A stretch of DNA of 64,000 nt, from positions 407,205 to 471,204 of the forward strand of contig CAYWVD010000001.1 of the NCBI GenBank assembly GCA_964461915.1, given 5' to 3'. The DNA is from an uncultured Candidatus Saccharibacteria bacterium. Its GTDB lineage: Bacteria > Patescibacteriota > Dojkabacteria > B142 > OLB20. Shown piece by piece: positions 1 to 64,000 of this stretch. Under the pieces are notes generated by a model. It was not told where the DNA came from, made no database searches, and saw nothing but the letters and a program-made list of their open reading frames with translations. The position numbers and the translations under genes were made by a program. Positions within the stretch are counted from its first letter, which is position 1. Every line of letters begins with the position of its first letter.

Positions 1-331
1 TGCGATGTAGACTCTAAAACAACATATTCAATCCCTTGATCAGACATCATTTTTAAATATTTTGGAACAGACCATGGATCAGGGGTCGTTACATGAAAAC
101 CTGTATCGATTTCACGTTCTCCAATTTTCGCCGAGATGGTCGAAATATATCCGACTTTAAATCCGTTTTCTTTTAAAATATGATATATCATTTGAGTTGT
201 TGTGGTTTTCCCATCAGTACCAGTAACACCAATCAGCTTAAGCTTTCGTTGGGGGAAAGCATAATAAATGTTTGCGCTAACTGATTGCAGTAAGTGTAGA
301 AAATTTAAAATTTTATTCAACAAGTTTCTCA
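1..331 (-). CDS. Mur ligase family protein, N-terminal part (gene runs off window start); P-loop intact
   Basis: Reverse translation gives MRNLLNKILNFLHLL...RKLKLIGVTGTDGKTTTTQMIYHILKENGFKVGYISTI...TTPDPW...EYVVLESTSH: a Mur-ligase central-domain P-loop (GxxGKTT) and the TTP/E..SSH motifs. ATG at 329-331 overlaps the 3' end of the sigma factor gene by ~19 nt. Which Mur ligase (murE/murF/murD/MurT-like) cannot be decided from this fragment. Confidence 0.7.
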
Positions 332-909
332 TTTTGTTTTCGTATAATTAAAGTTCCGAGTTTTTTGCGAATTCTATGAAGCTTTGTTCCGATATTGGTT
401 TCGGTCAATCCAGTGATCTCGGAGATCTTACTATTGCTCATTTCTTCAAAGAATTTATAATAGATCAAATATTGCTCATCCTCATCAAGTTCCTTAATTG
501 CATTGAATAAAGCCAAATCTTCTTCATCCTTTTCGATTTCCATTTCTGCGTTAGGAGCAGTGGACTCAACCAAATTCACAATGTCATCAAATGATTTATC
601 GTTTTTGTATTTGTTATGTTTTCGATAATAGTCAATCAAATGGTTCCTAGCTATGCGGTAGATCCAAGCCCCGATGCTAATCCCTTGCCATTTAAAGTCT
701 TCAATGGTCTTGTATACTTTTTCAAAGACTTCAGAAGTCAGATCTTCTGCAGTTTCTTTATTTGTAACCTTTTTTTGCAGAAAATCCAAGATCTTTGGGT
801 AAAAGACTTTGTATAAGTTATCGAAGTCAGTCTTTTTATACTTACTTTTATTAACTATCTTATCTATTTGTTTTTGACTAAAACCTTCGATGGTAGCCCT
901 ATTTAACAA
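313..909 (-). CDS. ECF-type sigma-70 family RNA polymerase sigma factor
   Basis: Region 2 (AEDLTSEVFEKVYK...WIYRIARNHLIDYYRK) and region 4.2 HTH (MSNSKISEITGLTETNIGTKLHRIRKKL). About 198 aa, typical ECF size. Confidence 0.8.
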   Translation of the reverse strand: MLNRATIEGFSQKQIDKIVNKSKYKKTDFDNLYKVFYPKILDFLQKKVTNKETAEDLTSEVFEKVYKTIEDFKWQGISIGAWIYRIARNHLIDYYRKHNKYKNDKSFDDIVNLVESTAPNAEMEIEKDEEDLALFNAIKELDEDEQYLIYYKFFEEMSNSKISEITGLTETNIGTKLHRIRKKLGTLIIRKQNEKLVE

Positions 910-1698
910 TTAAGATTCTTCCTCATCTAAAGCTCCTCTTATGTTTTTAACTAGTTTTAGAGGCATTTCAAACTTTAATAAAGAGTATAAGGCTTCCAGA
1001 AGGGGTATGCCTTTAACTATTGCCACGGATAATGCCGCTGCAATACTTTCATATTTTATCATAGGAATAAATTGGGTTTGGACTTCGTATTCCTTCCCCT
1101 GGTATTTCACAATAAGCCTGTGCTGTTCTGCAATTCTAAAAAATAGATCCGATTTTTTTTCATCTTTATCGCCAAAGACAAATATTTTTTCATAATCACC
1201 AATAATCTTTTTAACTTCTGAAATATCTTTACTATTAACAATTATTGAGCCTGAATCCTTTTTTGTATTTTTTAATAAATTTTCTAAAATTTTCAAGTCT
1301 TTATTAAAGTGGGTCACAATTAATATATCCGGAGTCACAAATGAAGACCAAAATTTGGCTGTATCGTCTTTGGTATAGTTCAAATTCAAGATAATACTTT
1401 GGGGGTTTGAGCCTCCAAATAATAATCTAAAGCTTGATCTAATTAAAAGTATGATCCAGCCTAAAACAGATCTTTTTTTATCTTCATAGCCTAAAATCGT
1501 AAGCGGAACGGTAAAATCCCACCATGGACTACCGATCATTTTTCGTACATTGTATTTTGAATGGAGTAGGGTATAAGTCAAATCTTTGACTATACTAGTG
1601 TCATACCAGCCAGTTACAACAATCATTTCCATCTTGTGTTTTTTGATGGCACGCTCGGATAAGCTTTTAAGTTGTTGCTTTAAAATGAGTCTAAACAT
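910..1698 (-). CDS. MurF-like Mur ligase central domain only, truncated, with degenerate catalytic motifs (pseudo-enzyme or decaying gene)
   Basis: MIVVTGWYDTSIVKDLTYTLL aligns with MurF VTGSNGKTSVKEMTAAIL (P-loop GKT replaced by YDT). IGSPWWDFTVPLTIL ~ MurF NNDIGVPMTLL. LIVTHFNKDL ~ ITNI..DHLD. FIPMIKYESIAAALSVAIVKG ~ LPGRHN..NALAAAA.A..G. Lacks N- and C-terminal Mur ligase domains (262 aa). Stop abuts the sigma start codon (no gap). Confidence 0.55.
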   Translation of the reverse strand: MFRLILKQQLKSLSERAIKKHKMEMIVVTGWYDTSIVKDLTYTLLHSKYNVRKMIGSPWWDFTVPLTILGYEDKKRSVLGWIILLIRSSFRLLFGGSNPQSIILNLNYTKDDTAKFWSSFVTPDILIVTHFNKDLKILENLLKNTKKDSGSIIVNSKDISEVKKIIGDYEKIFVFGDKDEKKSDLFFRIAEQHRLIVKYQGKEYEVQTQFIPMIKYESIAAALSVAIVKGIPLLEALYSLLKFEMPLKLVKNIRGALDEEES

Positions 1699-1714
1699 TA
1701 GATTTTGTGTAACT

Positions 1715-2998
1715 TTATAATTTTATAATATCGGCGCCTAATTTGCGATAATTTTCAACTAAGTCTGGATATCTTCGCATTAAGGAATCCTCCGAATCTT
1801 CAAGGATGGTAGTGCCTTCGGCTGAAAGAGCAGCCAAAAAGAGAGCCATAGTTGCTTGAATTATATTTGGAGCTATTAATTTAGCAGCCTTGTATTCCGT
1901 TGGTCCAAAAGTAATTATCCTTAAAGGGTCGGCCATTATTACCTTGGCCTTCATTTTTGCTAATTCTTCAACAAAGAAGAAAGCATATTCATAAAATGAA
2001 TTGTGAAAAATTATACTACCTTTAGCTTTTAACGCTGCCACTACTGCAACATGAACAAAATCTGGTGGCAAAAATGGCCAAGCAAATGCTTTTACATCTA
2101 ATATGTCTCCTCTAACAGTCAAGGCACATTCCATTTTTTGATTTCCATCGATAACAATATCTTTGTCGTTAATTTTCACTTTAATTCCAATCTTTTCAAA
2201 GAATTGAAAAATCATCTGCATATGTTCGGGAATAGCATTTTTAATTGTAATTTGACCCTTAGTCATTGCAGCGGCAGCAATGTATCCACCAATATCCAAA
2301 TGATCAGGGATAACAGTCCATTCAACACCGCTAAGCTTTTCCACACCCTCAATAGTCAATTTATTTGAACCGATTCCATAAATTTTTGCTCCCATAGCAT
2401 TTAACATATTGCACAAATCCTGTGTATGCGGCTCGGATGCAGCATTATATATTTCAGTAATACCTTTGGTAAGCACAGCAAGCATTATTGTATTTTCAGT
2501 ACCGGTTACCGATGGAAACCATGACCAAATTTTAGTAGCATACAATTTATCAGCCTCAAGATAATATCCTTTTTCTCTAATATATTTTGCACCCATCTGA
2601 ACCATATTATCAATAAAGGCGTCTAGTGGTCTTGTCCCTAATTTACATCCGCCCGGCATGGGCATATGAGCTTTTTTAAACCTAACTAATAATGGGCCCA
2701 TAAACATTACTGAAGCTTTAGCTTTTTGTGAAAGGGCAGGATCCATCTCATAAGAATTCAAGTCTTTTGCAATTATTTTGACTGTACTTCCTCCATCCAG
2801 GTAAGAAATTTTTCCCCCCAATTGCTTTACAATTTTTAGCATCAAACGGACATCTGAACTTTTAGGGACATTTCTGATAATCACAGGCTCATCCGTTAAT
2901 AATGCAGCGGGGATTAGCTTTAAGATTGAATTCTTATTTGGTACAGGTTCAATAACACCCTTTAATGGTTTACCACCAACTATTTTGTATGTAGCCAT
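1715..2998 (-). CDS. murA: UDP-N-acetylglucosamine 1-carboxyvinyltransferase
   Basis: MATYKIVGGKPLKGVIEPVPNKNS...PVIIRNVP..SDV; catalytic Cys in GGCKLGTRPLD; full-length EPSP-synthase fold, 427 aa. Confidence 0.9.
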   Translation of the reverse strand: MATYKIVGGKPLKGVIEPVPNKNSILKLIPAALLTDEPVIIRNVPKSSDVRLMLKIVKQLGGKISYLDGGSTVKIIAKDLNSYEMDPALSQKAKASVMFMGPLLVRFKKAHMPMPGGCKLGTRPLDAFIDNMVQMGAKYIREKGYYLEADKLYATKIWSWFPSVTGTENTIMLAVLTKGITEIYNAASEPHTQDLCNMLNAMGAKIYGIGSNKLTIEGVEKLSGVEWTVIPDHLDIGGYIAAAAMTKGQITIKNAIPEHMQMIFQFFEKIGIKVKINDKDIVIDGNQKMECALTVRGDILDVKAFAWPFLPPDFVHVAVVAALKAKGSIIFHNSFYEYAFFFVEELAKMKAKVIMADPLRIITFGPTEYKAAKLIAPNIIQATMALFLAALSAEGTTILEDSEDSLMRRYPDLVENYRKLGADIIKL

Positions 2999-3046
2999 TT
3001 TTAAAATTTTTTTAAAAAGTTAATTATATTAAACGAAATTTTCTTT

Positions 3047-4870
3047 TTAATATGACGGAACTTTAAGATAATCTTTGATTGCCATAAAAGTATCAAGCCA
3101 AAGGATACGGGCATTATATGAAGAAAGTTCTCCAACTTGCGGTTTTTCTAGTTTCAATAACATCACAAAAGTCTTTTCAGGCGAAGCATCAAATCCCATA
3201 AATGTTGCATTGATCTCACTTGAATAACCGGCTCTATCGGTATATGGGATAAGAGCAGTCCCGGATTTTAATCCTATATCATATTTTGCTAATCCTTTAT
3301 ATTTTTTTTCTATCAATTGATTTAAATAGACTTTATGCATAAGGGCTTGCATTGTTTCCGCAGTTTCAGTTTTGATTGGCTTTGCTATAACCTTGGGATT
3401 AAAAACAGTAGAGTTACCATTAGCATCAACAACTTTTTCAACAATATATGGTTGCATTCTGTATCCATCATTGACTATTGCTCCATATCCTGTAATTGCT
3501 TCTAATGGAGTCATAGAGTAACCATGTCCATAAGAATATACTGCCTGATCAGCATAATTCCATTTAGTATAGTCTTTTAGATTTGCATAAGATTCATCTG
3601 GCAAATCGATCCTAGTGGGTTCACCAGCTCCGAATCCTTTTAGATATGAGTAAAATTCTTTATAAGACATTGTTAATGCAATGTGTCTAAATGCAATGTT
3701 ATCGGAACCTGTTAAAGCCCCTGTTACATCAATTAAATTTGTAACTCTCTTCCTGTTGTATGTACAAATACAGTCAACAATTTTGCCCGTATCTTTATTG
3801 CTTTCGGGGTTCCTGCAATTATAGTTGGGAACAGGATCAGGACTTATAATTTCGCATCCATCATGTCCATTTGGTAAAAGAACAGTATCCGGCGTAATCC
3901 GCCCTAAATCTAATGCCGATGCTAAAGTAAAAGCCTTAGCTACTGAGCCTATTTCATATGGTGTTGATATTGATTTGTTCCCAAATGCCTCGAAATCTTC
4001 AACTTCATAATATTTATTTGGATCATAATTTGGATAGTTACCCATAGCCAAAATGGCCCCGGTTTTAGGATCCATAATTATTCCCGTAACAGAAGTGGTT
4101 TGGAATTGAATATATCCTTCTTGGAGTTTTTGTTCGAGAATTGCCTGTAAAGTTTTATCGATTGTTGTATAAACTGTCGATCCTTGTTGAGATTCAACAT
4201 AATCAGAATCTGACACAGTAATAGGATTCCCAAAACTATCAAACTCGGATGAAGCCATACCTTCAATGGGCTTTAAAGTTCCATCCCAATATTGTTCGAT
4301 TCCCCAAACACCCTTTGCTTCTTCATCATAAAGCCCAACATATCCTAGTAATTGGCTTGCCATTCTGCCTTCCGGATAGACTCTTCTGTTTACATATTCA
4401 AATTGGATTCCGGAAATATATTTTCCAGAGATATCACTTTTCAAATCTAAAAGGGCATTTTTAGCTTCTAAAGATATTTTAGTCCCAATTTTTATCCATA
4501 ACGCTTTTGACTCGAATTTTGCTTTTAACTCTTCTTCTGGGATTTCAAGTATAGTACTCACTTTTGAATAGAATTCGTTCCTAGTTTGATCGCCACGACT
4601 TTCCGCGGATTGAATCTCTGGCAACCAAATGAACACATTGTATCTCGGTTCCGAGAAGGCTAGGGTAGAGCCATCTTTCGCAAGTATACTCCCACGAATA
4701 GATGGTAATTTAATATCCTTGTACCTTTCATTAGCAATGGCAACATATTTTTCACTATCGAAGATTTGCCAGTTGGCACTTAAGGCCACAATGGCTAGAG
4801 CTAAAACTATGAATAATATTCGAACTATTTTTACCTTTTTCTTTTGTATCTCATTAATTGCTAAGTCCAT
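3047..4870 (-). CDS. ftsI: Class B penicillin-binding protein / FtsI-type peptidoglycan transpeptidase
   Basis: N-terminal TM helix, PBP dimerisation region, transpeptidase motifs SVAK (SxxK), SDN (SxN), KSGT (KTG); follows ftsL in the dcw cluster. Confidence 0.85.
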   Translation of the reverse strand: MDLAINEIQKKKVKIVRILFIVLALAIVALSANWQIFDSEKYVAIANERYKDIKLPSIRGSILAKDGSTLAFSEPRYNVFIWLPEIQSAESRGDQTRNEFYSKVSTILEIPEEELKAKFESKALWIKIGTKISLEAKNALLDLKSDISGKYISGIQFEYVNRRVYPEGRMASQLLGYVGLYDEEAKGVWGIEQYWDGTLKPIEGMASSEFDSFGNPITVSDSDYVESQQGSTVYTTIDKTLQAILEQKLQEGYIQFQTTSVTGIIMDPKTGAILAMGNYPNYDPNKYYEVEDFEAFGNKSISTPYEIGSVAKAFTLASALDLGRITPDTVLLPNGHDGCEIISPDPVPNYNCRNPESNKDTGKIVDCICTYNRKRVTNLIDVTGALTGSDNIAFRHIALTMSYKEFYSYLKGFGAGEPTRIDLPDESYANLKDYTKWNYADQAVYSYGHGYSMTPLEAITGYGAIVNDGYRMQPYIVEKVVDANGNSTVFNPKVIAKPIKTETAETMQALMHKVYLNQLIEKKYKGLAKYDIGLKSGTALIPYTDRAGYSSEINATFMGFDASPEKTFVMLLKLEKPQVGELSSYNARILWLDTFMAIKDYLKVPSY

Positions 4871-4890
4871 GCTCCTAATCCAATGTAAGT

Positions 4891-5178
4891 TTAATCCATT
4901 GCAGAAATATTTAGTTCATCAGGATTCAAAAAAACAATATTCTTTTGTTGTAAATTTTTATCTTCTGATAACCCTTCTAAAACGACTTTATTTGAACGAA
5001 GTTCCAGTATTTGAGCCTTAAGGATTTCATTTTCAACCTTTAATTGATTTTGTTGGCTTCGGATATCACTTAATTGTTGTCCATTTGTACCAACAGTAGA
5101 GAGTATGAATAATTGTGAAGATACAGCGATTACTAGGAGTAATCCAATTGTAATAAACCAGATATTAAATTTTTTCAT
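4891..5178 (-). CDS. ftsL: FtsL/DivIC-like cell division protein (N-terminal TM + coiled coil)
   Basis: 95 aa; N-terminal TM (IWFITIGLLLVIAVSSQLFIL) followed by coiled coil (QNQLKVENEILKAQILELRSN); located between rsmH and ftsI, the canonical ftsL position. Confidence 0.6.
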   Translation of the reverse strand: MKKFNIWFITIGLLLVIAVSSQLFILSTVGTNGQQLSDIRSQQNQLKVENEILKAQILELRSNKVVLEGLSEDKNLQQKNIVFLNPDELNISAMD

Positions 5179-5189
5179 ATGGCAGTATT

Positions 5190-6116
5190 TTAAATTTTAC
5201 TTATAGCCCTTAATTTTGCGCTATGACTTTTGGAGTTATGTGCAATCTCCGTCACGCTAGGCTTAAGTAATTTAGTTAAATAGTTAATTTTATTAGTGCT
5301 TTCTAAATTATTAAAAAATTCTTTGACAATTCTATCTTCACCGGAATGGAAGCTAATGATGACCATCCTACCTCCCGGGGCCAGTGCTTCGAAAGCCTGG
5401 GGCAGCAATTGCTTTAGATTGTATAATTCGTGATTAACAGCAATTCGCAAGGCTTGAAACACTTTGGCCTCAGGATGCTTATTTGTACCTGTGCGCGATT
5501 TGAAAGGTACAATTTTCTGAATAATTTCCCTTAGCTTAGTAGTTGTGTTTATAGGACTTTCTAATCTTGTTTGTATAATTTCTTTACTGAGTCTTTTTGC
5601 AAAAAAAACATCTCCAAGCTCGAAAAACAATTTTTCTAATTCATTTTGATATAAGCCATTGAGTAAATCAGAGGCTTTAACGGTCAAACCTTTTTCCATC
5701 CTCATATCTAGCTCTGCATCTTCTAAATAGCTTATTCCTAAGCCACTTTTATATTGATCCGTTGCTAGACCAAGATCAGCTAAAACTCCATCGATTTTTT
5801 CGATCTTATGGATTTTTAAAACTTCTTCAAGTTCAGAAAAGTTCCTATTTGATAGAATTATTGTTAAAGAGCTGTCGCTTTTTACAAAGTCCCCATCTAC
5901 TCCCTTAAACTCTCCAAACAATTCCTTTGCATTTTCAATTGATTTTGAATCTTTATCTAACCCTATTAATATTCCTTTATTATTTAATTTGTTTAAAATT
6001 TCTTTAAAGTGTCCTGCACCACCCAAAGTAACATCGACTATGACTTTTCCCTCACTTACCCCCAACAATTCTATTGCCTCTGATAGCATTACTGGCACAT
6101 GTTTGTATTCATTCAT
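5190..6116 (-). CDS. rsmH: 16S rRNA (cytosine1402-N4)-methyltransferase
   Basis: N-terminus HVPVMLSEAIELL...VIVDVTLGGAGH typical of RsmH/MraW; position after mraZ. Confidence 0.9.
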   Translation of the reverse strand: MNEYKHVPVMLSEAIELLGVSEGKVIVDVTLGGAGHFKEILNKLNNKGILIGLDKDSKSIENAKELFGEFKGVDGDFVKSDSSLTIILSNRNFSELEEVLKIHKIEKIDGVLADLGLATDQYKSGLGISYLEDAELDMRMEKGLTVKASDLLNGLYQNELEKLFFELGDVFFAKRLSKEIIQTRLESPINTTTKLREIIQKIVPFKSRTGTNKHPEAKVFQALRIAVNHELYNLKQLLPQAFEALAPGGRMVIISFHSGEDRIVKEFFNNLESTNKINYLTKLLKPSVTEIAHNSKSHSAKLRAISKI

Positions 6117-6118
6117 TT

Positions 6119-6544
6119 CTATTTACTTAATAATTGTTCAGCAAGATCAGGCGCAGTTTTAATGATCTCAGCCAATTTGTTTTCCCATGAACTTTTATCC
6201 CAAATCTCCACCCAATCCTTAATTGCAATAAAAACGACATCCGATTTTATTTGCGCATAGGTCAAAAGACTATTTGGTAGAACAAACCTTCCTTGGGAAT
6301 CTAATTCCAGCTCAAAGGCGCCACCAAAAATAAATCTTTTTGTATCTCGAAGACTTAGAGATAAAATCGATTTCTCATTTATTAAATTTTCAAATGACGA
6401 CCATCCGGCCTTATCCATTAACAAGAGACAACCTTCGTAACCCCTCGACAAAAATAATCCGTCTTTTAACTCGTCTCTAATTTTTTTTGGTATGGCTAAT
6501 CGATTTTTATCGGTTAACCTACCATCGAATTCACCTATCAACAT
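6119..6544 (-). CDS. mraZ: Transcriptional regulator MraZ
   Basis: MLIGEFDGRLTDKNRLAIPKKIRDEL matches the MraZ N-terminus (MFxG...D.KGR..IP...R). The ORF-track start at 6622 adds 26 non-conserved residues; the internal Met at ~6544 is the likely start. Two SpoVT/AbrB-like halves. Confidence 0.85.
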   Translation of the reverse strand: MLIGEFDGRLTDKNRLAIPKKIRDELKDGLFLSRGYEGCLLLMDKAGWSSFENLINEKSILSLSLRDTKRFIFGGAFELELDSQGRFVLPNSLLTYAQIKSDVVFIAIKDWVEIWDKSSWENKLAEIIKTAPDLAEQLLSK

Positions 6545-6659
6545 GGTGGGAAATATGATGATGTAGAAGTTTTGAAGCAGTGTAGAACTTGTAGCAAAAA
6601 TACTTAATAGTGCAGGATCCAAAAATAATTATGTTTATTTTTGGTTTTGTATTTAGTTT

Positions 6660-6685
6660 CACCATACTTCACCACCTGTCACCAC
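6660..6685 (-). promoter_or_regulatory. Putative MraZ operator: three direct repeats GTGGTG/GTGGTG/TGGTG (minus strand) at exact 10-bp phasing upstream of mraZ
   Basis: Plus strand reads CACCAtacttCACCAcctgtCACCAc (6660-6685). On the mraZ strand this is GTGGTGacagGTGGTGaagtaTGGTG, matching the known MraZ-box architecture (GTGG-type repeats with 10-nt spacing). Confidence 0.6.
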
Positions 6686-6839
6686 TATAAAACATTTAAA
6701 AAATAAAAACAACTATCTAAAACAGAAAAATTCCCCGAAACTTTCCCGAAAATACCCTCGAAAAACCTCAGAAGCCATTTTATTGTCTATTAATGGGCAC
6801 ATCTGATACAATCCATATATATTAGTTAAAGATTTAAAT

Positions 6840-8273
6840 ATGTCTATCTATACAAAACTAATTGCCTTCTTCGGGATTCTCATCGCAATTTTTTCACTTT
6901 TAATCGGAATCTTTGCCTATCGATATGCGACTGATGTCACATCTTGGCAAATCCGAGACAACACAATTACGGAAAAAGATTTCTCTGACGATCTTAAGGT
7001 CAAGTTAGTACTAGAAAATGGCCAAACAATTAATGCAAATATTGTAAAACCCGACACGGTAATAATGGGCAACATAAAGGGGATTAATACCACAGAAGAT
7101 GGATATGTGAGAATTATCACCAAGGACAATGAACTCGTTTTCGATCCTATGAGTATAATTTTAACTGATGATAATTTTAAAGACGATTCAATCACAGGAT
7201 CAAAAATTAAAGACAATTCTCTAAATGGCTTGGATATAATCGACTACACAATACAAACAACAGATCTTGCTGATTCAAGTATAAATTCACAAAAGATCCA
7301 AGATGGATCACTTGGATTAAACGATGTAAATTTCAAAGTGTTAAGTTCCATTAATGGGATTGTTAGAAATGGTCAAAACATTGATATCATTGGATCAAAC
7401 GGTATCGATGTCATTAACGACTATCAAAATGGGAAAATATTTCTCAATTTAAAATCCCAAATTATCCCTGGGACTTTTACCAATGCAGACACCCTTGATA
7501 ATTTAGATAGCACTTACTTTTTAGACCTCGGTAATATTCAAAAAGGTACTCTGCAAGATCAATTCTATTCTGCTTATTCAGATTTATTTGTAGAAGGGAA
7601 GCTAAATTACGATGCAGATGGCGACCTTATTACTAAGGCAATGTTGGAAAATTACAATCTTTCATTCAAAGAAGCAATTGTTAGAAATAACTTGACTGTT
7701 AAAGGCGACTTAACTGTTGATGGAGACCTATTATTCTCCGGTGCAATCGGATATAACAATTTAATCTTGAGCCCAAAGAGCGGTGAATTTGCCATTCAAG
7801 TCGTCAAAGATTCTGTAAATCAATTTACAATCGATTCACTTGGAAACTTAGTCGCAAATGGAAACATTAATTTAAAGGGGACTTTAGAAACTGCGAATTT
7901 TAAAGATTTAGATGCCACACTCATCAATGCTTTAAATCAGATGGATGCGCAAGATAGAAAAATCAATGATATATCAAAAAAATTGTCTGATTTATCCGAG
8001 ATTGTCCGAGACAATGAATCTAACACCATTTCGGGTAGCGTAAACTGCTTGCCTACTTCGGCAGACATTGAAGAAAGATGCGAAGTTAACGCACCTCAAA
8101 ACAGGACATTTAAATCCATTGTATTTTCGGCACAAAACTCATATAGACCCGTATTTGGATATTTAAAAAAGACACCATTCGGAGAAAATTCTGCTGAGGT
8201 ATTCATTTATTCAGCCACTGGAGTACCAACATATCACACGAAACTATTCTATGTGGCTACTTTGAACGATTAG
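6840..8273 (+). CDS. Membrane-anchored surface protein with phage-tail-fibre-like repeats (hypothetical)
   Basis: N-terminal TM (LIAFFGILIAIFSLLIGIFAY), then degenerate repeats DDSITGSKIKDNSLNGLDI / DSSINSQKIQDGSLGLNDV (I..SKI.DgSL motif), beta-rich G/N/D-rich segments (NLTVKGDLTVDGDLLFSGAIGY), a C-terminal coiled coil and CxxxxxxxxC. Possible extended -10 TGATACAAT at ~6799-6807. Confidence 0.5.
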   Translation: MSIYTKLIAFFGILIAIFSLLIGIFAYRYATDVTSWQIRDNTITEKDFSDDLKVKLVLENGQTINANIVKPDTVIMGNIKGINTTEDGYVRIITKDNELVFDPMSIILTDDNFKDDSITGSKIKDNSLNGLDIIDYTIQTTDLADSSINSQKIQDGSLGLNDVNFKVLSSINGIVRNGQNIDIIGSNGIDVINDYQNGKIFLNLKSQIIPGTFTNADTLDNLDSTYFLDLGNIQKGTLQDQFYSAYSDLFVEGKLNYDADGDLITKAMLENYNLSFKEAIVRNNLTVKGDLTVDGDLLFSGAIGYNNLILSPKSGEFAIQVVKDSVNQFTIDSLGNLVANGNINLKGTLETANFKDLDATLINALNQMDAQDRKINDISKKLSDLSEIVRDNESNTISGSVNCLPTSADIEERCEVNAPQNRTFKSIVFSAQNSYRPVFGYLKKTPFGENSAEVFIYSATGVPTYHTKLFYVATLND

Positions 8274-11200
8274 CTTTGGATTTATTATAATCGTTAATAA
8301 AGTCTAGAAGCTCTTTTGCTGGAGTGACTGATTTTATCAGATAACGAATATCGCTTTTATCCCCATACATTATTTTAATCCTTGTTGCTCCGGGGAATTT
8401 TTTTAACAAATCTTTGAATTTTGAAAGTATTTTTTTATCTGTTTCATCACAGATATCTATTTCCAACTCCTTTTTCTTCATATATTCCTCAGGATCAAAA
8501 ACGCTATCAACCACAAGACTCTTCATTCCATCTTTATCACTAACGAATCCTTTTACAACAATAGGAGTGTATTCTTTAATGGTATTTCTTATCTTTTCGA
8601 AACTTCTAGGGAATATAACTCCTTCGGCTCGGCCATTTTCATCTTCAAGAGAAATAAAAGCCATAGCCTTACCATCTTTTTTCGTTCTTATGGTCTTCAT
8701 TCGTGTAACAAGGACAGTTGCAGCAAAAACTGATTTATCACTATAATTTTGAAGGTCAGTTAAGCTGGATAAATGAAACCCAGTACTTAAACTTCGGTAT
8801 TTTATTAATGGATGGTTTCCCAAGAAAGTTCCCATAAGCTCCTTCTCCCAATTTAAACAATCGATCTCAGATTCCTTGATGGGTTTAGGAAGAGGCTCTT
8901 CAACAATGACTGGGGCCTTAGCCTCAATACTTGCGATTTGGAAGAGATCGGCTTGTCCTCCTTCTTTGCTCTTTTTCATTTTTACAACTCTTTCAAATAC
9001 CATTGGGACGGCTTCTAAAAGCTGATTCCTATAGCCAAATTCGCTCATTGCACCGACTTTAGCTAATACCTCTAAATCTTTTTTTGTAATATTTTCTGGA
9101 GTAACAGTTTCTATTAAATTCTGAAGACTAGTATATCCCTTAATAGGCCTAAATTTAACAATATTATCCATGGCTTTAGCCCCGCCACCTTTAATACCAG
9201 AAAGCCCAAACCTAATCGTATTGTCTCCTTCAATTACAAAATGCACTGAACTTTTATTCACGCTCGGTGGGAGTACTTCAATTTTCATTTCCCGAGCCTC
9301 TTTAAGATCTCTTTGTAATTTATCAGGAGTATGACAATCAACTTCCATAAGACTTGCCATAAATTGAAGAGGGTAATGGGCCTTTAAATATCCTGTCTGG
9401 TAGGCAATTAGAGAATAACAAGCACTATGAGATCTATTAAATCCATAATCAGCGAAAGGTTCCATGTACGAGAAAACTTTTATTGCGGTTTCTTCATCAA
9501 ATCCTCGATCTTTGGACTTTGTCATAAACTTTTCTTTTTCCTTTTCCATTACCTCTTTCTTCTTTTTACCCATAGCTCTGCGAAGCATATCTGCTTCTCC
9601 TAGTGAATATCCGGCAAAAACTACGGAAATATTTATAACTTGTTCCTGATAAATTGCAAAGCCATAAGTACTTTTTAAAACCGGCTCTAAACATTCATGA
9701 GGATAACTAACCTCTTCGAGCCCCTTTTTCCTGTTAATATAATTTGGTATGTAAGCCATTGCCCCAGGTCTATAAGCAGCATTCATAAAGATCAAGTCCT
9801 CGATTTCGGTAGGAGCCAAATCTTTTAAATATTTCTGCATTCCATCAGACTCAAACTGAAAAATACCGATAGTCCTGCCTTCACGGAAAAGTTGATAAGT
9901 TATATCGTCATCAAGTGGAATTTTATCAATATCAAGGTCATTACCAGTCGTTTCTTTAATAAGTTTTAAAGCCTTATCAATAATGGTTAGATTAGTTAAT
10001 CCCAAAAAGTCGAATTTCATTAATCCAATAGGCTCAAGGTGCATTCCTTCGTACTGTGTTATCTTTTTATTTCCGTTTCTTGAATCAATCTGAATAGGAA
10101 CATAATCTGTAATAGGGGACGGGGTTACTAAATATCCGCACGCATGAATCGAAACATGTCTAGCAACATTTTCTAGTTTTTCGACATATTTACTTAATTG
10201 AATAAGATCAGGAGAGCTTTGAATGATTTCTTCAAATTCCGGGACATCATGGCGCATTTTACTTATTGGGGCGACCTTCCCAAACTTCACAGTAACCATT
10301 TTCGATAGTTTATCTGCAATACTGAGGTCTATCCCCATAACCCTTGCGACATCCCGTATGGCAGCCTTTGTTTTAAGCCTACCGAATGTACCAATATATG
10401 AAGTATTTGACTCTCCATATTTATGGCTCATATATTCGAACAACTGATCTCTCTTATCGTCTTGGAAGTCAACGTCAAAATCAGGAGGAGATGGCCTTTC
10501 AGGATTTAAAAATCTTTCAAAAATTAAATTCCATGAAATTGGATCAAGGCTCGTAATCCCTAGAATATAAGCGACAACTGAGCCCGCTCCCGAGCCTCTA
10601 CCCGGGCCAACTAATATGTTATTTTTTCTTGCCCAATCAATATAGTCTTCAACCACAAGAAAGTAGTCATTGTATCCTTTTTGATCAATTATACTTAGTT
10701 CATAATCAACTCTCTTTTTAAGTTCTTCATTGATCTCTTTGTATCTTGTTCCTATCTTTTTATCGACATGTTCACGAAGTAATGCCTTGGTTTTAGCTTC
10801 ATTAAGTTTTGTATCGTATCTGGGCTGGATTCGTTGAAATTCTATGCCATACATCTCAACTAGTTCAGCTATTTTCCAAGTATTTTCAACTGCTTCTGGC
10901 AAATCCTTAAAAAGTTCGTACATCTCTTCACTTGATTTTACATAAAATTCTGAAGCATCAACTCGTCTTCTTTCTGGGTCAGATAATTTTCGTCCATCAC
11001 TAATACACCAAGCAATTTCTTGAATAATATAATCTTCCTTTTCAAGATAATGTGCATCGCAAGTTGCAACTAATTCGGTTTTAGTCCTTTTTGCAATATC
11101 AACCAATTTTGGTAAGACAAAATCTACTTCCGCATGAGGAAATTTAGTAAGTTCTACAAAAACATGTTCAAAATTTTTCTTTAAAAACCCGAGCCATTCT

Positions 11201-11670
11201 TCAGCTTCATCCCACTTCTCATGCAAAAGATTTTGAGCCAATTGTCCCGAAAGACAGCCTGTTAAACAAATAATCCCTTTTGAATATTTTTTTAATAATT
11301 CGGTGTCAACTCTAGGTTTGTAATAAAACCCCTCCAGGTTAGCAATTGAAACCATATTCAAAAGATTTTGATATCCTTCTTTGTTTTTAGCAAGAAGTGT
11401 TAAATGGTAACGTTTATCATCTATTCCAACCTCTTTATCTGTTCTTTTTCTTGCTGCGACATAGACTTCGCAACCAATAATTGGTTTTACACCCATCTCC
11501 TTACAAATTGACCAGAATTCGTAAGCTCCAGCCATACTTCCATGGTCTGTTAAAGCAATTGCGGGCATTTTAAATTCTTGGATCTTTGAAATCAAAGGAC
11601 GGAGCTTTTGAACCCCATCTAATAGAGAATACTCAGAATGAAGATGTAAATGTATAAAAGGATTCCCCAC
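8257..11670 (-). CDS. dnaE: DNA polymerase III alpha subunit
   Basis: N-terminal PHP domain (HLHLHSEYSLLDG), polymerase core, OB fold; 1137 aa. Confidence 0.9.
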   Translation of the reverse strand: MGNPFIHLHLHSEYSLLDGVQKLRPLISKIQEFKMPAIALTDHGSMAGAYEFWSICKEMGVKPIIGCEVYVAARKRTDKEVGIDDKRYHLTLLAKNKEGYQNLLNMVSIANLEGFYYKPRVDTELLKKYSKGIICLTGCLSGQLAQNLLHEKWDEAEEWLGFLKKNFEHVFVELTKFPHAEVDFVLPKLVDIAKRTKTELVATCDAHYLEKEDYIIQEIAWCISDGRKLSDPERRRVDASEFYVKSSEEMYELFKDLPEAVENTWKIAELVEMYGIEFQRIQPRYDTKLNEAKTKALLREHVDKKIGTRYKEINEELKKRVDYELSIIDQKGYNDYFLVVEDYIDWARKNNILVGPGRGSGAGSVVAYILGITSLDPISWNLIFERFLNPERPSPPDFDVDFQDDKRDQLFEYMSHKYGESNTSYIGTFGRLKTKAAIRDVARVMGIDLSIADKLSKMVTVKFGKVAPISKMRHDVPEFEEIIQSSPDLIQLSKYVEKLENVARHVSIHACGYLVTPSPITDYVPIQIDSRNGNKKITQYEGMHLEPIGLMKFDFLGLTNLTIIDKALKLIKETTGNDLDIDKIPLDDDITYQLFREGRTIGIFQFESDGMQKYLKDLAPTEIEDLIFMNAAYRPGAMAYIPNYINRKKGLEEVSYPHECLEPVLKSTYGFAIYQEQVINISVVFAGYSLGEADMLRRAMGKKKKEVMEKEKEKFMTKSKDRGFDEETAIKVFSYMEPFADYGFNRSHSACYSLIAYQTGYLKAHYPLQFMASLMEVDCHTPDKLQRDLKEAREMKIEVLPPSVNKSSVHFVIEGDNTIRFGLSGIKGGGAKAMDNIVKFRPIKGYTSLQNLIETVTPENITKKDLEVLAKVGAMSEFGYRNQLLEAVPMVFERVVKMKKSKEGGQADLFQIASIEAKAPVIVEEPLPKPIKESEIDCLNWEKELMGTFLGNHPLIKYRSLSTGFHLSSLTDLQNYSDKSVFAATVLVTRMKTIRTKKDGKAMAFISLEDENGRAEGVIFPRSFEKIRNTIKEYTPIVVKGFVSDKDGMKSLVVDSVFDPEEYMKKKELEIDICDETDKKILSKFKDLLKKFPGATRIKIMYGDKSDIRYLIKSVTPAKELLDFINDYNKSKANRSK

Positions 11671-11717
11671 TAATAATCAAAACTCAACTTAGTTAATAAC
11701 AAAACTAGTCACAGGGC

Positions 11718-12365
11718 CTAAATACTACTGGCCCAGTTGTACATATATTTTGAAGTTTTCTCCCACGAATGCTGGCCGTAGGCCTTAGCTAGAGAGACAA
11801 AATCCCAGCCATATTTTTTGGCATATTGGACAGAAATCTTTGGCACAAGATTATTAAATGCATCTGTAAAAGATGCGTATTTTACACCATTTAAATATCC
11901 AAAACAGTTATAGGTATTTCCATTCTTTTTGAGTGGAACTCTACAAAATCCGGATTCGACACCCATTATAGCGACTATTATTCTGAAGTCAGCACCATTG
12001 GCCTCGGCAAGGTCAATTATTTGCGCAGAATATTCTCTCGTTGCTACAGGAGATTTTTGTTTTTTAAGGAAATTGAGAAGCCTTTCGATTTTATCGTTTC
12101 GTTCTTTTTCAACCTTTTCTTGGGCTTCTAAAATGGGTTTAATCGCCAAAGCTTCTTGGACTTCGTCAAGCGTAGCTTTCGTTAACAATTCATTATGAGA
12201 GTATGAAAGCCGTAAAGAACTTTTTTGAGGAATTATATTTGCACTTTGGGCAATATTTGTTACACCAACTACAGTCACTAATCCAATAGTGACAAAGCTA
12301 ATAGCAACTTTTCGATAATTATTTTTTATCAACAACTTCAAATTTAAATTTGGTCTTAAGTTCAT
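11718..12365 (-). CDS. Peptidoglycan hydrolase, glucosaminidase (FlgJ-type) domain, N-terminal membrane anchor
   Basis: IVAIMGVESGFCRV...NNCFGY resembles the mannosyl-glycoprotein endo-beta-N-acetylglucosaminidase motif (A.ESGwG...NN.FGi); N-terminal TM helix. Confidence 0.5.
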   Translation of the reverse strand: MNLRPNLNLKLLIKNNYRKVAISFVTIGLVTVVGVTNIAQSANIIPQKSSLRLSYSHNELLTKATLDEVQEALAIKPILEAQEKVEKERNDKIERLLNFLKKQKSPVATREYSAQIIDLAEANGADFRIIVAIMGVESGFCRVPLKKNGNTYNCFGYLNGVKYASFTDAFNNLVPKISVQYAKKYGWDFVSLAKAYGQHSWEKTSKYMYNWASSI

Positions 12366-13749
12366 CGCGAATTTTATCTGCTAAATTCCAATCTTTATTG
12401 GATCTAGCAATTTCTCTTTTTGAAATTAAATCTTGGATTTCTTTAGATAATATATCATCATTTACAGAAATTTTCTTCTCATTCAAAACAGCCTGTGCTA
12501 AGCCCAATCCAAGGACTTTATCAAATTCCATAATCGTGGCATATTTATCCATAGATTTCTCGTCCGATTTTAATAAATCCCACACAAAGGAGAGTGCTTG
12601 AGGGACATTTACATCATCTTCCAGGCTTTCAATAAATTTGTCATTCCAGACCTTTATTACATTCCCAGTATTTGAATTTTCATTAGAGTTTTTCAGCTTG
12701 ATTAAATTGGCTACTAATCTTTTATATGCATTCCTTGCGGAATCTAACGCTTCAAATGAAAAATTTTGTTTTGAACGATAGTGTGAACCAATAAGTAAGT
12801 ATCGAAGGTGCATTGGGTCATATCCTTTTTCGATCAATTCATCTAGAAGTATAAAATTCCCATCTGATTTAGAAATCTTTGAATTATTCAAAGTGAGATG
12901 CTCGTTATGCAGCCAATAATTGACGAATTTTACTCCATTTGCAGATTCACTTTGTGCGATTTCATTTGTATGGTGTACTGGTATATGTTCAACTCCACCA
13001 AAATGTATATCTATTGATTTACCTAATTCTTTTCTAACCATAGCAGAACATTCAATATGCCATCCAGGGAAGCCCAATCCATTATTTACTAAGTCTGATT
13101 TAAATGGCGAAGGCCAAAATTGTAATGCATTTTTATGATCTCCGACCTTAAAAAACCAAAGAGCAAAATCAAAGGGATGCTTTTTATTTTCATCGTTAAC
13201 TTTGCCAAACCCAGCACCTGAAATATTTTCATCAAGATTTTGGCCCGATAAAGCAGTGTAATTTGGAAATTTAGTAACATCAAAATAAACTGCCTTAGAA
13301 GTAGTATATGCAAAGCCTTTTTCGAGCAAGATTACAATAATCTTTATCATCTCTTCAAGATAATCCGTAGCCCTTGCTTTAACTGTTGGATCAAGAATAT
13401 TTAGATTTTTAGTGTCTTTTTCAAATTGCTTGATGTATTTATCGGCAATAGTTATCGGATCAAGATTCTCCCTTTTTGAAGCCTTTTCCATTTTATCTTC
13501 ACCCTCATCGGCGTCAGAGGTTAAATGTCCAAAATCCGTATAGTTCCTAACATATCTGACATTATATCCAAGATATATTAAAGTCCTTCTAACTAAATCG
13601 CCCATTAACATGCCTCGCATATTGCCAATATGTTGGTTCCAATATACAGTAGGGCCGCAATGATACATTTTTATTATATGAGGATCGAGAGGAATAAATT
13701 CCTCTTTCTTCTTTGTAAGACTGTTAATGAGTTTCAACATAAAATTCAC
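12319..13749 (-). CDS. cysS: Cysteine--tRNA ligase
   Basis: HIGH motif (CGPTVYWNQHIGNMR), KMSKS as KISKSDGN, zinc-binding Cys; 476 aa. Confidence 0.9.
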   Translation of the reverse strand: MNFMLKLINSLTKKKEEFIPLDPHIIKMYHCGPTVYWNQHIGNMRGMLMGDLVRRTLIYLGYNVRYVRNYTDFGHLTSDADEGEDKMEKASKRENLDPITIADKYIKQFEKDTKNLNILDPTVKARATDYLEEMIKIIVILLEKGFAYTTSKAVYFDVTKFPNYTALSGQNLDENISGAGFGKVNDENKKHPFDFALWFFKVGDHKNALQFWPSPFKSDLVNNGLGFPGWHIECSAMVRKELGKSIDIHFGGVEHIPVHHTNEIAQSESANGVKFVNYWLHNEHLTLNNSKISKSDGNFILLDELIEKGYDPMHLRYLLIGSHYRSKQNFSFEALDSARNAYKRLVANLIKLKNSNENSNTGNVIKVWNDKFIESLEDDVNVPQALSFVWDLLKSDEKSMDKYATIMEFDKVLGLGLAQAVLNEKKISVNDDILSKEIQDLISKREIARSNKDWNLADKIRDELKTKFKFEVVDKK

Positions 13750-13849
13750 AATAATGACTTTTTAAATAATAACATTTTTTTGCTTTTTATTGTTTTTTTA
13801 TTTAAGATACCCTTAAGAAAAAGTTATTTACTTTTTATTTTTTTGCTCT

Positions 13850-14737
13850 ATGAAAGTCAAGAAAGCCGTTATTACTGCCGCCGGATTTGGGTCGAGATTT
13901 TTACCATTCGTAAAAAACATTCCAAAGGAAATGCTTCCGATCATTAACAAACCTTCAATCCAATATCTAGTTGAAGAATGTAGAGTAGCTGGGATTGAAG
14001 AAGTTATTATTGTCACAAGAGACGAACATAGCCTTATTCAGGACTATTTCACGAAACCCGCACCAGATGTAAAAGCATTATTAGATATGCAGGGCAAATC
14101 TGAACGATTCACAGAAGTTGAAACTGTTTTAACCATGGAAAATATTAAATTTATTCAACAAGATGCCAGCCTTCCTTATGGAAACGGCTCGCCAGTTTTA
14201 TCGGCAAAAGATTATTTAACGCCGGGCGAGCCTTTTGCTTTGCTATTTGGAGATGATATGGTATTAAGCGAAAATTCAAATGCCTTAAAACAATTGGTCG
14301 ACTTTTTCGAAGTTACTGATTGCGATGCAGTTTTGGCCGTTCAAAAAACTCCAACTCACGAACTGAATCGATATGGAGTTGTTAAACCCTCTGAGTATCA
14401 TGAAGAAGAAAAATGGGGTGTATTTGAATACCTTGTAGAAAAACCAAAAGTCGAAGAAGCTCCTTCTGATTTAGTATCCTATGGTCGAATGATATTGCCA
14501 TATAAAGTTTTTGAATATCTTATCCCGACAGCAACTGGAAAAGATCAAGAATTATGGCTTCAAGATGCTAATGATAAACTTTCGAGAACAACCAGATTCT
14601 TGTTCAGGATAATCGATGGGGAATGGATGACAACCGGCGATCCTATCAGATATCTAAAAGCTCAGATAAAATACTATTTAACAAATCCAAAATTCAGCGA
14701 GGATACAAAAGCATTAATTCGGGAAACTTTAGTTTAA
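13850..14737 (+). CDS. galU: UTP--glucose-1-phosphate uridylyltransferase-type sugar nucleotidyltransferase (GalU family)
   Basis: MKVKKAVITAAGFGSRFLPFVKNIPKEMLPIINKPSIQYLVEE matches the GalU N-terminal signature. Confidence 0.75.
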   Translation: MKVKKAVITAAGFGSRFLPFVKNIPKEMLPIINKPSIQYLVEECRVAGIEEVIIVTRDEHSLIQDYFTKPAPDVKALLDMQGKSERFTEVETVLTMENIKFIQQDASLPYGNGSPVLSAKDYLTPGEPFALLFGDDMVLSENSNALKQLVDFFEVTDCDAVLAVQKTPTHELNRYGVVKPSEYHEEEKWGVFEYLVEKPKVEEAPSDLVSYGRMILPYKVFEYLIPTATGKDQELWLQDANDKLSRTTRFLFRIIDGEWMTTGDPIRYLKAQIKYYLTNPKFSEDTKALIRETLV

Positions 14738-15892
14738 TCTAAACACGTTTTCTATAATTAATTTTGATGCATTTGGATTAACCAATGCCACACCTTGTTG
14801 AATAGCTAAATTAATATCCCGATTTTGGAAATCTTTCTTTGAAATAAACTTTTCTAAAGCCAGGGCAATTGCATTATAAAGCTCCTCGGGTGGCATATCG
14901 TCATATTGTTTAAGGATATATCCAAGCCCCGTCTTTTCAACAATTTCAGCATTCTTTTGTTGTTCCATTTGTGAACTCCAAGGTATCGGAATAAGCACTG
15001 CCAACTTACCTAAAGCTAATATCTCAGTAACCGTATTGGCTCCCGACCTAGAAACGATAATATTTGCCATTCTCATATAATCATCGAAATTTTCGAAATC
15101 ATCGGCAAAAAATTTATAGGAACCTTTTAAATCTTCGGATAAATTATTAAAAATACTCTGTGCATTTTCAAAATCTTTTGTAATAGACGAATTCCCAACC
15201 TGATGAATGATGTTAACATTTGACAAAATTGAAGGCAGAAAAGCAAAAAGCCTTTTATTAATTGTATTTGCGCCTTGATTTCCGCCTGTAACCAAAATTA
15301 TTGGCTTTGAATTATTAAAAATATTGTTAATAACTTTTTGATTGTCAAAAAAGCCCCTCCTGAGTAGATTCCCTACTAAAAGCACCTTGTCTTTTTCAAA
15401 AAGGTTAATAGTTTCGGGCCATGAAAGAAAAACCCTATTTGCAAACTTCCCTGCATATCTATTCGCTGTGCCAATGACTGAAGTCTGCTCATGAATAATA
15501 GAATAAATTCCAAGTATCCTTGCCCACAGAATTAAAGGCAGTTGAAGATATCCACCAAAACCGATAACTAATTTGGGTCGCAACTTTAATAACAAGAAAA
15601 ATGCTTTTACAAATCCCCATGGTATTAATAACAATTGCAAGACGCCAAGATGAAAAGTTTTAATTGTCCATTTCCTCCAAAGTTTACCCGTTTTAAATTC
15701 ATAAAAGGGGATTTTTAATTTTTCGACTTCAATATATTCTGCACTTAAATTTGTTGAATTAGTCTGCGAATGTTTTGTACCTACCCAAAAGAGATTGTTG
15801 ATTTGATAGGCCTTAAATTCTTGAACTAATGCCAATGCTGGAGTCAGATGGCCCCCGATAAACATCACCTTTGCATTTTTATCAATATTCAT
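14729..15892 (-). CDS. murG: Undecaprenyldiphospho-muramoylpentapeptide beta-N-acetylglucosaminyltransferase (GT28)
   Basis: GT28 N- and C-terminal domains (FIGGHLTPALAL...; LVTGGNQGANTIN), directly downstream of ftsW. Confidence 0.75.
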   Translation of the reverse strand: MNIDKNAKVMFIGGHLTPALALVQEFKAYQINNLFWVGTKHSQTNSTNLSAEYIEVEKLKIPFYEFKTGKLWRKWTIKTFHLGVLQLLLIPWGFVKAFFLLLKLRPKLVIGFGGYLQLPLILWARILGIYSIIHEQTSVIGTANRYAGKFANRVFLSWPETINLFEKDKVLLVGNLLRRGFFDNQKVINNIFNNSKPIILVTGGNQGANTINKRLFAFLPSILSNVNIIHQVGNSSITKDFENAQSIFNNLSEDLKGSYKFFADDFENFDDYMRMANIIVSRSGANTVTEILALGKLAVLIPIPWSSQMEQQKNAEIVEKTGLGYILKQYDDMPPEELYNAIALALEKFISKKDFQNRDINLAIQQGVALVNPNASKLIIENVFRLN

Positions 15893-15915
15893 GGTTTTTA
15901 ATATATTTCAAATAT

Positions 15916-17214
15916 TTAACGATTTTTATAGCTTTTTCGCACACCAAATAACATTGGCTTTCTTTTACCTAAAGATTTAGCTTCTTCTCTAGGTTTTAAC
16001 CCTTTTGAAATATTTAATAATATTCCAATTGCTGCGAGATTAATAACAGTTGAACTTCCTCCATAACTCATAAATGGTAGGGTATTCCCGTTTATTGGGA
16101 TAAGGGCAACATTCGCGCCAATATGCAAAACTGCCTGCAAAGTTATCCAAGTGGTAATTGCAATTGCAATTAAAAATCCTAGTTTATCGGGGGCCTTCAT
16201 TGCAATCTTATAACCTAATAAAAAAATATAAATAAATACCCCGACTAAAACAATGCAGCCAATGAGACCAAATTCTTCTGCAAAAATTGCAAAAATAGTA
16301 TCGCTAAAGGCCGTTTCACCTAAATAGTGATACTTTTGACGAGATTCTCCAAAACCCACGCCAAACAGTCCACCCGAAGCAACCGCAATTAATATTTGTC
16401 TAAATTGGAATCCGGTATTGAAAGGATCGCTGATGTTTCCGGTTTTCCAAAAATCAAAGAATGTTTTAAATCTTGTCATCCTATAATCCGCGCTTAAAGT
16501 CATGATCCCCACAAGTAATGCGGAGAAGAGCCCCGTAGAAATCGATCCGATGGTATGCAAAACATCGCTACCCGAAATGAAATACAAAATAAAACAGGTG
16601 ACACCTAACATAATGGTTGTATCCATATCAGGCTCTATGATTATCAATCCGCAAACCACACCCAAAATACCTAAAAAGGGTAAAATATCAGATTTTATAT
16701 GTTTGATAATGGCTTTTTGTGTGATGTTTTTGACTTCTTTCTTTTTAGCTAAAAAGCTCGACAGATAAACTAATAGAGTAATTTTAGCTATTTCGGATGG
16801 CTGAAGATTGAAATATGTTAAATCTATCCATCTTTTGATGTCATTATCTCGATTAACGATAAGCACAACAACCAATAGAATTATAGAAATTATCAATCCT
16901 GGTAGTGATAATTTAGCCCAATAATGATAATCCACTTTGTATGCAATAAATAAAAATACTAGTCCAGCACCGATCCAAGCTAATTGATTTAAAAAATAAT
17001 GTTCAGGTGCAAAGTTCTGTTTAACGGCCACAACTATACTGCCGCTATATATCATCAAAGCTCCGAAAATTGAAAGAGCTAAAATTACAAAAAACAGCTG
17101 ATAATTTAAACCGCTTTTATGCCCATCAGGACTTCGTTTAAATTCTTCTCTCGAAAGTCCGGGATTTTTCTTTTTTAAGAAATCTGGTTTTTTGAAGTAT
17201 TTAAAAAGATTCAA
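15916..17214 (-). CDS. ftsW: SEDS-family peptidoglycan glycosyltransferase FtsW
   Basis: About 10 TM helices; SEDS motifs (QPSEIAKI; PFMSYGGSS); synteny with murG. Confidence 0.8.
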   Translation of the reverse strand: MNLFKYFKKPDFLKKKNPGLSREEFKRSPDGHKSGLNYQLFFVILALSIFGALMIYSGSIVVAVKQNFAPEHYFLNQLAWIGAGLVFLFIAYKVDYHYWAKLSLPGLIISIILLVVVLIVNRDNDIKRWIDLTYFNLQPSEIAKITLLVYLSSFLAKKKEVKNITQKAIIKHIKSDILPFLGILGVVCGLIIIEPDMDTTIMLGVTCFILYFISGSDVLHTIGSISTGLFSALLVGIMTLSADYRMTRFKTFFDFWKTGNISDPFNTGFQFRQILIAVASGGLFGVGFGESRQKYHYLGETAFSDTIFAIFAEEFGLIGCIVLVGVFIYIFLLGYKIAMKAPDKLGFLIAIAITTWITLQAVLHIGANVALIPINGNTLPFMSYGGSSTVINLAAIGILLNISKGLKPREEAKSLGKRKPMLFGVRKSYKNR

Positions 17215-17276
17215 CTAAGGCAAAATAGTTTAATTAATGTGCTATTATTTATAACATATTTTATAAAACTAATTAA

Positions 17277-17522
17277 TTGGTGAAAAAGGATTCTGAAATA
17301 ATTAAAATCGATAAAGACATGCTGATTGTAGAAATTCAAGAAAGATATCCTCTTGCTGTAGATTTCCTTGTTAGTGAATATGATTTTCATTGCATAGGGT
17401 GCATCATGGCTGGATTCGAAACACTTGAACAAGGAGCAGAAGCTCATGGCATTGTTGGGAAAGATTTCGAACTGATGGTAAGTAGGCTAGAAGACTATTT
17501 GAATGGATCTACTCCTCAGTAG
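17277..17522 (+). CDS. DUF1858-like small redox-disulfide domain protein (hypothetical)
   Basis: 81 aa with CIGCIMAGFETLEQGAEAHG motif typical of DUF1858 / hybrid-cluster-protein-associated domain. Confidence 0.4.
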   Translation: MVKKDSEIIKIDKDMLIVEIQERYPLAVDFLVSEYDFHCIGCIMAGFETLEQGAEAHGIVGKDFELMVSRLEDYLNGSTPQ

Positions 17523-17718
17523 GTAAATATTTAGCTTCAATTTCTTTAATTTTCAATTCAAAGGATTTCATTTCGTCTTGCAATGACTTTACCAGAGCGA
17601 GGGCTTCTTCATACTTTTTTAGCCCTTCATCCAAATCAAAATCCTCTGTTTTTTCAAAAAAGGCGACCAATTCATCAAGCTTTTGTACTTTTGATTTTAA
17701 CAATTCTTTCTTTTCCAT
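17509..17718 (-). CDS. xseB: Exodeoxyribonuclease VII small subunit
   Basis: 69 aa helical protein immediately upstream-coupled to xseA; XseB-like sequence (LEEL..LV...E..DL..SL..YE.G..L). Confidence 0.75.
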   Translation of the reverse strand: MEKKELLKSKVQKLDELVAFFEKTEDFDLDEGLKKYEEALALVKSLQDEMKSFELKIKEIEAKYLPTEE

Positions 17719-17743
17719 TTGTATAAATTTAAAAAATATTTAA

Positions 17744-18925
17744 TTATTTAATTATTTTCAAGACCTTGGTATCTATACTCCCTGAAGCCAATTCAATATT
17801 TATTTCATCGGCTACTTTAAGGTCAGTTGAATTTTTTATGATTTTTCCATTTTTTAATACTATCGAATATCCTCTTTTTAAAATGGCTTTTGGATTTATT
17901 GAATCTAAAATCCTTAAACCATTTTGAATATCTTTAAAGATATTCATTAAAGACATTTTGAAAGTTTTAGTATTAAAGATCAATTTGGCAATTTTAGCTT
18001 TATTAATTTCGACCTTAAGGATTAATTTTTGTTTAATTGTTTGTTTTTTTGATTCAAATGAATTATTTATCAAATCCAAACGCCTCTCAAGGTTTTGTAA
18101 AATAAATTCTGTTTTAATAATTTGAGAATCAATAAATCTTTGATTGTTCATCGCTATATAATAAGCCGCCTGCGATGGAGTAGAAGCCCTAATATCGGCA
18201 ACGAAATCGGCAATACTCTCATCTTTTTCATGCCCAACACCAACAATGATCGGCGTCTTGCTTGCAAAGATTGTCCTAGCAACTCTTTCCGAATTGAATG
18301 TTATCAAATCTTCTAAACTGCCACCACCCCTAACAAGTGCGATGGCATCAAAGCCTTCTTTGTCGGCCATTTTTAAAGCTTTGATAATTTCATCCTCAGC
18401 ATATTTACCCTGTACTTGGACCGGGTAAAAAGCCACCTCAACACCAACCTGATTTTCTTTAAGAATTTTTAAGAAATCACTTTCTGCAGCGCTATCTTTT
18501 CCACTCAAAAGAGCTATTCTTGTTATAAATTCAGGCAAAGGCCTTTTCCTGCTTTCTGCGAATAACCCTTCAAGTGCCAATGCCTGTTTAAGTTTTTCGT
18601 ATGCTTCTTTTAAAGCTCCCGCCCCTAAGGGCAATATTCTATAAATTTGGAGACTAAACTTACCACCTTGTGACCATAAATTTGGGATTCCATAAGCAGC
18701 AACTTTCATACCTTCAGCAACCATTTTTATGCCTTCCACCCTTGGTGCATACCCCGAAACATTTAAAAGCGCTGGTTTTAGCGGGTCTTTTATAACAATA
18801 TTTACACCGCCTTTTGAACTTATACTAAGTTGTGTAATCTCTCCTTCGACAATGACATCGCCAATTGCTCCGAGGGTTGAATTTATTAACTCATTAAAAT
18901 TATAGACTGAAAATCTTGGTTCCAT
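17744..18925 (-). CDS. xseA: Exodeoxyribonuclease VII large subunit
   Basis: N-terminal OB fold (VIVEGEITQLSISSKGGVNIVIKD), catalytic core, coiled C-terminus; 393 aa. Confidence 0.85.
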   Translation of the reverse strand: MEPRFSVYNFNELINSTLGAIGDVIVEGEITQLSISSKGGVNIVIKDPLKPALLNVSGYAPRVEGIKMVAEGMKVAAYGIPNLWSQGGKFSLQIYRILPLGAGALKEAYEKLKQALALEGLFAESRKRPLPEFITRIALLSGKDSAAESDFLKILKENQVGVEVAFYPVQVQGKYAEDEIIKALKMADKEGFDAIALVRGGGSLEDLITFNSERVARTIFASKTPIIVGVGHEKDESIADFVADIRASTPSQAAYYIAMNNQRFIDSQIIKTEFILQNLERRLDLINNSFESKKQTIKQKLILKVEINKAKIAKLIFNTKTFKMSLMNIFKDIQNGLRILDSINPKAILKRGYSIVLKNGKIIKNSTDLKVADEINIELASGSIDTKVLKIIK

Positions 18926-18979
18926 TTTTCTGTTACAATGGACTTATTATAACAAATAAAATTCTGATAGAATAAAAAT

Positions 18980-21900
18980 ATGAATGAAGAACTACGCATA
19001 AAATTTCAAGAATCCTACGATAAACTAAACCCCGCGCAAAAAGATGCAGTAGATACAATTGATGGGCCAGTTATGTTAGTTGCGGGTCCAGGTTCCGGTA
19101 AGACACAGACTATTGCTATGCGTATAGCAAATATCCTTTTGAAAACTCAAATTAATCCTGATAACATTCTCTGTTTGACATTCACAGATTCGGCAGTAAA
19201 TACAATGCGCGAAAGACTTTTGAAGATAATAGGCACAACTGCATATGATATCCGCATTTATACTTTCCATAGTTTTTGTAACGAAGTAATTCAAACACAC
19301 CCAAATAAATTCGGTAATTTAGGCGCAAAGATTGAACCATTAACAGATATTGATAAATTGAAGATCATTCAGGGGATTATTGAAGAACTTCCATATAATT
19401 CAGTATTAAAGCCATTTGGTAATACCCAAACTTATGTTAAAGATATTGAAGTTTTAATTTCCGGGTTTAAAAAAGACAATATTTCAATTGAAACAATTGA
19501 GCGAGCCATCAATTTAAATGTCGATTTTTATGAAAAGACTAAAGATAAGTTCCAAGAATTAAAATCTCTTCATTATACGAAGCTTAACGAATCAGTCTTT
19601 ACTAAATTTTTTATTGAAATTCAAAATCTTGGATATTCCGATTTTGCCTTTGTAAGGCATTTAATCGATCTACAAAAGGGATCAGAAGAACGCAACTATA
19701 CTAAACTCAGGACCGAAATTCACGATCTTTTCAAGAAAAGCTTCTCAACAAATATTACTAGTAAACAAATAGAATTCATCAAGATTTTCGCAAATTATGA
19801 AAGAGCTCTAAAAGATAATGGTAAATACGACTATGACGACATGATCAAAAGCGTTGTGGCAGAATTTTCAAATGATCCCGAATTATTAAGTGAGTACCAA
19901 GAAAAATATCAGTATATTCTGGTAGATGAATTTCAAGATACTAACAACTCGCAAAACGAAGTCCTGAAGTTACTTGGAAGTTTCTGGACAGATCCAAACA
20001 TTTTCGTTGTAGGCGACGATGACCAGTCAATTTTTAGATTCCAAGGCGCTAGCGTTGAAAACATGGCCTCTTTCTATAATACTTATATATCCAAAATCAA
20101 GATTGTAACTTTAACTGAAAACTACCGATCACATCAACTCATATTAGATGCCGCTAGAGGTGTCATTAAATACAATGGTTTGCAGATCGATGAGATTTTG
20201 CCTAATATTAACAAAAAGCTTCATTCGGCAAATCCAGAAAATCTTCCAATACAAAAAATCGATGTTAAAGAATATGTAGACACTCAACACGAGCAAGTTG
20301 ATATCGCAAATGCGATTTATAGTTTACTAGATCGTGGAATCAAAGGTAACCAAATTGCAATTATTCATCGAAATAACGCTGACATCTTAGGTCTATTGCC
20401 AATTTTAAGGGCTAAAGGTATTAAATATCGACTCGAAAAAGGGGAGAACATTTTGAATGATTTCGAAATTAATAAATTACTTAACTTCCTAAGATATTTA
20501 ATCGAGCCTGATGATGAAAATAATCTTTTTGTAATTTTGAATTATGATTTTTTGGATTTGCCACGACTTGATCTTTCACATTTCTTCACTTACGCAACAC
20601 AAAATAGAATACCATTTTCAAAGCTCATAGGTTCACTAGAAGATCTTCAAAAAGCCGGATTAGAACACCCTGAAAAATTTACAGGATTCTTTGATAATTT
20701 ACTAAAGTGGCGTCAAGAAATCTACAACATTGACGGACAATTCTTCTTCAATAAGTTATTGACTGAAACAGGATATATAACCACCCTAGCTAAAAAAGAG
20801 ACATACATTATGTCGATTAGTAAGCTCTCAAGGCTTTACGAAGAATTCAAAAACCTCGCTGGGACAAAAGAAAACTATACGATAATTGAATTTATAAAAG
20901 ATCTGAGCATTTACAAAGAACAAAATATTGAATTGAATGATAAGATTTGGGGCATTGATGGGGAAGATGCAGTTAAAGTAATGACTGCACATGGAGCAAA
21001 GGGCCAAGAATTTCTTTATGTTTTTATTATCAAATGTCAAAGCAGAAATTGGGGTTTAAAGAGGAATCAGGGGAAGATTAAACCTCCGTTTGGACTTTTA
21101 AAAAATCAAACCATTTCTAATGAACTGGATGAAGAGCGAAGGCTTTTCTATGTTGCTTTAACAAGAGCTAAACAATTGGCAACAATCTCATATTCCAAAT
21201 ACAATGAAAAACAAAAGCTCGAAAATCCTTCACAGTTTATAAAAGAAATACCTGCGGAATTTGTAAATTTCGAAGCAATGAAAAATGATGATTACGAAAA
21301 GGCTGAAAACTTTATAGCGCTTGTTAAGACCCAAACCCATCATGATTTTACAGCCGAGTCAAAAAGTTTAGTCCAAAACATGTTGAAAGATTGGAATTTG
21401 AATGTAACTCATATCAATAGCTATCGAAAATGTCCTAGATGTTTCTTCTTCAACAATGTATTAAAAGTCCCGGGGCTTAAGACAAAGAGCGCTGCATTAG
21501 GAAGCGCAATCCATTTTGCATTAAAATCTTTAATTGATAATTTTACCCGTACAGGTAAATTCGAAGAACTCGAAAAGATCCAAGAAGATTTTGCTCGAGC
21601 CTTAAGATATGAAAAGCTTAATGAAGTAGAGTTTATCGACTCATTAAATTTTGGACAAAAATTAATTACAGACTTTTATCAGAATAAAATCAACACAATT
21701 CCAGCAAAAACTTTTGCTGAATATAATTTCAAAAACAGTAAGATTGTTTATGAAGGTATTCCAATTACCGGGAAAATCGATCGAATTGATGGATTTGAGA
21801 ACAATTTATTACGAGTTATTGATTATAAAACAGGCAACCCAGACAATGCAGGGTCAAAACTAAGCGAAGCTAACATGGGTGATTATTTCCTGCAATTAGT

Positions 21901-22165
21901 TTTTTATAAAATCTTAGTAGAAAACTCAAAAATAATGAAGGGCAGTGTCACTGAGGGTGTTATTGAATTCCTCCAGAGGAACTCAAAAGATGAATACACA
22001 GAAAGAAAATTCATATTAACATCAGAACATGTCGCTAAGGCTACCGAATTAATCAAAGAGACTTATGCCAAAATTATGGAATTAGACTTTACAAGAATCA
22101 ACACTGACACTTATAATAACGCTTGTAGCAATCCTGATTTCCATGATTTGCCATGGCCATATTAA
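18980..22165 (+). CDS. UvrD/PcrA-family ATP-dependent DNA helicase fused to a C-terminal PD-(D/E)XK (RecB/Cas4-like) nuclease domain (AddA/AdnB-like)
   Basis: Helicase motifs: Walker A AGPGSGKTQT, motif II VDEFQDTN, motif V TAHGAKGQEF, motif VI YVALTRAK. C-terminus: CPRC..., GKIDRIDG...LLRVIDYKTGN, QLVFYKIL (D..D/EXK + QxxxY), terminal Cys. Confidence 0.8.
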   Translation: MNEELRIKFQESYDKLNPAQKDAVDTIDGPVMLVAGPGSGKTQTIAMRIANILLKTQINPDNILCLTFTDSAVNTMRERLLKIIGTTAYDIRIYTFHSFCNEVIQTHPNKFGNLGAKIEPLTDIDKLKIIQGIIEELPYNSVLKPFGNTQTYVKDIEVLISGFKKDNISIETIERAINLNVDFYEKTKDKFQELKSLHYTKLNESVFTKFFIEIQNLGYSDFAFVRHLIDLQKGSEERNYTKLRTEIHDLFKKSFSTNITSKQIEFIKIFANYERALKDNGKYDYDDMIKSVVAEFSNDPELLSEYQEKYQYILVDEFQDTNNSQNEVLKLLGSFWTDPNIFVVGDDDQSIFRFQGASVENMASFYNTYISKIKIVTLTENYRSHQLILDAARGVIKYNGLQIDEILPNINKKLHSANPENLPIQKIDVKEYVDTQHEQVDIANAIYSLLDRGIKGNQIAIIHRNNADILGLLPILRAKGIKYRLEKGENILNDFEINKLLNFLRYLIEPDDENNLFVILNYDFLDLPRLDLSHFFTYATQNRIPFSKLIGSLEDLQKAGLEHPEKFTGFFDNLLKWRQEIYNIDGQFFFNKLLTETGYITTLAKKETYIMSISKLSRLYEEFKNLAGTKENYTIIEFIKDLSIYKEQNIELNDKIWGIDGEDAVKVMTAHGAKGQEFLYVFIIKCQSRNWGLKRNQGKIKPPFGLLKNQTISNELDEERRLFYVALTRAKQLATISYSKYNEKQKLENPSQFIKEIPAEFVNFEAMKNDDYEKAENFIALVKTQTHHDFTAESKSLVQNMLKDWNLNVTHINSYRKCPRCFFFNNVLKVPGLKTKSAALGSAIHFALKSLIDNFTRTGKFEELEKIQEDFARALRYEKLNEVEFIDSLNFGQKLITDFYQNKINTIPAKTFAEYNFKNSKIVYEGIPITGKIDRIDGFENNLLRVIDYKTGNPDNAGSKLSEANMGDYFLQLVFYKILVENSKIMKGSVTEGVIEFLQRNSKDEYTERKFILTSEHVAKATELIKETYAKIMELDFTRINTDTYNNACSNPDFHDLPWPY

Positions 22166-22181
22166 TTAAATATAAATAATA

Positions 22182-22595
22182 ATGATTAAAGACCCAGTAA
22201 TTATTCAATTTGATGATGATGATAGTTTTTTTACTGTAGTTGAACTTATTGCCTATAACATGGACTTAAAGATAGCTGGTAAAGCCAAAAACATTGAACA
22301 GGCTAGGGGGCTTATTCATAAAATCGAATCCGGCGAACTCAAGCCAGATATTGCAATTATCGCCAATTATTTGGGTAATGGTTTTCAAGATGGAGAATTA
22401 TTAACCAAAAAACTCAAAGCAATTTATCCTTCCATTAAAGTAATTTCGTATGTTACTGATCCAGAAACAAATTGGGGCGATTATTTAGCTATTAAAGGTA
22501 GCAAAGTGCCTTCTCAAACATTAACAATGTCTTTGTGCGAACTTACTGGTAAGGAATTTAAGGCCTCAAACATAAAAGACTCTGAAGGAGCTTAA
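22182..22595 (+). CDS. Stand-alone CheY-like receiver-domain protein, atypical (phospho-acceptor Asp not conserved)
   Basis: Acidic pocket FDDDD, conserved T (SYVTD) and K (AIKGSK) align with CheY, but the position of D57 reads IIANYL (Asn/Ala instead of Asp). Confidence 0.45.
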   Translation: MIKDPVIIQFDDDDSFFTVVELIAYNMDLKIAGKAKNIEQARGLIHKIESGELKPDIAIIANYLGNGFQDGELLTKKLKAIYPSIKVISYVTDPETNWGDYLAIKGSKVPSQTLTMSLCELTGKEFKASNIKDSEGA

Positions 22596-22612
22596 TAGTC
22601 ACTTGTATTTTC

Positions 22613-23617
22613 TTATATCTTGACTATCTTAACTTTTGCTAAGGATTCTAAATCTTTAGCGCCTGTTACGAACATTGCGATTTCCAATTCCTTTTTATAC
22701 TTCATAATCTCTTCATAAACCGCATCCGAAGCTTCTAAAGCAGGTTTTAGTAAAGGCTTTGCAGAACTTGCTAGTTTTGCCCCAAGGGCAATTGATTTTG
22801 CGATGTCGAGTCCTGATCTTACTCCGCCTGAAGAAATCATATTTATATTTTTTAAGTTTTTCAGTTGAATCAGGGATTCAGTTGTCTCTATTCCCATTTC
22901 TTCAAAAGCAAATCCTATATTATCTTCTCGTCTAAAACTTTCTACCGAAGTCCAACTTGTTCCACCAAGTCCGGCGACATCGATCCATTGGATCCCAATT
23001 TCAGAAAGACTTTTTGCGGTTTCAAAATCAATTCCGGATCCTACCTCTTTAATAAAAACAGGTTTCTTAATTTGAGGAAGAATTTGCTTAAGTTTACTAA
23101 TTAAATCTTTGAAATTTGTATCGCCTTCGGGTTGAATGGCTTCTTGCAAGTGATTAATATGCAAAAATATCCCATCAGCTTCGATAGAATCTATCAATTT
23201 ATTGATCTCTTTTACTCCATAACCATAATTCAATTGAACCAATCCCATATTTGCAAGTAGAGGAACACTTGGACAATATTCCCTGACATCAAAACTCGAA
23301 AAAGTTGAAGGGTCTTTTAAAATTGCCCTCATTGAACCTAAGGCTAAAGCAACCTTGGCTTTTTCTGCAGCGATCGCTAAGTTTTTATTGATGTCTTTAG
23401 CCTTATCAGCTCCACCAGTCATCGAAGCGATCAAAAATGGGAATGAAAGATTTTTCCCTAAAAAAATAGTTTCAGTAGAAATTTCACTTTTATCAATTTC
23501 AGGTAAGGCTTTATATGCTAATCTATATTTTTTGAAAGAAGATTCTATAGGTTCAACTTTTTCTTCTAAAACAATTTTTATATGTTGGACCTTTCTATCA
23601 GAAATTATTTGTTTCAC
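22613..23617 (-). CDS. fni: Isopentenyl-diphosphate delta-isomerase, type 2 (FMN-dependent)
   Basis: TIM-barrel IDI-2 signatures (FPFLIASMTGG; GVRSGLDIAKSIALGA); 334 aa. Confidence 0.85.
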   Translation of the reverse strand: MKQIISDRKVQHIKIVLEEKVEPIESSFKKYRLAYKALPEIDKSEISTETIFLGKNLSFPFLIASMTGGADKAKDINKNLAIAAEKAKVALALGSMRAILKDPSTFSSFDVREYCPSVPLLANMGLVQLNYGYGVKEINKLIDSIEADGIFLHINHLQEAIQPEGDTNFKDLISKLKQILPQIKKPVFIKEVGSGIDFETAKSLSEIGIQWIDVAGLGGTSWTSVESFRREDNIGFAFEEMGIETTESLIQLKNLKNINMISSGGVRSGLDIAKSIALGAKLASSAKPLLKPALEASDAVYEEIMKYKKELEIAMFVTGAKDLESLAKVKIVKI

Positions 23618-23715
23618 TTTTCGTTAATATAATCATTAGTTTAATCAACCGTTATTATATCATTTTATTTAGTGCAAAATTTGCTAGAATAGTATTTGAG
23701 TATTATTAATAAGCT

Positions 23716-24813
23716 ATGATCCTCTTTCACAATATAATTACTTTTGTTCTCATATCTACGATACTTTCAGGGCTACTTGCTATCCCAATAATAAGTCTGC
23801 TTTATCATTTTCGAGTAATTCGCAAAATTGAGGTCGATTTTTCCACCCTCATAGAAGAGAGAAAGGATAAATACGGAACCCCCATCATGGGAGGATTGAT
23901 TTTTGTAATAGCTATTTGTGTAATTAATCTGATATTTAATTTAAACATTTATACAGAAATTCCTTTGTATCTTTTTGCCGCGTCCGCATTACTAGGGGCG
24001 ATAGATGATCTTTTAAATATCTTTGGTCAACCTCGAAAGATTAAAACCCTTAGTAGAGTATTAAAACTAATCAAAGTGCACAAAAGTATTGTTGTAAGGA
24101 TCTTCTATCTAATTACTCTCCCATGGCATCTCTTCTCAGCATTTATGCATATGTTCGAATCGAATCCGGGTAATGGTTTAAGAGCCCACGAAAAGATCTT
24201 GATCCAAACACTAATTGGAGGGATCTTGGGATTATGGGTATATAAAGTTATTGGAGGGATTCTTTGGATTCCAATATTAGGAACCTTTGATGTAGGTTTA
24301 TGGATAATTCCAATTACTATCTTTATTTACATGGCCACCACCAATGCAACTAATATTAGCGATGGAATGGATGGATTAGCCTCTGGTATGGGTGTGATAA
24401 CCATACTTTCCGTCATGTTGATAGCGACTTTTTCATTTAATTATCCAATTGCATTACTTGCAGGATCATCGGTGGGAGCATTAATAACATATCTTTACTT
24501 CAATATTAAACCCGCTAGGGTACAGATGGGAGACACCGGATCCTTTGCTCTTGGCGCTTTAATTACAATATTATTCTTTGCCATAGGCAAACCACTTTTG
24601 ATCTTGATCGCCGGATTCCCTTTTGTAGTAGAGATATCCAGCACAATAATCCAAAGCATCTCTCGAAGGCTTTTTGGCAAAAGGATTCTACAAATGGCTC
24701 CTCTTCATCATCATTTTGAAATGGTCGGCTGGAGCGAAGACAAAGTAGTCGTAAGATTTTGGATTTTCTCCATCGCTTGTAACCTTATCGCACTTTGGTT
24801 ATCATTTTTTTAA
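23716..24813 (+). CDS. mraY: Phospho-N-acetylmuramoyl-pentapeptide transferase
   Basis: GT4 polyprenyl-phosphate sugar-phosphotransferase motifs NATNISDGMDGLASG and MGDTGSFALGAL; 10 TM; located away from the dcw cluster. Confidence 0.8.
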   Translation: MILFHNIITFVLISTILSGLLAIPIISLLYHFRVIRKIEVDFSTLIEERKDKYGTPIMGGLIFVIAICVINLIFNLNIYTEIPLYLFAASALLGAIDDLLNIFGQPRKIKTLSRVLKLIKVHKSIVVRIFYLITLPWHLFSAFMHMFESNPGNGLRAHEKILIQTLIGGILGLWVYKVIGGILWIPILGTFDVGLWIIPITIFIYMATTNATNISDGMDGLASGMGVITILSVMLIATFSFNYPIALLAGSSVGALITYLYFNIKPARVQMGDTGSFALGALITILFFAIGKPLLILIAGFPFVVEISSTIIQSISRRLFGKRILQMAPLHHHFEMVGWSEDKVVVRFWIFSIACNLIALWLSFF

Positions 24814-24871
24814 GTTGATATTCTGAGTGTTTTTCCATATAATCAATATGTTCTTTAAAACTAATGGAAGT

Positions 24872-24947
24872 GCCTAGGTAGCTCAGCTGGTAGAGCACAC
24901 GACTGAAAATCGTGGTGTCGCCGGTTCAAGCCCGGCCCTGGGCACCA
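24872..24947 (+). tRNA. tRNA-Phe (GAA)
   Basis: Cloverleaf folded by hand: acceptor GCCTAGG/CCTGGGC (one G-U), D arm GCTC/GAGC, anticodon stem CACGA/TCGTG with loop CTGAAAA, T arm GCCGG-TTCAAGC-CCGGC, encoded CCA. Confidence 0.85.
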
Positions 24948-24971
24948 TTAGTTTTTTAAAGTCTTTAAAAA

Positions 24972-25048
24972 GGACGCCTAGCTCAGCTGGCTAGAGCAAT
25001 TCATTTACACTGAATAGGTCAGAGGTTCGAATCCTCTGGCGTCCACCA
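24972..25048 (+). tRNA. tRNA-Val (TAC)
   Basis: Acceptor GGACGCC/GGCGTCC, anticodon stem ATTCA/TGAAT with loop TTTACAC, T arm AGAGG-TTCGAAT-CCTCT, encoded CCA. Confidence 0.85.
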
Positions 25049-25157
25049 ATTCTCATTTTCAAAGCCTCTTTTCAGAAAACCCATTTATATATATCGTATA
25101 TATCTTTTTGCCCTAGTTAACCTATTAATTAATAAATTTTTAAGGTATAATTTATCC

Positions 25158-25949
25158 ATGGATCACGAATTTAAAAAACAATTTGGACAAAACTTTTTAG
25201 AGAATTTTCCCAAAATTATTGAGATTTGCGACATAGCAGATATTCAAGAAGGGGAGAATATTATTGAAATAGGCCCGGGAGATGGAGCCTTTACTGAAGA
25301 AATTATAAATCGTAAAGCCAATCTCCTCGCTATTGAGATAGATCCAAGCTTAGTAAAGTATCTTAGAGAGAAGTTCATTCAATACAAAAATTTTGAGATT
25401 ATTGAAAATGACATACTGCAAATTGATCCATCAACTCTAAATCCTAAAAAACAATACAAACTAATATCTGCACTGCCATATAACATTTCGAAAAAGATAA
25501 TTAATCAATTTTTAACTTCAAAAAATCCGCCAACCACGATGACATTGATTATGCAAAAAGAGGTTGCCGAAGACTATGCAAACACAAAAAAAGGGCAAAT
25601 TAAGTTTTTACACATTTTGGGTAAAACATATTCCAAAGATGTCGAATATTTTGGAGCAATACGAAAAGAAGACTTTTACCCCCAGCCTAAAGTTGATGGC
25701 GGCGTGGTCAAATTTTCAGATATTAAAGCGCAAATCCCAAATCCCGAGGGCTTTTTAAAATTTGTTAAACTTGGATTTTCAGCTCCCCGTAAAAAACTTA
25801 GCAGCAATTTATCAAACATCTACAAGAATAAAAAAGATGAAATCGAAAAAATCTTGACCAATCTAGACTTAAGTAAAGACAGTAGGGCAGGGGAATTGCA
25901 ATTTGCTGAATGGTACAAACTCTATAAAAATTTTACAAATGCTCGCTAA
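25158..25949 (+). CDS. rsmA: 16S rRNA (adenine1518/1519-N6)-dimethyltransferase
   Basis: KsgA N-terminus FGQNFL and SAM motif IIEIGPGDGAFT; possible -10 GGTATAAT ~25146. Confidence 0.85.
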   Translation: MDHEFKKQFGQNFLENFPKIIEICDIADIQEGENIIEIGPGDGAFTEEIINRKANLLAIEIDPSLVKYLREKFIQYKNFEIIENDILQIDPSTLNPKKQYKLISALPYNISKKIINQFLTSKNPPTTMTLIMQKEVAEDYANTKKGQIKFLHILGKTYSKDVEYFGAIRKEDFYPQPKVDGGVVKFSDIKAQIPNPEGFLKFVKLGFSAPRKKLSSNLSNIYKNKKDEIEKILTNLDLSKDSRAGELQFAEWYKLYKNFTNAR

Positions 25950-27090
25950 ACTAACTATAAAAAATAGTAAAAGGTCTTGGGAGATCAAGACAAAGCACGG
26001 GGTTATTAAAACCCCGATATTTATGCCTGACGCTACTTACGGAGCTATCACGACTCTTAGCACAGACGATCTGCTAAATTTAGAAATTGAAGCCTTGGTC
26101 ACAACCACCCTTCATATCGATCAAAAGATCGGAAGTGATTTTTTGCAAAAGTATGGTGGGATCAATGAATTTATGAAGTGGGAAAAACCAATTTTATCTG
26201 ATTCAGGTGGATACCAAGTTTTTTCCTTGATACACAGGAACAAAGACAAGGACAATCTCATAACTGATGCCGGCTGTTCATTCAAATCATCTAAGGATGG
26301 GAAATTCAGCTTTTTAAGTCCCGAGATTTCTCAACAAATCCAACACAAAATGGGCACAGACATTAGGGTAGTTTTAGATGAACCAATAATTGGAGATGAT
26401 TCAATTGCATCAATTAAAAAGTCAGTTAAAAGGACTACTGAATGGGCAAAAAGGTCAAAAGCGGAATTCTTAAAATTATTAAATATCACTGAAAAAGAGT
26501 TTAACGATCCTGAATATGAAAGGCCATTATTGGCCGCAGTGATTCAGGGTGGCAACAATTTTAAATATAGAAAAATAAGCGCTGAGCAACTTATTGAAAT
26601 TGGCTTTGATATTTACTGTTTTGGAGGTATCCCGGTGCATAATCAATATTCGTGGAAAAATGACGCTCCAAAGGGTTTTTATCACGAGTTGATAGCATAT
26701 GTCGCAGGACTAATCCCTGTCGATAAAATCAGATATGCTTTAGGCGTTGGCAGCCCAGATGATATTGAATTTGCAATTAAGTGTGGATGGGATGTTTTTG
26801 ATTGCGTTCTACCTACGAGGAATGCCCGCCATAGTTTTTTATATGTTCACAAAGGCGAAGGCGACGCTGAATATAGATTTTACGATGTTCTTCATATTAA
26901 AAATCAAATATATAAATTTGATAAAAAACCAATCGATTCAAAATGTGATTGTTTGACCTGTAAAACCATCGACCGAGCATACCTTAGATATCTTCTAAAA
27001 ACAAAGAACCCTACAGGGTTTAGATATGCTACAATTCATAATCTAAGGTTTTATCAACAATTTATTTCCCAAATTAAAAAAGATGCCTAA
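25939..27090 (+). CDS. tgt: Queuine tRNA-ribosyltransferase
   Basis: TIM-barrel Tgt with Zn site (CDCLTCKT...H) and LPTRNARHS. The ORF-track start 25903 overlaps ksgA; the internal ATG at ~25939 is the more likely start. Confidence 0.85.
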   Translation: MLAKLTIKNSKRSWEIKTKHGVIKTPIFMPDATYGAITTLSTDDLLNLEIEALVTTTLHIDQKIGSDFLQKYGGINEFMKWEKPILSDSGGYQVFSLIHRNKDKDNLITDAGCSFKSSKDGKFSFLSPEISQQIQHKMGTDIRVVLDEPIIGDDSIASIKKSVKRTTEWAKRSKAEFLKLLNITEKEFNDPEYERPLLAAVIQGGNNFKYRKISAEQLIEIGFDIYCFGGIPVHNQYSWKNDAPKGFYHELIAYVAGLIPVDKIRYALGVGSPDDIEFAIKCGWDVFDCVLPTRNARHSFLYVHKGEGDAEYRFYDVLHIKNQIYKFDKKPIDSKCDCLTCKTIDRAYLRYLLKTKNPTGFRYATIHNLRFYQQFISQIKKDA

Positions 27091-29200
27091 ATTCAACTTA
27101 GTATCAAAATTCAAACCATCCGAGCCTCAAAAAAAAGTTATTGAAAATATGACAGAAGGCCTAAAAGCCGGATTCAAAGATCAGACACTAATCGGGATAA
27201 CTGGGTCGGGTAAAACTTTTGTGATGGCTAATATTATTGAGAAGATAAATAAACCGACATTGATATTAGCTCATAATAAAACTTTGGCAGCACAGTTATT
27301 TGCTGAATTTAAATCATTTTTTCCCAATAACAGTGTTAAATACTTCATATCCTATTACGATTATTATCAGCCCGAAGCCTATATCCCCAAAAGGGACTTA
27401 TATATTGAAAAAGAATCTGAGGTCAATAAAACTATAGAGAAATATCGAAATGCAGCCACTCAATCTTTACTTACTCGAAACGATACGATCATAATTGCTT
27501 CAGTTTCTTGTATTTATGGCCTGGGAGACCCTGATAACTACGAAGAGCTGGCAAGAGAAATTCATGTAGGTGATAAATATAGTCGAGAGAAGTTTTTAAG
27601 ACATTTATCAGATATGCAATTTGAAAGGACCACAACAGAATTTGTATCCGGAACATACAGAGTAAGAGGTGATAATGTTGAAATATATCTAACATCAAGC
27701 GACGAGGCTGTTAGAGTTGAATATTTTGGTGATGAAATTGAAGCTATCAAAATAATCAGTCCAATAACTGCAGAGATCTTTGATAAACCGGAATCTATTA
27801 AGATCTTTCCTGCAAAACATTTTGTAACACCTTATGAAAAATTAAACGGAATAATGCCAACCATTGCCAAAGATTTAGATCAAGAAGTTGGCGCTTTTCA
27901 AAAAAAGAATAAGTTAATTGAATCATATAGACTAGAACAAAGAGTCAAGTTCGATCTCGAGATGATGGCTGAAACCGGCTACTGCACTGGCATCGAAAAC
28001 TACTCTCGGTATTTAGATAATAGAGAAATTGGGTCGCCCCCATCAACACTATTAGATTATTTCCCAGATGATTGGCTATTATTCGTTGACGAATCTCATA
28101 TCTCATTACCTCAAGTGAGAGGTATGTATAATGGTGACCGGATGCGAAAAGAAACTTTAGTTAACTTCGGATTCCGATTGAAAGCAGCCCTCGATAATAG
28201 GCCTTTAAAATTTGAAGAATTTCAAAGAAGAGTTAACCAAGTTATTTATACTTCGGCCACTCCTTCGGAATACGAACTTAAAAGGAGCACAAACAACCCA
28301 ATAAAAACAACCGAAGGCGATTTTTATAATGGACTTTCCGAACTTATTATCCGTCCAACTGGACTTCTTGACCCCAAAATCGATATTCGACCAATTGATC
28401 AGGATTCATTTAAATCTTTGAAGGCGGATATATTATTAAATAAGTACAATGATATGACAATTGCGAAGCTTGATTCGTATCCTAATAATCAAGTCGATGA
28501 TCTAATAAATGAAATCAAAAAAACAGTTGAGAAGGGCGAAAGGGTTTTAGTTACTACTCTAACAAAAAGGATGTCAGAGGATTTGGCCGGATATCTAACA
28601 CAGATAGGCATAAAAGTAACATACATCCATTCTGATATTGATTCAATAAAAAGAGTAGAAATACTCAATAATCTTCGACTAGGAAAATTTGACTGTCTGA
28701 TAGGAATCAATCTATTAAGAGAAGGACTTGATCTACCAGAAGTTTCCTTAGTAGCAATTTTAGACGCCGATAAAGAAGGGTTTTTAAGATCAAAAACATC
28801 TCTTGTTCAGACAATGGGAAGAGCCGCAAGGCATATCCATGGTCATGTAATCATGTATGCATCTCATATTACCGAGAGTATGAAATTTGCAACTGATTTA
28901 ACGAGAGAAAGAAGACTTGTGCAAGACGAATACAACAAAAAACACGGTATCATTCCCACAGGAATCCAAAAAGATATCATGGAAGGCCTAAAAGTAGCGG
29001 ATGAAGAAGCCGATAAAGAAAAAGAGAAAGAAGTCCTATCGCTATTTAAAAGGGCTGAAATGTATCCAGTGCTCGAAAAAGATGCTCAAAAGTTATTACT
29101 TAAAGAGATCGAGCTACAGATGGAACTCTATTCAGAAATGCTAGAATTCGAAAAAGCAGCCGAATGTAGAGACTTATTGATAAAACTCAAAGGGAACTAA
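27083..29200 (+). CDS. uvrB: Excinuclease ABC subunit B
   Basis: N-terminus FNLVSKFKPSEPQKKVIENM...LIGITGSGKTF, helicase motifs, C-terminal UvrB/UvrC-interaction coiled coil. Confidence 0.9.
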   Translation: MPKFNLVSKFKPSEPQKKVIENMTEGLKAGFKDQTLIGITGSGKTFVMANIIEKINKPTLILAHNKTLAAQLFAEFKSFFPNNSVKYFISYYDYYQPEAYIPKRDLYIEKESEVNKTIEKYRNAATQSLLTRNDTIIIASVSCIYGLGDPDNYEELAREIHVGDKYSREKFLRHLSDMQFERTTTEFVSGTYRVRGDNVEIYLTSSDEAVRVEYFGDEIEAIKIISPITAEIFDKPESIKIFPAKHFVTPYEKLNGIMPTIAKDLDQEVGAFQKKNKLIESYRLEQRVKFDLEMMAETGYCTGIENYSRYLDNREIGSPPSTLLDYFPDDWLLFVDESHISLPQVRGMYNGDRMRKETLVNFGFRLKAALDNRPLKFEEFQRRVNQVIYTSATPSEYELKRSTNNPIKTTEGDFYNGLSELIIRPTGLLDPKIDIRPIDQDSFKSLKADILLNKYNDMTIAKLDSYPNNQVDDLINEIKKTVEKGERVLVTTLTKRMSEDLAGYLTQIGIKVTYIHSDIDSIKRVEILNNLRLGKFDCLIGINLLREGLDLPEVSLVAILDADKEGFLRSKTSLVQTMGRAARHIHGHVIMYASHITESMKFATDLTRERRLVQDEYNKKHGIIPTGIQKDIMEGLKVADEEADKEKEKEVLSLFKRAEMYPVLEKDAQKLLLKEIELQMELYSEMLEFEKAAECRDLLIKLKGN

Positions 29201-29206
29201 TTAAAA

Positions 29207-30286
29207 TTAGTTTATCTGAGCCTTGATGTCTTCTTTATAGAACTCAATTATAATTTGAATAACGGCAACAATAGGGACGATTAAAATGGCGCCCATTACC
29301 TGGAAAAGTATAAACCCAGAAACTAATGATAGGATTGTTATTATTGGATCAAGACCGATAACTTTTTTCATAAGTTTAGGGACAACAAGATTCCCTTCAA
29401 GTTGTTGTAATCCGATAAATAATACTGGAGCATAAACTATCATAAAAGTTTGCTGTGTGGCGAGAGCTATTAAAAATGACAAGATTGCACCTACGCTTAA
29501 GCCTGTTCCTGGAATAATTTCCAAAATAAAGACCAGCATTGCAATAGGAAGAGCATAATTATGCAAGGTATAATTAGGGATAAACAATGCTGGTATAGTT
29601 AGACCCAGCCATGCTGCAAATCCGGCAAGTGACATTAAAAGGATTTGAGCTCTAAACCATTTACCTAATTTTTCAGAAATACTTTTGAATAAACCAAGGT
29701 ATCTTTTCTTTTGGTCGTTTGGCACAAAAACAGTTGCACCTAATAAAATGTCTTCTTTTCGAGATAGTAAGTATATTGAAAGGATTATTATCATACCGAA
29801 AGCAATACTAAAGCTTGATGCAAAGCTTAAGATCCCAAGGGCTCCACTTAGTCCGGAAGCAAACATTGAACCATCAACTTTTAACAAAGACGAAACTAGT
29901 TCTTTTAAACTATCTTGAACAACATTTGGATCAAGAAATTGAAGCTCAGCTGGCAAAGTCAAACTGGTTAAAATACTATAAACCAAATTTGGGATCTGAG
30001 AGATGAGGTTTGTAAGCTGAGTCCAAGCCTCACCAATTATCGTGCCTACAAAAAGGCCTAAAACTACAAAAACCAATAAATAAATCAAGGCAATAGCAAT
30101 TCCTCTTGGGACTTTTATTGAAACTAATTTATCAACATAATCTCTAAAGGCAGAACTTAAAATATAAGCAATAAAGAACATAAAGAAGACTAGCCTAAGT
30201 TCCCACGCCACAAAGAACCCCAATATAACCAAAAAAGCTAATATTACAGATTTAGGAGACAGCTCAACTTTCATTTTATTATGCAT
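29207..30286 (-). CDS. AI-2E family (PerM/UPF0118) transporter
   Basis: 8 predicted TM helices; C-terminal region LEGNLVVPKLMKKVIGLDPIITILSLV matches the AI-2E conserved block. Confidence 0.55.
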   Translation of the reverse strand: MHNKMKVELSPKSVILAFLVILGFFVAWELRLVFFMFFIAYILSSAFRDYVDKLVSIKVPRGIAIALIYLLVFVVLGLFVGTIIGEAWTQLTNLISQIPNLVYSILTSLTLPAELQFLDPNVVQDSLKELVSSLLKVDGSMFASGLSGALGILSFASSFSIAFGMIIILSIYLLSRKEDILLGATVFVPNDQKKRYLGLFKSISEKLGKWFRAQILLMSLAGFAAWLGLTIPALFIPNYTLHNYALPIAMLVFILEIIPGTGLSVGAILSFLIALATQQTFMIVYAPVLFIGLQQLEGNLVVPKLMKKVIGLDPIITILSLVSGFILFQVMGAILIVPIVAVIQIIIEFYKEDIKAQIN

Positions 30287-30288
30287 AG

Positions 30289-30816
30289 TTATTTTTTAAT
30301 TAAATCAATTTCGGCAAATAAGTCCTTAAAGAAAATTATACTAAAAGATAACGAGAATAAAAGTGAAATCATCAAAACCCAGCTATAAGAAAGTCCTTGG
30401 AAATAATTAATTATTATCAAAAGCGTAGCCATCCACATAAATCCAAGCCATATGATGCCAGAGTGATAAAGTTTAAATGAGGTGGAAATCATATTTAGCA
30501 AATTGAATTTAGCTAATTTTGCGATGGATTCATTACTAATATGTGAATCATGAAAATAAATTGCCTTTATTAAAATAAATGACATCCCAATTAAAACAGT
30601 CGTAAACATTATTAGATCAGAATATGAAGAAACAAGCATTAAACTATCTGCGGGGACAAAAGTGTTGAACTGTAATAAATTATGATTAGCGGAATCAAAA
30701 TCTAAGGGGATATTCCATAAAGACGATACGAAAAAAATACCGGCGAATTTACCTAATACCATTAAAATAGCAGGAAGTATACTATATTCGATTAGCTTGA
30801 GCAGTGTTTTTTTCAT
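30289..30816 (-). CDS. Hypothetical integral membrane protein (4-5 TM)
   Basis: ORF with multiple hydrophobic helices; no recognisable motif; gene-end coupled to the AI-2E gene. Confidence 0.4.
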   Translation of the reverse strand: MKKTLLKLIEYSILPAILMVLGKFAGIFFVSSLWNIPLDFDSANHNLLQFNTFVPADSLMLVSSYSDLIMFTTVLIGMSFILIKAIYFHDSHISNESIAKLAKFNLLNMISTSFKLYHSGIIWLGFMWMATLLIIINYFQGLSYSWVLMISLLFSLSFSIIFFKDLFAEIDLIKK

Positions 30817-30833
30817 TTTGTATACCTAATCTT

Positions 30834-31091
30834 CTATTTTTTTGTAGAAGAACTGTTTTTAACAAAAGCTGAAATTTTAGATTTGATTCTAGCAGCTTTT
30901 TTAGAATGAATTACACCTTTTTTAACTGCTAAATCAACTTTACTATAAACAGAATTTATCTCTTTTTTAGGAGTTTTTGAACTTTTTAAAGTCTTGATTT
31001 GGTCTTTGAATTCTCGAGTTACACGGACATTGACCTTCTGTCTCCTTTTGCTAACTCTTAAAGCTTTTTTAGCTGATGCAATATTTGGCAT
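30834..31091 (-). CDS. rpsT: 30S ribosomal protein S20
   Basis: MPNIASAKKALRVSKRRQKVN typical of the S20 N-terminus; 85 aa. Confidence 0.85.
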   Translation of the reverse strand: MPNIASAKKALRVSKRRQKVNVRVTREFKDQIKTLKSSKTPKKEINSVYSKVDLAVKKGVIHSKKAARIKSKISAFVKNSSSTKK

Positions 31092-31245
31092 TACAATAAT
31101 TTGTATAATATAAAACTCTATGATTTTACTAAATTATAAGCCTATTAACAAGTTCTAGGAAGAATAATTCTAAATTATCTTTGTTTGCCAATAAATGCCC
31201 CTTTTGTTATCATTCAACTATATTCATATTTTTTAAAATACTTCG

Positions 31246-32175
31246 ATGGTAATAGCCGGAGGACTTTTAGCAGTTATAGGACCATGCCTATTTATAGTTT
31301 TATTAATTTTATTCTTTAGTTCTTTTTATACAGTTGGACAACAAACCGTTGCAATAGTTGAAAGATTCGGAAAATTCTCAAGGATAGCACGACCTGGCTT
31401 GAATTTTAAAATACCTTTAATTGAAAGAGTTGCAGGGAAAATGACCCTGAGAGTTCAGCAATTGAATGTAAAAGCAGAAACAAAAACATTAGACAATGTA
31501 TTTGTACACATTATGGTTTCTGTTCAATATTTTGTTCTTCAAGAAAAAGTCTATGACGCTTTTTACAGATTAGATGACCCAGAACTTCAAATTAATTCAT
31601 ATGTATTTGATGTGGTAAGAGCAAAAGTTCCAAAAATCAATCTTGATGACCTATTTGAGAAGAAGGATGAAATCGCTATCGCTTGTAAGACCGAACTCAA
31701 TGAAACAATGATTGGTTTTGGTTTTGAAATACTAAATGCCTTAGTAACCGACATTGAACCCGACACTAAAGTTAAAGAATCGATGAACGAGATCAATGCT
31801 GCACAAAGGTTAAGAGTGGCTGCCAATGAAAAAGGAGAAGCAGAAAAGATTCTAAAGGTCAAACAGGCAGAGGCTGAAGCTGAATCAAAAGCCCTTCAAG
31901 GTAAAGGTATAGCCGATCAAAGACGAGCAATTATCGAAGGCTTGAAAGATTCCGTGGATGATTTCCAAAAATCAGTTAGTGGATCAAATGCCCAAGAAGT
32001 AATGAACCTAGTTTTATTAACACAATACTTCGACACAATAAAAGAAATTAGTTCAACTTCAAAGACTAATACCATTTTATTGCCACATTCACCGGCTGGA
32101 ATGTCTGAAATTGCGGAACAAATGAGAAACGCAATAATAGTTGGCAACGAGGTTATAAGTAAAGATTCAAAATAA
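31246..32175 (+). CDS. SPFH/band-7 (stomatin/prohibitin-like) membrane protein
   Basis: N-terminal TM then SPFH domain ([16 protein letters not shown]...NFKIPLIE...), C-terminal coiled coil. Confidence 0.75.
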
Positions 32176-33275
32176 TGAATTTAAATGAAATTGAGGTTTC
32201 ATACAGAGATCTATCTGATAGATTTGATTCAATTGTAAAAAAGCTCAACCCTGAAGATAAAAAGGCTCAGCTTATTGCACTTAAAGAGCTTTCACTCTCA
32301 AATGATTTTTGGAGTGATAATGAAAAGGCCAGTAAAATCATGAAAGAGATCGGCCTTCTCGAAAACGATCTCGAAGCTATCAACTCAATAAAAAGTCAAC
32401 TCGCCGAAATGCCCATAATGTTTGATTTGATTAAGTCTGAAGGTAAAGAAGAGTCTTCACAAGAGGTATCTGATCTTTCTTCTCAAATTTTAGAATTAGA
32501 AAAATTCATTGAAAAAATTGAATTAAAAACTTTTCTAAATGGGAAGTTTGATAAATCAGATGCAATTTTAAGTATCCATGCAGGGCAAGGTGGAACCGAA
32601 GCCAATGATTGGGCAGAAATGCTATTAAGGATGTATTTACGATATTTCGAGAAGGCCGGATTCGATTCCGAAATCATTCATAAAATAGACGGAGGTGAAG
32701 CCGGAATAGATGCCGTCACAATTGAAGTCCATGGCCCATACGCTTTTGGATTTTTAAAAAAGGAGCATGGCGCGCACCGATTGGTTAGAGTTTCTCCATA
32801 TAATGCTCAAGGATTAAGGCAAACATCTTTTGCTGGAGTGGAAGTTATGCCATTAATTGAAGATGATATTGATGTCAATTTAAAGCCGGAGGATATTGAA
32901 TTCGCGGCGATACGCTCAGCCGGCGCAGGGGGACAAAATGTAAACAAAGTTTCAACTGCAGTAAGACTCGTTCACAAACCGACAGGAATAGTTGTTACCT
33001 CGCAATCAGAAAGAAGCCAGCTTAGAAATCGTGAAGCTGCAATGAATATTTTAAGGGGTAAATTGTATCAAAAGGAATTAGAAAAGTTTGAAGCCGAACA
33101 AAGCTCAATTAAAGGTGAATATAAGATAGCAGGGTGGGGAAATCAAATACGAAATTATGTATTAAATCCTTATAAATTGGTAAAAGATCTGAGGACTAAA
33201 TTAGAAACAACAAACACAGAAGCCATCCTCGACGGCGACCTACAAGAGTTTATAAATGCAGAAATCCGTTTATAA
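32175..33275 (+). CDS. prfB: Peptide chain release factor 2 (single uninterrupted ORF, no +1 frameshift site)
   Basis: GGQ motif ([11 protein letters not shown]), RF2-type tripeptide region [13 protein letters not shown] (SPF-like, SPY variant); 366 aa. Confidence 0.85.
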
Positions 33276-33300
33276 ATTCGCCACAAAAAATACGATATGA

Positions 33301-33957
33301 TTATTTATATATTTTGAGTATTTGCCCTGGAATTATTAATGCCTGACTGCCATTTGGCAAGTAGCCGATTGATTTTGAATTAGCATCAAGAATTTTATGC
33401 CATTCAAAGCCAGTCCCGTAAACAGCTTCAGAAATTTCCCATAAGGTGTCACCCAATTTCACTTCATATTCACCTATACCAATATCTCCGTGAAAGTAAT
33501 CTGTTGCAGTCCACCTACCGGTTTGTTTAATTCTTGAGATATTTTCATCTGATCTTTCTTTAGCAGATAAAGTTAGAGCATCAACTCGTCCGGTACTGCT
33601 TCCTTCATTAATATTGCCGTCAGTATTGCCATCAGGCAAGGTATCTATCAATTCACCAATACCATCAATTGTTAAGACTTCGTTATTTGTGTTATCAGTA
33701 ATTGGTTCTTTTACTGCCAAAGAAAACAATCCATTTAATAAAAAATATAAACCGACTACAATCAAAACGATTGACAGGAAGGATGTTAAATATCTGAACT
33801 TGTATTTTAATCCAGTCTGAAAATCTTCAAGCTCATCTGATTTTGTACCCGAAGAAACTACTTGTGCCTTTTGCGTTTTTAGCTTTTCAGGAGGTACGGA
33901 TACAACCTTAGGATTTACCTTACTGAGCTTTTTAGCTTTGGGAGAAGACTTTGCCAT
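33301..33957 (-). CDS. LysM-domain peptidoglycan-binding protein, type-II membrane topology
   Basis: Lys-rich cytoplasmic N-terminus, single TM (LSIVLIVVGLYFLLNGLF), C-terminal LysM (YEVKLGDTLWEISEAVYG...ILDANS...IIPGQILKI). Confidence 0.7.
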   Translation of the reverse strand: MAKSSPKAKKLSKVNPKVVSVPPEKLKTQKAQVVSSGTKSDELEDFQTGLKYKFRYLTSFLSIVLIVVGLYFLLNGLFSLAVKEPITDNTNNEVLTIDGIGELIDTLPDGNTDGNINEGSSTGRVDALTLSAKERSDENISRIKQTGRWTATDYFHGDIGIGEYEVKLGDTLWEISEAVYGTGFEWHKILDANSKSIGYLPNGSQALIIPGQILKIYK

Positions 33958-34035
33958 TTTAATCTATTTTATAAATATATTAATCTGGGCAGGATTCAAT
34001 TTATAGTAACTTAAATTTGATACAAAAATCAATAT

Positions 34036-35094
34036 TTAATTCTTATATAAGAACAATAATTTGTTTTCTAAAGAATTCTCGACAAAATCCTCTTCGACAT
34101 TGAATGATTTTTCTAAAGTCAGAACGGAAAATAGGGATCCCCAGAAATCTGTTTCTTCGAATTCCTTTACAATTTTGTAGTCGCTTCCAAGACTTAATTT
34201 ATCATTGATATATTTATAAGCAAGATCTCTCGAACCGGTTTCATCAATGAGTCCGAGTTCTAAGGCTCTTTTGTTACCATAAGGCAAAGCCTTAACTGAT
34301 GTTTTTATTGTACTTGCGGGAATATCTCGCTGTTTGCTTATGTAGTCGACAAATTCTTGATAGACATCGTTAGTATCTTCTTGCATAATTTGTTTTTCGA
34401 CATCTGTCATTGGTCTATAGGGATTACCGAAATCTTTGAATTCACCTGAAGTAATGTAGTATGTATCGATACCGTTCTCGGTTGAGATGCTTGTTGTACC
34501 GTCATTTTCTGAAATTACATTTTTGTAATATTTAAATGGCCCAAAAATAACACCAATACTACCAATCATGCTTCCACTATCTGCTACGATGTATTCTCCG
34601 GACGCTGCTGCCCAATAGCCGCCACTTGCTCCTAATCCCATAATATGGGATACGACTGGATTGCCGGTTTTCTCAATATATTCGGCTACACCATCTGAAA
34701 TTGCTTTTGAACCAGTAACAGTACCACCTGGCGAATCAATTGCTAAAACAACCCCTTTAATTGAATCATCTAGAGCAGCATTTATTAAGGTTTCTTTGAC
34801 CTCATACCCAAATGTCATATCAGCATAAAGGAATGATAAAAAATCATTCGGCTTTTCATTCAAAATTGTTCCAGATATTGGGATGACTAGAATTGAATTT
34901 TTACTAGATTCATCGCCACCAATAACTTCAAGTTCTAAATTCGATGTGGAATGTATTGTCGGACTATTGTCTCCGGAAGCAACAGCCAACAAGAGAAAAG
35001 GGCAAGCAAAACACAAAATACACAAGAACAACACAGCTATAAATAGAGCAATAAATAATAGCCATCGACCTTTATTTTTTTTTGATTCTTCCAT
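34036..35094 (-). CDS. sppA: Signal peptide peptidase SppA (S49 family, 36K type)
   Basis: ClpP/crotonase-fold S49 motifs (GASGGYWAAASGEYIVADSGSMIGSIGV; catalytic Ser/Lys context); N-terminal TM. Confidence 0.75.
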   Translation of the reverse strand: MEESKKNKGRWLLFIALFIAVLFLCILCFACPFLLLAVASGDNSPTIHSTSNLELEVIGGDESSKNSILVIPISGTILNEKPNDFLSFLYADMTFGYEVKETLINAALDDSIKGVVLAIDSPGGTVTGSKAISDGVAEYIEKTGNPVVSHIMGLGASGGYWAAASGEYIVADSGSMIGSIGVIFGPFKYYKNVISENDGTTSISTENGIDTYYITSGEFKDFGNPYRPMTDVEKQIMQEDTNDVYQEFVDYISKQRDIPASTIKTSVKALPYGNKRALELGLIDETGSRDLAYKYINDKLSLGSDYKIVKEFEETDFWGSLFSVLTLEKSFNVEEDFVENSLENKLLFLYKN

Positions 35095-35211
35095 TTAAAA
35101 TATTTATAAGTAGTAAAGAACAATATAACAAAAGAAATCCACAAATTGAAGTAAATCTTAAAATTGCATAACTAGCAAGTTTTCTATACACTATATTGAA
35201 GAAAGGAAAAA

Positions 35212-36327
35212 ATGATTCAATTTGTAACAGTATCAAAAAAATACGATAACGATTACGAAGCCCTAAATGAAATCAATTTTGAGATTCAAGATGGCGAATT
35301 CGCATTCTTAGTAGGCCCCTCGGGCTCAGGTAAAACCACTATAATAAAGTTATTGATTCGTGAAGAAGTTCCAAGTTCGGGAAAGATTTACTTTGATGAT
35401 CAAGACATTACCAAATTTAATAGGCAAGATGTCTATTCTTTAAGACGAAAAATTGGAGTTATTTTCCAAGATTTTAAATTGATCAATGAACTCACAGCTT
35501 ATGAAAATATTGCCTTTGTGATGGAAGCAGCTGGCAAACCAGAAAAAGAAATAATCGAGAATGTTCCCTACCTATTAGATATTGTCGGTCTCAGCAGTAG
35601 AATGAAGGCTTTCCCCGAACAATTATCAGGCGGAGAAAAACAAAGAGTAGCAATTGCAAGAGCTATGGCTAATAATCCAAAACTTTTAATAGCAGACGAG
35701 CCAACAGGGAACTTAGATCCTGAGACAGCCTGGGATATTGCTCAAATACTTTATAAAATTAATAATTGGGGGACAACAGTTTTGATGTCTACTCATGGAT
35801 CCGATATTGTGAATTCTATGCATAAAAGAGTCATAAGACTTCAAAAAGGGCAAATCATTAGAGATGATTATAAAGGAGGATACGATGATGTAGATGAATA
35901 TAGTATGAAGATTTTAACATCAAATGAATCTGATAAATCTATTCAATTGAGATCTTCAAAATCGGAAAAACCCCAAATTGTAACTGAGGATATAAAAGTT
36001 GAAGGAACAGCTGAAGTAATCAAGGTTTCAGAAAAACCAGAAGTTATAGAGGAAAAAAAGGTCGACGGAAAAAGAAAAAAGAAGATTTCTTTTTCAGTTA
36101 AATCAAAATCTCCTAAAGTTGTCCTTAGCGCAAAAAACACTCCTAAGGAAAAACCCGAACAAACGCTTGAAAATTCTGGCCTAAATGAAAGCTTGGTAAA
36201 AACCCTTAAAGAAATCGGTTATACGGATTTAGAAAGCTTGAAAGAGAAGGGGGTAGACCATTTAAGAAATATCGATAAACTTACCGATATTCAAATTAAA
36301 CAAATTCAAAAATTAATTAATAATTAA
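35212..36327 (+). CDS. ftsE: Cell division ATP-binding protein FtsE with ~145-aa C-terminal extension (K/E-rich linker + HhH-like domain)
   Basis: FtsE core residues 1-225 (Walker A GPSGSGKTT, signature LSGGEKQRVAIARA, Walker B LLIADEPTGNLD) followed by a low-complexity Lys/Glu stretch and LNESLVKTLKEIGYTDLESL...LTDIQIKQIQKLI resembling a helix-hairpin-helix module. Confidence 0.8.
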   Translation: MIQFVTVSKKYDNDYEALNEINFEIQDGEFAFLVGPSGSGKTTIIKLLIREEVPSSGKIYFDDQDITKFNRQDVYSLRRKIGVIFQDFKLINELTAYENIAFVMEAAGKPEKEIIENVPYLLDIVGLSSRMKAFPEQLSGGEKQRVAIARAMANNPKLLIADEPTGNLDPETAWDIAQILYKINNWGTTVLMSTHGSDIVNSMHKRVIRLQKGQIIRDDYKGGYDDVDEYSMKILTSNESDKSIQLRSSKSEKPQIVTEDIKVEGTAEVIKVSEKPEVIEEKKVDGKRKKKISFSVKSKSPKVVLSAKNTPKEKPEQTLENSGLNESLVKTLKEIGYTDLESLKEKGVDHLRNIDKLTDIQIKQIQKLINN

Positions 36328-36332
36328 ATAAT

Positions 36333-37262
36333 ATGGGCGTTTTTACATCGATAAAAAGATCGTTTGGCAATACTAAGAAACAGATCAAACGAAGTGGATG
36401 GCTTGCTTGGGCATCAGTCTTAGTCATGACATTAGCGTTTTTCATAGCAAGTGTATTTTTGCTATTGGCTTACCTTTCGAATCTTTTCTTATTATCAATA
36501 GAAAACAAACCTCATATTTATGTCTTTTTTAATGCTGGTACTCAAGAATCAACAATTAAAACACTTAATGACCAATTAATTTCGATGGATGAAGTTTTCC
36601 ATGTCGAATATACAGATGAGAAGGGCGCAATCACTGAATTTAAGGCTGTTCAAGAGAAAAAGGATCCTCAACTCGCACAAAACATTAGATCAAATGTATT
36701 ACCACCAAGTTTGGGGGTTAGATTAAAAAGTATAGACGATGCGGATAAATTTATAACATATTTATCTAATGAAAAGTTAAACAATGATGACATCTTTGCA
36801 GTCAGATACAGCAAAGAATCAATTGATATGATTAAAACACTTTTCTATTGGCTTCGTATCGGCGGGGGGATAATTATTGGTTTATTGCTTGTGGTAATTT
36901 TTCTTTTCACACTTCTTACGGTAGAGTTTAGAACCTTCTCTAGAGCAGAAGAAATTGGAATTATGCAACTTGTAGGCGGGAGTCTTTGGTTTATCCGGTC
37001 TCCGTTCATATTCGAAGGCGCATTCTATGGAATGGTAGGTTCTTTCATAGCTAATTCAATTATCTTCATATTGTATTTTATTGTTTTTTACCTAAATGCC
37101 AGCAGTTCTGCTGTCACCTTCGTAATAAATTTGTTTGGGAATCTTTCTTGGCCAACATTAGAACCAGTTCACTACATAATATTCTTTTTAGGGACATTAT
37201 TATTCGGAGCAATAGTCGGTGCATTCAATAGCATAGTAGCCATAAGGAAATATATTTATTAA
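36333..37262 (+). CDS. ftsX: Cell division permease FtsX
   Basis: 4 TM with large periplasmic loop 1; immediately after ftsE. Confidence 0.8.
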   Translation: MGVFTSIKRSFGNTKKQIKRSGWLAWASVLVMTLAFFIASVFLLLAYLSNLFLLSIENKPHIYVFFNAGTQESTIKTLNDQLISMDEVFHVEYTDEKGAITEFKAVQEKKDPQLAQNIRSNVLPPSLGVRLKSIDDADKFITYLSNEKLNNDDIFAVRYSKESIDMIKTLFYWLRIGGGIIIGLLLVVIFLFTLLTVEFRTFSRAEEIGIMQLVGGSLWFIRSPFIFEGAFYGMVGSFIANSIIFILYFIVFYLNASSSAVTFVINLFGNLSWPTLEPVHYIIFFLGTLLFGAIVGAFNSIVAIRKYIY

Positions 37263-37281
37263 TTTGTGCTATATTATTTAT

Positions 37282-38514
37282 ATGAAGAGTTTTTTAAAGA
37301 AAATCAACTTCTTTCTTATAATAATATTTGCGTTTAGCTTCTCATCTCCGATATTAACCGTGAATGCAACACTGCAAGATGATCTCGCTGCGGTCCAACA
37401 AAAGCTTAAAGATATTAAGAATCAGAAGAATACAATTCAACAATCATTAAATAAAGATAAATCTCTCCAGAATCAATATTCAGTTGAGATTATGAATTTA
37501 AAAAATCAGATCGATCTATTAGATACTGAAATCAAAGAAAAGGATCTTATTATTCAAGAACTTAATCTTCAAATCCAAATACTAACTCAAAATATTGAGA
37601 CAACCACTAACGAGATTTCAACTGCAAAAAATGAAATAGTGAAGCTTGAAGACGAAACCGATAAAAGGCTTGTTGATATTTATATTTCTGAAAAGACCTT
37701 TTCTCAACTCGATATGTTCTTAAATGAACAAGGTGGAGACATAATCAAACTTAGCGTTTACCAAAAGTCTTTTCAAATGGAAACTAATAAATTATTGAAT
37801 GAATTAAACCAAAAGAAAATTGATCTTGAAAAAAAACAAAAACAACTCGAAACCGATAAAGCTCAAATAATTTTAGATCAAACTACCCTCGAAACCGAAA
37901 AGGTAGCACTTACAAAAAAGCAAGCTGAATTAGATGGCCAGCGAGCCGTTTTCTACAAAAAACGAAACGAATTAACTGCAAGCATTCAACAGAATAATGA
38001 TCTAATCAATATCTATTCTCAGGAAGAACAAAAGACTCTTGCACTTCAAAACAAAATTGAACAAGAACTTTTTAATAATGTCGCTAACCTTGGAAACGGA
38101 ACTTATGTAGTAAAAGGGACCATCATTGGTCGCCAAGGATATTCAGGCTATGTGATTCCAAAAGGGCCATCTGGAGCTCATCTTCATTTTGCAACAAAAG
38201 TAAATGGGAGTTCAGTAAATCCATGTTCCTTGTTACCAACAGGGACATTCTCAAATTGTGGAGGTTCAGGACAAATCAGTTGGCCACTAAGAAGTCCTTT
38301 CTATTACACATCATCCTATGGGTGGAGATGGGGCAAGTGGCATGACGCGATTGATATTGCCTCTTCAACAACACATGCTTATATCTACGCCGCCCATGAT
38401 GGCTGGCTTTACAAAGGTGGTAACTTTAGCGGCGGATTTTGGAGAAAAATCTGCGAGACTAAGGACAATTGCTCAAAAGGCGTTTATACTTTCTATCTTC
38501 ATTTAGCTGAATAA
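37282..38514 (+). CDS. EnvC-like coiled-coil protein with circularly permuted M23 (LytM) peptidase domain
   Basis: Signal peptide from ATG 37282 (the ORF-track start at 37264 is a TTG codon), ~230 aa coiled coil. Then the M23 C-half (GTYVVKGTIIGRQGYSGY...GAHLHFATKVNGSSVNP) precedes the M23 N-half (WPLRSPF...YGWRWGKWHDAIDIA...GVYTFYLHLAE, stop). Follows ftsEX as EnvC does. Confidence 0.7.
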   Translation: MKSFLKKINFFLIIIFAFSFSSPILTVNATLQDDLAAVQQKLKDIKNQKNTIQQSLNKDKSLQNQYSVEIMNLKNQIDLLDTEIKEKDLIIQELNLQIQILTQNIETTTNEISTAKNEIVKLEDETDKRLVDIYISEKTFSQLDMFLNEQGGDIIKLSVYQKSFQMETNKLLNELNQKKIDLEKKQKQLETDKAQIILDQTTLETEKVALTKKQAELDGQRAVFYKKRNELTASIQQNNDLINIYSQEEQKTLALQNKIEQELFNNVANLGNGTYVVKGTIIGRQGYSGYVIPKGPSGAHLHFATKVNGSSVNPCSLLPTGTFSNCGGSGQISWPLRSPFYYTSSYGWRWGKWHDAIDIASSTTHAYIYAAHDGWLYKGGNFSGGFWRKICETKDNCSKGVYTFYLHLAE

Positions 38515-38551
38515 CTTTCGCATATTGCGTTCTAAAAAAGCCCTAAAATTT

Positions 38552-39370
38552 CTACAGATCTTCTAGCTTTATTGCCATTGATGAATTCAGAATGCCTAGT
38601 TCGGTTCGTTCTAATGTAGCTAATATTGCATCTGTTCCCAACTTATTGCCGATATCTTCGGCTAATTGTCTGATATATGTGCCTTTTGAGCATTTTACAA
38701 ATATATCGCAATAACCATATTTCTTGTCAGGATCAATTCCTTTGAATGGTAAATCTTTTCCAAATTTAAAACCATTTTCAAGTAACTTTATATCATAAAT
38801 AGTAATTTCCCTTTGTGGGACAGCTATTGTTGTATAGACTTCTTCAGAATCCTTCCTTTTTATGACAATATCTTTAGAATCATCTTTCTTAATCACTTCG
38901 AATGAATATCTGCTGTCTCGCAAGATTTTTCTTAGTTTAACTCCTTTAACTTTAACACTACTATATATTGATACAAATTGATTATATTTACCCTTAAATG
39001 ATTCCAGAGTTTTTAATAAGTCTTCAGTTGATGGGATAAATTCAGGAGTTGAACGAATAATTTCGCCTTCCGGATCTTGAGTATAGTTAAAAAGTCCCAA
39101 GACTATTCGAGCTTTGTAAGCCTTGTCCCAATTAAGTATTTCATTACTAAGTTTTGTAGCCTTGCCAACAAGGATTAGCATCAATCCGCTTGAAAAAACA
39201 TCCAAGGCACCGGCATGCCCAACTTGTTTAATGTTGTATTTTCTTCTGACTTGATCGACTAAATCGTGTGAGGAAATATCCGAAGGCTTATTGAGTAACA
39301 ATATTCCGCTAGGTCGATTAAAATCATCAAATATCAGTTTATTAAGCTGATATTTTGCACTTGAATTCAT
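38552..39370 (-). CDS. truB: tRNA pseudouridine(55) synthase
   Basis: Catalytic motif GHAGALDVFSSGLMLILVGKATK (TruB GH.GTLDP..tGvL....G.ATK; catalytic Asp), C-terminal PUA-like region. Confidence 0.8.
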   Translation of the reverse strand: MNSSAKYQLNKLIFDDFNRPSGILLLNKPSDISSHDLVDQVRRKYNIKQVGHAGALDVFSSGLMLILVGKATKLSNEILNWDKAYKARIVLGLFNYTQDPEGEIIRSTPEFIPSTEDLLKTLESFKGKYNQFVSIYSSVKVKGVKLRKILRDSRYSFEVIKKDDSKDIVIKRKDSEEVYTTIAVPQREITIYDIKLLENGFKFGKDLPFKGIDPDKKYGYCDIFVKCSKGTYIRQLAEDIGNKLGTDAILATLERTELGILNSSMAIKLEDL

Positions 39371-39426
39371 TCTTTAATAAATCTAAACTATAGATAATAA
39401 TATCATATTTTGACTGATTTTTATTC

Positions 39427-40386
39427 ATGACCGATTCACTGTTCTTACTTCTAAAGATCTTTGCCATTTTGATTATCATGATCCCATTGAATGGTTTAAT
39501 CTTAAATATTTGGATTAGTTTGGCTCAAAGTTTGCATTTAAGCAGAAAACTAATAATTATTACATCCATAGGCATTTTACTTTCTATTCCAGAGTTATTT
39601 ATCGCCTTAAATGCGATACAATTGGGGACACCCGAATTAGCCCTAGGGAATGCTCTCGGGACTGCAATCATTTTAATCACATTAATAGCAGGAGTAATTG
39701 CGATAAATAAAAAGGAACTTAAAACTAATGAGATTTTTTCAAGCGACAATTTAAATTTATTATCCTTTATTGCCTTATTGAATATTCTTTTATCATTTGA
39801 TGGTCAACTTTCAAGAATTGATGGAGTAATATTAGTTCTCTTCTACTTTTTCTATCTCTTCATTCTATCGACACTTAAGGGGAAATTTTCTCTTAATGAA
39901 CGCCCTAAAATGTCAGGGAAGAAAAAGTTCTTATCAATTCTTGGCATTATAGCAGGGTTAGTTGGAATTTGGTCTTTGTCCTTTTTCTTAAATAAAGAGG
40001 CTATAAACTTACAAGAAAACACTGCATTTACTTTTTTTTCAATAGGCGCAATTCTTATAGCTCCGCTTGGAGCAATCCCCGAACTAATTTTTGAAATAGA
40101 GTTAGATAATAAAAACAAAAGTAACCTTACTTTAAGCGAACTCTTTACAAGTCTTTTAAGCAATACCACATTAATTCTTGGGATTCTTTTAATTTTTAAT
40201 CCTATTAGCATTAATGGATCAATTTTCTATTATTTCACAGTTCTATTCTTAGCTGTAGCTTTATTATTGTTCAATTACTACTCAAGGACAAAGGATAGCC
40301 TCAACTGGAAAGAAGGTGTAATACTCTTAACAAGCTACATATTGTATATGCTTAGCTCACTAATTTTGATTATCGGGCAAAAATAA
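39427..40386 (+). CDS. CaCA-family cation/Ca2+ antiporter (YrbG-like)
   Basis: Two alpha repeats (GTPELALGNALGTAIILI and GAIPELIFEIEL), 10 TM. Confidence 0.6.
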   Translation: MTDSLFLLLKIFAILIIMIPLNGLILNIWISLAQSLHLSRKLIIITSIGILLSIPELFIALNAIQLGTPELALGNALGTAIILITLIAGVIAINKKELKTNEIFSSDNLNLLSFIALLNILLSFDGQLSRIDGVILVLFYFFYLFILSTLKGKFSLNERPKMSGKKKFLSILGIIAGLVGIWSLSFFLNKEAINLQENTAFTFFSIGAILIAPLGAIPELIFEIELDNKNKSNLTLSELFTSLLSNTTLILGILLIFNPISINGSIFYYFTVLFLAVALLLFNYYSRTKDSLNWKEGVILLTSYILYMLSSLILIIGQK

Positions 40387-40393
40387 TCAGGAT

Positions 40394-41020
40394 CTAGACT
40401 TTATATGATGGGCAAATCTTGCCCAGAGGACATTCTTTACAATTTGGTTTTCTGGCAAAACAATACCTTCTGCCGTGAGTTATTAGAACATGCGTAATAT
40501 TTCTCCAATCCCTTTGATCATATTCCGCCATCAAATCCAGTTCGATTTTTTTAGGATCATTATGCTTCGTTAATCCTAATTTATTTGATAGCCTTTTTAC
40601 ATGGGTATCAACAGCAATCCCTTCGTTGATATTAAAGGCTTCAGATAAAACTACATTAGCAGTTTTTCTAGCCACTCCAGGGATCGTTATTAATTCTTCC
40701 ATAGTACTCGGGACTTTCCCTTGAAAAGAATCTACAACTTTCATAGCAGCCGCTTTAATATACCTGGCTTTGTTTTTATAGAATCCTGTTGAGAAAATTA
40801 ATTTTTCTAATTCGCTTAGATCAATATCAATATAATCTTCGACATTTGGATACTTTTCAAATAAAGCGACAGTCACTTTATTAACTCTTTCGTCAGTACA
40901 TTGAGCGGAAAGAACAGTAGCTACCAACAATTGCCATGGGGATTCAAAGTTCAAAGCACATTTTATTTCAGGGTAAAATTTCATCAAAGTATCAAGTATT
41001 TTTTTTGAATATTTTGCCAT
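40394..41020 (-). CDS. nth: Endonuclease III (DNA-(apurinic or apyrimidinic site) lyase)
   Basis: HhH-GPD (TIPGVARKTANVVLSEAF), catalytic Lys/Asp, C-terminal 4Fe-4S cluster C-x6-C-x2-C-x5-C (CFARKPNCKECPLGKIC). Confidence 0.85.
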   Translation of the reverse strand: MAKYSKKILDTLMKFYPEIKCALNFESPWQLLVATVLSAQCTDERVNKVTVALFEKYPNVEDYIDIDLSELEKLIFSTGFYKNKARYIKAAAMKVVDSFQGKVPSTMEELITIPGVARKTANVVLSEAFNINEGIAVDTHVKRLSNKLGLTKHNDPKKIELDLMAEYDQRDWRNITHVLITHGRRYCFARKPNCKECPLGKICPSYKV

Positions 41021-41033
41021 AATTCTTGGTGGT

Positions 41034-42500
41034 ATGAGATATAATTTGATTGATCTGACTGATTATATTATGAATTGGCAAAAACTCAAAAAGCAAGATT
41101 TTTTATTGACTGTATTAATAATCCTACTATCCTTAATAGGGCTTTTAATAATCTATAGTACGACTTTTAACTATTCACCGGATTCTGCTTTAGGACAAAC
41201 CCTACCTAAGCAGATTATTTTTTTGATCTTCGGATTATCTATTTACTTTATTTTGCTCACAATAGATATATCCTGGCTCGAAAATCAGGGCATTTTAAAG
41301 CTCACATATCTTATAACACTTTTTTTGCAGATTATAGTTAAATTCTTTGGAGACACAAGGGCGGGTACCAATCGCTGGCTAGACATTGGGTTCTTTTCTT
41401 TACAACCTGCAGAATATGCAAAGATTGTAATTATCTTAATAACCGCAAAAGCTTTATACGATATTAAATTCCTAGAAAACAAACCTTTATTTAATAGACT
41501 AACTTTCAAAAAGTCTAAAAAAAACAAATTTTCAAATTTACTTAAAGATAGGCCGATTTTAAAAATAATAGCAAAAAATGCAATTATGGTCTTACCATTG
41601 ATTGGGTTAACGCTTATTCAGCCATCATTAGGGAATGCCCTAATAAGTCTTGCACTCTGGCTATTAGTTTTATTAGTTTTGTTCCCAAAGCCAATATTTT
41701 TAATAAAGACAATAATTGTCCTATTCCTTGGAATTTCTCTTGCATTGCAGATTTGGGAAGTCTCATTTGAATCACCATCATTTATAATTTCAATCTTCAA
41801 TGATTTTAACTGGGTTAGTATAGCAGTCATTTTGTTTACATTGATTGTTTCAATTTTTTTCTTAAAGATTAAGCCGAAACACTTTATACCAACTATAATT
41901 ATCGGATTAATTGTTGTGCTTGGGATTCCAACTCTTTGGAATTCCGGGATTACAAATTATCAAAAAGAAAGGGTACTAACCTTTTTCGAAGGTCCCGAGA
42001 GTGATCCGACTGGCTCAGGCTATCAAGTTATTCAATCTAAAATTGCAATCGGATCAGGTATGTTCTGGGGTAGAGGATATTTGCAGGGGACCCAATCTAG
42101 CCTTAGGGTATTGACCCAAGCTTCTACAGATTTCGCTTTCGCCGCGTATGCTGAACAGTTTGGGTTTGTTGGATCGCTTATCCTGCTAGGGCTTTACTTC
42201 GTTTTACTTCTACGCATTCTAAAAATTGCTCGGGAAAGTAAAAACGAATTTGGAAAGTATCTTGCCTTAGGTGTCGGGATTCTAATGTTCTTGCACATAT
42301 TCATCAATATTGGTATGAATCTTGGCAAATTACCAGTTACAGGAATTCCACTACCTTTGATCAGTTATGGGGGTAGTGCGACAGTGATGATTCTCATTTG
42401 CCTAGGGCTTGTTCAGTCGGTTCAGACCAGCAGAAAATCAGTTGACATCGCCAACAATTTAATGTTAACATCTGCAAGTCTATTGAATAAATCGAAGTAA
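41034..42500 (+). CDS. rodA: SEDS-family peptidoglycan glycosyltransferase RodA/FtsW paralogue
   Basis: SEDS motifs (QPAEYAKIVIIL; PLISYGGSATV), ~10 TM. Second SEDS gene in the window, not linked to murG. Confidence 0.7.
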   Translation: MRYNLIDLTDYIMNWQKLKKQDFLLTVLIILLSLIGLLIIYSTTFNYSPDSALGQTLPKQIIFLIFGLSIYFILLTIDISWLENQGILKLTYLITLFLQIIVKFFGDTRAGTNRWLDIGFFSLQPAEYAKIVIILITAKALYDIKFLENKPLFNRLTFKKSKKNKFSNLLKDRPILKIIAKNAIMVLPLIGLTLIQPSLGNALISLALWLLVLLVLFPKPIFLIKTIIVLFLGISLALQIWEVSFESPSFIISIFNDFNWVSIAVILFTLIVSIFFLKIKPKHFIPTIIIGLIVVLGIPTLWNSGITNYQKERVLTFFEGPESDPTGSGYQVIQSKIAIGSGMFWGRGYLQGTQSSLRVLTQASTDFAFAAYAEQFGFVGSLILLGLYFVLLLRILKIARESKNEFGKYLALGVGILMFLHIFINIGMNLGKLPVTGIPLPLISYGGSATVMILICLGLVQSVQTSRKSVDIANNLMLTSASLLNKSK

Positions 42501-42502
42501 TA

Positions 42503-42820
42503 ATGAAAAACAAATATGCAGTTATAAAAATCAACGGAAATCAATATCTCGTAGAAGAAAACGGAACTGTTGAAGTTGATAAAATTCTAGGAGTAGCTGG
42601 TGATAAAGTCTCATATAGTGAGGTTCTATTAAAAGTTGATGGAGATAAAATCGAAATCGGCACTCCAATTATTGAAAAATCTACCGTAGAAGGGGAGATT
42701 GTCGAGCAAAAAAGAGGCGAAAAAGTCAAAACTTTTATCTATAAAGCCAAATCTCGATATAGAAAATCTAGCGGTCAAAGAGCATATATTACTGTTCTAA
42801 AAATTAATAAAATTAGTTAA
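42503..42820 (+). CDS. rplU: 50S ribosomal protein L21
   Basis: MKNKYAVIKINGNQYLVEENGTVEVDKI typical of L21. Confidence 0.85.
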   Translation: MKNKYAVIKINGNQYLVEENGTVEVDKILGVAGDKVSYSEVLLKVDGDKIEIGTPIIEKSTVEGEIVEQKRGEKVKTFIYKAKSRYRKSSGQRAYITVLKINKIS

Positions 42821-42829
42821 TAAAACGAA

Positions 42830-43087
42830 ATGGCACATACAAAACAACAAGGTGGAGCTAATAAACATGTAAAAAGACCAGGTCAAAGACTAGGTGTTAA
42901 AGTTTACGGCGGTGAATCAATTAGATCAGGTGGTATTATCGTTAGACAAAAGGGTACCAAATTTCACTCAGGAAAAAATACAAAACTAGGTAAGGATTTC
43001 ACTATCTTCGCAACTAAAGACGGTACTGTCGAATTCAAGAATATGACTGACAAACATGCCGGTCAAAAAAGAATAGAAGTTGCCTAA
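42830..43087 (+). CDS. rpmA: 50S ribosomal protein L27
   Basis: MAHTKQQGG...[10 protein letters not shown]...[13 protein letters not shown] typical of L27. Confidence 0.9.
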
Positions 43088-43111
43088 TAAATAATTTTCA
43101 ATTCCAAAGCC

Positions 43112-43576
43112 ATGATTGCTCTAGTCCAAAAAGTTAATTGGGCTAATGTTTTTATAAATCAATCCAAGCACTCCGAAATTAAAAAGGGTATCTTAGTATT
43201 CTTAGGTATAGCCAATTTTGATGATGAGAAAGACATCGATTACATAATCCGAAGAATTGAAAGTTTAAAATTTTTTCAAGGAGTAGAATCAAACTTTGCA
43301 AAAAACATTAAAGAAGAAGATGCGGAAATTCTTGTAGTTTCTCAATTTACACTCTATGCAGATTTAAAAAAGGGGACTAAACCATCATTCACAAAAGCCA
43401 AAAATCCTATTGATGCAAAATCGCTTTATGAAAAATTTTGCGATAAACTAATACATAAGGGTTATAAAACAAAAACAGGATGTTTTCAGGAATATATGCA
43501 AATATCTCTTGAAAACGATGGCCCAGTAACATTTAACTTATGTTCTGATCATTTGCATAATGCAACTAAAATTTGA
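43112..43576 (+). CDS. dtd: D-aminoacyl-tRNA deacylase
   Basis: MIALVQKV...GILVFLGI...DYIIRRIESLKFF and SQFTLYADLKKGTKPSF (Dtd SQFTL motif). Confidence 0.85.
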   Translation: MIALVQKVNWANVFINQSKHSEIKKGILVFLGIANFDDEKDIDYIIRRIESLKFFQGVESNFAKNIKEEDAEILVVSQFTLYADLKKGTKPSFTKAKNPIDAKSLYEKFCDKLIHKGYKTKTGCFQEYMQISLENDGPVTFNLCSDHLHNATKI

Positions 43577-44120
43577 TTTTCTACACGACCAAAAACCGAC
43601 CTTGATGGTTGGCTTAGGGAATATTGGCGACGAATACAAAAATACAAGACATAACGCAGGATTCCTATTTGTTGATCATTTTGTAAAAATTGCAAAACAA
43701 CATGGATACGAATCTCTAGAACAAGAACAAAGACATTTTACAAAAATATTTTTCCCAGATCTTAACCTCTTTATAATCAAGCCCAAAACATTAATGAATT
43801 TATCGGGTTTAGCGGTAAAAAGATTTATAAATTTTTCCCGTAATATTGAGGCCATGATAGTCATACATGATGATTTAGACCTTGATATAGGTGAATACAA
43901 GCTTCAATTTGGGAAAGGCCCCAAAACCCATAATGGAATTAACTCAATAATTGAAGAATTAAAAAGTACATATTTTCACCGAATTCGTATAGGGATTGAA
44001 AATCGAAGAGGAATACCAATTCCTGGCCTCGATTATGTACTTTATGAGTTTTCACCAGATGAATTAACTCAACTTGAAATCCTCTTTGCTTTAATAATCA
44101 AAAAACATTTTGTGATTTAA
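43560..44120 (+). CDS. pth: Peptidyl-tRNA hydrolase
   Basis: LMVGLGNIGDEYKNTRHNAGFLFVDHF (Pth GLGNPG..Y..TRHN.GF motif); overlaps dtd by 17 nt. Confidence 0.85.
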   Translation: MQLKFDFLHDQKPTLMVGLGNIGDEYKNTRHNAGFLFVDHFVKIAKQHGYESLEQEQRHFTKIFFPDLNLFIIKPKTLMNLSGLAVKRFINFSRNIEAMIVIHDDLDLDIGEYKLQFGKGPKTHNGINSIIEELKSTYFHRIRIGIENRRGIPIPGLDYVLYEFSPDELTQLEILFALIIKKHFVI

Positions 44121-44140
44121 AAAATTTTGGGATTTAAAAA

Positions 44141-44166
44141 AAGGACTCGGTGAAAACCGAGGCCTT
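44141..44166. terminator. Bidirectional intrinsic terminator hairpin between convergent pth and the 44183 gene
   Basis: AAGGACTCGGtgaaaaCCGAGGCCTT: 10-bp stem (1 mismatch), 6-nt loop, flanked by A-run upstream and TTACTTTT downstream. Confidence 0.55.
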
Positions 44167-44182
44167 ACTTTTCGACTATATT

Positions 44183-45604
44183 TTAGTGCTTGATTTGGAT
44201 TAAAAGACTTTCAGAATCTAAGTATTCTTGGAAAGAAAGCTTAAATTGTTTCTGTGATGAAACTGTAAACTTGAAAGTTAACACATTTCCAGACTGTGAA
44301 GCTTCTAATGATTGAACATCTCTAGCACCAGGGAAAGTTTGCACTGGTGAAGCAACATTTCTTGCTTGAAGATTTGAAACTTCAACAATTAATACATTCC
44401 CTTCGTATTTTGCAGTTACAGTTGGATATTTACTTCCACCATCACCTTTGTTTATTGCTCTATAGAATCGGAATGCATCTGAATAATCTGCCCAGTTAAA
44501 TGATTTACCATTATTAAATAATCCAGCAGATGCTGAATTATTTGTTAATCCATCACTTAATTCTTGAGGATCAATTGAAAAAGTTGTTTCATTTGTCTTG
44601 CCAAGAGCATTTGTTGGTGTAAAGGTTGGCTTGGTTGTTGTCTTAACTGTTGTAGTTACAACAGGAGATCCCGTAACAACTGTTGAAGGTTCCACATTAG
44701 TATCTTCCACTTCAAGAATATCCAAATAAATAACTGGATTATCAGAAGTGCTTAAATGCAACAAGTATGCGGTTTCGTAATTCAAATTAACAGTAAATTC
44801 AATTGCTCCGTCAACTAAAGTAGATTCACTTGTTGTTAACGAACTTACAGTTTTAGAATTTATTGGCATTTCTTTGCCATTCAAAATCGTTGTATCAGCT
44901 CCTAGTGAAGTGTTTGAGAAAGTCAGTGAGATTTCATTTAAACCACTTTTAGTGTATTCTGCTAAAACAGCCGGTAGAGTAGATTCTCCTGTAAGTACTT
45001 CGGTTGAAAATGCAATTCTGGTAAATGAGGTAAAGAAAGAGACATCAAGATTAGATAGAGAGAATTGTGATTCAGATGCCGTTCCTACATTTTGTGTATT
45101 ATCTGTAAAAGTATCGAAGTCAGCCAAAGCATCAGCCTCACTATCAAGTTTTTGATCCTTATCAACAAAAACAGCTAGTGGATCTTCGGTTACGACAACT
45201 GTTGGTTCAACTCCAGTATCTGGAGAACTATTTAATACATTTTTTAATGCAAAATATGATGCTACAGCCAAAGCTACAACGATAATTACCCATATTACAA
45301 TTCTACTGGCAGAGCCCTTTTCGGCATCATCATTTTCTTTTTTTAACTTAACAGCGCCAGGGGGAACAGAAGCTTGCCTTGCAGGCTGTTCAATATTTGA
45401 CTGCAACCTAATTGGTTTGTCAAAGGCCCCGATTTTAGGGATTGAAGTTGGGAAAGAACTTCCACTAGAAATACTGGAAGACCTTTTTTGAGTTAGCGTT
45501 GGTCTTTCGCTATTTAAATCAGAAGGTTCTGGATTGGGCATCTTTAAATTTTTAAAATTTATTAACATATTCAGTATAGTGAAATTCTGTAAATGGTGCA
45601 ACAT
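44183..45604 (-). CDS. Hypothetical Ser/Thr-rich type-II membrane protein (cytoplasmic low-complexity N-terminus, one TM, extracellular domain)
   Basis: TM IVIWVIIVVALAVASYFAL at ~aa 105. Thr-rich linker (VVTTTVKTTTKPTFTPT). No recognisable catalytic motif. True start may be an internal Met (MPNPEP...). Confidence 0.45.
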   Translation of the reverse strand: MLHHLQNFTILNMLINFKNLKMPNPEPSDLNSERPTLTQKRSSSISSGSSFPTSIPKIGAFDKPIRLQSNIEQPARQASVPPGAVKLKKENDDAEKGSASRIVIWVIIVVALAVASYFALKNVLNSSPDTGVEPTVVVTEDPLAVFVDKDQKLDSEADALADFDTFTDNTQNVGTASESQFSLSNLDVSFFTSFTRIAFSTEVLTGESTLPAVLAEYTKSGLNEISLTFSNTSLGADTTILNGKEMPINSKTVSSLTTSESTLVDGAIEFTVNLNYETAYLLHLSTSDNPVIYLDILEVEDTNVEPSTVVTGSPVVTTTVKTTTKPTFTPTNALGKTNETTFSIDPQELSDGLTNNSASAGLFNNGKSFNWADYSDAFRFYRAINKGDGGSKYPTVTAKYEGNVLIVEVSNLQARNVASPVQTFPGARDVQSLEASQSGNVLTFKFTVSSQKQFKLSFQEYLDSESLLIQIKH

Positions 45605-45681
45605 TAGTTATATCAATTAAGATTGTCTGATATAGGAATAATTTAGTATAATAAAGGGTTTAATTCATAAGTAATGCATTT

Positions 45682-48630
45682 GTGGAAAATATTGTAATAA
45701 AGGGAGCTAGAGCCCATAATCTTAAAAATATTTCAGTTAGCATTCCAAAAAACAAATTAGTGGTTATAACTGGAGTATCAGGGTCAGGTAAATCATCTTT
45801 AGCTTTCGACACAATATATGCAGAAGGGCAGAGAAGATATGTTGAATCTTTGTCATCGTATGCTAGACAATTCTTAGGAATGATGGAAAAGGCAGATGTC
45901 GATTCAATCGAAGGCTTATCTCCAGCCATTTCTATCGATCAAAAGAGTGCAGGGCATAACCCAAGGTCCACCGTTGGAACAGTTACCGAAATCTATGATT
46001 ATCTAAGGCTTTTATTTGCAAGAGTAGGACATCCACATAGTGTCATAACAGGAAAAAGATTGGAATCGCAAACAGTTCAACAAATCGTCGATCGAATAAA
46101 AAATCTTCCCGAAAAGTATGGATCTAAAGAACTAAAAATTATGCTTTTAGCTCCAATTATTAAGAACCGAAAAGGCACTTATGACGAGCTTTTTCAAAGA
46201 TTATTAAACCAAGGATTCCTAAGGGTAAGAGTTGATGGAGAGATTTTTTCCCTTGATGAAGAAATTAAAATTGATCGTTTTAAAAATCATAATATCGAAA
46301 TCGTAATTGATAGATTAGCACTTTCCAATGATAAAGTAGAAGATCCAGAGTTTAATAAAAGATTAACTGATTCTGTTGAACTTTCTTTGAATCAGGGGAA
46401 TAGAGAACTCTATGTTTTTATTGTCGAAAACAAAAAAGATTTATTTTTCTCCGAAAAGCTAGTAGACCCATTAACTGGAGAATCGTTCCCAGATGTAGAA
46501 CCCCATACGTTCTCATTCAATTCTCCATACGGAGCCTGTCAAAGATGCGCCGGATTAGGAAAGATCACCGAAATTGATCCCACCTCGATTTATAATCCAA
46601 ACTTAACGATTAGTGAGGGTGGAATTTTCCCATGGTCAAAAATGGCAGATAATGTAAATTCCTGGTACATGCAAGTATTAAAAGCAGTTTCATCTGCGGA
46701 AGGCTTTTCTTTAAAAACTCCAATCAAAGACTTAACTCCGGAACAAATGAAGCTTATCTTATACGGATCAAATGGAAAAACCTATAGATTAGAATACAAA
46801 AGCGAAAACCGAGATGTGGAATCAACAATGAATATTAAGTTTGAAGGAGTGATCCCAAATTTAGAAAGACGCTACAAAGAGACCGAATCTCCATACATAA
46901 GGCAGGAAATTGAAAAATATATGCGTGAACTGAACTGTCCAGAATGCGATGGCGAGAGACTTCGAAAAGAAGCCTTGGCAGTTACAGTTGATAAAAAAAA
47001 CATAAACCAAGTTACAGCCATGCAACTTCGAGATGTTAAAAAATGGATAAGTTTTATTTCAGAAAGCGAAGAGAAAGCTAACGAAGAAAACGATCTACTT
47101 TCTTCCCAAGAAAAAATTATTGTTAAAGAAGTTGTTAAAGAAATCCACGCAAGGCTTGAGTTTTTACTTGCGGTGGGACTTGATTATTTAACTTTAAAAC
47201 GAAGCGCTACGACTTTAAGTGGAGGCGAATCCCAAAGGATTCGCTTAGCTTCTCAAATTGGGACAGGTCTTAGTGGAGTACTTTATGTACTCGATGAGCC
47301 TTCGATAGGATTACATCAAAGAGACAATTCAAGATTGATAGATACTCTTAAAAAATTAAGAGATTTACAGAATTCCATAATTGTTGTTGAACACGATAAA
47401 GATACAATGCTTGCAGCTGACCATATAATCGATATGGGACCCGGCGCAGGAGAGCATGGGGGGAAGATAATTGCAGAAGGTACTCCCGAAGAAATTCTTC
47501 ATAATAAGAATTCTATAACTGGTGCATACCTTAACAATAAGAATAAAATTTCAATTGAAAGCATTAAAAATGAAACGGAAGAAGCATCAAAGTCCATCCT
47601 TTTCAGAACGATGAATGCTAATAGCAAACAAAATAAAGGAAAATTCCTAGAGCTTATCGGAGCTACTTCTAATAATTTGAAAGATGTTGATCTAAAGATT
47701 CCCCTTGGAAAATTTGTTGCAATAACTGGAGTTTCTGGAAGTGGAAAATCCACGCTGATTAATGAAACATTATCAAAAGCATTACATAAAATTTTCTTCA
47801 ATAATAAAAACATTCCTGGAGAATATAAAGAACTTAAAGGGCTTGAAAATATTGATAAAGTAATTACAATAGATCAGTCTCCGATAGGTAGGACTCCAAG
47901 ATCTAATCCGGCAACATATACTGGATTTTTTACAGCAATCCGAGAACTATTCGCTGCGACTCGTGAATCTAAGGCTAGAGGGTACAAATCGGGCAGATTC
48001 AGTTTTAATATTAGAGGTGGGAGATGCGAAAGCTGTTCTGGTGATGGCGTTAAAAAGATAGAAATGCAATTTTTGCCCGCAGTTTATGTAACCTGCGAGG
48101 AATGTCATGGGAAAAGATACAATAGAGAGACTCTTCAGATAGATTACAAAGGCTTAAATATTTCCCAAATTATGGAAATGACTGTGGATGAAGCTTTGGA
48201 TTTCTTTCAAAACATCACCAGTATTCGCACAAAACTTGAGACTTTAAAACTTGTAGGACTAGAATATGTAAAGCTTGGTCAACCAGCTCCAACACTTTCC
48301 GGTGGTGAAGCCCAAAGAATAAAATTAGCTTTAGAACTAAGCAGAAGAAGTACAGGCAAAACCCTTTATATCCTTGATGAACCTACTACAGGATTGCATT
48401 TTGCGGACCTTCACAAATTACTTGTTGTCCTTCATTCTTTAGTCCAAAAAGGCAATACAGTAGTTGTAATTGAGCACAATCTCGATTTGATTAAAACTGC
48501 AGATTGGATAATCGATCTTGGCCCAGAAGGTGGAGATAAAGGTGGTCAAATTATTGCAGAAGGAACACCTTTGGATGTTTCAAAAGTCGAAAAAAGCTAC
48601 ACTGGACAATGGCTTAAAGATTATCTGTAA
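45682..48630 (+). CDS. uvrA: Excinuclease ABC subunit A
   Basis: Two ABC modules ([23 protein letters not shown]...; second Walker [12 protein letters not shown]), zinc-finger Cys clusters (CQRCAG, CPECDG, CESCSG, CEECHG). Confidence 0.9.
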
Positions 48631-48664
48631 TCATCAGCGCAAATTTATTGATATTTTAATAAGG

Positions 48665-49495
48665 CTATTTTAATAAAAGTCTTTTAATTTCTTCAAAAAG
48701 ACTATTGTTTGAGCAAATTAACCTTGTGTCATTAATTTTCGGGATAAAAACTTTTTCAGTTTTTCCACCTGCATATTTAATTAAAGCCCTTCCGGCAACA
48801 GTATCGTAATCAGGATCGTTCACCAAATATACTGAAGCATCAAGGCCACCCTGAGCCACCCAAGATAAAACAAGGGCTGAGCTTCCGATTTGCCTTATCC
48901 TATAACAAGCCTTTTCAAAATCATCAAGTTTTTTAAATACCCAATCTTTTTGATCATCCCAATTGGGGCGAAAGGGGACTATACCGATATTTATAATGGT
49001 TTCTTCAAGTTTATTTTTCATAGAGACTTTAAGTTCAATCCCATCTCGATTAGTTTTTTCAATTTCAGATCCAAAATACAATTCATTGGTGATAGGGTTC
49101 ATACAAGCCCCCAAAATCGGTTCTCCTTTGAATAAAATCCCTATTTGTGAAGAAAAAATTGGAATATGATTAGCAAAATATTTTGTACCATCAATTGGAT
49201 CAATAAAACACATAAAATCCTTATTTGGGATTTCCCATTCTTTATGTTCCTCCATTTCGAAACCCAATTCAGGGAATTTTTCATGCAATTGATGAAACAC
49301 AACTTCCTCTACAGATTTATCGATCTCAGTAACCATATCGAGATAATCTCTTTTGTCTTTCCCAATTTTTTGATCGATCAAAAAATTATTTTCGTAATAA
49401 CTTTTGGCAATTTTTGGAGCTTCGTTCTTTAAAATACTTTTAATTTCATTACCGACCTTTTGTAAAAAAAAGGTTTCTTCTTTTGTTAATTCCAT
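48665..49495 (-). CDS. Inositol monophosphatase family phosphatase (SuhB/CysQ/HisN-like)
   Basis: Metal-binding motifs E...DPIDGT and W.IDPIDGT-like; 276 aa; last gene of the glmS-glmM-glmU-like operon. Confidence 0.7.
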   Translation of the reverse strand: MELTKEETFFLQKVGNEIKSILKNEAPKIAKSYYENNFLIDQKIGKDKRDYLDMVTEIDKSVEEVVFHQLHEKFPELGFEMEEHKEWEIPNKDFMCFIDPIDGTKYFANHIPIFSSQIGILFKGEPILGACMNPITNELYFGSEIEKTNRDGIELKVSMKNKLEETIINIGIVPFRPNWDDQKDWVFKKLDDFEKACYRIRQIGSSALVLSWVAQGGLDASVYLVNDPDYDTVAGRALIKYAGGKTEKVFIPKINDTRLICSNNSLFEEIKRLLLK

Positions 49496-49505
49496 TTTTG
49501 ATTTT

Positions 49506-50384
49506 TTAAAAAACAGTATTTACGAAGTCTGACAATTTTTCCCAAATTTCAGGATTTTCTCTTGCTAATAATAAGTTCGCGATTAACCATGAATTGACAT
49601 TACCTGTATCGATATATTTCCCCTTGGGTTCATAGATTATTACTTTGCCATTTTGCGCTAACTTAGTGAATGCAGTAGTAAGATACAATTCACCTGTTTT
49701 AGGATCAGGCTCAACTTTATCAAGATATTCAAAAATTTTTGGAGAGAAAATACTCTTACTTAAAGTTACAAAATTTGAATTTACCTGACTTGGTTCAGGT
49801 TTTTCAATTTGATTGGTTAGTAATTTTACACCATTTTCTTCTTTGAATTCTGCAATCCCATACTGAGAGACCCTTTCCATAGGGACTTGAATACAAGTGA
49901 TTAATCCATCTGCGTTATTCTTTTCGAAATTTTCTATCATCAACTTTATTTCAGAATTCCCAGATTCATTTAAAAAGAAGTCATCTCCCGTTAAGGCCAA
50001 AAAGGCCTCCTCACCTTGCAGATACTCACGAGCAAGTTTTAAAGGAACGGCAGTTCCATAAGAATCCGTCTCGTTTTGTCTGACAAATTTAAAAGTCATC
50101 TTTGAATGAAGCTTTGAAATCTTAGAGTATTTATCAAGCTTTTTCATTCTTTCAAGGTACCTGTATATATATTGATCTTCACTATAGAAGCTTTTAATTT
50201 GATCATTTTTATCATTTACAACCAATATCACTTCTTCTATACCTGCTTCTATACAATCGTCTACGATATAATCGATTATTGGTTTATCTAAAATTGGAAG
50301 CATTTCTTTTTGAATAGTTTTTGTGATAGGGAAGAATCGTGTTCCCATACCTGCTGCAAAGATTACTGCTTTTCGGATTTTCAT
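49506..50384 (-). CDS. Sugar-1-phosphate nucleotidyltransferase (GalU-type fold); candidate GlcNAc-1-P/Glc-1-P uridylyltransferase half of a split GlmU
   Basis: MKIRKAVIFAAGMGTRFFPITKTIQKEMLPILDKPIIDYIVDD (GalU/RmlA-type G..AAG.GTR motif); immediately downstream of an LbH acetyltransferase and glmM/glmS. Confidence 0.65.
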   Translation of the reverse strand: MKIRKAVIFAAGMGTRFFPITKTIQKEMLPILDKPIIDYIVDDCIEAGIEEVILVVNDKNDQIKSFYSEDQYIYRYLERMKKLDKYSKISKLHSKMTFKFVRQNETDSYGTAVPLKLAREYLQGEEAFLALTGDDFFLNESGNSEIKLMIENFEKNNADGLITCIQVPMERVSQYGIAEFKEENGVKLLTNQIEKPEPSQVNSNFVTLSKSIFSPKIFEYLDKVEPDPKTGELYLTTAFTKLAQNGKVIIYEPKGKYIDTGNVNSWLIANLLLARENPEIWEKLSDFVNTVF

Positions 50385-50409
50385 GATAAAAATATATTAA
50401 TTAAATTTT

Positions 50410-51102
50410 TCAAAAAACAGTTCCATTACTCAATCGATTTTCGAGTAATTCGTTTTCATTTTTTACTTTTAGGAATTTTTTAGGTGGTATATATCCAGAC
50501 ACAGAGGCTAGAGTACTTATCAAGGAATCCTTCCCTATCATTGTCCCGGGCGAACTCATTACGCCTCCGCCTAATCTTGATCTTTCTCCTAAAATTATTC
50601 CAAGTTTATCTAGTCCAGTTTGAAGTTTTGTACCGTTATATGAAAATTCAATTGGCTTTTGGTCAAACCGGCGATTTGCTGTTTCGGTATGGCCACCGAG
50701 CCTTGCTTCGACACCAATAATACTATCTCCTAAAAATGTATGATTAGCTATTTTCGATCGTTCCATCATAATTGAATTTTTCACTTCAGCAGCATGGCCT
50801 ATAGAACATCCCTTTGAAATTATACTTCCGGGACGAATATTGGCATGAGGACCTATTTCTACATCATCATCAATATATACCGGCCCTTCAATTACGACAT
50901 AGGGAGATATCTTGCAATTGTGGCCGATATAAACTTTTCCAGTTGTAATTAGCGTTGGTTCGTTTGAATTAATTTCGCTATCAAGGATTTGTTCCTCTAA
51001 GATTCTCTTTAAACTCCCAATTACTAGATACCAATTATCCTTCTCAAATTCAGGTTTTAAAAATTCTGGAAGAAGAATTTGATCGAAAAAATCCGTGATC
51101 AT
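50410..51102 (-). CDS. Left-handed beta-helix (hexapeptide-repeat) acetyltransferase homologous to the GlmU C-terminal GlcN-1-P acetyltransferase domain
   Basis: AEVKNSIMMERSKIANHTFLGDSIIGVEARLGGHTETANRRFDQKP...GERSRLGGGVMSSPGTMIG aligns with GlmU VEVKNS.IG.GSK.NHL.YVGDSEIG...GAG.IT.NYDG.NK. No nucleotidyltransferase domain in the same ORF. Confidence 0.65.
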   Translation of the reverse strand: MITDFFDQILLPEFLKPEFEKDNWYLVIGSLKRILEEQILDSEINSNEPTLITTGKVYIGHNCKISPYVVIEGPVYIDDDVEIGPHANIRPGSIISKGCSIGHAAEVKNSIMMERSKIANHTFLGDSIIGVEARLGGHTETANRRFDQKPIEFSYNGTKLQTGLDKLGIILGERSRLGGGVMSSPGTMIGKDSLISTLASVSGYIPPKKFLKVKNENELLENRLSNGTVF

Positions 51103-51128
51103 AATTTATTCTTAAAAATTTTAATTTA

Positions 51129-52487
51129 TTAACTTAACTCTTCTTTACATATTTTCACAAGATCATTACCAACTTCTTCGAGTTTACCTTCTTCACGCGC
51201 TTCTACCATGATTCTTAAAAGATTCTCTGTCCCAGAATATCTTAAGAACACTCGGCCTTCGCCTTTGAATTCGTCGGTCCAATATTTGATTCTATCCTGG
51301 AGCCTTTCAATATCTTCTAAATCCTTTTTTTCTTGGACCTCAACATTGAAAACTTTTTGAGGGAATTTTTCAAAAGTATAAGCTAATTCACTCAAAGTTT
51401 TTCCTTTCTCTTTGATAATTTTCAAAACTTGCAATGCTGTTAAAGTCCCATCTCCCGCATCTGAATAGTCTAAGAAAATAAAATGGCCTGTAGCCTCACC
51501 ACCGAAATTAAGTTTTTCCTTTCTCAATAGTTCAGTAATAGCCCTATCTCCATTAACGACCTTTAATACATTAATACCTGCTTTTTCGAGTTCTTTAACT
51601 AAAGCTAAATTACTGTATTCGGTGATTACTACAGAATTTTTCTTTAATTCTCCTACCTCTTTAAAATATTTGGCAATTAAGGCTGTAATATAATTCCCAT
51701 CAATTTCATTCCCTTTTTCATCTATCATAATGACTCGATCAGCATCTCCATCAAGCGCTATACCAAGATCAGCCTTATTAGCCAAGACAGCCTCTTTCAC
51801 TTTTTCCGGGTAAAGTGATCCACAATCAACATTAATGTTATAACCGTTCGGCTCAATATTAATTGGGATGACTTTGGCGCCGAGTTCTGAAAATACATCA
51901 GGAGCGGTTTTATAGGCGGCGCCATTTGCGCAATCAACAACTATCGTTAAACCTTTTAAAGATGTTGATCCAATTGCGTGTTTTATATATTCCACATATC
52001 TTCCAGAGACATCTTCGAATCTTTTAGCTCTACCAATCTGATCAATTCCTTCAAAACCATTCTTGAAGTATACATCTTCTATTTCGAGTTCTTCTTCATC
52101 GGTTAGTTTATGGCCATTTGGGTTAAAAACTTTGATTCCATTATCATAATAAGGATTATGTGATGCAGTAATCATAATACCCATATCTAGAGCATAGCTT
52201 TTTACCAAATGGGAAATTGCAGGAGTAGGCATTGGCCCAACAGTTATAACATCAACTCCCCGACTCAAAAAACCTGCGGTTAAAGTTTGTTCTAACATAT
52301 AGCCGGACCTTCTGGTATCCTTCCCAATAATCACTTTATAACCACGATTTGGATTAGGAGCAACAGTTTTTTTTACATATTCAGCTAACGATTTACCTAA
52401 GCGAAGTACTGTTTCTGTGTCTAATGGGGCGTAATTGGCTTTTCCTCTTACTCCATCAGTTTCTCTAAATAGTTGTTTCTTCCTCAT
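51129..52487 (-). CDS. glmM: Phosphoglucosamine mutase
   Basis: Active-site loop GIMITASHNPYYDNGIK, four-domain phosphohexomutase; between glmS and the GlmU-like genes. Confidence 0.85.
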   Translation of the reverse strand: MRKKQLFRETDGVRGKANYAPLDTETVLRLGKSLAEYVKKTVAPNPNRGYKVIIGKDTRRSGYMLEQTLTAGFLSRGVDVITVGPMPTPAISHLVKSYALDMGIMITASHNPYYDNGIKVFNPNGHKLTDEEELEIEDVYFKNGFEGIDQIGRAKRFEDVSGRYVEYIKHAIGSTSLKGLTIVVDCANGAAYKTAPDVFSELGAKVIPINIEPNGYNINVDCGSLYPEKVKEAVLANKADLGIALDGDADRVIMIDEKGNEIDGNYITALIAKYFKEVGELKKNSVVITEYSNLALVKELEKAGINVLKVVNGDRAITELLRKEKLNFGGEATGHFIFLDYSDAGDGTLTALQVLKIIKEKGKTLSELAYTFEKFPQKVFNVEVQEKKDLEDIERLQDRIKYWTDEFKGEGRVFLRYSGTENLLRIMVEAREEGKLEEVGNDLVKICKEELS

Positions 52488-52545
52488 ATTTTAGACTTTT
52501 TAATAGTATATTGTTTTTTATGTTAACTTAAATACCAATTTTTTT

Positions 52546-54321
52546 CTACTTTACCGTAACACTTTTAGCAAGGTTTCGGGGTTTATCTGGACTATTTCCA
52601 AGATGAACACCCAAAAAGTAAGAAAGCAATTGAAAGGGGATTACATTCGGAATCGAATCAATCCCATTAGAGCTAATATCAACTGTTTTAATGAAATCAT
52701 TAAATAATTCGTTACTGGATTTCCCAATGCCAACGACATAGGCTCCACGGGCCTTTACTTGGGCTGCAGCACTCAACATATCGTTTTTATATTCATCCTC
52801 ACTGACAATTACAAAAACTGGTGTACCTTTATCGATTAAGGCTATTACTCCATGTTTTAATTCGCCAGCAGAAAATCCCTCAAAGTGTTTATAGGTAATT
52901 TCTTTGACTTTTAATGCGCCTTCTAAGGCTAGATAATAGTTTTGACCTTTTCCCAAGACAAAAAAGTGTTCTTTTTTGGCCATTTTTTTTGCAATTGATT
53001 GCATTTGGCTTAATAGTTTTTTTGAAAAATAGTTTTGAAGTTTATCGCTAATCTCCATAATTTCTTTTCTCGCTTGATTATATTGATCTGCGATGGCCAT
53101 AGCTAAAACAAAGCCCCAGCTAATTTGAGAGGTAAAGGCTTTTGTAGAAGCGACACAAATTTCGGGACCGGATCTGGAATAATAGGGGAAGTCACTAATT
53201 CTAGTAATGGTTGATCCGAGCATATTTACTAAACTCGCGACCTTTACTCCACTAGCTTTAGCTATTTCAAGTGCCTCAATAGTATCGGCAGTTTCGCCAC
53301 TTTGGGAGATTCCGATGATCACATCGTTTGGCTCAAACAGACCTCTGTAGCTATCAATATCATAAGATTTTAATTCTATGACATTTATTCCAGAAATTTT
53401 TCTTAAAAAATATGCAATCTGACCCGCAGCAAAACCGGCAGTTCCTGCTCCAACGGTATATACATGTCTTGCTTTTTTTATTGCTTTTATAAGGGGTTCG
53501 TATTCTGCCTCAGTATATTGAGCCGCTTCTCGGATAGTATGTTTCTGTTCAATTATTTCTTTGATCATAAAATGGTCATAACCCTCTTTTGCAATACTCA
53601 TATCTTCTTGTTCGATTTTATGCTCTTTGACTTTGATCTCGGTCCCACTTTCTACTTCAAACATTTTTAATTGGCCGTCATGATAAGCAACCATTTCGTA
53701 GTTATTGATGTAAACAACACGATTAGTAAAATTCGCAAAAGATAAGGTATCCGAAGCAATAAATACTTCTTTTTCACCAACACCAACCACAAGTGGAGAA
53801 CCGTTCCTAACTGCATAAATTGTCGAACCGGTCGTAGGTAGTACAATAATTGTATTTCTTCCTTCCAGATCTAAAAAGGCAAGCCTCACAGCCTTAAACA
53901 AATCCTTAGTTTTCTTTAGTTTTTCCTCAATAAGTCTAACAATAACTTCAGTATCTGTTTGCGAACTAAACTTATATCCTTTTTTTAAAAGATCTTCTTT
54001 AAGTTTCTGAAAATTCTCAACAATTCCATTTTGGGCAACAACAAAAGATTTATCTGTTGAAAAATGTGGATGGGCATTAACATTCGTAACTCCCCCGTGT
54101 GTGGCCCAACGGGTATGTCCGATTCCAATATTGGAATGGGGAAGTTTCTCAAGCTCTTTCAAGTCTCCAATAGCCCCAACCTTTTTAACAACCTCAATAC
54201 CTTCGGGATCAACTACAGCTACCCCCCAAGAATCATAACCTCGATATTCTAATCTTTTTAAGCCTTCAATAATTGTTTTTGCAGCATCACGCTTGCCAGA
54301 GTATCCAAAAATTCCGCACAT
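52546..54321 (-). CDS. glmS: Glutamine--fructose-6-phosphate aminotransferase (isomerizing)
   Basis: N-terminal nucleophile MCGIFGY, two SIS domains, C-terminal ...VTVK; 591 aa. Confidence 0.9.
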   Translation of the reverse strand: MCGIFGYSGKRDAAKTIIEGLKRLEYRGYDSWGVAVVDPEGIEVVKKVGAIGDLKELEKLPHSNIGIGHTRWATHGGVTNVNAHPHFSTDKSFVVAQNGIVENFQKLKEDLLKKGYKFSSQTDTEVIVRLIEEKLKKTKDLFKAVRLAFLDLEGRNTIIVLPTTGSTIYAVRNGSPLVVGVGEKEVFIASDTLSFANFTNRVVYINNYEMVAYHDGQLKMFEVESGTEIKVKEHKIEQEDMSIAKEGYDHFMIKEIIEQKHTIREAAQYTEAEYEPLIKAIKKARHVYTVGAGTAGFAAGQIAYFLRKISGINVIELKSYDIDSYRGLFEPNDVIIGISQSGETADTIEALEIAKASGVKVASLVNMLGSTITRISDFPYYSRSGPEICVASTKAFTSQISWGFVLAMAIADQYNQARKEIMEISDKLQNYFSKKLLSQMQSIAKKMAKKEHFFVLGKGQNYYLALEGALKVKEITYKHFEGFSAGELKHGVIALIDKGTPVFVIVSEDEYKNDMLSAAAQVKARGAYVVGIGKSSNELFNDFIKTVDISSNGIDSIPNVIPFQLLSYFLGVHLGNSPDKPRNLAKSVTVK

Positions 54322-54430
54322 ACTTTTTTATTTATAAAAAATATTAATATAATTTATCATAACTTCCCTAACGCCATCTTACACTCATAATTACATTTAA
54401 GAAAATTTTTTAATGATATAATAAACGAGT

Positions 54431-55867
54431 ATGGAAAAGAAATATTTAATAACAAATTATGGATGCCAAATGAATTACGCTGACAGCGAAAGATTCTCTG
54501 GCATTATTGAATTAGGATGTGATTATCAAAAGACAGATTCATTAGAATCCGCGGACTTAATCATTTTAAATTCTTGCTCGATTAGACAAAAGGCCGAAGA
54601 TCGAGTTTTGGGTTTGGGCAAAAAAATGCTCAAATTAAAATCTCACAATAAAAACCTAAAAATCGTCCTTACAGGATGTATGGCACGAAGGACATGGGCA
54701 GGCACAACCAAAACTGGATCACCCATCCAAATGACACAAAAAGACAGAGAAGATCAACTAAAAAAGACCTTGCCATGGCTTGATTTTGTAATTGAAAGTA
54801 AGGACTTTCACAAATTACCCGAAAAGCTAGGAATTAAAAACAAAACCGAGATTAAAGAATACTTATCCTTTGAACCTATCTTAAATTCAGATTTCCAAGC
54901 TTATGTACCAATTTCCATAGGCTGTGACCATTTTTGCACATATTGTATAGTGCCATTTGCAAGGGGGCGAGAAATCTGTAGAAAACCTGAAGACATTATA
55001 AAAGAAGTCAAACATCTGATTCTTAGTGGATACAAAGATATTACTTTACTTGGGCAAACTGTTAATAGATGGATTGACCCAGCTTTCGATTTTGATTACA
55101 AACAAGGCAATATTGCCAACACAAAAATTGAAAAATTAAATAAAACTCTCCTTAGAAATCCGAAGAACGAATCTCCAAAAGACTTTTTGCAATTACTACA
55201 AGTGATCGACGAAATAGAAGGGGACTATTGGCTGACATTTATGTCCTCCCACCCCAACTATATGACTAGCGAACTCATCGACTTTATTAGTAAATCAAAA
55301 CACATTAGACCATACATTCATTTTGCATTGCAATCGGGATCCGATAAAATCCTTCAAAGAATGAATAGGCGATACAATTCTTCAGAATTCAAGTCAATCG
55401 CAAAAGAAATGAAAGAAAAGATCCCCGGACTTGGGCTTTCCACCGATGTCATTGTCGGCTTCCCCGGCGAAACCGAAGAGGATCTCAAACTAACAGCAAA
55501 ACTTATGAAAGAACTGGAATTTGACATGGCATATATTTCAGAATTCTCTCCACGAAAAGGTACGGCTGCAGGGCTCATTAAGGACGATATCTCTTGGGAT
55601 AAAAAAGCTGAATGGAAAAAATATCTAAATGATGAAATCTTAGCAAAAACGGTCAGAAAAAATAATGAAAAAATGCTTGGGACAATTCAAAAATGTTTAG
55701 TAGAAAAAGATCTTGGCAAAGGCAAATATCTAGCTAGGACAGCTAATTACAAGGAAGTTAGTTTTAAGGTCTACGATGAAAAATCCAAAATAAATTTAGG
55801 AGATTTTGTGATTTTAAAGATAACTAAGGCTACAAATTGGGCATTATCGGGGGAGAAGGCCTCTTAA
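54431..55867 (+). CDS. miaB: MiaB-family radical-SAM tRNA methylthiotransferase
   Basis: MTTase N-domain YLITNYGCQMNYADSE, radical SAM CDHFCTYCIVP, C-terminal TRAM domain. Confidence 0.75.
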   Translation: MEKKYLITNYGCQMNYADSERFSGIIELGCDYQKTDSLESADLIILNSCSIRQKAEDRVLGLGKKMLKLKSHNKNLKIVLTGCMARRTWAGTTKTGSPIQMTQKDREDQLKKTLPWLDFVIESKDFHKLPEKLGIKNKTEIKEYLSFEPILNSDFQAYVPISIGCDHFCTYCIVPFARGREICRKPEDIIKEVKHLILSGYKDITLLGQTVNRWIDPAFDFDYKQGNIANTKIEKLNKTLLRNPKNESPKDFLQLLQVIDEIEGDYWLTFMSSHPNYMTSELIDFISKSKHIRPYIHFALQSGSDKILQRMNRRYNSSEFKSIAKEMKEKIPGLGLSTDVIVGFPGETEEDLKLTAKLMKELEFDMAYISEFSPRKGTAAGLIKDDISWDKKAEWKKYLNDEILAKTVRKNNEKMLGTIQKCLVEKDLGKGKYLARTANYKEVSFKVYDEKSKINLGDFVILKITKATNWALSGEKAS

Positions 55868-56626
55868 TAAGATCTTTTCGGCAATAAGCGCGATAGTGGA
55901 TTGATTTGGATGCATAACTCCTTCATGAATAAACCTTGCATTACTTGGAATAGCCTCAGTAAGTCTTAAAAACAATGGAATTTGAAAATGATTTCCCAAA
56001 GTGAATAGTTCGTGTTTCTCAGGATTAATAGTGTTACAAGCACTTATATGAACTTCTCCTAATAAACCCTGTCCAACTAAGGAAGGTATTTCTTTTATCC
56101 ACTCCCTTTGAATGTCTGAGGGCATTTGTAGAGCATGTTGGACATCATAACAAAGACGAAAATTTTTCTTAAAATACTCGTCAAAATCCCTCGGACGGCA
56201 ACCAAAAGATCCGCCGTTTCCTCCCATATTTTCAATAAACACAGGAGCTATTGTCTTAAAAGGATCTAGGCATTCAATATCTTCAAGGGGATGTGCAACG
56301 AAATTCCTAATGGGTATATTTAAAAGCCCCTTAAAGCCCAATAAAACATTATAAAAACTTCTATAATCATTGCTTTTATAAGGGGTTTTTGTTGGTAGAT
56401 GAATGCTAAGCGCATCTTCTGAAAGATTTAACTCATTTATTGCCTGGGCAACTAGTGGATAAATCGTTCCAAATAATCTAGGATAAGCAATATTCAATTC
56501 AACTGGAAAAGTAGAAGCAATATGTTCAGATTTCATCACCCTTCCAATCCCCCCAATAGCCCCAACTAAATTTCGTGGATGCTTTTGATAGAGAGTCCCT
56601 GTTGAAAAACCTAAACCTCCTGTCAT
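55844..56626 (-). CDS. Hypothetical protein, possible xylose-isomerase-like TIM-barrel (sugar-phosphate isomerase/epimerase) family
   Basis: Weak resemblance only (FIENMGGNGG...CYDVQHALQM...GEVHIS); no confident motif. Confidence 0.3.
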   Translation of the reverse strand: MTGGLGFSTGTLYQKHPRNLVGAIGGIGRVMKSEHIASTFPVELNIAYPRLFGTIYPLVAQAINELNLSEDALSIHLPTKTPYKSNDYRSFYNVLLGFKGLLNIPIRNFVAHPLEDIECLDPFKTIAPVFIENMGGNGGSFGCRPRDFDEYFKKNFRLCYDVQHALQMPSDIQREWIKEIPSLVGQGLLGEVHISACNTINPEKHELFTLGNHFQIPLFLRLTEAIPSNARFIHEGVMHPNQSTIALIAEKILLRGLLPR

Positions 56627-56748
56627 TTAAATATTTCATCAATTATATCCTCGAATTATACCAGACAATGGGATTCTTAATTCACTCAATGATAGTTGCC
56701 TAAATAATTGCCACAGTATATAATTTACTGCATTATTCTTTGAAAAAC

Positions 56749-56819
56749 TGCGGGATCGTATAATGGTAGTACATCGGCCTTTGGAGCCGCGAATCTAAGT
56801 TCGATTCTTAGTCCCGCAA
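56749..56819 (+). tRNA. tRNA-Gln (TTG)
   Basis: Acceptor TGCGGGA/TCCCGCA perfect, U8, T arm CTAAG-TTCGATT-CTTAG, anticodon loop CTTTGGA (UUG); one mismatch at 27:43. No encoded CCA. Confidence 0.6.
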
Positions 56820-56852
56820 TTCTTAATAAGCCTATCATCGGTTCATTTTTCT

Positions 56853-57290
56853 ATGGTATTCAACGAAGATCAATCAATCAGAATCGAAAATATTCAATCT
56901 CGCGGCTTTGTAGTTAAAGGGGATTCCATTTTGATAATGTACAGAAAACGAAATGGAGAAGAATATTATGTTTTCCCTGGTGGACATATGCAAGAAGGAG
57001 AAACGCCCGAGGAAACTACTATAAGAGAAGTTGAAGAAGAAACAACAATCAAATGCACTATTCAAAAAAAAGCCTACGAGATTACCGACTATTCAAATGA
57101 CAATCCTCAAATTCAGCATTTTTACATATGCGATTATGTAAGTGGAGAGCCCGAACTATCCGGGGAGGAGTCAAGAAGATCCACATCCGAAAATTTCTTT
57201 AAACCCATGTGGGTCAAGTTAATCGAAATATATAAGCTTAAAATTTATCCAGAGCAATCAAAGAAATGGGTAATTAAAAATCTCTTATGA
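56853..57290 (+). CDS. NUDIX hydrolase
   Basis: Nudix box GGHMQEGETPEETTIREVEEETTI (GX5EX7REUXEEXGU). Confidence 0.8.
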   Translation: MVFNEDQSIRIENIQSRGFVVKGDSILIMYRKRNGEEYYVFPGGHMQEGETPEETTIREVEEETTIKCTIQKKAYEITDYSNDNPQIQHFYICDYVSGEPELSGEESRRSTSENFFKPMWVKLIEIYKLKIYPEQSKKWVIKNLL

Positions 57291-57523
57291 CCAATCAATC
57301 AAAAATATATATTACAGCCGATGGAATCTATTCCGACATAGACATTTACGCTTGTTCGATTGCCTTTGCAGAAAAGCTTCAATTAAAGAAGGTAAAAACA
57401 TGCTAATCTCAAATTCCCCTGAAGCAAAATCGATGATAAATAAAGCCCTCGGAACAAACTGGGGGGCAGTAGACCATATTATTATCGATAGGCTTTTATT
57501 AAAATAAAAAGACTAAGTTAAAC

Positions 57524-58723
57524 TTACCTAGATTCTTTTATTAAAAATTTTTCATATACATTTTCAACATCCTTATCACCCCGACCCGAAAGGTTAATGA
57601 CTACTATATCTTCTTTTGTATAATTTTTATGCGTTTTTAACAAATAGGCAATCGCATGAGCAGATTCTAAAGCTGGGATTATTCCTTCCATTTTTGATAA
57701 ATATTCAAAAGCATTGACCGCCTCATTATCAGTTGCATACCCCAAAGTTAACCTATTTGTGTCTTTAAGCATTGATAGTTCAGGACCAACACCAGGATAG
57801 TCTAATCCGGACGCTGCACTGTATGATTCCTTGATTTCTCCTTTAGAATTTTGCAAGGCTAAAGTTTTGAATCCATGAATCAATGAAGGTTTCCCTAGTG
57901 TTAACGAGAGACCGTTTTTGCCTGATTTAATTCCTTTGCCGGCGGGTTCAACTGCGATTAATTCCACATTAGAATCTTCAATAAATTCATAAAAAGCGCC
58001 AATGGCATTGCTTCCGCCGCCGACACAAGCAATTATCAAGTTTGGAAGTCTACCTTCGGCGGCGAGTATTTGAGATCTTATCTCTTCACCAATAATCTTT
58101 TGAAAGTCACGAACCATAGTTGGGTAGGGATGTGGACCAACGGCGGATCCCAGCAAGTAGTAACTGGTTTTACATTCCTTGGCATAATTTTCTAAAGCAA
58201 CATCTACCGCATCCTTTAATGTACCCTGGCCTTGAGTTACCGGAATAACATTTGCTCCAAGGATTTTCATCCTATAAACATTCGGTTTTTGGGCCTGAAT
58301 ATCTCGAGCCCCCATATAGACATCACATTTCATGCCCAAAAAGGCCGCTATTGTTGCGGTTGCGACTCCATGTTGTCCAGCGCCGGTTTCTGCAATTAAT
58401 TTATTTTTCCCCAATCGTTTTGCCAAAAGACCTTGCCCAATGGCATTATTGATTTTATGAGCACCAGTATGATTAAGGTCTTCTCTTTTGAGATATACTT
58501 TTACACCAAGATCCTCTGAAAGATTCTTTGCAAAGTAGAGCATACTCGGCCTATTTACATATGTCTTGTATAAATCATTTAGCTCCTTCAAAAATTCCGG
58601 ATCGTTTTTTAATGAATCGTATTCCTTTGCAATATTGCTTAGTATTTTACTTAGTTCCTCTGGAAGATACATTCCACCATAATTACCGAAATTGCCTGAA
58701 TTATTAATTTTATTGTTTTTCAT
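57524..58723 (-). CDS. trpB: Tryptophan synthase beta-chain homologue (PLP fold type II), stand-alone
   Basis: FGNYGGMYLPEEL near N-terminus, PLP-Lys in LNHTGAHKINNAIGQ, GAGQHGVATA, GSAVGPHPYP. ORF-track start 58789 is TTG; ATG at 58721-23 gives canonical TrpB spacing. No trpA/C/D/E/F neighbours. Confidence 0.75.
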   Translation of the reverse strand: MKNNKINNSGNFGNYGGMYLPEELSKILSNIAKEYDSLKNDPEFLKELNDLYKTYVNRPSMLYFAKNLSEDLGVKVYLKREDLNHTGAHKINNAIGQGLLAKRLGKNKLIAETGAGQHGVATATIAAFLGMKCDVYMGARDIQAQKPNVYRMKILGANVIPVTQGQGTLKDAVDVALENYAKECKTSYYLLGSAVGPHPYPTMVRDFQKIIGEEIRSQILAAEGRLPNLIIACVGGGSNAIGAFYEFIEDSNVELIAVEPAGKGIKSGKNGLSLTLGKPSLIHGFKTLALQNSKGEIKESYSAASGLDYPGVGPELSMLKDTNRLTLGYATDNEAVNAFEYLSKMEGIIPALESAHAIAYLLKTHKNYTKEDIVVINLSGRGDKDVENVYEKFLIKESR

Positions 58724-59010
58724 TTTTATTATTTTTAAGTTTTTAAATATAGGAATTACTATGGCTAATAGGTAGGGGATTAACGCCAATTATTAATATT
58801 TTTACTCACAAAGGAAGAATTACCCCTAATTGTTTAGAGGCGCCACCAAAAGAAGAAATTATTTAAGTGACTATTGTTTTGCATAAAAAGAATTATATCA
58901 GCAAATTTTCATCATTGCTAGAATTATTATCCACAATTATTTAAATATTTAATTTCAAAATCTAAAAAATTTTTATAATTAAGTTAAGATAATTTTGGTT
59001 TAATTAAATT

Positions 59011-59754
59011 ATGCCCCAAGAAGATAAAAAATTTGAAGGTCCTTTTCCTAGTAGTCCCCAAAAAAATGCGGGTAGTGATTTATTCAATGCCTTAAAAGAG
59101 GAAGCAGATTTAACTCCTCCTACACCAGAAATATCTTTACCTTATCCATTAAGAAATGTACTAAATACTACCCAAGAGAAAATGACAACTCATGATTTAA
59201 AAGGGCTAATGGAAACATATAGGGACGAATTATGGACTCAACAAGGATTCCCTCCAATAAATCTGTTGCGGCCAGGTTCTCAAAATAATTATTACCAAGA
59301 ACTTATTCGTAGTATTAAAAGCAGGGGTATCGATTTTGAAGAAGTTGCATCGAGTATCGAACCCGGTACATATACAGATCCAGCCGATGAGAGCGAAAAG
59401 CCAAAAATATCAATTAATCTTAATCATCCAGACATTAAGAATGATGCTTTAAAAGCGATTGAGGTATTACAAAGACTTTTATTAGTACAGGCGTCAATTA
59501 AGCAGACCATAGGCGAAATTGAGAGCTCTCAAAGAACTCCAGAACTAATTAAGCAAATCGTAGAAAGGGCAAATCAGACCAACTTAATTAATCAAATGCT
59601 TATGTTTGCAACAGTTTCATCTAAAGGAACTGAAATTGATCCAGAATTAATTGCATCTAATGTTTCAAAAACATTAGAATTAGGAGAATTTTCATTATTT
59701 AGTGAAGAAGGGGCTTTAGAAAAATACCAACAATCAATCAACACGCAAGAATAA
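59011..59754 (+). CDS. Hypothetical soluble protein
   Basis: 247 aa, no TM, no recognisable motif; upstream of an ABC-2 transporter pair. Confidence 0.4.
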   Translation: MPQEDKKFEGPFPSSPQKNAGSDLFNALKEEADLTPPTPEISLPYPLRNVLNTTQEKMTTHDLKGLMETYRDELWTQQGFPPINLLRPGSQNNYYQELIRSIKSRGIDFEEVASSIEPGTYTDPADESEKPKISINLNHPDIKNDALKAIEVLQRLLLVQASIKQTIGEIESSQRTPELIKQIVERANQTNLINQMLMFATVSSKGTEIDPELIASNVSKTLELGEFSLFSEEGALEKYQQSINTQE

Positions 59755-59801
59755 AATTATCCTTATTTCCATAGGCCTATTATTTCTGCTAGAATCTTTG
59801 A

Positions 59802-60743
59802 ATGAAAATTAAAGCTCTCAATCTTACAAAAAAATACGGATCAAAAACAGTAGTTAACAATATCAATTTTGAAATCCGCAATGGTCAAATATTGGGACTT
59901 CTTGGCCCAAATGGAGCCGGTAAGTCAACTACAATTAAAATGCTTTCGGGTCAAATTGAACCGACTTCTGGTCTTATAGAAATTGATGGACAACAATATT
60001 CAAAAATTCCTTCAAAATTCAGAACTCAAATTGGTGTTATGCCACAAGATGTTATTATCTGGGATTCTTTAACTGTTAAAGAAAACCTCGAGTTTTCCGG
60101 GAAGATATATAAACTATCAAATAAAGAACTAATTAAGAGACGCGACTTTTTGATCGATGCCTTAAATCTGAAAAAGGAATTGAATACAGTAGCGGATCAT
60201 CTTTCGGGCGGATTCAAAAGAAGACTCAATCTTGCCATTACAATAATGAATAATCCGGGCGCAGTATTTTTAGATGAGCCAACTCCAGGCATCGATCCTC
60301 AAAACCGAAGATTTTTATGGGAATACATTTCAAATCTAAAAACAGAGGACAGAAGTGTAATCTTAACTGATCATTATTTAGATGAAGCTGAAAAGCTGGC
60401 AGATTATGTTGTTATTATTGATAATGGAAATGTAATCGCGGAAGGCACTGTCAAAGAACTTAAAAAGAAGCATGGGAGTGGAGATTTAGTCCTAATAAAG
60501 TTCATTGAATCAAGTAAAAAAACAGAACTTGAAAGCTTTTTACACAAATTGAAAAATTCACATCCTGAAAGCAAACTTTTCGATAATACAATTTCAATAA
60601 ACACTTCTAATCCAATTGAAACAATGAAATTTGCTTTACAAGAAGTAGAAAAGGGCGGTCTTAAATACGAAGAATTCCAACTTAAAGAACCAACACTTGA
60701 AGATATATTTTTAATTTTGACAGGGAAAAATATCCGAGAATGA
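59802..60743 (+). CDS. ABC transporter ATP-binding protein (ABC-2 / CcmA-NatA-like) with C-terminal accessory domain
   Basis: Walker A GPNGAGKST, signature LSGGFKRRL, Walker B VFLDEPTPGID, H-loop; ~80-aa C-terminal extension. Confidence 0.8.
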   Translation: MKIKALNLTKKYGSKTVVNNINFEIRNGQILGLLGPNGAGKSTTIKMLSGQIEPTSGLIEIDGQQYSKIPSKFRTQIGVMPQDVIIWDSLTVKENLEFSGKIYKLSNKELIKRRDFLIDALNLKKELNTVADHLSGGFKRRLNLAITIMNNPGAVFLDEPTPGIDPQNRRFLWEYISNLKTEDRSVILTDHYLDEAEKLADYVVIIDNGNVIAEGTVKELKKKHGSGDLVLIKFIESSKKTELESFLHKLKNSHPESKLFDNTISINTSNPIETMKFALQEVEKGGLKYEEFQLKEPTLEDIFLILTGKNIRE

Positions 60744-61840
60744 TAGCACTAGCAATAGCTAAGAAAAACTTTATCGAATTTTTTAGAAATTTTAAAAGCA
60801 ATTTGATCGTTGTCATTTTGCCAATAATTTTCTTTGTTATTTTTGGTTTTATTTTTAATAACGATAGTAATATATCTTTCCCCATCGCCACTTTTAACGA
60901 AGAAAGCTTTACCAATCAAAATGGAATCATATTAGCTCAGGTAAAAGAACTTAAAAACACAGATAATGCACCACTTTTCCAAATATCAAAGTTTACCGAT
61001 CTTGATGAGGCTAAAGATTCAATAAGGGCAAATACAAATATTTTATTGCTATCAGTTAATGACAGTGGGAAATTAAGCGTACTAGGCGATGATAGGAATG
61101 TCTATTTTAATTCCGCTGTCGGGATTATAAATAATGTCGTAGATGCCGTTTATCAAATTGACTCAAATTTGATTGAAAAAATAAATATCAATGTATCTGA
61201 CGACAAGACATTTTCTGCATTCGACATGCTGGTTCCCGGATTAATTGTTTATGGCCTTTTAATTATGATCCCCCACAATGCCGGCCAATTCACAGAACTA
61301 GTGGCTAAAAAGAAGATCTTTAGATTGTTTTTATCATACGCTACGGGCAAAGACATCATTTTTGGTTATATAATCTCACAAACCCTTTTGAGCCTTTTAC
61401 AGACTTTCCTGCTCTTTGTAGTAGCTCAAATGTTTGGTTTTAAAACAGACGCCAATGTCCTTGAAATCTTGGTAATAGCAATCCCAACGAATCTTTTCAT
61501 AGTAGGAACAAGCCTACTTATCGGCGGACTTGTTAAAAATGTTGATAATGCAACGAATCTAGGGACTATGATTTCTGTGGTTTTAGGATTTTTATCCGGA
61601 AGTTTTATTGTCGGAATCGAAAACATTATGAGAATTGGTGAGTTTATGGGACATCAAATCTCTTTCAATCAAATATTCCCATCAACCTTCGCAACTCAAG
61701 CCTGGACTCAGATGCTTTTATTTTCAAAACATCTGGGCGATCTAAGTTTTGAACTTGTAGGTTTGACATCCTTTAGTTTGGTGATCTTAATTGCTGGCAT
61801 AATTATTTACAACAAAAACCAACTAAATCGCATTGATTAA
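60740..61840 (+). CDS. ABC-2 family transporter permease
   Basis: 6 TM with large extracytoplasmic loop after TM1; start overlaps the ATPase stop (ATGA). Confidence 0.7.
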   Translation: MIALAIAKKNFIEFFRNFKSNLIVVILPIIFFVIFGFIFNNDSNISFPIATFNEESFTNQNGIILAQVKELKNTDNAPLFQISKFTDLDEAKDSIRANTNILLLSVNDSGKLSVLGDDRNVYFNSAVGIINNVVDAVYQIDSNLIEKININVSDDKTFSAFDMLVPGLIVYGLLIMIPHNAGQFTELVAKKKIFRLFLSYATGKDIIFGYIISQTLLSLLQTFLLFVVAQMFGFKTDANVLEILVIAIPTNLFIVGTSLLIGGLVKNVDNATNLGTMISVVLGFLSGSFIVGIENIMRIGEFMGHQISFNQIFPSTFATQAWTQMLLFSKHLGDLSFELVGLTSFSLVILIAGIIIYNKNQLNRID

Positions 61841-61847
61841 TCAAAAA

Positions 61848-61858
61848 TGTGATATAAT
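61848..61858 (+). promoter_or_regulatory. Extended -10 promoter element TGTGATATAAT upstream of the DEAD-box helicase gene
   Basis: Perfect TGnTATAAT ~135 nt upstream of the ATG at 61993; AT-rich upstream. Confidence 0.45.
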
Positions 61859-61992
61859 ATATCCTTGTAATAAGCTTCGGTTGTCTTAAGTTAATAAATA
61901 TCGGAGCCCTGCCTCCGATATGAAAATCTCATTTTTAGGGGCCACAAAATCGATTGACTATCGATTATTTATTTTTATGTCATTTTTATATA

Positions 61993-63318
61993 ATGAGAAA
62001 TTTTAACAATTCAAGACGACCTTCGAATTTTCGAGGTGGTAGTTCACAAAGCAGTACTTCACAAGGCGGGTATTCTCGAGGTGGTAATTCACGAGGAGGG
62101 TATTCACGAGGCGGAAGCTTCCATGGCAGAAACCCACAGGGTGGAAACTCACGAGGCAACAGCTTTGGAGGAGGTTCCGGTTCAAAATACCGCAGAGGAA
62201 CTAAAAAAACCGGCTTCGCTTTTAACGAAAGCATGTTTATCAAAGCAGCGGAATCCGTTGAAGAAAAGCCATATATCCCAATATTCAAATTCAGCGAACT
62301 AGAAGTTGATCCCATTTTAAAAGAAAATATTTTAAGAAAAGGCTACGATAATCCAACACCTATCCAAAATGATTCCATCAAGAACATTATGGAAGGCAAG
62401 GACCTGCTTGGCATTGCCGATACAGGTACGGGTAAGACCGCAGCTTTTTTAATTCCCTTGGTAGACAAGGTAATTAATAATCCACATAGCAAAACTTTAA
62501 TAATTACTCCAACAAGAGAGTTAGCCGATCAAATCAATCAAGAACTTTTCTTCCTAACACGCAATTTAGGCATTTATTCGGTTCTATGTATTGGTGGGGC
62601 GTATATGAGTAATCAAATTTATAACTTACGAAAAGGTTACAATTTTGTCATCGGAACCCCAGGTAGATTAAAAGATCTTTTCGATAGAAAAGTCTTAAAT
62701 CTTAATGGATTCGACACAATTGTACTAGATGAAGTTGATAGAATGCTTGATATGGGCTTCGTTCACGAAATCAAACACCTTATCTCATTTTTACCAAAAG
62801 AAAAACAGTCATTATGTTTTTCTGCAACAATAGATAAAAAAGTAGAAGAAATAATTAATGAACTTTTAAAACCCGAATACATTAAAATCTCCATCAAAAC
62901 CGGAGTTACAGCTAAAAACATTGAACAAAATATTATCCGTGCTAAAACTAGGGAGGAGAAAATCGTTGAACTCGAGAAACTTTTAAAATCCGATCAATTT
63001 GATAAAATTTTAATTTTCGTCAACACAAAAAGAGAAGTCGATAAACTCGACAAACATCTCTACGGTAGAGGATTCAGAGTAACATCAATCCACGGCGAAA
63101 GACGACAAAACGAAAGAAAAAGATCAATCGAAAGTTTTAAAACCGGAAAAGCAAAAATCTTGATCGCTACCGATGTAGCAGCAAGAGGCTTAGATATTAA
63201 CAATATCTCACTCGTTGTAAACTATGACATTCCTATGAACTACGAAGACTACATCCACAGAGTAGGCCGTACAGGAAGAGCAAACAAAAAAGGAATGGCT
63301 TTAACTTTCGTTGGGTAA
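61993..63318 (+). CDS. DEAD-box ATP-dependent RNA helicase with N-terminal RGG/GGYSRGG low-complexity tail
   Basis: Q-motif region, motif I ADTGTGKTAAF, Ia PTRELA, II VLDEVDRMLDMGF (DEVD), III SAT, V, VI HRVGRTGRANKKG. N-terminal ~75 aa RGG-rich (RGGSSQ..GGYSRGGNSRGGYSRGG...). ORF-track alternative start at 61954. Confidence 0.85.
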   Translation: MRNFNNSRRPSNFRGGSSQSSTSQGGYSRGGNSRGGYSRGGSFHGRNPQGGNSRGNSFGGGSGSKYRRGTKKTGFAFNESMFIKAAESVEEKPYIPIFKFSELEVDPILKENILRKGYDNPTPIQNDSIKNIMEGKDLLGIADTGTGKTAAFLIPLVDKVINNPHSKTLIITPTRELADQINQELFFLTRNLGIYSVLCIGGAYMSNQIYNLRKGYNFVIGTPGRLKDLFDRKVLNLNGFDTIVLDEVDRMLDMGFVHEIKHLISFLPKEKQSLCFSATIDKKVEEIINELLKPEYIKISIKTGVTAKNIEQNIIRAKTREEKIVELEKLLKSDQFDKILIFVNTKREVDKLDKHLYGRGFRVTSIHGERRQNERKRSIESFKTGKAKILIATDVAARGLDINNISLVVNYDIPMNYEDYIHRVGRTGRANKKGMALTFVG

Positions 63319-63493
63319 AGTATTATTTTTTACGGAATAGGGCTTTAATTACTAACCTGACAAGAGTCATAGGTATTAATAAGGCAATCTTTGCAGAACT
63401 TTCAATAGACCGTTTAACAAAATTCCTCAACATAGATTGGAATAAACCCAATAATGGTGTAAAATCATTTAAAGTTTTCACACCTTTAATATA

Positions 63494-64000
63494 TTGTCAT
63501 TACATATCTTAGTAACAAAAGAAGAGCTGATTAAAACCCTTCCTTTAAAGTTTCGAAAGGACAAAAAGATCCTTAAAGCAATTCAGATGGCAGAATCGGC
63601 CCATTCCGGCTCAAAAAGGGACAATGGTACAACATATCTTGAAAACCATATCTGGCATATAGGTAAACAAATAATTAAAAATTATTCGGAGGATAGGAAT
63701 TTCAAAACACTTCTAATAACTGGATTATTGCATGACTGCATTGAAGATTCTGATAAATTCCGTCTTAAGGATATTGAAGAGACTTTCGGAAAAAGGATCG
63801 CATCATTAGTTTCAAAATTAACGAAAGACCCAAAACGAGAACACTCAAACTCAAAGATAAAATTCGAATATTTTAAAAAATATATAAAAGGTATTAAAGG
63901 ATCCAAACTGGCTCTTATTATTAAATTCGAAGACAGGCTTGCTAATTTAATGACAATAAATAAATCAGATCTTGAAAAACGACGAGAGAAGACATTACTG
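63494..64000 (+). CDS. RelA/SpoT-family HD-domain protein ((p)ppGpp hydrolase domain), N-terminal part; runs off window end
   Basis: ILKAIQMAESAHSGSKRDNGTTYLENHIWHIGKQII (AH.GQ.R.SGEPY..H motif) and TLLITGLLHDCIEDS (HD motif). Start uncertain (TTG 63494 or ATG 63587). Confidence 0.6.
   Translation, partial: MSLHILVTKEELIKTLPLKFRKDKKILKAIQMAESAHSGSKRDNGTTYLENHIWHIGKQIIKNYSEDRNFKTLLITGLLHDCIEDSDKFRLKDIEETFGKRIASLVSKLTKDPKREHSNSKIKFEYFKKYIKGIKGSKLALIIKFEDRLANLMTINKSDLEKRREKTLL

What the first reader, a model, noticed from the sequence alone, without database searches (positions are those of the whole stretch)
313..1698. Truncated, catalytically degenerate MurF-like protein translationally coupled to an ECF sigma factor inside the dcw cluster
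The 262-aa ORF at 910-1698 aligns along its length with the central (ATP-binding) domain of MurF. The invariant residues are replaced: the P-loop GxxGKT(S/T) reads GWYDTS, and the DHLD/RHN-type motifs are degenerate. It lacks both the N-terminal and C-terminal Mur ligase domains. It sits where murE/murF normally lie (after ftsI). Its stop codon abuts the start of an ECF sigma factor gene, which in turn overlaps an intact Mur ligase gene. ECF sigma factors are normally paired with a sensor or anti-sigma partner, and none of the usual type is present. A ligand-binding pseudo-Mur-ligase could plausibly act as a cell-wall-precursor sensor or regulator for the sigma factor, or it is simply a decaying duplicate. 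Either way it is not an annotated arrangement I recognise.
Basis: partly seen in the sequence, partly recalled or inferred. Interest (0 to 1): 0.62.

Follow-up and report, generated by a model that had tools for sequence, protein, structure and literature searches.

The report
Dead MurF copy paired with sigma factor
A catalytically dead, shortened copy of the cell-wall enzyme MurF is always encoded directly in front of an alternative sigma factor in these tiny-genome (Patescibacteria/CPR) bacteria, which suggests an undescribed enzyme-derived regulator of cell-wall precursor genes.

Summary

It is not a pseudogene. About 120 cluster representatives of 200-300 aa lack the P-loop Lys, in at least two differently truncated forms. 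The frame is intact in every locus examined, and pN/pS is 0.16 in the closest pair.

In all 17 distinct loci of the window's type and all 22 loci of the second type, the gene abuts or overlaps an orthologous ECF sigma gene. This holds even where the pair has moved away from murE. One sigma ortholog lacks it.

A conserved ECF-like promoter motif (GTAAT-N16-CGTT) precedes the operon that carries the pair. In the window it also precedes glmS-glmM-glmU.

Best reading, inferred and not shown: a MurF-derived pseudoenzyme that partners and regulates an autoregulated ECF sigma controlling early peptidoglycan-precursor genes. No description was found in Pfam, NCBIfam or the searched literature.

The parts
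910..1698 (-). Pseudo-MurF (called X here), 262 aa. It has the Mur-ligase central-domain fold plus an N-terminal helix. The P-loop Lys, Mg-Glu, His and carbamyl-Lys segment are lost, and there is no C-terminal domain.
313..909 (-). ECF-type sigma factor, 198 aa if it starts at TTG 909. The start abuts the stop codon of X in the same frame, with GAGGA about 10 nt upstream.
   Evidence: Pfam Sigma70_r2 and r4_2. TIGR02937 above cut-off. Gene callers use this TTG on 6 contigs. 148 ortholog clusters, all Dojkabacteria/WS6/Patescibacteria where named.
1..332 (-). 5' part of murE. The ATG is at 332-330, it overlaps the sigma gene by 20 nt, and it runs off the window. The full protein is 449 aa in L001.
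   Evidence: TIGR01085, 368 bits, cut-off 257.
1715..2998 (-). murA (UDP-GlcNAc 1-carboxyvinyltransferase). It is the first gene of the murA-X-sigma-murE block, 16 nt upstream of X.
   Evidence: Pfam EPSP_synthase, E 7e-67. Conserved order in 15 distinct loci of this type whose sequence reaches upstream of X.
3032..3056 (-). Candidate ECF-type promoter of the murA-X-sigma-murE operon. GTCAT (3056-3052), N16, CGTT (3035-3032), with 33 nt between CGTT and the murA ATG.
   Evidence: Sequence. The same bipartite motif lies upstream of murA in 11 of 14 related loci (0.06 expected from shuffles). 14 of the 17 ORF-proximal hits in 314 kb of loci lie in front of murA or X.
54370..54394 (-). Second well-placed copy of the motif. 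GTAAT (54394-54390), N16, CGTT (54373-54370), with 48 nt between CGTT and the glmS ATG.
   Evidence: This is a single genome, and conservation elsewhere was not testable.
50410..54321 (-). glmS (52546-54321), glmM (51129-52487) and a GlmU-like hexapeptide acetyltransferase (50410-51102). This UDP-GlcNAc supply operon is a putative second target of the sigma factor.
   Evidence: Pfam GATase+SIS, PGM_PMM I-IV and Hexapep/Hexapep_GlmU. ORFs.
23601..23625 (+). Near match to the motif, about 90 nt upstream of mraY. GAAAT-N16-CGTT followed by AATATAAT, as at murA. Weak, with one mismatch in the -35 part.
   Evidence: mraY identified by phmmer.
3047..6622 (-). Upstream dcw genes: ftsI (3047-4870), an ftsL-like 95-aa ORF (4891-5178), rsmH (5190-6116) and mraZ (6119-6622 as the longest ORF).

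Best explanation
X is a MurF-derived pseudoenzyme, not an enzyme and not a pseudogene. It forms a conserved two-gene module with an ECF sigma factor in Patescibacteria.

Shown:
- X keeps the Mur-ligase central fold but has lost every residue needed for ATP-dependent ligation, and the D-Ala-D-Ala-binding C-domain.
- X is under purifying selection.
- X is always encoded immediately upstream of the same sigma ortholog, abutting or overlapping it, whatever the wider context.
- An ECF-like bipartite motif (GTAAT/GTGAC/GTCAT-N16-CGTT) sits at promoter distance in front of the operon that carries the pair.

Inferred:
- The two proteins are made together from one mRNA and bind each other.
- X controls the availability or activity of the sigma factor. 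Most likely it acts as a cytoplasmic anti-sigma-like partner. Its MurF-derived pocket may still recognise a UDP-MurNAc-peptide precursor.
- The sigma factor transcribes its own operon (murA-X-sigma-murE) and the UDP-GlcNAc operon glmS-glmM-glmU, and perhaps mraY.
- This would give feedback control of the early, cytoplasmic steps of peptidoglycan precursor synthesis.
For: Dead enzyme. In P0011 numbering, the residues invariant in 20 genuine short MurFs are changed in X. K37 (P-loop) becomes T34 and E108 becomes N105. H140 and K154 fall in a 12-aa deletion. D172 becomes K157. The C-domain is absent. All 41 family hits of 400 aa or more with the exact G-K-[ST] motif also keep the Mg-binding Glu; one further long protein (P0173) reads GKG. 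By contrast, 117 of 125 hits of 200-300 aa lack the Lys.

Selected. The frame is intact in every locus. For the window versus the 82%-identical relative, pN is 0.114 and pS is 0.722. The library search gave 374 hits at E<=1e-10.

Linkage to sigma.
- Sigma directly follows X in all 17 distinct loci of the window's type.
- The same holds in all 21 metagenome loci of the second type that extend far enough, and in L016.
- The sigma reading frame opens from about 150 nt before to about 20 nt after the end of X.
- In the second type, the pair stands alone. It is divergent from mraY or murE and convergent with murA-ftsI, so X stays with sigma, not with murE.
- X was never seen without sigma, whereas one sigma ortholog (L026) has no X.
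- X evolves about 1.6 times faster than sigma, as accessory regulators usually do.
- No canonical anti-sigma gene lies nearby.

Promoter. The motif is found upstream of murA in 11 of 14 loci (0.06 expected) and upstream of X in 5 of 15 second-type loci (0.08 expected). Fourteen of the 17 ORF-proximal hits in 314 kb are in front of these genes. In the window, the only other well-placed hit precedes glmS-glmM-glmU.

Precedent. The MurE homolog PAP11 is a subunit of the plastid bacterial-type RNA polymerase. It appears among the fold hits (PMC11561172).
Against: - No physical interaction could be computed.
- X has no anti-sigma domain. It lies upstream of sigma, whereas most anti-sigma genes lie downstream.
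- Conserved adjacency is also what a co-regulated cell-wall protein would show.
- The promoter regex was written after seeing the data. It is absent or only approximate in two thirds of second-type loci, and it is not enriched over the whole window (5 hits against 4 expected).
- The glmS site rests on a single genome.
- The ATP site is destroyed and no ligand-binding evidence exists.
- One sigma ortholog functions without an adjacent X (L026).
Confidence: 0.5

Rival explanations
1. X is a non-catalytic scaffold or allosteric subunit of the cytoplasmic Mur machinery (MurE, MurA or the real MurF). It merely belongs to the same operon or regulon as the sigma factor and does not act on sigma.
For: X keeps the Mur-ligase fold and sits among murA, murE and mraY. 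Mur ligases are known to assemble, for example in the MurE-MurF complex 8f5d (PMC10214165). The mirror-tree correlations of X with MurE and MurA are about as high as with sigma.
Against: In second-type loci, the only invariant neighbour is sigma. murE, murA and mraY change position and strand. The gene overlap is specifically with sigma. X was never found without sigma in about 39 loci.
Confidence: 0.25
2. X is a positive cofactor. It would be an RNA-polymerase- or sigma-associated subunit needed for holoenzyme function at these promoters (as with PAP11 in the plastid polymerase), rather than an inhibitor or sensor.
For: PAP11 (a MurE homolog) binds the beta' clamp of a bacterial-type polymerase and is essential for its activity. 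It is among the fold matches. X lies upstream of sigma and is co-translated with it, which is atypical for anti-sigma factors.
Against: PAP11 uses C-terminal folds that X lacks. There is no evidence of polymerase contact. One sigma ortholog exists without X.
Confidence: 0.12
3. X still has an enzymatic role with different chemistry, for example an ATP-independent transferase or hydrolase acting on UDP-MurNAc-peptides.
For: There is strong conservation of new residues: H21, W59-W60-D61, W81 and W117. The second type keeps the Glu of LVLE and a rump of the C-domain.
Against: All known catalytic residues are lost together, and the two types have lost different parts. No Mur-fold enzyme without a P-loop is known to me (own knowledge).
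Confidence: 0.05
4. X is a decaying duplicate of murF, that is, a pseudogene that gene callers still pick up.
For: The catalytic motifs are degenerate and the protein is truncated.
Against: The frame is intact at a constant length of about 250-265 aa in lineages down to about 30% identity. pN/pS is 0.16. The AF2 model is confident. Hundreds of cluster representatives exist.
Confidence: 0.01

Closest known systems
MurF (UDP-MurNAc-tripeptide--D-Ala-D-Ala ligase), short Patescibacterial form (e.g. P0011, 429 aa)
   Different: X has no P-loop Lys, Mg-Glu, His or carbamyl-Lys segment, and no C-terminal domain. It fails the Pfam PF08245 and TIGR01143 cut-offs. It is always followed by a sigma gene, which the real murF of L013 is not.
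ECF sigma / anti-sigma pairs (e.g. Bacillus subtilis SigM-YhdL/YhdK, SigW-RsiW; cytoplasmic RsrA-SigR). Own knowledge.
   Same: There is an ECF sigma with a co-transcribed, faster-evolving partner gene. The promoter is autoregulation-like, of the GxAAY-N16-CGT type. The targets are cell envelope genes, and the SigM regulon likewise includes peptidoglycan synthesis genes.
   Different: The partner has a Mur-ligase fold, with no anti-sigma domain, no zinc motif and no membrane segment. It lies upstream of sigma. Binding has not been shown.
[quoted passage not shown]
   Same: It is a Mur-ligase homolog recruited to a bacterial-type transcription machine, with a non-peptidoglycan role. It was recovered among the fold matches (8r6s_Q, 9epc_Q, 8xzv_J).
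   Different: PAP11 is a full-length MurE homolog that contacts beta' through extra C-terminal folds. X is a MurF derivative lacking the C-domain, it is bacterial, and it is linked to a sigma gene rather than known to be a polymerase subunit.
MurE-MurF fusion and complex (8f5d)
   Same: Mur-fold proteins encoded side by side and acting as an assembly (PMC10214165).
   Different: Both halves of that fusion are active ligases, and no sigma factor is involved.

Membership tests
Mur ligase family / MurF | Sequence homology to the Mur ligase central domain | tested here: met
   hhalign 100%, E 4.7e-39 against 20 real MurFs. The family profile hits real MurFs at E 1e-17 to 1e-22.
Mur ligase family / MurF | Passes the curated models (Pfam PF08245 gathering score; NCBIfam TIGR01143 cut-off 288.6) | tested here: not met
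   There is no Pfam hit for X, and 0 of 38 family members reach PF08245 (best E 0.12). TIGR01143 scores 33 bits.
Mur ligase family / MurF | ATP-binding P-loop G-x-x-G-K-[ST] | tested here: not met
   X reads G-W-Y-D-T-S. 117 of 125 family proteins of 200-300 aa lack the Lys, while 41 of the 42 proteins of 400 aa or more match G-K-[ST] exactly (the exception, P0173, reads GKG).
Mur ligase family / MurF | Mg-binding Glu, catalytic His and carbamylated-Lys position | tested here: not met
   E108 becomes N105. H140 and K154 lie in a 12-aa deletion. That K154 is the carbamyl-Lys position is own knowledge, by analogy with MurD H183 and K198.
Mur ligase family / MurF | C-terminal domain (PF02875) that binds the incoming amino acid | tested here: not met
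   X ends at the domain boundary.
Mur ligase family / MurF | Three-dimensional fold of the central domain | tested here: met
ECF sigma factor (the downstream gene) | Sigma regions 2 and 4 only, passing the ECF model | tested here: met
   PF04542 and PF08281. TIGR02937 scores 107 bits against a 42.9 cut-off. No named subgroup model passes.
Anti-sigma factor (class I ASD / ZAS type) | Anti-sigma domain or zinc-binding HxxxCxxC motif | tested here: not met
   No Pfam or NCBIfam anti-sigma hit. The fold is Mur ligase.
Anti-sigma factor (functional sense) | Co-transcribed with the cognate sigma and co-inherited with it | tested here: met
   Abutting or overlapping genes in about 39 loci of two types.
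Anti-sigma factor (functional sense) | Direct binding to sigma regions 2/4 and inhibition of transcription | not testable with these tools
No experiment was possible.
Pseudogene | Frameshifts or stops in relatives and relaxed selection | tested here: not met
   Intact ORFs of constant length. pN/pS is 0.16 in the closest pair, with pS saturated.

The most novel reading that the evidence does not exclude
Patescibacteria (CPR) would use a previously unrecognised class of cytoplasmic ECF-sigma regulator: a Mur-ligase pseudoenzyme descended from MurF. It would read the pool of UDP-MurNAc-peptide precursors. Through its co-translated sigma factor it would feedback-control glmSMU, murA and murE, the entry steps of peptidoglycan synthesis. 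The module is ancient in the radiation and exists in at least two differently truncated forms.
Probability: 0.3. Interest if true: 0.85.

Novelty: new variant of a known kind. Interest (0 to 1): 0.68.

Why it matters
How cytoplasmic peptidoglycan-precursor synthesis is matched to demand is poorly understood in most bacteria. It is essentially unknown in the CPR/Patescibacteria, whose reduced genomes carry very few regulators.

A conserved, compact module would give a directly testable regulatory circuit for these uncultured organisms. Its parts are an enzyme-derived sensor candidate, an ECF sigma and a recognisable promoter in front of glmSMU and murA-murE. All of them can be expressed heterologously.

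It would also add a new fold to the list of sigma-factor partners. It would be a bacterial counterpart to the plant case in which a Mur ligase homolog (PAP11) was recruited to the plastid RNA polymerase.

Practically, a family of at least 117 sequence clusters now annotated "hypothetical protein" without any Pfam domain can be named.

Tried and rejected
- **Co-folding X with sigma.** No interaction model could be made.
- **Mirror-tree comparison** of X, sigma, MurA and MurE distances over 13 loci. It does not discriminate: r = 0.67, 0.58 and 0.61, with similar partial correlations.
- **Pfam, PDB phmmer and PDB profile searches.** The first two gave nothing for X. The PDB profile search was only marginal (MurF, E 0.04).
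- **Locus scan with the 38-sequence alignment.** It was too diverse to seed a scan. The 10-sequence alignment found only 8 genome loci.
- **afdb50 fold library.** Not available.
- **Literature.** The ECF reclassification paper does not mention Mur ligases or CPR in its main text, and its supplements are not held. Searches combining ECF, Mur ligase, Patescibacteria, pseudoenzyme and dcw found nothing relevant.
- **Single-box search** for TTTCGTTTAAT in the window. Not enriched: 10 matches against 6 expected. The bipartite motif is also not enriched window-wide (5 against 4). Its significance comes only from its position in front of murA and X across loci.
- **Search for a genuine murF in the window's own genome.** None was found in the 64-kb window or the 10 kb beyond it. 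The rest of the 808-kb genome could not be reached. A MurF-type ligase with an intact P-loop does coexist with a second-type pseudo-MurF on contig L032; L031 holds only a C-terminal fragment of one, cut by the contig end.
- **Pseudogene reading.** Rejected (see rival explanations).
Full report
**What is in the sequence.** On the minus strand the window carries these genes:
- mraZ (6119-6622)
- rsmH (5190-6116)
- a 95-aa ftsL-like ORF (4891-5178)
- ftsI (3047-4870)
- murA (1715-2998)
- the 262-aa ORF X (910-1698)
- an ECF-type sigma gene (313-909)
- the start of a Mur ligase (ATG 332) that runs off the window

X ends with TAA at 912-910. The next codon, TTG 909-907, lies in the same frame, and gene callers used it as the sigma start on six independent contigs of this organism. 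A GAGGA sits about 10 nt upstream of it. The sigma ORF overlaps the ligase by 20 nt. The full 449-aa ligase, taken from a 173-kb contig of the same organism (L001), is MurE (TIGR01085, 368 bits, cut-off 257). The sigma factor has regions 2 and 4 only and passes the general ECF model but no named subgroup.

**X is a MurF derivative.** Simple searches miss the relationship:
- Pfam gives no hit, and none of 38 family members reaches PF08245.
- phmmer against the PDB gives nothing.
- NCBIfam gives only a weak partial murF match (E 2.5e-8, residues 9-76).

Profiles and structure settle it:
- A profile of ten X homologues was searched against 1.84 billion representatives. It gave 1069 hits at E<=1e-3 and 374 at E<=1e-10. 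Among the best 150 listed are 402-449-aa proteins with intact P-loops, matched over profile positions 1-253 at E 1e-17 to 1e-22.
- hhalign of 38 X-family sequences against 20 such MurFs gives 100% probability and E 4.7e-39. X columns 4-269 align with MurF columns 7-294 of 440.
- An AlphaFold2 model of X is confident (pLDDT 93.2, pTM 0.90).
- Its best Foldseek matches are MurF crystal structures (E 2e-10 to 1e-8, TM 0.62-0.70).

**X cannot be a ligase.** Several residues are invariant in the 20 genuine MurFs (P0011 numbering). In X they are changed as follows:
- The P-loop Lys K37 becomes Thr34, so GSVGKT reads GWYDTS.
- The Mg-binding Glu108 of LVLE becomes Asn105.
- His140 and Lys154 fall in a 12-residue deletion.
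- Asp172 becomes Lys157.
- The protein stops at the boundary of the C-terminal domain.

Lys154 lies 14 residues after the His. That is where MurD carries its carbamylated Lys; this assignment is my own knowledge, by analogy.

The "missing N-terminal domain" is not a loss specific to X. The closest real MurFs and the neighbouring MurE also begin 25-30 residues before the P-loop.

**X is a conserved family, not a decaying gene.**
- Homologues of 249-265 aa occur down to about 30% identity. Where named, they are "hypothetical protein" of Candidatus Dojkabacteria (WS6) or Patescibacteria, with no Pfam domain.
- I tabulated 178 family members. All 41 proteins of 400 aa or more with an exact G-K-[ST] P-loop also keep the Mg-binding Glu; one further long protein (P0173) reads GKG. 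By contrast, 117 of the 125 proteins of 200-300 aa lack the Lys.
- Besides the window's type (GW[YT][GD]T and WWD[FL]S[VI]PL), there is a second type of 260-299 aa. Its motifs are G[DSN]G[QE]TS and RRNxExPEAEFSVPL. It keeps the Glu and a rump of the C-domain but has lost the middle of the central domain.
- There is also a third subgroup of about 230 aa ("YGWDW"), which I did not follow.
- For the window versus its 82%-identical relative, pN is 0.114 and pS is 0.722, which is saturated. This gives pN/pS of 0.16, similar to rsmH and murE in the same pair.
- Over longer distances X evolves about 1.6 times faster than sigma, MurA or MurE.

**The invariant neighbour is the sigma factor.**
- I annotated every fetched locus with phmmer/hmmsearch. 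In all 17 distinct loci of the window's type, X is directly followed by the orthologous sigma gene. The usual order is murA-X-sigma-murE.
- A scan of JGI metagenomes with the second-type alignment returned 24 loci. In all 21 that extend far enough, the pseudo-MurF is again followed or overlapped by the same sigma family. The same holds on a 1.1-Mb Patescibacteria contig (L016).
- In those second-type loci the pair stands alone. It is divergent from mraY or murE and convergent with murA-ftsI. So the linkage is to sigma, not to murE.
- In every case the sigma reading frame opens between about 150 nt before and about 20 nt after the last codon of X. That leaves no room for a separate promoter.
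- X was never found without sigma. One sigma ortholog (L026, 43% identical) is followed by murE but has no X or X remnant upstream.
- The closest genuine MurF (P0011) lies in the order mraZ-rsmH-ftsL-ftsI-murF with no sigma. This fits an origin of X from a murF copy at that position.
- Contig L032 carries a MurF-type ligase with an intact P-loop and His about 2 kb from a second-type pair (L031 carries a C-terminal fragment of one, cut by the contig end). So at least there the pseudo-MurF is an extra paralog and not a replacement.
- For the window's own genome, no real murF lies within the window or the 10 kb beyond it. The rest of the genome was out of reach.

**A promoter-like motif.**
- Upstream of murA, a T[TG]CGT box is found 33-52 nt before the ATG in 11 of 12 loci of the window's type, although the intergenic regions are otherwise unalignable.
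- With a -35-like part, this becomes G[TC][GAC]A[TCA]-N16-CGTT. It is present upstream of murA in 11 of 14 loci (0.06 expected, at most 2 in 2000 shuffles).
- It is present upstream of X in 5 of 15 second-type loci (0.08 expected).
- In 314 kb of non-redundant loci it occurs 32 times. Seventeen hits lie 5-120 nt before an ORF, and 14 of those precede murA or X.
- The form resembles ECF promoters such as those of Bacillus SigX and SigM (TGTAAC/TGCAAC-N17-CGxx; own knowledge).
- In the window the motif lies at 3056-3032.
- The only other well-placed copy lies at 54394-54370, with 48 nt between its CGTT and the ATG of glmS. glmS is followed by glmM and a GlmU-like acetyltransferase.
- A one-mismatch copy with the same CGTTAATATAAT tail lies about 90 nt before mraY.

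Three caveats apply. The regex was written after seeing the data. The motif is not enriched over the whole window (5 hits against 4 expected). The glmS and mraY sites rest on one genome.

**Interpretation.**

Shown: X is a selected, catalytically dead MurF paralog that is obligately co-encoded with an ECF sigma factor across two structural variants and many lineages. A conserved ECF-like motif precedes the operon.

Inferred: X and sigma are co-translated and interact. X modulates sigma. The sigma factor autoregulates murA-X-sigma-murE and also drives UDP-GlcNAc synthesis. The attractive version is a precursor-sensing anti-sigma. X descends from the enzyme that binds UDP-MurNAc-tripeptide, so it could report precursor accumulation and close a feedback loop on the entry steps of the pathway.

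I could not test binding.

The main rival is a non-catalytic Mur-complex subunit that merely shares the operon. A positive, PAP11-like polymerase cofactor is also possible. PAP11 is a MurE homolog that is an essential subunit of the plastid bacterial-type polymerase. It shows up among the fold matches.

**Novelty.** Pfam and NCBIfam have no model for the family. Source annotations say "hypothetical protein". The ECF reclassification paper and targeted full-text searches gave no description of a Mur-ligase-like partner of an ECF sigma. I therefore rate it a new variant of a known kind: an ECF sigma with a cognate partner, where the partner is a pseudoenzyme of a fold not previously seen in that role. 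The functional claim is still unproven.

Noticed in passing
window 50410-54394 (-): A glmS-glmM-glmU-like operon is preceded by GTAAT-N16-CGTT. This is the same bipartite motif found in front of murA-X-sigma-murE, which makes the operon a possible second target of the sigma factor.
   Followed up: partly
window 23601-23625 (+), upstream of mraY (ATG about 23716): A one-mismatch copy of the motif (GAAAT-N16-CGTT), followed by AATATAAT exactly as at murA.
   Followed up: partly
window 1-332 (-) / L001 11367-12716; P0011 and other MurFs: The genuine MurE and MurF of these Patescibacteria start only 25-30 residues before the P-loop. They therefore lack the canonical N-terminal UDP-binding domain of Mur ligases. 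MurF instead has an N-terminal helix and an inserted helix after PLTILG.
   Followed up: partly
L032 278-1738 (+): A MurF-type ligase with an intact P-loop and His but an N-terminal hydrophobic stretch of about 50 residues, possibly a membrane anchor. It lies about 2 kb from a second-type pseudo-MurF-sigma pair. It scores below the TIGR01143 cut-off (158 bits against 288).
   Followed up: partly
L016 10001-11345; L029-L051: A second, differently truncated pseudo-MurF type (260-299 aa; RRNxExPEAEFSVPL). It keeps the Glu and a rump of the C-domain (DATYYYxP). It is also always followed by the ECF sigma, as a stand-alone pair next to mraY, murE, murA and ftsI.
   Followed up: yes
proteins P0085, P0087, P0089, P0095, P0115, P0116, P0132, P0159, P0160: A third subgroup of about 230 aa with the motif YGWDW[ST]E in place of the P-loop. 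Its genomic context was not examined.
   Followed up: no
L026 6001-7857: One sigma ortholog (43% identity; GCA_054920935.1) is followed by murE but has no X gene or remnant upstream. Only about 1.3 kb with three small opposite-strand ORFs separates it from the preceding 820-aa gene.
   Followed up: partly
L020 (LNGD01000166.1) and sigma P0187: A contig and protein labelled Candidatus Methanofastidiosum (an archaeon) carry the bacterial murA-X-sigma block at about 62% identity to the window. This is probably a mis-binned Patescibacteria contig in an archaeal MAG.
   Followed up: no
window 6840-8273 (+): A 477-aa ORF with an N-terminal transmembrane helix and no Pfam domain. It keeps its position between mraZ and dnaE in relatives (439-477 aa in L001, L009 and L010).
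   Followed up: no
window 14732-17214 (-), 40977-42497 (+): murG and ftsW lie apart from the mraZ-ftsI block, and there is a second SEDS gene. No murC, murD or murF lies within the window, so the dcw cluster is fragmented in this genome.
   Followed up: partly

Follow-up and report, generated by a model that had tools for sequence, protein, structure and literature searches.

A membrane-anchored protein with phage-fibre-type modules and a predicted lectin-like tip, encoded beside mraZ in a Saccharibacterium, as a candidate surface adhesin

Cellular fibres with a phage-like architecture have been described in Bdellovibrio bacteriovorus. These mosaic adhesive trimer (MAT) fibres combine a conserved base and a modular shaft with varied tips of lectin type (Caulton et al., 2024, PMC10769870). 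Being cellular and phage-tail-fibre-like, with the conserved base at the N-terminus and a small tip at the C-terminus, they are the closest functional analogue of the protein that is analyzed here. Both would occur in a bacterium that needs to recognise other bacteria, if the lifestyle of cultured relatives is extrapolated to the organism of the window, the 64-kb stretch of DNA that was analyzed; cultured Saccharibacteria live as obligate epibionts and cannot do without several of their adhesins (PMC10633639). The likeness to MAT fibres is one by analogy and the anchoring differs. The N-terminal domain of MAT fibres has about 130 aa, is beta-rich and follows a signal peptide, whereas the window protein has a transmembrane (TM) anchor followed by an 83-aa domain of its own family. 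In MAT fibres the shaft is an intertwined trimeric beta-helix; in monomer models by AlphaFold2 the shaft of the window protein has a pLDDT below 50. No similarity between its tip and the solved MAT tips was found.

Three other groups of proteins are comparable in parts. Phage fibres of the PHROG 892 / 13518 type carry the same 10-residue repeat followed, in the same order, by a NADTLDN-DS-FL motif. However, their N-terminus serves for attachment to the virion, their repeats are far more numerous and their tips differ, whereas the window protein combines a TM anchor and a family-specific base and tip with a housekeeping gene context. H-type lectins (PF09458) are six-strand beta-sandwich proteins which form trimers and bind GalNAc/Gal at an inter-subunit site. 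In its predicted fold the tip of the window protein resembles such lectins (Helix pomatia agglutinin 2CCV, SLL-2, the discoidin C-domain) as well as the distal domains of R-type pyocin and phage fibres (6CXB, 6CL5, 4MTM, 9RPT). The trimeric autotransporter adhesins of the YadA family are also fibrous surface proteins that combine repeats and stretches of coiled coil with a head at the distal end. In these adhesins, however, the anchor is a C-terminal outer-membrane beta-barrel and the head is N-terminal, while the window protein has its TM anchor at the N-terminus and its head at the C-terminus. No Pfam match to a YadA-type C-terminal membrane anchor was obtained, the modelled C-terminus is a soluble beta-sandwich, and the only match of this type in the family (Trp_ring in the closest relative, P0002, E 0.83) is insignificant.

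The complete gene for this membrane-anchored, fibre-like protein occupies positions 6840 to 8273 on the plus strand of the window, exactly where the first-pass annotation, made from the sequence, had placed it. The reading frame starts with ATG and encodes 477 aa followed by a stop codon, and the N-terminus MSIYTKLI is common to the orthologues. The protein is rich in I, N, L, D, S, T and G. The GC content of the gene (0.347) is that of the window (0.342), and a recent horizontal import was rejected on this native composition. No paralogue is present in the 64-kb window. Sequence searches with the whole protein against Pfam (E up to 10), NCBIfam and the PDB returned coiled-coil noise only. Assignment to a different family by profile searches had been named at the outset as part of the result that would speak against a fibre, and none of the profile searches placed the protein in such a family.

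The N-terminus most likely holds the protein in the cell membrane. A hydropathy scan gave a sole hydrophobic segment, aa 6-26 (6855..6917, plus strand), with a Kyte-Doolittle 19-residue mean of 2.9, and AlphaFold2 (AF2) models a helix at residues 3-29, in agreement with the single N-terminal TM anchor proposed before. The flank on the N-terminal side, 4-9 residues long, is net positive and has no acidic residue in seven of the eight TM-bearing family members, and the flank on the C-terminal side of the helix is neutral or acidic in most of them. These charges are consistent with the positive-inside rule, with the N-terminus inside and the C-terminus outside, and the 477-aa protein would accordingly face outwards, which fits its earlier description as a surface protein. 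As the hydrophobic core has about 20 residues and no A-x-A cleavage motif was seen, a signal anchor is likelier than a cleaved signal peptide. Behind the helix follows a beta-rich juxtamembrane domain (aa 28-110, 6921..7169, plus strand; AF2 pLDDT about 35-54), which is family-specific in that full-length matches to the A4 profile were obtained in family members only.

The first part of the presumed shaft consists of five 10-residue repeats of phage-fibre type (aa 113-162, 7176..7325, plus strand). The units follow the pattern [ILVF]-x-D-x-[STG]-[ILV]-x4, are in phase and start at aa 113, 123, 133, 143 and 153; one isolated copy of the motif is located at aa 38. Self-identity of the protein is maximal at lags of 10 and 20 residues. 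The motif, defined post hoc, matches six times where 0.75 matches are expected, a count equalled in one of 5000 shuffles. The repeats noticed in the first-pass annotation are thus real, but the unit has 10 aa and not about 19. Family members carry between 0 and 5 copies. Pfam DUF5907 (PF19264) was considered as a name for the repeat since the giant relative P0013 matches this profile at 5e-35 over a stretch that coincides in part with its match to the query repeats; the name was rejected, as neither the query nor any of 30 repeat segments matches the profile.

Three further segments follow the repeats on the plus strand. The beta module 'SSING...NG-NIDI-G-NGI' (aa 166-207, 7335..7460) is common to the family and six other fibre-like proteins. 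The module 'NADTLDNLDSTYF ... SAYSDL ... DLITKA' (aa 208-275, 7461..7664) occurs in 20 of the top matches and is tandemly repeated in some of these. A beta shaft segment rich in G, D and N (aa 276-352, 7665..7895) is shared with P0004, P0101, P0114 and others. AF2 monomer models reach a pLDDT of only 25-55 across aa 27-350 with the shallow alignments available, as would be expected when an obligate oligomer is modelled as a monomer from few sequences, and these low values prove nothing about the fold of the shaft.

The shaft is followed by a putative coiled-coil neck of six heptads (aa 353-394, 7896..8021, plus strand), which AF2 models as one long helix. It is free of Pro and Gly, and 9 of its 12 a/d positions are occupied by I, L, M, V or F, compared to 10% elsewhere; its a/d score was equalled by 2 of 5000 shuffles. 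The coiled coil and the two C-terminal cysteines of the first-pass annotation were both recovered, C403 (8046-8048) and C414 (8079-8081) being the only cysteines of the protein. Both are kept in six of eight family members, and the one member without the pair has neither. Such joint presence or absence is as expected for an extracellular disulfide bond.

The C-terminal domain (aa 395-477, 8022..8270, plus strand) is the part of the protein that could be modelled with confidence. With three sequences the AF2 model had a mean pLDDT of 37.6, with nine sequences 50.7, and the gain was in this domain, which reached a pLDDT of 80-90 and is predicted to form a beta-sandwich of six strands. The top Foldseek matches in the PDB were the agglutinins of Helix pomatia and Helix aspersa, the fibre tips of the R1 and R2 pyocins, the phi297 tailspike and AP22 gp53, with E values of 1.4e-2 or weaker and probabilities of 0.75-1.0. 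In BFVD the tip matched tail fibre proteins, minor tail proteins and one 'H-type lectin domain' protein. The predicted likeness to lectins and fibre tips is modest, and the matches are mutually consistent. At the sequence level the tip profile found no relatives in the PDB or Pfam, and the H-type lectin family PF09458 was matched neither by the whole protein nor by eight tip sequences at E up to 10. The structural comparison suggested by the first-pass annotation therefore yielded one confident domain resembling trimeric fibre tips and H-type lectins, while the shaft stayed at low confidence, so that a beta-helix there is putative.

Two of the shaft modules are related in sequence to phage tail fibres, in line with the tail-fibre-like character that had been ascribed to the repeats. 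PHROG 892, 'tail fiber protein', matches aa 109-158 of the query at E 9.5e-5 and its orthologue P0002 at 3.9e-8. In both cases about 50 of the 782 profile positions are covered, corresponding to the repeat region, so that the 477-aa protein shares a module with PHROG 892 without being a full-length member. Through other modules, further members of the family match PHROGs of tail fibres (5342, 8443), a tail needle (1219) and a tail spike (1171); in P0044 the region equivalent to aa 208-275 matches the tail-fibre PHROGs 5342 and 8443. A repeat profile built from 30 sequences was searched against the PDB, and the best three matches were all phage virion proteins, one of them significant (1.1e-5). 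This is orf16 of 9EG4, a virion protein of Legionella phage LME-1 (entry identified through PMC12407071); weaker matches were the cyanophage P-SCSP1u fibre gp28 (0.0076) and the putative tail tip fibre 7Z4B (0.24). Four of the 30 repeat segments match Pfam Phage_Tail_Tip weakly.

A scan of IMG/VR returned one viral contig (L012, IMGVR_UViG_3300029448_000612). Its fibre gene encodes many copies of the repeat followed by 'SNADTLDNIDSSGFL', and the product is 33% identical to the query over 113 aa comprising the repeats and the NADTLDN-DS-FL motif, with the order kept. The same product matches PHROG 892 at 2.4e-55, and a neighbouring ORF is tailspike-like, its last domain being of this type. When the whole protein was compared by tblastn to 50,697 INPHARED phage genomes, nothing was found at E 0.01 or better, and neither terminal domain was encountered beyond the cellular family. 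Since only the inner modules are common with phage fibres, both ends were seen in the family only and the whole protein has no match in these phage genomes, it is not itself a phage fibre.

In a word-indexed search a 99% copy, the 62% orthologue P0002 and one repeat-only protein were found, but no more, and the same search, started from an alignment of the N-terminal domain, gave nothing but a fragment of the query protein. When 1.84 billion representatives were searched exhaustively with a profile, 1618 matches were obtained at E up to 1e-3. Two modules account for nearly all of these, the 10-residue repeat (aa 108-165) and 'ADTLD-LDS-F ... SAY-DL ... DL-TK' (aa 208-275), and the proteins concerned are giants with lengths of up to 4696 aa. 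A threshold of E 1e-30 leaves only eight proteins, four of which are giant repeat proteins, and about nine relatives are found among the 150 matches listed. Among these listed matches, the TM helix, the juxtamembrane domain and the Cys-bearing C-terminal domain are all present only in P0002, P0004, P0011, P0044, P0028, P0101 and P0114; P0007 has the N-terminal part and ends with a coiled coil. A metagenome scan gave no contig beyond one already found.

With so few proteins carrying both ends and so few strong matches, the family is small. It is a new and rare family, and no source names any of its members. The closest relative, P0002, derives from a Candidatus Saccharibacteria MAG; judged by this relative and by the gene content, the window most likely belongs to a Saccharibacterium. 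Family members keep both ends and vary in the middle, with lengths from 353 to 904 aa. By analogy, kept ends joined by a variable shaft would be the behaviour of modular receptor-binding fibres.

The gene is also the fastest-evolving one of its block. The protein is 62% identical to P0002, whereas 12 of 13 neighbours are 81-93% identical and MurG 71%; in contig L003 it reaches 40% compared to 62-82% for the neighbours, and in L004 32% compared to 44-81%. The divergence is distributed unevenly along the protein. Compared to P0002 the base modules are 65-78% identical, the shaft 57%, the coiled coil 26% and the tip 58%; compared to P0004 the coiled coil and the tip are 26% and 27% identical, respectively. 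The coiled coil is thereby the most divergent segment. Within 90% clusters microdiversity is too low for tests of selection, and residue 465 in the tip has three states (Y, F and S) among five near-identical copies. A conserved base with a variable distal end resembles the pattern of receptor-binding fibres. In the 64 kb no repeat pairs of at least 30 nt with 6840-8273 were detected, apart from one weak inverted match at chance level, and no reverse transcriptase was present among the scanned ORFs of the window; the gene was rejected as a target of a DGR located within the window.

To the left of the gene, on the minus strand, mraZ, rsmH, ftsL, a class B PBP gene, a gene for a MurA-like enzyme and a sigma factor gene are located. 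The arrangement with mraZ is divergent as described before, with mraZ starting at the ATG at 6544 and not at the TTG at 6622, and the fibre gene running from 6840. To the right, dnaE is convergent with the gene, with an overlap of 17 nt at the 3' end of the latter; cysS, murG and ftsW come next. The remaining window carries uvrABC (uvrA, uvrB), an AddA-like helicase gene, glmS, glmM and a second gene of the FtsW/RodA family (41034-42500). All neighbours are housekeeping genes and no phage gene was found in the 64-kb window, which bears out the statement that no phage genes flank the gene. The same slot beside mraZ is occupied in four other contigs (L001, L003, L004 and L008), and together with the GC content, which equals that of the genome, and the housekeeping neighbours this agrees with the cellular rather than phage origin that had been proposed. 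The order mraZ (minus), fibre gene (plus), dnaE (minus) is retained at the P0002 locus. At the P0004 locus the gene lies between mraZ and a fragment of dnaE, at the P0011 locus the order is kept with a gene for a PMT_2-family glycosyltransferase inserted before dnaE, and at the P0007 locus the adjacency to mraZ is kept. P0028, P0101 and P0044 are encoded in unrelated contexts. Distant family members have a gene for a small putative TM partner next to them (L005 1831-2346, L006 4515-4928, L007 8653-9108). In Southlakia epibionticum, which has been studied by Tn-seq, the syntenic slot holds no such gene, other genes precede the dcw cluster and dnaE is located elsewhere. Since the slot is empty in Southlakia and the family is very rare, the fibre cannot be a general attachment factor of Saccharibacteria.

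The intergenic region shared with mraZ is conserved in parts. All five syntenic loci contain the invariant sequence TCACCATAYTTCACCACCTGWCACCACTATAAA, with three CACCA boxes at a spacing of 10 nt (6660..6684, minus strand; TGGTG on the mraZ strand), which is unique in the window with 0 occurrences expected. On the mraZ strand the boxes read GTGG-N6-GTGG-N6-ATGG, fitting the three GTG(G/T)-N6 boxes described in PMC12957436, and the element is therefore regarded as MraZ-operator-like. Between this element and the fibre gene, upstream of the candidate promoter, paired CCGAAA direct repeats (6735..6750, plus strand) form a second candidate operator, which is unique in the window (0.12 expected) and present in all five syntenic loci. 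The candidate promoter itself consists of TTGTCT, an 18-nt spacer and a TG-extended TACAAT (6783..6812, plus strand). It was identified by its match to the consensus, and L001, L003 and L004 have TG-n-TAYAAT at the corresponding position.

Taken together with the adjacency to mraZ, rsmH, ftsL and the PBP gene in five loci, the invariant three-box element invites a different reading, in which the protein is an accessory of the envelope or of cell division, i.e., a wall-spanning fibre or spacer tied to the dcw cluster, and the phage-like modules are generic fibre building blocks. Co-regulation with the division genes is indeed conceivable, given the MraZ-type operator in the shared intergenic region. 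However, the Saccharibacterial genomes compared here are broadly syntenic, so the adjacency may carry no functional meaning, and the three distant members are encoded elsewhere. A core division or wall component would also be unusual as the fastest-evolving gene of its block, most variable in its distal part, and the tip resembles lectins and receptor-binding tips. We therefore regard a role in division or the envelope as unlikely.

The two phage-related shaft modules, the likeness of the predicted tip to phage and pyocin fibre tips and the rapid evolution, which would fit an arms race, could also be explained if a phage receptor-binding protein had been domesticated, or had survived as a remnant, and now acted against phages, for example by masking a receptor or by serving as a decoy on the surface. 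Such an activity is very unlikely in view of the native composition and the lack of phage genes in the 64 kb, the N-terminus, which is a membrane anchor and not a virion-attachment domain, the empty tblastn search of the phage genomes and the two terminal domains, which were seen in the cellular family only.

True pentapeptide repeats follow the pattern A(D/N)LXX with a small residue at i-2. There is little probability that the protein is, instead of a trimeric fibre, a compact monomeric or dimeric membrane protein of other function with a short, monomeric, pentapeptide-repeat-like right-handed beta-helix: a hydrophobic residue does recur at every fifth position across 11 pentads, the PDB matches of the repeat-rich P0003 include pentapeptide-repeat proteins, designed as well as natural (E about 1e-5), and relatives give weak Pentapeptide_4 matches. 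However, the query lacks a Pfam pentapeptide match even at E 10, so that this name was rejected for it, many of its units have D, N, Y, Q or K at i-2, the P0003 matches have a high composition bias (12 of 27 bits), AF2 left the region unfolded as a monomer, the repeat profile retrieved phage virion proteins from the PDB, one of them significantly, and behind the repeats come a coiled coil and a tip whose fold is known from trimers.

The reading that we prefer, and to which we would give an even chance, is that of a cell-surface, membrane-anchored fibre of the Saccharibacterium with a lectin-like tip for gripping another cell. The short cytoplasmic N-terminus and the single TM helix would hold the protein in the cell membrane, the juxtamembrane domain would lie in the zone of the wall, and the phage-fibre-type shaft and the coiled-coil neck would project the beta-sandwich knob outward. 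By analogy with the trimeric proteins that share its modules and the fold of its tip, assembly as a homotrimer appears most likely. The ligand of the knob may be a glycan or a protein exposed on another cell, and the most plausible such cell is the bacterial host of the presumed epibiont, since cultured Saccharibacteria are obligate epibionts. Such a grip on the host would be comparable to the way in which receptor-binding proteins of phages and the MAT fibres of Bdellovibrio attach. A more far-reaching version is doubtful, in which the lineage built a phage-type receptor-binding fibre in its own membrane, or captured and domesticated one, the fast-evolving tip sets the host, and expression is wired through MraZ to a stage of the cell cycle, e.g., to newly divided, host-seeking cells.

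If the protein were only a lineage-specific surface protein whose ligand is not known, the interest would be modest and local. As it stands it is a concrete adhesin candidate, small, with a separable tip and with natural variants that differ mostly in their distal part. As a surface fibre it would extend an idea so far documented for the predatory Bdellovibrio, namely that bacteria living on bacteria reuse the receptor-binding architecture of phages, to another lineage and to another way of anchoring, by an N-terminal membrane helix.

The fibre gene adjoins mraZ, which is given in the mechanical ORF list as window 6119-6622 on the minus strand, with a TTG start at 6622 and a length of 167 aa. 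The true start, as indicated by conservation and the MraZ domain, is the ATG at 6544 (MLIGEFDG..., 141 aa). The intergenic region between mraZ and the fibre gene thus comprises 295 bp, as opposed to 217 bp with the TTG start.

Within this intergenic region, common to both genes, lie three CACCA boxes with an exact spacing of 10 nt (window 6660-6684), which read GTGG-N6-GTGG-N6-ATGG on the mraZ strand. The surrounding block (6658-6690) is invariant across the five loci in which the fibre gene and mraZ are syntenic, and a three-box array with this spacing occurs only once in the 64-kb window. The array looks like the canonical three-box MraZ operator. Upstream of the candidate promoter of the fibre gene, CCGAAA direct repeats are found approximately 12 nt apart (window 6735-6750), with a third, degenerate copy near 6764-6771. 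Each of the five syntenic loci has these repeats at the equivalent relative position, and there is no second site elsewhere in the window. The repeats form a candidate regulator binding site.

Six tandem imperfect 15-nt repeats (60-73% identity to the reference copy) were also observed at window 62027-62146, near the 5' end of a DEAD-box helicase gene (61954-63318). A further uncharacterised protein of 473 aa is encoded at window 44183-45604 on the minus strand, in otherwise housekeeping surroundings, and has no Pfam match at E values up to 1e-5.

At its 3' end the fibre gene converges with dnaE, and the two genes overlap by 17 nt (window 8257-8273), which leaves no space for an intervening terminator. 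The overlap in L001, one of the syntenic loci, is 4 nt. Close to this end, codon 465 (window 8232-8234) encodes Y, F or S in the tip of the protein among five gene copies from different samples that are at least 99% identical; just four other positions vary among these copies.

In the loci of three distant family members, located away from mraZ, a gene for a conserved small protein follows the fibre gene on the same strand (L005 1831-2346, L006 4515-4928 and L007 8653-9108). These proteins of 137-171 aa are pairwise 43-55% identical and share an N-terminal TM helix, a YQIVY-(L/M)-(N/D)G-LFYFC motif and conserved cysteines; no homologue was detected in the window by tblastn (E up to 1). The small TM protein may be a partner or an assembly factor. 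In the syntenic locus L004, which encodes the family member P0011, the fibre gene and dnaE are separated by an inserted gene (7068-8204) for a PMT_2/Mannosyl_trans2-like membrane glycosyltransferase, a possible sign of fibre glycosylation in some lineages.

Follow-up and report, generated by a model that had tools for sequence, protein, structure and literature searches.

A circularly permuted M23 peptidase domain, conserved in Patescibacteria, in a coiled-coil protein encoded beside ftsEX

The ftsEX locus and its third gene

The locus described here lies in a window of 64,000 nucleotides, by which we mean the whole stretch of DNA that was analyzed, with a GC content of 34%. Two genes for the division-associated ABC system FtsEX are followed, 19 nt after the end of ftsX, by a gene whose product joins a coiled coil to a zinc peptidase-like domain of the M23 (LytM) type. 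Residues of that C-terminal domain are also numbered separately, residue 1 being protein residue 261 (nt 38062). The features are as follows.

35212-36327, forward strand: ftsE, ABC ATPase of 371 aa with a C-terminal extension of ~150 aa (Pfam ABC_tran, E 8.9e-37)
36333-37262, forward strand: ftsX, 309 aa, with extracellular and permease domains (FtsX_ECD, E 1.2e-10; FtsX, E 8.6e-9)
37282-38514, forward strand: gene for the coiled-coil and permuted M23 protein, ORF including the stop codon, 410 aa
37282-37365, forward strand: probable Sec signal peptide, aa 1-28 (MKSFLKK...ILTVNA, followed by TLQ), recognized by eye from the sequence
37366-38061, forward strand: coiled-coil region, aa 29-260, assigned from composition and weak coiled-coil-type matches
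38062-38511, forward strand: C-terminal M23 domain, aa 261-410, 150 residues
38086-38226, forward strand: "C-terminal-type" half of the M23 domain, placed first, aa 269-315 (PF01551 positions 57-96; 9gy1_A 95-142)
38179-38187, forward strand: H300-L-H302 (HxH; domain H40/H42), in the first-placed half, which also carries NPC
38227-38274, forward strand: new linker, aa 316-331, joining the ancestral C-terminus to the ancestral N-terminus, without counterpart in canonical M23 alignments
38275-38511, forward strand: "N-terminal-type" half of the M23 domain, placed last, aa 332-410 (aligns to 9gy1_A 22-92)
38341-38355, forward strand: H354xxxD358 (H354-D-A-I-D358; domain H94/D98), in the last-placed half
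38500-38502, forward strand: H407 (domain H147), with Y405 (domain Y145) just before it, in the last-placed half; the protein ends at E410

The original prediction had described an EnvC-like protein downstream of FtsEX. The motifs and ORF that it quoted are all present where it placed them, and Pfam identifies ftsE and an ftsX with an extracellular domain directly upstream. The ATG at 37282 is the start chosen by gene callers on independent assemblies and yields the 410-aa product; the ORF listing reaches further 5', to a TTG at 37264. On the 5' side of ftsE lie prfB on the forward strand and, on the opposite strand, an ORF and an S49 peptidase gene. The M23 ORF stops three residues past its last histidine, H407, and is separated by 37 nt from truB on the opposite strand, beyond which lie genes for a Na/Ca exchanger, an HhH-GPD glycosylase and an FtsW/RodA protein.

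FtsE proteins are usually ~220-230 aa long. The extension in this FtsE (window 35842-36327) comprises ~150 K/E-rich residues and ends in a weak match to a helix-hairpin-helix model (HHH_5, E 0.054). The FtsE ORFs of related CPR loci (L001-L014) are also long, at 355-460 codons, and so the extension looks conserved.

The 410-aa product can be read at four levels: a signal-like N-terminus, a coiled coil, a 150-aa C-terminal domain and, inside that domain, the swapped motifs. By eye, the n-region of the putative signal peptide is basic, its core is hydrophobic and VNA resembles a cleavage site. Residues 29-260 contain no proline and only three glycines among 232 residues, are rich in L, Q, K, I and E, and gave weak matches of coiled-coil type only, namely to SMC_prok_B (residues 31-260), DUF3450 and ATG16; the segment is presumed to be the FtsX-binding and regulatory module. 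The first part of the motif run in the domain reads VVKGTIIGRQGYSGY...GAHLHFATKVNGSSVNPC, then SLLPTGTFSNCGGSGQ, and the second ISWPLRSPF...YGWRWGKWHDAIDIA...AAHDGW...GVYTFYLHLAE, ending at the stop codon. The start of this domain had been put at 38077; the domain itself was borne out, with its start a few residues earlier, at about 38062-38086.

Order of the halves within the M23 domain

Few modules of peptidoglycan hydrolases and regulators have been studied as much as the M23/LytM domain, found in lysostaphin, LytM, ShyA, EnvC and NlpD, and a fixed order of motifs defines the family. Here the order is V..G..IG..G.SG...HLHF...NP (domain residues 9-55), linker (56-71) and WP...HDAID...Y.HL (72-150). 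The proposal that the two halves are swapped was upheld by Pfam, phmmer and a family profile alike. Pfam PF01551 (Peptidase_M23) scored 33.4 bits on the protein against a gathering threshold of 28.7, with the match broken into two non-colinear stretches, the better of which pairs protein residues 270-314 with profile positions 57-96 of 96; two partial matches in swapped order are what had been foreseen for this search. With phmmer against PDB sequences, domain residues 79-131 aligned to 9gy1_A 27-79 and residues 15-55 to 9gy1_A 101-137. A profile of the 60-member family described below placed positions 72-153 on 9gy1_A 22-92 and positions 9-55 on 9gy1_A 95-142 (E 1.4e-20), and the same swapped pattern appeared when this profile was compared with other solved M23 structures, including Csd1/2, Pgp3, NMB0315 and ShyA. 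Given two swapped matches by each of these routes, we consider the swapped order real and far beyond chance.

The C-terminus of the protein and the start of the domain map to adjoining residues of 9gy1_A, 92 and 95, with nothing lost or duplicated. This junction, together with a bridge of ~16 residues that has no counterpart, argues for a clean circular permutation of the cut-and-rejoin kind. The halves were also re-ordered in silico by moving the second before the first, both in the window protein and in two distant relatives (P0004 and P0129). In all three the re-ordered domain gave a single colinear PF01551 stretch running from position 2 or 3 to position 96 of 96, and the score rose from 37.3 to 42.7 bits for the window protein, from 51 to 56 for P0004 and from 85.6 to 92.4 for P0129. 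The additional catalytic histidine, H407, is kept, but it stands 105 residues past HxH and not, as in canonical enzymes, ~30 residues before it. By its sequence and its predicted fold the domain is homologous to M23. Since a colinear PF01551 match emerges only on re-ordering and the spacing from this histidine to HxH is not retained, the domain is better regarded as a topological variant than as a standard M23 member. At the level of sequence comparison, then, circular permutation of the M23 halves around a new linker of ~16 residues is confirmed.

Structure prediction was in keeping with this. AlphaFold2 supplied with the 60-sequence family alignment returned one compact all-beta domain (pLDDT 93.7, pTM 0.89); on the single sequence with no alignment the pLDDT was 35.7. 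A model of this kind had been suggested as a check, and it gave one confident domain, to which M23/LytM domains come nearest among solved structures. A Foldseek search of the permuted model against the PDB returned no significant match. The evidence that both halves jointly fit one M23 structure, namely sequence mapping combined with a confident single-domain model, is thus strong but indirect. The segment between the halves had been described as a short Gly/Ser linker; a linker is indeed present, but it is not floppy, being modeled with pLDDT 93-98 and bracketed by C315 and C326. In BFVD, Foldseek aligned the model to two entries, A0A510E7V3_3 and H6WFX6 (a virion structural protein of cyanophage S-TIM5), with TMq ~0.52 and E ~1e-3 along 144-177 columns, and large phage virion proteins could carry tandem or permuted M23 modules.

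Two other readings of such an arrangement should be considered, that the segments are what is left of two tandem M23 domains, both defective and forming no complete fold, or that a sequencing or assembly error has scrambled the gene. The first has an a priori argument in its favor, in that a permutation that arises when a domain is duplicated and then truncated has a tandem intermediate. However, an M23 remnant was sought in residues 1-260 and none was found, nothing follows the N-type half in an ORF that ends three residues past H407, the junction falls between adjoining canonical residues, and AlphaFold2 places both halves in one domain. Against an error, five contigs, assembled independently and from different sequencing runs, encode the identical 410-aa protein, a contig from another metagenome encodes a relative in which the M23 domain, 83% identical, shows the same half order, and the topology recurs in ~60 divergent representatives. 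We therefore rejected both readings, which we hold to be improbable in the extreme.

A permuted family and its predicted active site

The family came to light when 1.84 billion representatives at 50% identity were searched exhaustively with HMMER, which yielded 1036 hits at E <= 1e-3; a word-indexed search of proteins, with the domain alone as query, had turned up a single relative. Of the best 150 of these hits, ~60 are colinear with the query along the full length of the permuted domain, and ~80 are M23 proteins of canonical order, each matching as two swapped segments. Permuted members end in Y-x-H-[LVMF] and a short tail (2-6 residues in 48 of the 60), and most of the full-length ones are 380-450 aa long and consist of a signal, a coiled coil and the permuted domain. 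One metagenomic protein of 924 aa, P0040, carries the permuted domain at ~767-909 with a Cys-containing tail and a long N-terminal region that is not a coiled coil, so that the module has been put to use in a different architecture.

Related loci were sought among GTDB species representatives with the eight closest family sequences as queries. Twenty-two permuted loci were found, the closest with a 96% identical domain, and they are labeled as Dojkabacteria, "Saccharibacteria", Doudnabacteria and BroJett037 (Patescibacteria/CPR MAGs) together with one Ignavibacteriaceae. All named members among the ~60 representatives are Patescibacteria, and a Microgenomates protein (P0229) is likewise permuted. 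The window, at 34% GC, is on this showing most probably part of a Dojkabacteria-like CPR genome. Two actinobacterial candidates for permutants outside the CPR (L023 and L024) were rejected, as they have the canonical order and end in ...HLHF...DP. The survey of orthologues proposed with the original prediction has therefore been answered, the same permutation being common to the ~60 representatives and the 22 GTDB loci.

In a neighbor-joining tree of re-ordered domains one branch splits 59 of the 60 permuted sequences from 79 canonical ones, P0129 being the outlier. This split and the common cut point fit a single ancient origin of the permutation, though they are not proof of it. In Microgenomates bacterium OLB23 (LMZU01000006.1, positions 3606-5000 of the locus), a permuted M23 gene has been called as just 165 aa with ~1.4 kb of uncalled DNA on its 5' side and no adjoining ftsEX; a frameshift or a mis-call in the MAG may have affected its coiled-coil part.

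The permuted M23 gene usually stands third in an operon-like unit with ftsE and ftsX. This gene order is found in 13 of the 22 related loci, whose M23 domains range down to ~42% identity with that of the window. The remaining nine have the same architecture and are not beside ftsEX, lying instead near trxB/trxA and a sufS-like gene, so that coupling to FtsEX may not be universal. The second synteny group (L008, L012 and L015-L022) again combines signal, coiled coil and permuted M23 domain away from ftsEX. Upstream, on the opposite strand, seven of its loci have genes for thioredoxin reductase and thioredoxin (trxB only in L016); downstream, a cysteine-desulfurase-like gene is present in eight. 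The neighbors differ in L017 and L022.

Annotation of the family is uneven. Relatives are entered in their source databases as "hypothetical protein", "putative peptidase" or "MepM/NlpD", the precomputed Pfam label of the window protein is a "faint" Peptidase_M23, and no dedicated Pfam or NCBIfam model for permuted M23 exists. Permuted members (the window protein, L026 and L027) are easily missed or mislabeled in routine pipelines. As order-dependent tools under-annotate them, surveys of cell-wall hydrolases in the CPR may miss them. In open-access full texts, including a review of M23 peptidases (PMC9662197) and one of FtsEX (PMC11627006), we found no mention of a permuted M23/LytM domain.

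What the permuted domain does depends first on its active site. In M23 enzymes zinc is bound by both named residues of the H(x)nD motif and by the second His of HxH, while water is activated by the first His of that pair together with one more His that usually lies ~30 residues upstream (PMC9662197). The columns invariant in the 60 representatives are G26, H40, H42, H94, D98, G114, Y145 and H147 of the domain, at a mean column identity of 31%, and HxH (H40/H42) and H(x)nD (H94/D98) are each found in all 60. The expectation that all metal-binding residues (H..D, HLH and H) would be present was accordingly correct, and they prove to be invariant as well. Invariance of five catalytic residues at so low a mean identity argues for retained catalysis. 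Some doubt comes from position 86, the equivalent of the oxyanion Tyr, which is Y, F or W in the family and not strictly Tyr. We infer that the domain binds zinc and acts as a peptidoglycan endopeptidase, and the conserved family of permuted M23 proteins in CPR bacteria probably consists of active enzymes.

It is also conceivable that the permuted fold is real but catalytically silent, a LytM regulator of the EnvC/NlpD/DipM type whose groove activates another hydrolase such as an amidase. We consider this improbable. EnvC and DipM are degenerate exactly at the zinc ligands, E. coli EnvC having W320, V324 and Y401 at ligand positions and being inactive (PMC11627006), whereas five catalytic residues invariant in 60 members are hard to explain without selection for catalysis; furthermore, no amidase gene was identified adjoining the permuted M23 gene. 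With zinc ligands and catalytic His invariant, the protein ought not to be classed with the EnvC-type LytM factors. The earlier suggestion of an active enzyme rather than a degenerate EnvC-type activator is in this way supported by residue conservation, which is not proof.

Two pairs of cysteines are a further feature of the domain. Cys315 and Cys326 (domain C55/C66; nt 38224-38226 and 38257-38259) bracket the new linker, and Cys391 and Cys397 (domain C131/C137; nt 38452-38454 and 38470-38472) lie in the N-type half. Across the 60 members C55/C66 occur as both in 53, one alone in none and neither in 7, and C131/C137 as both in 51, one alone in none and neither in 9, and the number of cysteines per domain is nearly always even. 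The all-or-none pairs and even counts suggest that this extracytoplasmic enzyme contains disulfides, one of which would bracket the new linker. The spacing from NP to WP, which contains the linker, varies from 11 to 32 residues across the family. Many members have an extra C....C insertion in the loop past AAHDG.

Possible control by FtsEX and comparison with known systems

In EnvC, PcsB, CwlO and RipC a coiled coil binds the extracellular domains of FtsX, and ATP-driven mechanotransmission relieves autoinhibition (PMC7668044; PMC11627006). The present gene has both features of such partners, adjoining an ftsE-ftsX pair with FtsX_ECD and encoding a protein on the signal-like, coiled-coil and hydrolase plan. 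From this synteny and architecture, and by analogy, binding to FtsX and ATP-driven activation of the permuted M23 protein can be inferred. Taken jointly, we think it probable that the gene encodes a secreted, permuted M23 peptidoglycan endopeptidase that is active and FtsEX-controlled, and not an EnvC-type activator.

The permuted protein would then be the CPR counterpart of the FtsEX partners, built as they are from a signal peptide followed by a long coiled coil and, at the C-terminus, an enzymatic domain. The ancestral chain would have been cut in the loop just past the Y-x-H-L strand that bears the third catalytic His, and the old termini joined by the ~16-residue linker, probably stapled by a disulfide, giving the order HxH, linker, HxxxD, catalytic His and end. 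The full catalytic set is kept, and so, by prediction, is the fold, with H354, D358 and H302 as putative zinc ligands and H300 and H407 as the predicted water-activating residues. Because the enzymatic domain looks competent, we propose that it most likely cuts peptide cross-links of septal peptidoglycan directly, in the Gram-positive and mycobacterial manner, with no amidase activation. The FtsEX ATPase most likely would hold the enzyme at the division site and switch it on via the coiled coil, as with PcsB, CwlO and RipC.

An active permuted hydrolase might instead owe nothing to FtsEX, the adjacency being without physical coupling and the coiled coil serving only in oligomerization, spacing or autoinhibition. 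The nine related loci with the same architecture away from ftsEX are in line with this, as are P0040, where the permuted domain sits behind a different N-terminal region, and the coiled coil itself, which lacks sequence similarity to those of known FtsX partners (no relative was detectable by sequence among EnvC, PcsB, RipC and the PDB). The tight unit of ftsE, ftsX and this gene, with its 19-nt gap, is nevertheless kept in 13 loci down to ~42% M23 identity, and FtsX here has the extracellular domain that binds coiled-coil partners in other systems (PMC7668044). Moreover, all characterized genes of the same architecture beside ftsEX encode FtsEX partners (PMC11627006). We judge independence from FtsEX unlikely and retain control by FtsEX as the preferred reading.

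The permutation may itself be functional and no neutral accident of topology. By sequence mapping the coiled coil enters the permuted domain in the loop directly past the catalytic-His strand, leading straight into what is the next strand in canonical enzymes, and H407 is three residues from the C-terminus. Both chain ends would thus lie at the active site, and a coiled coil moved by FtsEX might gate catalysis through the catalytic His strand, an idea we offer as a speculation that may well be wrong. If true, it would be a new mode of mechanotransmission, unlike the "restraining arm in the groove" of EnvC and PcsB, and a template for engineering switchable lysostaphin-type enzymes. In any case, the existence of a conserved permuted lineage indicates that the M23 fold can accommodate re-threading at one particular loop, a property of use in engineering enzybiotics. 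To our knowledge, cell division in the CPR/Patescibacteria is almost unstudied. The family would appear to fill a gap there among the types of FtsEX partner, with an M23 enzyme that looks active.

Among known systems, the canonical M23B/LytM proteins (LytM, lysostaphin, ShyA, MepM, Csd3 and StM23, 9gy1) share with the permuted domain HxxxD, HxH and the third His, the G..IG..G.TG and NP motifs, and significant sequence similarity in both halves. They differ in that the third His stands ~30 residues before HxH in canonical M23B and ~105 past it in the permuted domain, where the halves are swapped, a linker has been added between the old termini and most members have also acquired paired cysteines. 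EnvC of E. coli and V. cholerae (6TPI, 4BH5, 8TZL) has the canonical LytM order, lacks zinc ligands and activates amidases, whereas the permuted protein has invariant ligands; its coiled coil, because the domain is permuted, enters at a different point from that in EnvC, beside the catalytic His strand.

PcsB (CHAP), CwlO and RipC (NlpC/P60), of Gram-positives and mycobacteria, work on the plan that we propose for the permuted protein, each combining a coiled-coil adaptor with an active hydrolase that is freed from autoinhibition by FtsEX. Their catalytic domains, however, have cysteine peptidase folds, none described as permuted, in contrast to the zinc M23 domain here. Natural circular permutants are found in the NlpC/P60 superfamily (YaeF/poxvirus G6R, LRAT-like), with the order of catalytic residues swapped (PMC6403190), and circular permutation also occurs among distantly related hybrid beta-domains (PMC11515920). 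The permuted NlpC/P60 proteins are alike in being natural permutants within a peptidoglycan-peptidase superfamily, and unlike in fold and chemistry, with a Cys-His papain-like site, and in having no link to FtsEX.

Follow-up and report, generated by a model that had tools for sequence, protein, structure and literature searches.

A minus-strand cluster of five genes that begins with glmS

The window, by which we mean the whole 64,000-nucleotide stretch of DNA that was analysed, comes from a small Dojkabacteria-like bacterium of the candidate phyla and carries on its minus strand a run of five co-directional, closely packed ORFs. These encode GlmS, GlmM, a stand-alone left-handed beta-helix (LbH) acetyltransferase-like protein (here called LbH), a nucleotidyltransferase of the GalU family (NT1), and a phosphatase of the IMPase family. 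The gaps between successive genes, from glmS to the IMPase-family gene, are 58, 26, 25, and 10 nt. An earlier note on this DNA had described a five-gene minus-strand operon in this order; the ORFs lie at the coordinates it claimed, and their profile matches agree with it. The features of the locus are as follows:

52546–54321, minus strand: glmS, glutamine–fructose-6-phosphate aminotransferase, 591 aa (TIGR01135, NF001484, domains, Cys2)
51129–52487, minus strand: glmM, phosphoglucosamine mutase, 452 aa (TIGR01455, PGM/PMM domains, SHNP)
50410–51102, minus strand: stand-alone LbH acetyltransferase-like protein of the 'xFRR' subfamily, 230 aa, putative GlcN-1-P N-acetyltransferase (C-terminal half of TIGR03992, ST0452 profile, AF2 model)
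50734–50745, minus strand: codons for N120-H121-T122-F123 of LbH, at the canonical GlmU H-x-x-Y site (gapless HMMER alignments, census)
50671–50703, minus strand: R134 codon (50701–50703) to R144 codon (50671–50673) of LbH, subfamily-specific positions
49506–50384, minus strand: NT1, GalU-family sugar-1-phosphate nucleotidyltransferase, 292 aa, putative GlcNAc-1-P uridylyltransferase (PF00483, TIGR01099)
48665–49495, minus strand: IMPase-family phosphatase of 276 aa, encoded by the final gene (PF00459)
54322–54430, no strand: divergent intergenic region of 109 nt, presumably the promoter region, that separates glmS from a MiaB-like radical-SAM gene (ORF map)
13850–14737, plus strand: NT2, second GalU-like paralogue, 295 aa, convergent with murG–ftsW and outside the operon (TIGR01099)

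GlmS and GlmM both score above curated equivalog cutoffs and have their catalytic residues. Specifically, GlmS reaches 596 bits against TIGR01135 (cutoff 418) and 614.6 bits against NF001484, contains a GATase and two SIS domains, and begins MCGIFGY, with Cys2 in place; GlmM reaches 524.7 bits against TIGR01455 (cutoff 447.6), contains four PGM/PMM domains, and has the phosphoserine motif SHNP at residue 109. The UDP-GlcNAc consumers murG and ftsW are encoded in the same window, in which we found no further LbH, NTase, or UDPGP ORF. There are no terminator-like sites on the minus strand within the cluster. The divergent region upstream of glmS contains no match to the glmS ribozyme or to any other Rfam family, and promoter-like matches are no more frequent there than in shuffled sequence.

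LbH resembles the C-terminal half of archaeal-type GlmU

LbH matches Hexapep, and its best profile is TIGR03992 (Arch_glmU), to which it aligns over positions 230–389 of 393 with 149.8 bits (E 1e-43); this is below the cutoff of 292.1 for that fused family, and the 230 aa contain no NTase domain. Against the bacterial GlmU profile TIGR01173, LbH scores 56.4 bits (equivalog cutoff 366.85). An LbH profile matches the ST0452 chains 2ggo and 5z09 with an E-value of 1e-48 over ST0452 residues 211–400, and the AF2 model of LbH (pLDDT 93) matches the ST0452 C-terminal domain in Foldseek with a TM score of 0.77, an rmsd of 1.6 Å, and 34% identity. The match includes a segment aligning with ST0452 residues 211–240, immediately before the LbH domain of that enzyme. 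As judged by profile alignment and the predicted model, LbH and the C-terminal half of archaeal-type GlmU are homologous, and the ancestor of LbH was probably a fused enzyme of that type that has since lost its NTase domain. Among more than 1000 homologues of LbH, the best 120 are all 186–255 aa long; the stand-alone subfamily as we define it contains 155 distinct sequences.

Compared with ST0452 (TIGR03992; PDB 2GGO, 5Z09/5Z0A), LbH shares the IEGPVYI, RP, EVK, GDS, and N-x-RFD motifs and the distal G..R.G....PG..IG coils, in which G168..R176.G178...P185-G186 of LbH align with ST0452. It differs in length (230 aa against about 400), in the additional conserved residues F6 and N222 towards its N and C termini, and at its active site. 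In gapless HMMER alignments to ST0452 and to bacterial GlmU, the canonical H-x-x-Y-x-G-D reads N120-H121-T122-F123-L-G-D in LbH, such that N120 and F123 occupy the positions of the catalytic pair (H363/Y366 in E. coli, H308/Y311 in ST0452). A census of 222 aligned sequences revealed that this site is [N/S/D]-x-x-F across the whole stand-alone subfamily. The earlier note had reported strong similarity to the GlmU C-terminal domain, including an NS.IG..SK..HL.Y.GD motif; the homology holds, but the window reads NSIMMERSKIANHTFLGD, and the catalytic His and Tyr are lost throughout the subfamily. Furthermore, R134 and R144 are each conserved in 99% of the stand-alone subfamily, whereas the canonical forms have Asn and Leu at these positions (each 90%; 155 versus 50 distinct sequences).

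Other parts of the site are retained. R90, K108, G125-D126-S127, N143, F146, and D147 are invariant in LbH and E106 is conserved; over the 155 stand-alone sequences R90, K108, N143, 'NRRFDQ', and the ST0452-like distal coils are near-invariant. We take R90, E106/K108, and N143 to be the counterparts of R333, E349/K351, and N377 of E. coli GlmU, which are sugar-phosphate ligands. The alignments thus indicate that the LbH active site is remodelled, with the sugar-phosphate-binding residues kept, the canonical His and Tyr lost, and two Arg gained. The catalytic His is regarded as essential in canonical GlmU and in ST0452, and the absence of the His–Tyr pair counts against an acetyltransferase role for LbH. 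Because the general-base His is replaced by Asn120 and the Tyr by Phe123, catalysis by LbH probably either proceeds without a classical general base or makes use of the adjacent His121, a residue that is conserved within the Dojkabacteria clade and that, from hexapeptide-repeat geometry, probably lies on an exposed turn. WlbB and QdtC are LbH sugar N-acetyltransferases for which catalysis with no general base has been proposed. They share the LbH fold and are found among the matches of our protein (3fs8, E 5.5e-15; 3mqg/3mqh), and by analogy may possibly provide a mechanistic precedent for His-free catalysis; the relationship is only distant, however, and both enzymes act on nucleotide-linked amino sugars, unlike the sugar-phosphate acceptor predicted for LbH. 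Like other LbH acyltransferases, LbH is presumably trimeric.

NT1 is related to GalU

NT1 matches PF00483 (123.7 bits) and, of the remaining Pfam families, PF12804 only; the UDPGP domain PF01704 is absent from it, and no PF01704-like ORF is present in the window. Profile-HMM assignment of both ORFs, which the earlier note had suggested as a check, placed LbH with the C-terminal half of Arch_glmU and NT1 with galU (TIGR01099), the best family at 208.7 bits, albeit below the cutoff of 326.8. NT1 scores 51.8 bits against bacterial GlmU (TIGR01173, cutoff 366.85). It can be aligned over its full length with H. pylori GalU (3JUJ/3JUK) with 146 bits, as against 20–39 bits for NTase-containing fused GlmU proteins, which bears out the earlier suggestion that this NTase is of the GalU type and not the GlmU type. 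LbH and NT1 are not the exchanged halves of a divided GlmU gene. On sequence grounds NT1 is therefore a separate GalU-family gene and not a GlmU N-domain.

The view that the two GlmU-type activities would reside on separate genes, with the acetyltransferase-like one first, is supported by the two ORFs and the 25-nt gap between them. The accompanying description of a GlmU split in reversed domain order is not, because LbH is of the archaeal type and keeps the segment corresponding to residues 211–240, and NT1 is nearer to GalU; the cluster instead looks, from these comparisons, like the product of NTase domain loss together with use of a non-orthologous NTase.

A second GalU paralogue had been noted at 13850, and we find it there as NT2, which is 33% identical to NT1 and scores 205.8 bits against TIGR01099 (cutoff 326.8). 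As in H. pylori GalU, the catalytic and UDP-Glc-binding residues (GxGTR, the K/E of KEMLP, GDD, the G of YG, and the E-K of EKP; roles taken from PMC11796359 and 10.1101/2020.11.30.405621) are all present in NT1 and NT2. NT1 departs from GalU in having YGTA for GLGHA, SKS/SKY for GRY and, in the window protein, T-T for T-D, as well as in its sub-cutoff score and its location in a glm operon of a genome with a second GalU-like paralogue. The GRY motif is kept in NT2. Alignment of NT1, NT2, and GalU gave no position predictive of the C2 substituent, and mean scores to bona fide GalU are 140 bits for NT1 and 145 bits for NT2. With all glucose and UDP residues kept in NT1 and the two paralogues equally distant from GalU, the sequences are silent on which of them, if either, takes GlcNAc-1-P.

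Orthologues of both NT1 and NT2 occur on contigs of matching size (963318, 1116673, and 1209287 bp), as do those of LbH on two of these sizes (963318 and 1209287 bp). Since the contigs are equal in size they are presumably the same ones, and NT1 and NT2 thus appear to coexist in reduced genomes of roughly 1 Mb, which leaves one paralogue free for a role other than that of GalU.

The gene order is conserved among relatives

The identical gene string is present on independent assemblies (L001–L006) and also in diverged relatives, and is therefore neither an assembly artefact nor a frameshifted fusion. The order glmS–glmM–LbH–NT1 is found in five Dojkabacteria-like loci (L007, L009, L011, L012, and L092); others are clipped by contig ends (L010, glmM–LbH–NT1 only; L008, LbH–NT1–IMPase; L025, glmS–glmM–LbH start). 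LbH identity over all of these loci is only 51–71%. An NT1 orthologue lies immediately 3′ of LbH in L007, L008, L009–L012, and L092, and at least 18 LbH/NT1 pairs occur on contigs of matching size, many of them 3–7 kb. The two genes are never fused among the relatives examined; in the window they are separated by stop codons and the 25-nt gap, LbH first. The glmS–glmM–LbH–NT1 arrangement is thus real and conserved in Dojkabacteria-like genomes.

In other lineages the LbH subfamily has other neighbours. A PF01704 UAP1/NagU-like gene lies directly upstream of LbH in four loci (L019, L021, L022, and L027), and in L023 and L050 this position is taken by a GlmU-N-like NTase, making these true NTase-then-LbH splits. 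Within Saccharibacteria the neighbours of LbH are pta and glmM (pta–glmM–LbH in Nanosyncoccus L024; glmM–LbH also in L026), Clostridia loci contain PF01704–LbH pairs, and Opitutales have a stand-alone LbH. These partners tie the LbH subfamily to acetyl-CoA, to the product of GlmM, and to a uridylyltransferase.

A predicted route to UDP-GlcNAc and its alternatives

A single fused GlmU is the usual assumption for bacteria; here the last two steps of UDP-GlcNAc synthesis are predicted to fall to two genes. In the pathway we propose, the cluster would be a UDP-GlcNAc biosynthesis operon in which two separate proteins replace bifunctional GlmU. As their family membership shows, GlmS converts Fru-6-P to GlcN-6-P and GlmM converts GlcN-6-P to GlcN-1-P; LbH would then transfer the acetyl group of acetyl-CoA to GlcN-1-P, and NT1, as its gene context suggests, would form UDP-GlcNAc from GlcNAc-1-P and UTP. 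We consider it reasonably probable that LbH and NT1 have these putative roles. More tentatively, and with rather less than even confidence, we propose that the 'xFRR' LbH proteins constitute a distinct clade of amino-sugar-phosphate N-acetyltransferases that dispense with the GlmU His and Tyr (through a shifted His121 or through base-free catalysis with help from Arg) and behave as a portable module, to which Dojkabacteria added an enzyme of the GalU family, recruited to uridylylate GlcNAc-1-P. If so, bacteria would have a third route to UDP-GlcNAc, independent of fused GlmU and of GlmU/NagU, and an inhibitor or annotation rule aimed at GlmU would overlook these organisms.

The principal alternative, which we think unlikely though worth weighing, is that LbH is the GlcN-1-P acetyltransferase while NT1 is a plain UDP-glucose pyrophosphorylase (GalU) that happens to lie in the operon, uridylylation of GlcNAc-1-P being the task of NT2 or of an enzyme whose gene lies beyond the window. 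Consistent with this possibility, GalU is the best family for NT1 and every listed glucose-binding residue is kept, genes of the NT1 family have no glm neighbours in Woesebacteria or other Patescibacteria (L087–L091), and NT2 adjoins murG and ftsW both here and in the WS6 locus L096. On the other hand, NT1 is the next gene after LbH wherever a Dojkabacteria-like locus continues beyond LbH, with gaps of 2–25 nt and despite about 50% sequence divergence, the gene adjoining the LbH subfamily elsewhere is likewise from some uridylyltransferase family, and it is NT2 that has the GRY motif.

GlcN-1-P is a substrate of GalU enzymes, and among LbH N-acetyltransferases many use nucleotide-linked amino sugars. 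NT1 might accordingly make UDP-GlcN from GlcN-1-P for N-acetylation by the remodelled LbH, with the two extra Arg binding the diphosphate. The gain of R134 and R144, the loss of the His and Tyr that position GlcN-1-P in GlmU, and the presence of WlbB and QdtC among the structural and sequence matches of LbH would all fit this inverted order, which we nevertheless regard as improbable given that LbH precedes NT1 in gene order, that the sugar-1-phosphate-binding residues of GlmU are invariant in LbH, and that the subfamily adjoins UAP1/NagU-like genes, the S. aureus member of which is reported to be specific for the formation of UDP-GlcNAc out of GlcNAc-1-P (10.64898/2026.06.23.733835).

We give similarly little credence to LbH being a catalytically dead regulatory or scaffold beta-helix subunit that modulates NT1, in the manner of the LbH domains of GMPPA, eIF2B-epsilon, and ADP-glucose pyrophosphorylase, with acetylation occurring elsewhere. 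Such a role would account for the lost His and Tyr and for sub-cutoff Pfam matches to non-catalytic families (LbH_EIF2B, 47.8 bits; GMPPB_C, 23.2; LbH_GLGC, 18.1). It sits poorly with the near-invariance of the substrate-binding residues and distal coils, and in neither the operon nor the window did we see another acetyltransferase candidate; moreover, that the subfamily pairs with three unrelated NTase families, and in Saccharibacteria with pta and glmM, argues against a specific regulatory partnership.

Finally, a eukaryote-like order, in which LbH acts first, on GlcN-6-P, its product GlcNAc-6-P is isomerised by the GlmM-type mutase, and GlcNAc-1-P is then uridylylated by NT1, is barely credible even with a remodelled acceptor site and UAP1/NagU-type neighbours in Clostridia, as the mutase scores above the bacterial GlmM equivalog cutoff, glmM precedes LbH, and the homology of LbH is to GlcN-1-P-specific GlmU domains.

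Comparison with other GlmU-type systems

The proposed LbH–NT1 pathway shares with bifunctional E. coli GlmU (TIGR01173) the LbH fold, the sugar-phosphate ligands, the predicted chemistry, and the position in the pathway, and differs from it in using separate genes, in its GalU-family NTase partner, and in having no equivalents of His363 and Tyr366. Monofunctional acetyltransferases and uridylyltransferases also operate in the eukaryotic GNA1/AGM1/UAP1 pathway (PMC10087520); the acetyltransferase there has a GNAT fold and acts on GlcN-6-P, whereas here an LbH protein is the candidate and a GlmM of bacterial type serves as the mutase.

Bacteria in which GlmU is truncated or absent and a separate UAP1-like uridylyltransferase, NagU, is present are described in a recent preprint (Fong et al., bioRxiv 10.64898/2026.06.23.733835). 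The Clostridia PF01704–LbH pairs and the stand-alone LbH of Opitutales fit that description, and there too acetyltransferase and uridylyltransferase are on separate bacterial proteins. Unlike NagU, the uridylyltransferase candidate here belongs to the GalU family (PF00483) and not the UAP1 family, and the host is of a Patescibacteria lineage. The main text of the preprint does not mention Patescibacteria, and the sections of it that we consulted do not speak of a missing catalytic His or Tyr. Split or absent GlmU is thus already reported from other bacteria, and the GalU-family partner in Patescibacteria is what differs here.

The IMPase-family gene is a fifth member of the cluster in one subclade

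The product of the last gene matches PF00459 (Inositol_P) with 121.6 bits (E 5.5e-35) and has the metal-binding motifs DPIDGT (residue 99) and YDTVAG (residue 230). It falls well below the NCBIfam equivalog cutoffs for HisN (97.6 bits, cutoff 275), IMPase (76.8, 332), CysQ (76.3, 229), and FBPase/IMPase (74.5, 264), and its PDB relatives are evenly weak at 68–80 bits. We would hazard, as a weak guess, that it is perhaps a sugar-phosphate phosphatase, for example one of the FBPase/IMPase type supplying Fru-6-P. The earlier note had called this gene unexplained, and to the extent that no equivalog is reached we agree; its position, however, is retained in a subclade. It is in the same place in L008 and in L092/L093, where the copy is only 31% identical, and it is absent from that position in other Dojkabacteria-like genomes. 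The IMPase-family gene is therefore a subclade-specific fifth member of the cluster.

The glmS-glmM cluster encodes a stand-alone acetyltransferase-like protein and a separate nucleotidyltransferase

The five-gene minus-strand cluster that the earlier note had placed at 48665-54321 is borne out by the ORF map, in which the genes lie head to tail with gaps (from the glmS end to the IMPase end) of 58, 26, 25 and 10 nt, and the second GalU-like paralogue that it had reported at 13850 is also present. The six genes are as follows.

52546-54321, minus strand: glmS (TIGR01135, 596 bits against a cutoff of 418; Cys2 present)
51129-52487, minus strand: glmM (TIGR01455, 524.7 bits against a cutoff of 447.6; SHNP motif present)
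50410-51102, minus strand: LbH, a hexapeptide-repeat (left-handed beta-helix) acetyltransferase-like protein of 230 aa
49506-50384, minus strand: NT1, a nucleotidyltransferase of 292 aa (PF00483; best model GalU TIGR01099, at 208.7 bits below the cutoff of 326.8)
48665-49495, minus strand: IMPase-family protein (PF00459, inositol-monophosphatase family)
13850-14737, plus strand: NT2, the second GalU-like protein (TIGR01099, 205.8 bits; 33% identical to NT1)

A terminator scan found no terminator-like hairpin on the minus strand within the cluster; matches in the promoter and terminator scans of the window were no commoner than in shuffled sequence. Comparison of the window with Rfam at gathering thresholds returned three tRNAs only (Phe, Val and Gln), so that the region ahead of glmS (54322-54430) has neither a glmS ribozyme nor a match to any other Rfam family. 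GC content stays near 34% along the whole window. The same gene string with an identical LbH protein recurs in six or more independent assemblies, including two represented by contigs of 98 and 173 kb, and the longest contig encoding the identical protein measures 808 kb. The nearest named relatives belong to Candidatus Dojkabacteria (WS6), a Patescibacteria/CPR lineage. In source annotations LbH and NT1 appear as "hypothetical", "NDP-sugar pyrophosphorylase" or "UTP--glucose-1-phosphate uridylyltransferase".

LbH resembles the C-terminal half of archaeal-type GlmU

The top curated match of LbH is the C-terminal half of the archaeal-type GlmU model TIGR03992 (E 1e-43, over model positions 230-389 of 393); against bacterial GlmU models it scores only 56-60 bits, and NCBIfam holds no model whose cutoff LbH passes. 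A profile of 16 LbH homologues matches structures of ST0452, the fused archaeal-type GlmU of Sulfolobus tokodaii, over chain residues 211-400 (E 1e-48), and an AlphaFold model of LbH (pLDDT 93) can be laid over the C-terminal domain of ST0452 with a TM-score of 0.77, an rmsd of 1.6 Å and 34% identity, bacterial GlmUs ranking next among the structural matches. The N-terminus of LbH has two helices in its first 50 residues, and from about residue 26 onward the protein aligns with a stretch of ST0452, starting at residue 211, that lies ahead of the ST0452 LbH domain. Retention of this segment is as expected if the NTase domain had been lost from a fused ancestor.

LbH has more than 1000 homologues, the best 120 of which are all 186-255 aa long. 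The large subfamily of stand-alone proteins to which it belongs extends through Dojkabacteria, Saccharibacteria, and Clostridia and Bacilli MAGs, and in trees, all of them neighbour-joining (NJ) trees, it formed a clade in 74 of 100 bootstrap replicates after signature columns had been removed.

The LbH module has varied partners

The order glmS-glmM-LbH-NT1 is kept in five Dojkabacteria-like MAG loci (L007, L009, L011, L012 and L092), and contig ends shorten it in three more, to glmM-LbH-NT1 (L010), LbH-NT1-IMPase (L008) and glmS-glmM and the start of LbH (L025). Across Dojkabacteria-like loci LbH identity is only 51-71%, and in relatives whose ORF maps were printed the gap between LbH and NT1 is 2-17 nt. 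At least 18 LbH/NT1 pairs sit on contigs of identical size, many of 3-7 kb. Elsewhere the partner changes. In Clostridia MAGs (L019, L021, L022 and L027) an LbH gene of the same subfamily is immediately preceded by a UDPGP gene of PF01704, the family of UAP1 and presumably also of the recently described S. aureus NagU; in L023 and L050 the gene before it encodes a GlmU-N-like NTP-transferase. A Nanosyncoccus (Saccharibacteria) MAG has the order pta-glmM-LbH (L024, 4787-7678), which ties the module to an enzyme that forms acetyl-CoA, and the glmM-LbH pair recurs in L026. Archaea and several other Patescibacteria have the ordinary fused form, often beside glmS or glmM. The genes that recurrently adjoin the module thus encode either a uridylyltransferase, drawn from three unrelated families, or GlmM together with an acetyl-CoA-forming enzyme, a pattern expected of a GlcN-1-P acetyltransferase. 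Gene context is the main functional evidence for this predicted role.

The predicted acetyltransferase active site is remodelled

LbH aligns without gaps to ST0452 and to bacterial GlmUs, and its N120-H121-T122-F123-L-G-D falls on the canonical H-x-x-Y-x-G-D motif, so that N120 and F123 stand at the positions of H308 and Y311 of ST0452 and of H363 and Y366 of E. coli GlmU. The His (His363/His308) is a catalytic residue of canonical GlmU. In a census of 222 aligned family members, drawn from protein matches and 80 genomic loci, H..Y is present in 41 of 44 fused NTase-LbH proteins, whereas the stand-alone subfamily has [N/S/D]..F. Further differences, two Arg residues among them, emerged when 155 distinct sequences of the subfamily were set against 50 of the canonical kind.

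Table. Residues that distinguish canonical forms from the stand-alone subfamily (LbH numbering)
Position 120: canonical His; subfamily Asn, Ser or Asp
Position 123: canonical Tyr (100%); subfamily Phe (93%)
Position 134: canonical Asn (90%); subfamily Arg (99%)
Position 144: canonical Leu (90%); subfamily Arg (99%)
Position 166: canonical Lys (100%); subfamily Lys (48%)

Other conserved residues particular to the subfamily are K117, Q148, R176, F6 and N222. Invariant in both groups are R90, K108, G125-D126-S127, N143, R145 and D147, as well as distal coils that align with ST0452; we take R90, K108 and N143 to be the counterparts of R333, K351 and N377, the residues of E. coli GlmU that bind the sugar phosphate. 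Of the 80 aligned sequences of the Dojkabacteria clade in which residue 120 is Asn, 79 have His121. Since by hexapeptide-repeat geometry His121 would share an exposed turn with the canonical His, it may be a shifted base. In the Clostridia/Bacilli clade residue 120 is Ser or Asp, and there is no His.

A second kind of stand-alone LbH, in Opitutales and one Nanoarchaeia MAG, keeps H..Y; in Opitutales/Verrucomicrobia MAGs (L043, L053, L062 and L068) its gene is followed by an ORF of 461-462 aa, which a Pfam comparison covering L043 and L068 assigns to the MgtE magnesium transporters. In Thermoplasmata-type archaea two fused NTase-LbH paralogues flank glmS (L056, 3272-7498) or glmS and glmM (L054, 106-5500), and one paralogue in each locus is without the canonical acetyltransferase residues (signatures S-N-F and H-R-D, divergent ligands). 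A fused Woesebacteria protein of 410 aa (L040, 6314-7546) has Ser and Phe for the catalytic His and Tyr and Lys at both "Arg" positions; it was basal in one NJ tree, but a reading of it as an ancestor-like base of the subfamily was dropped because the grouping had bootstrap support in only 4 of 100 replicates.

NT1 is a GalU-family protein and a candidate GlcNAc-1-P uridylyltransferase

The earlier note had described NT1 as one half of a split GlmU, of GalU rather than GlmU type. The type holds: NT1 scores 146 bits against H. pylori GalU and 20-39 bits against fused GlmU proteins of other CPR bacteria and archaea (107.9 bits against the N-terminal part of TIGR03992). It is not a detached GlmU N-domain. 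NT1 retains GxGTR, KEMLP, GDD, YG and EKP, which in GalU contribute to binding of uridine, Mg2+, glucose and phosphate (PMC11796359; 10.1101/2020.11.30.405621). It differs from GalU in having YGTA for GLGHA, SKS for GRY (SKY in the NT1 family) and T-T for T-D.

NT1 and NT2 belong to separate families, each present in several Patescibacteria lineages, and probably coexist in three near-complete genomes, because their orthologues there sit on same-size contigs. Motifs do not discriminate their sugar specificities: both keep all the listed GalU ligands, both have Tyr where GalU has Leu (GLGHA), and both are equally distant from genuine GalU (on average 140 bits for NT1 and 145 for NT2, against H. 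pylori GalU). Neighbourhoods are as mixed a guide. In other Patescibacteria, NT1-like genes lie close to a GT4/UbiA cluster or to mraZ-mraW-PBP, and NT2-like genes adjoin murG-ftsW or, as a tandem pair, genes for an epimerase and an aminotransferase.

Because NT1-family genes outside Dojkabacteria are in no case part of a glm operon among the loci examined, it is from conserved adjacency that we infer NT1 to be the GlcNAc-1-P uridylyltransferase, together with the existence of a spare paralogue and the finding of no NTase or UDPGP ORF in the window beyond NT1 and NT2. NT1 bears no sequence signature for this role. With its GalU ligands intact it could also be a plain GalU, the uridylyltransferase being encoded elsewhere, which given its constant place beside LbH we regard as unlikely.

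The IMPase-family gene is a long-standing operon member in one subclade

The metal-binding motifs of the IMPase-family protein are intact, and its matches point to no particular subfamily model or solved structure. In L008 and L092/L093 its gene likewise follows NT1, with a convergent uvrA after it. As this position is kept in L092 at only 31% identity (54% for NT1), the gene is a long-standing member of the operon in that subclade; in L009-L012, the remaining four Dojkabacteria-like loci with sequence beyond NT1, no IMPase gene takes this place. A metagenome scan with the protein returned a single locus of 98% identity, from essentially the same organism and so uninformative on usual neighbours. 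An FBPase/IMPase-type activity supplying Fru-6-P to GlmS would explain the operon linkage, a guess that we offer tentatively.

A predicted route to UDP-GlcNAc

As their family membership shows, GlmS converts Fru-6-P to GlcN-6-P and GlmM converts this to GlcN-1-P. LbH, presumably a trimer, would then form GlcNAc-1-P with acetyl-CoA, as its homology, conserved ligands and context suggest, and NT1, on context, would use UTP to make UDP-GlcNAc for MurG, which is encoded in the window, and presumably also for MurA. The assignments other than those of glmS and glmM are predictions; LbH and NT1 together probably supply the cell-wall precursor. Activation of the amine could proceed via His121, through a lowered amine pKa beside R134/R144, or with no base; base-free catalysis has reportedly been proposed for WlbB and QdtC.

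An inverted order of the last two steps, via UDP-GlcN, seems to us improbable. We give equally little credence to LbH as a dead regulatory subunit: the canonical His and Tyr are replaced, but a dedicated regulatory subunit is hard to reconcile with partners as varied as three uridylyltransferase families and GlmM/pta. A eukaryote-like order, in which GlcN-6-P is acetylated first, is the least credible of all.

GlmU is regarded as a universal, essential and bifunctional bacterial enzyme and an antibiotic target, and annotation and metabolic reconstruction of candidate-phyla genomes depend on detecting it. Where differently named gene products supply the precursor, a pipeline that seeks glmU would score the pathway as incomplete. 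Separate acetyl- and uridylyltransferases are the rule in eukaryotes (PMC10087520). According to a June 2026 preprint, S. aureus uses a UAP1-like NagU, and in many NagU-containing bacteria GlmU is truncated, split or missing (10.64898/2026.06.23.733835); on that account the general idea of separated GlmU activities is no longer new, and our Clostridia and Opitutales loci fit the description given there. A full-text literature search on GlmU in the Candidate Phyla Radiation/Patescibacteria found nothing relevant. What appears to be undescribed is the GalU-family partner in a Patescibacteria lineage, the predicted archaeal-type origin of the stand-alone acetyltransferase, and the subfamily-wide loss of the catalytic His/Tyr with gain of two Arg. 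The altered site poses a testable question of enzymology, how an amine is activated without the His, and the three interchangeable uridylyltransferase partners make a tidy case of non-orthologous displacement around a conserved module.

Other loci and ORFs

NT2 is convergent with murG (14729-15892, 9-nt overlap), which is followed by ftsW (15916-17214), and a WS6 locus (L096) has the same arrangement. This WS6/Dojkabacteria-related contig also has a type II CRISPR-Cas locus (1-2651), which encodes a 976-aa HNH/RuvC protein, Cas1 and Cas2 and lies some 2.3 kb upstream from the NT2 orthologue. In a Pacebacteria locus (L094, 5001-9285), genes for an NAD-dependent epimerase and an aminotransferase follow a tandem pair of NT2-type GalU-like genes, of which the second shares 51% identity with NT2 and 37% with NT1, in what looks like a nucleotide-sugar modification cluster. 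Two minus-strand ORFs of the window are without NCBIfam matches, one of 260 aa (55844-56626), which overlaps the 3′ end of a MiaB-like gene by 24 nt, and one of 473 aa (44183-45604); both are called as genes, without Pfam matches, on the independent contigs L001/L002.
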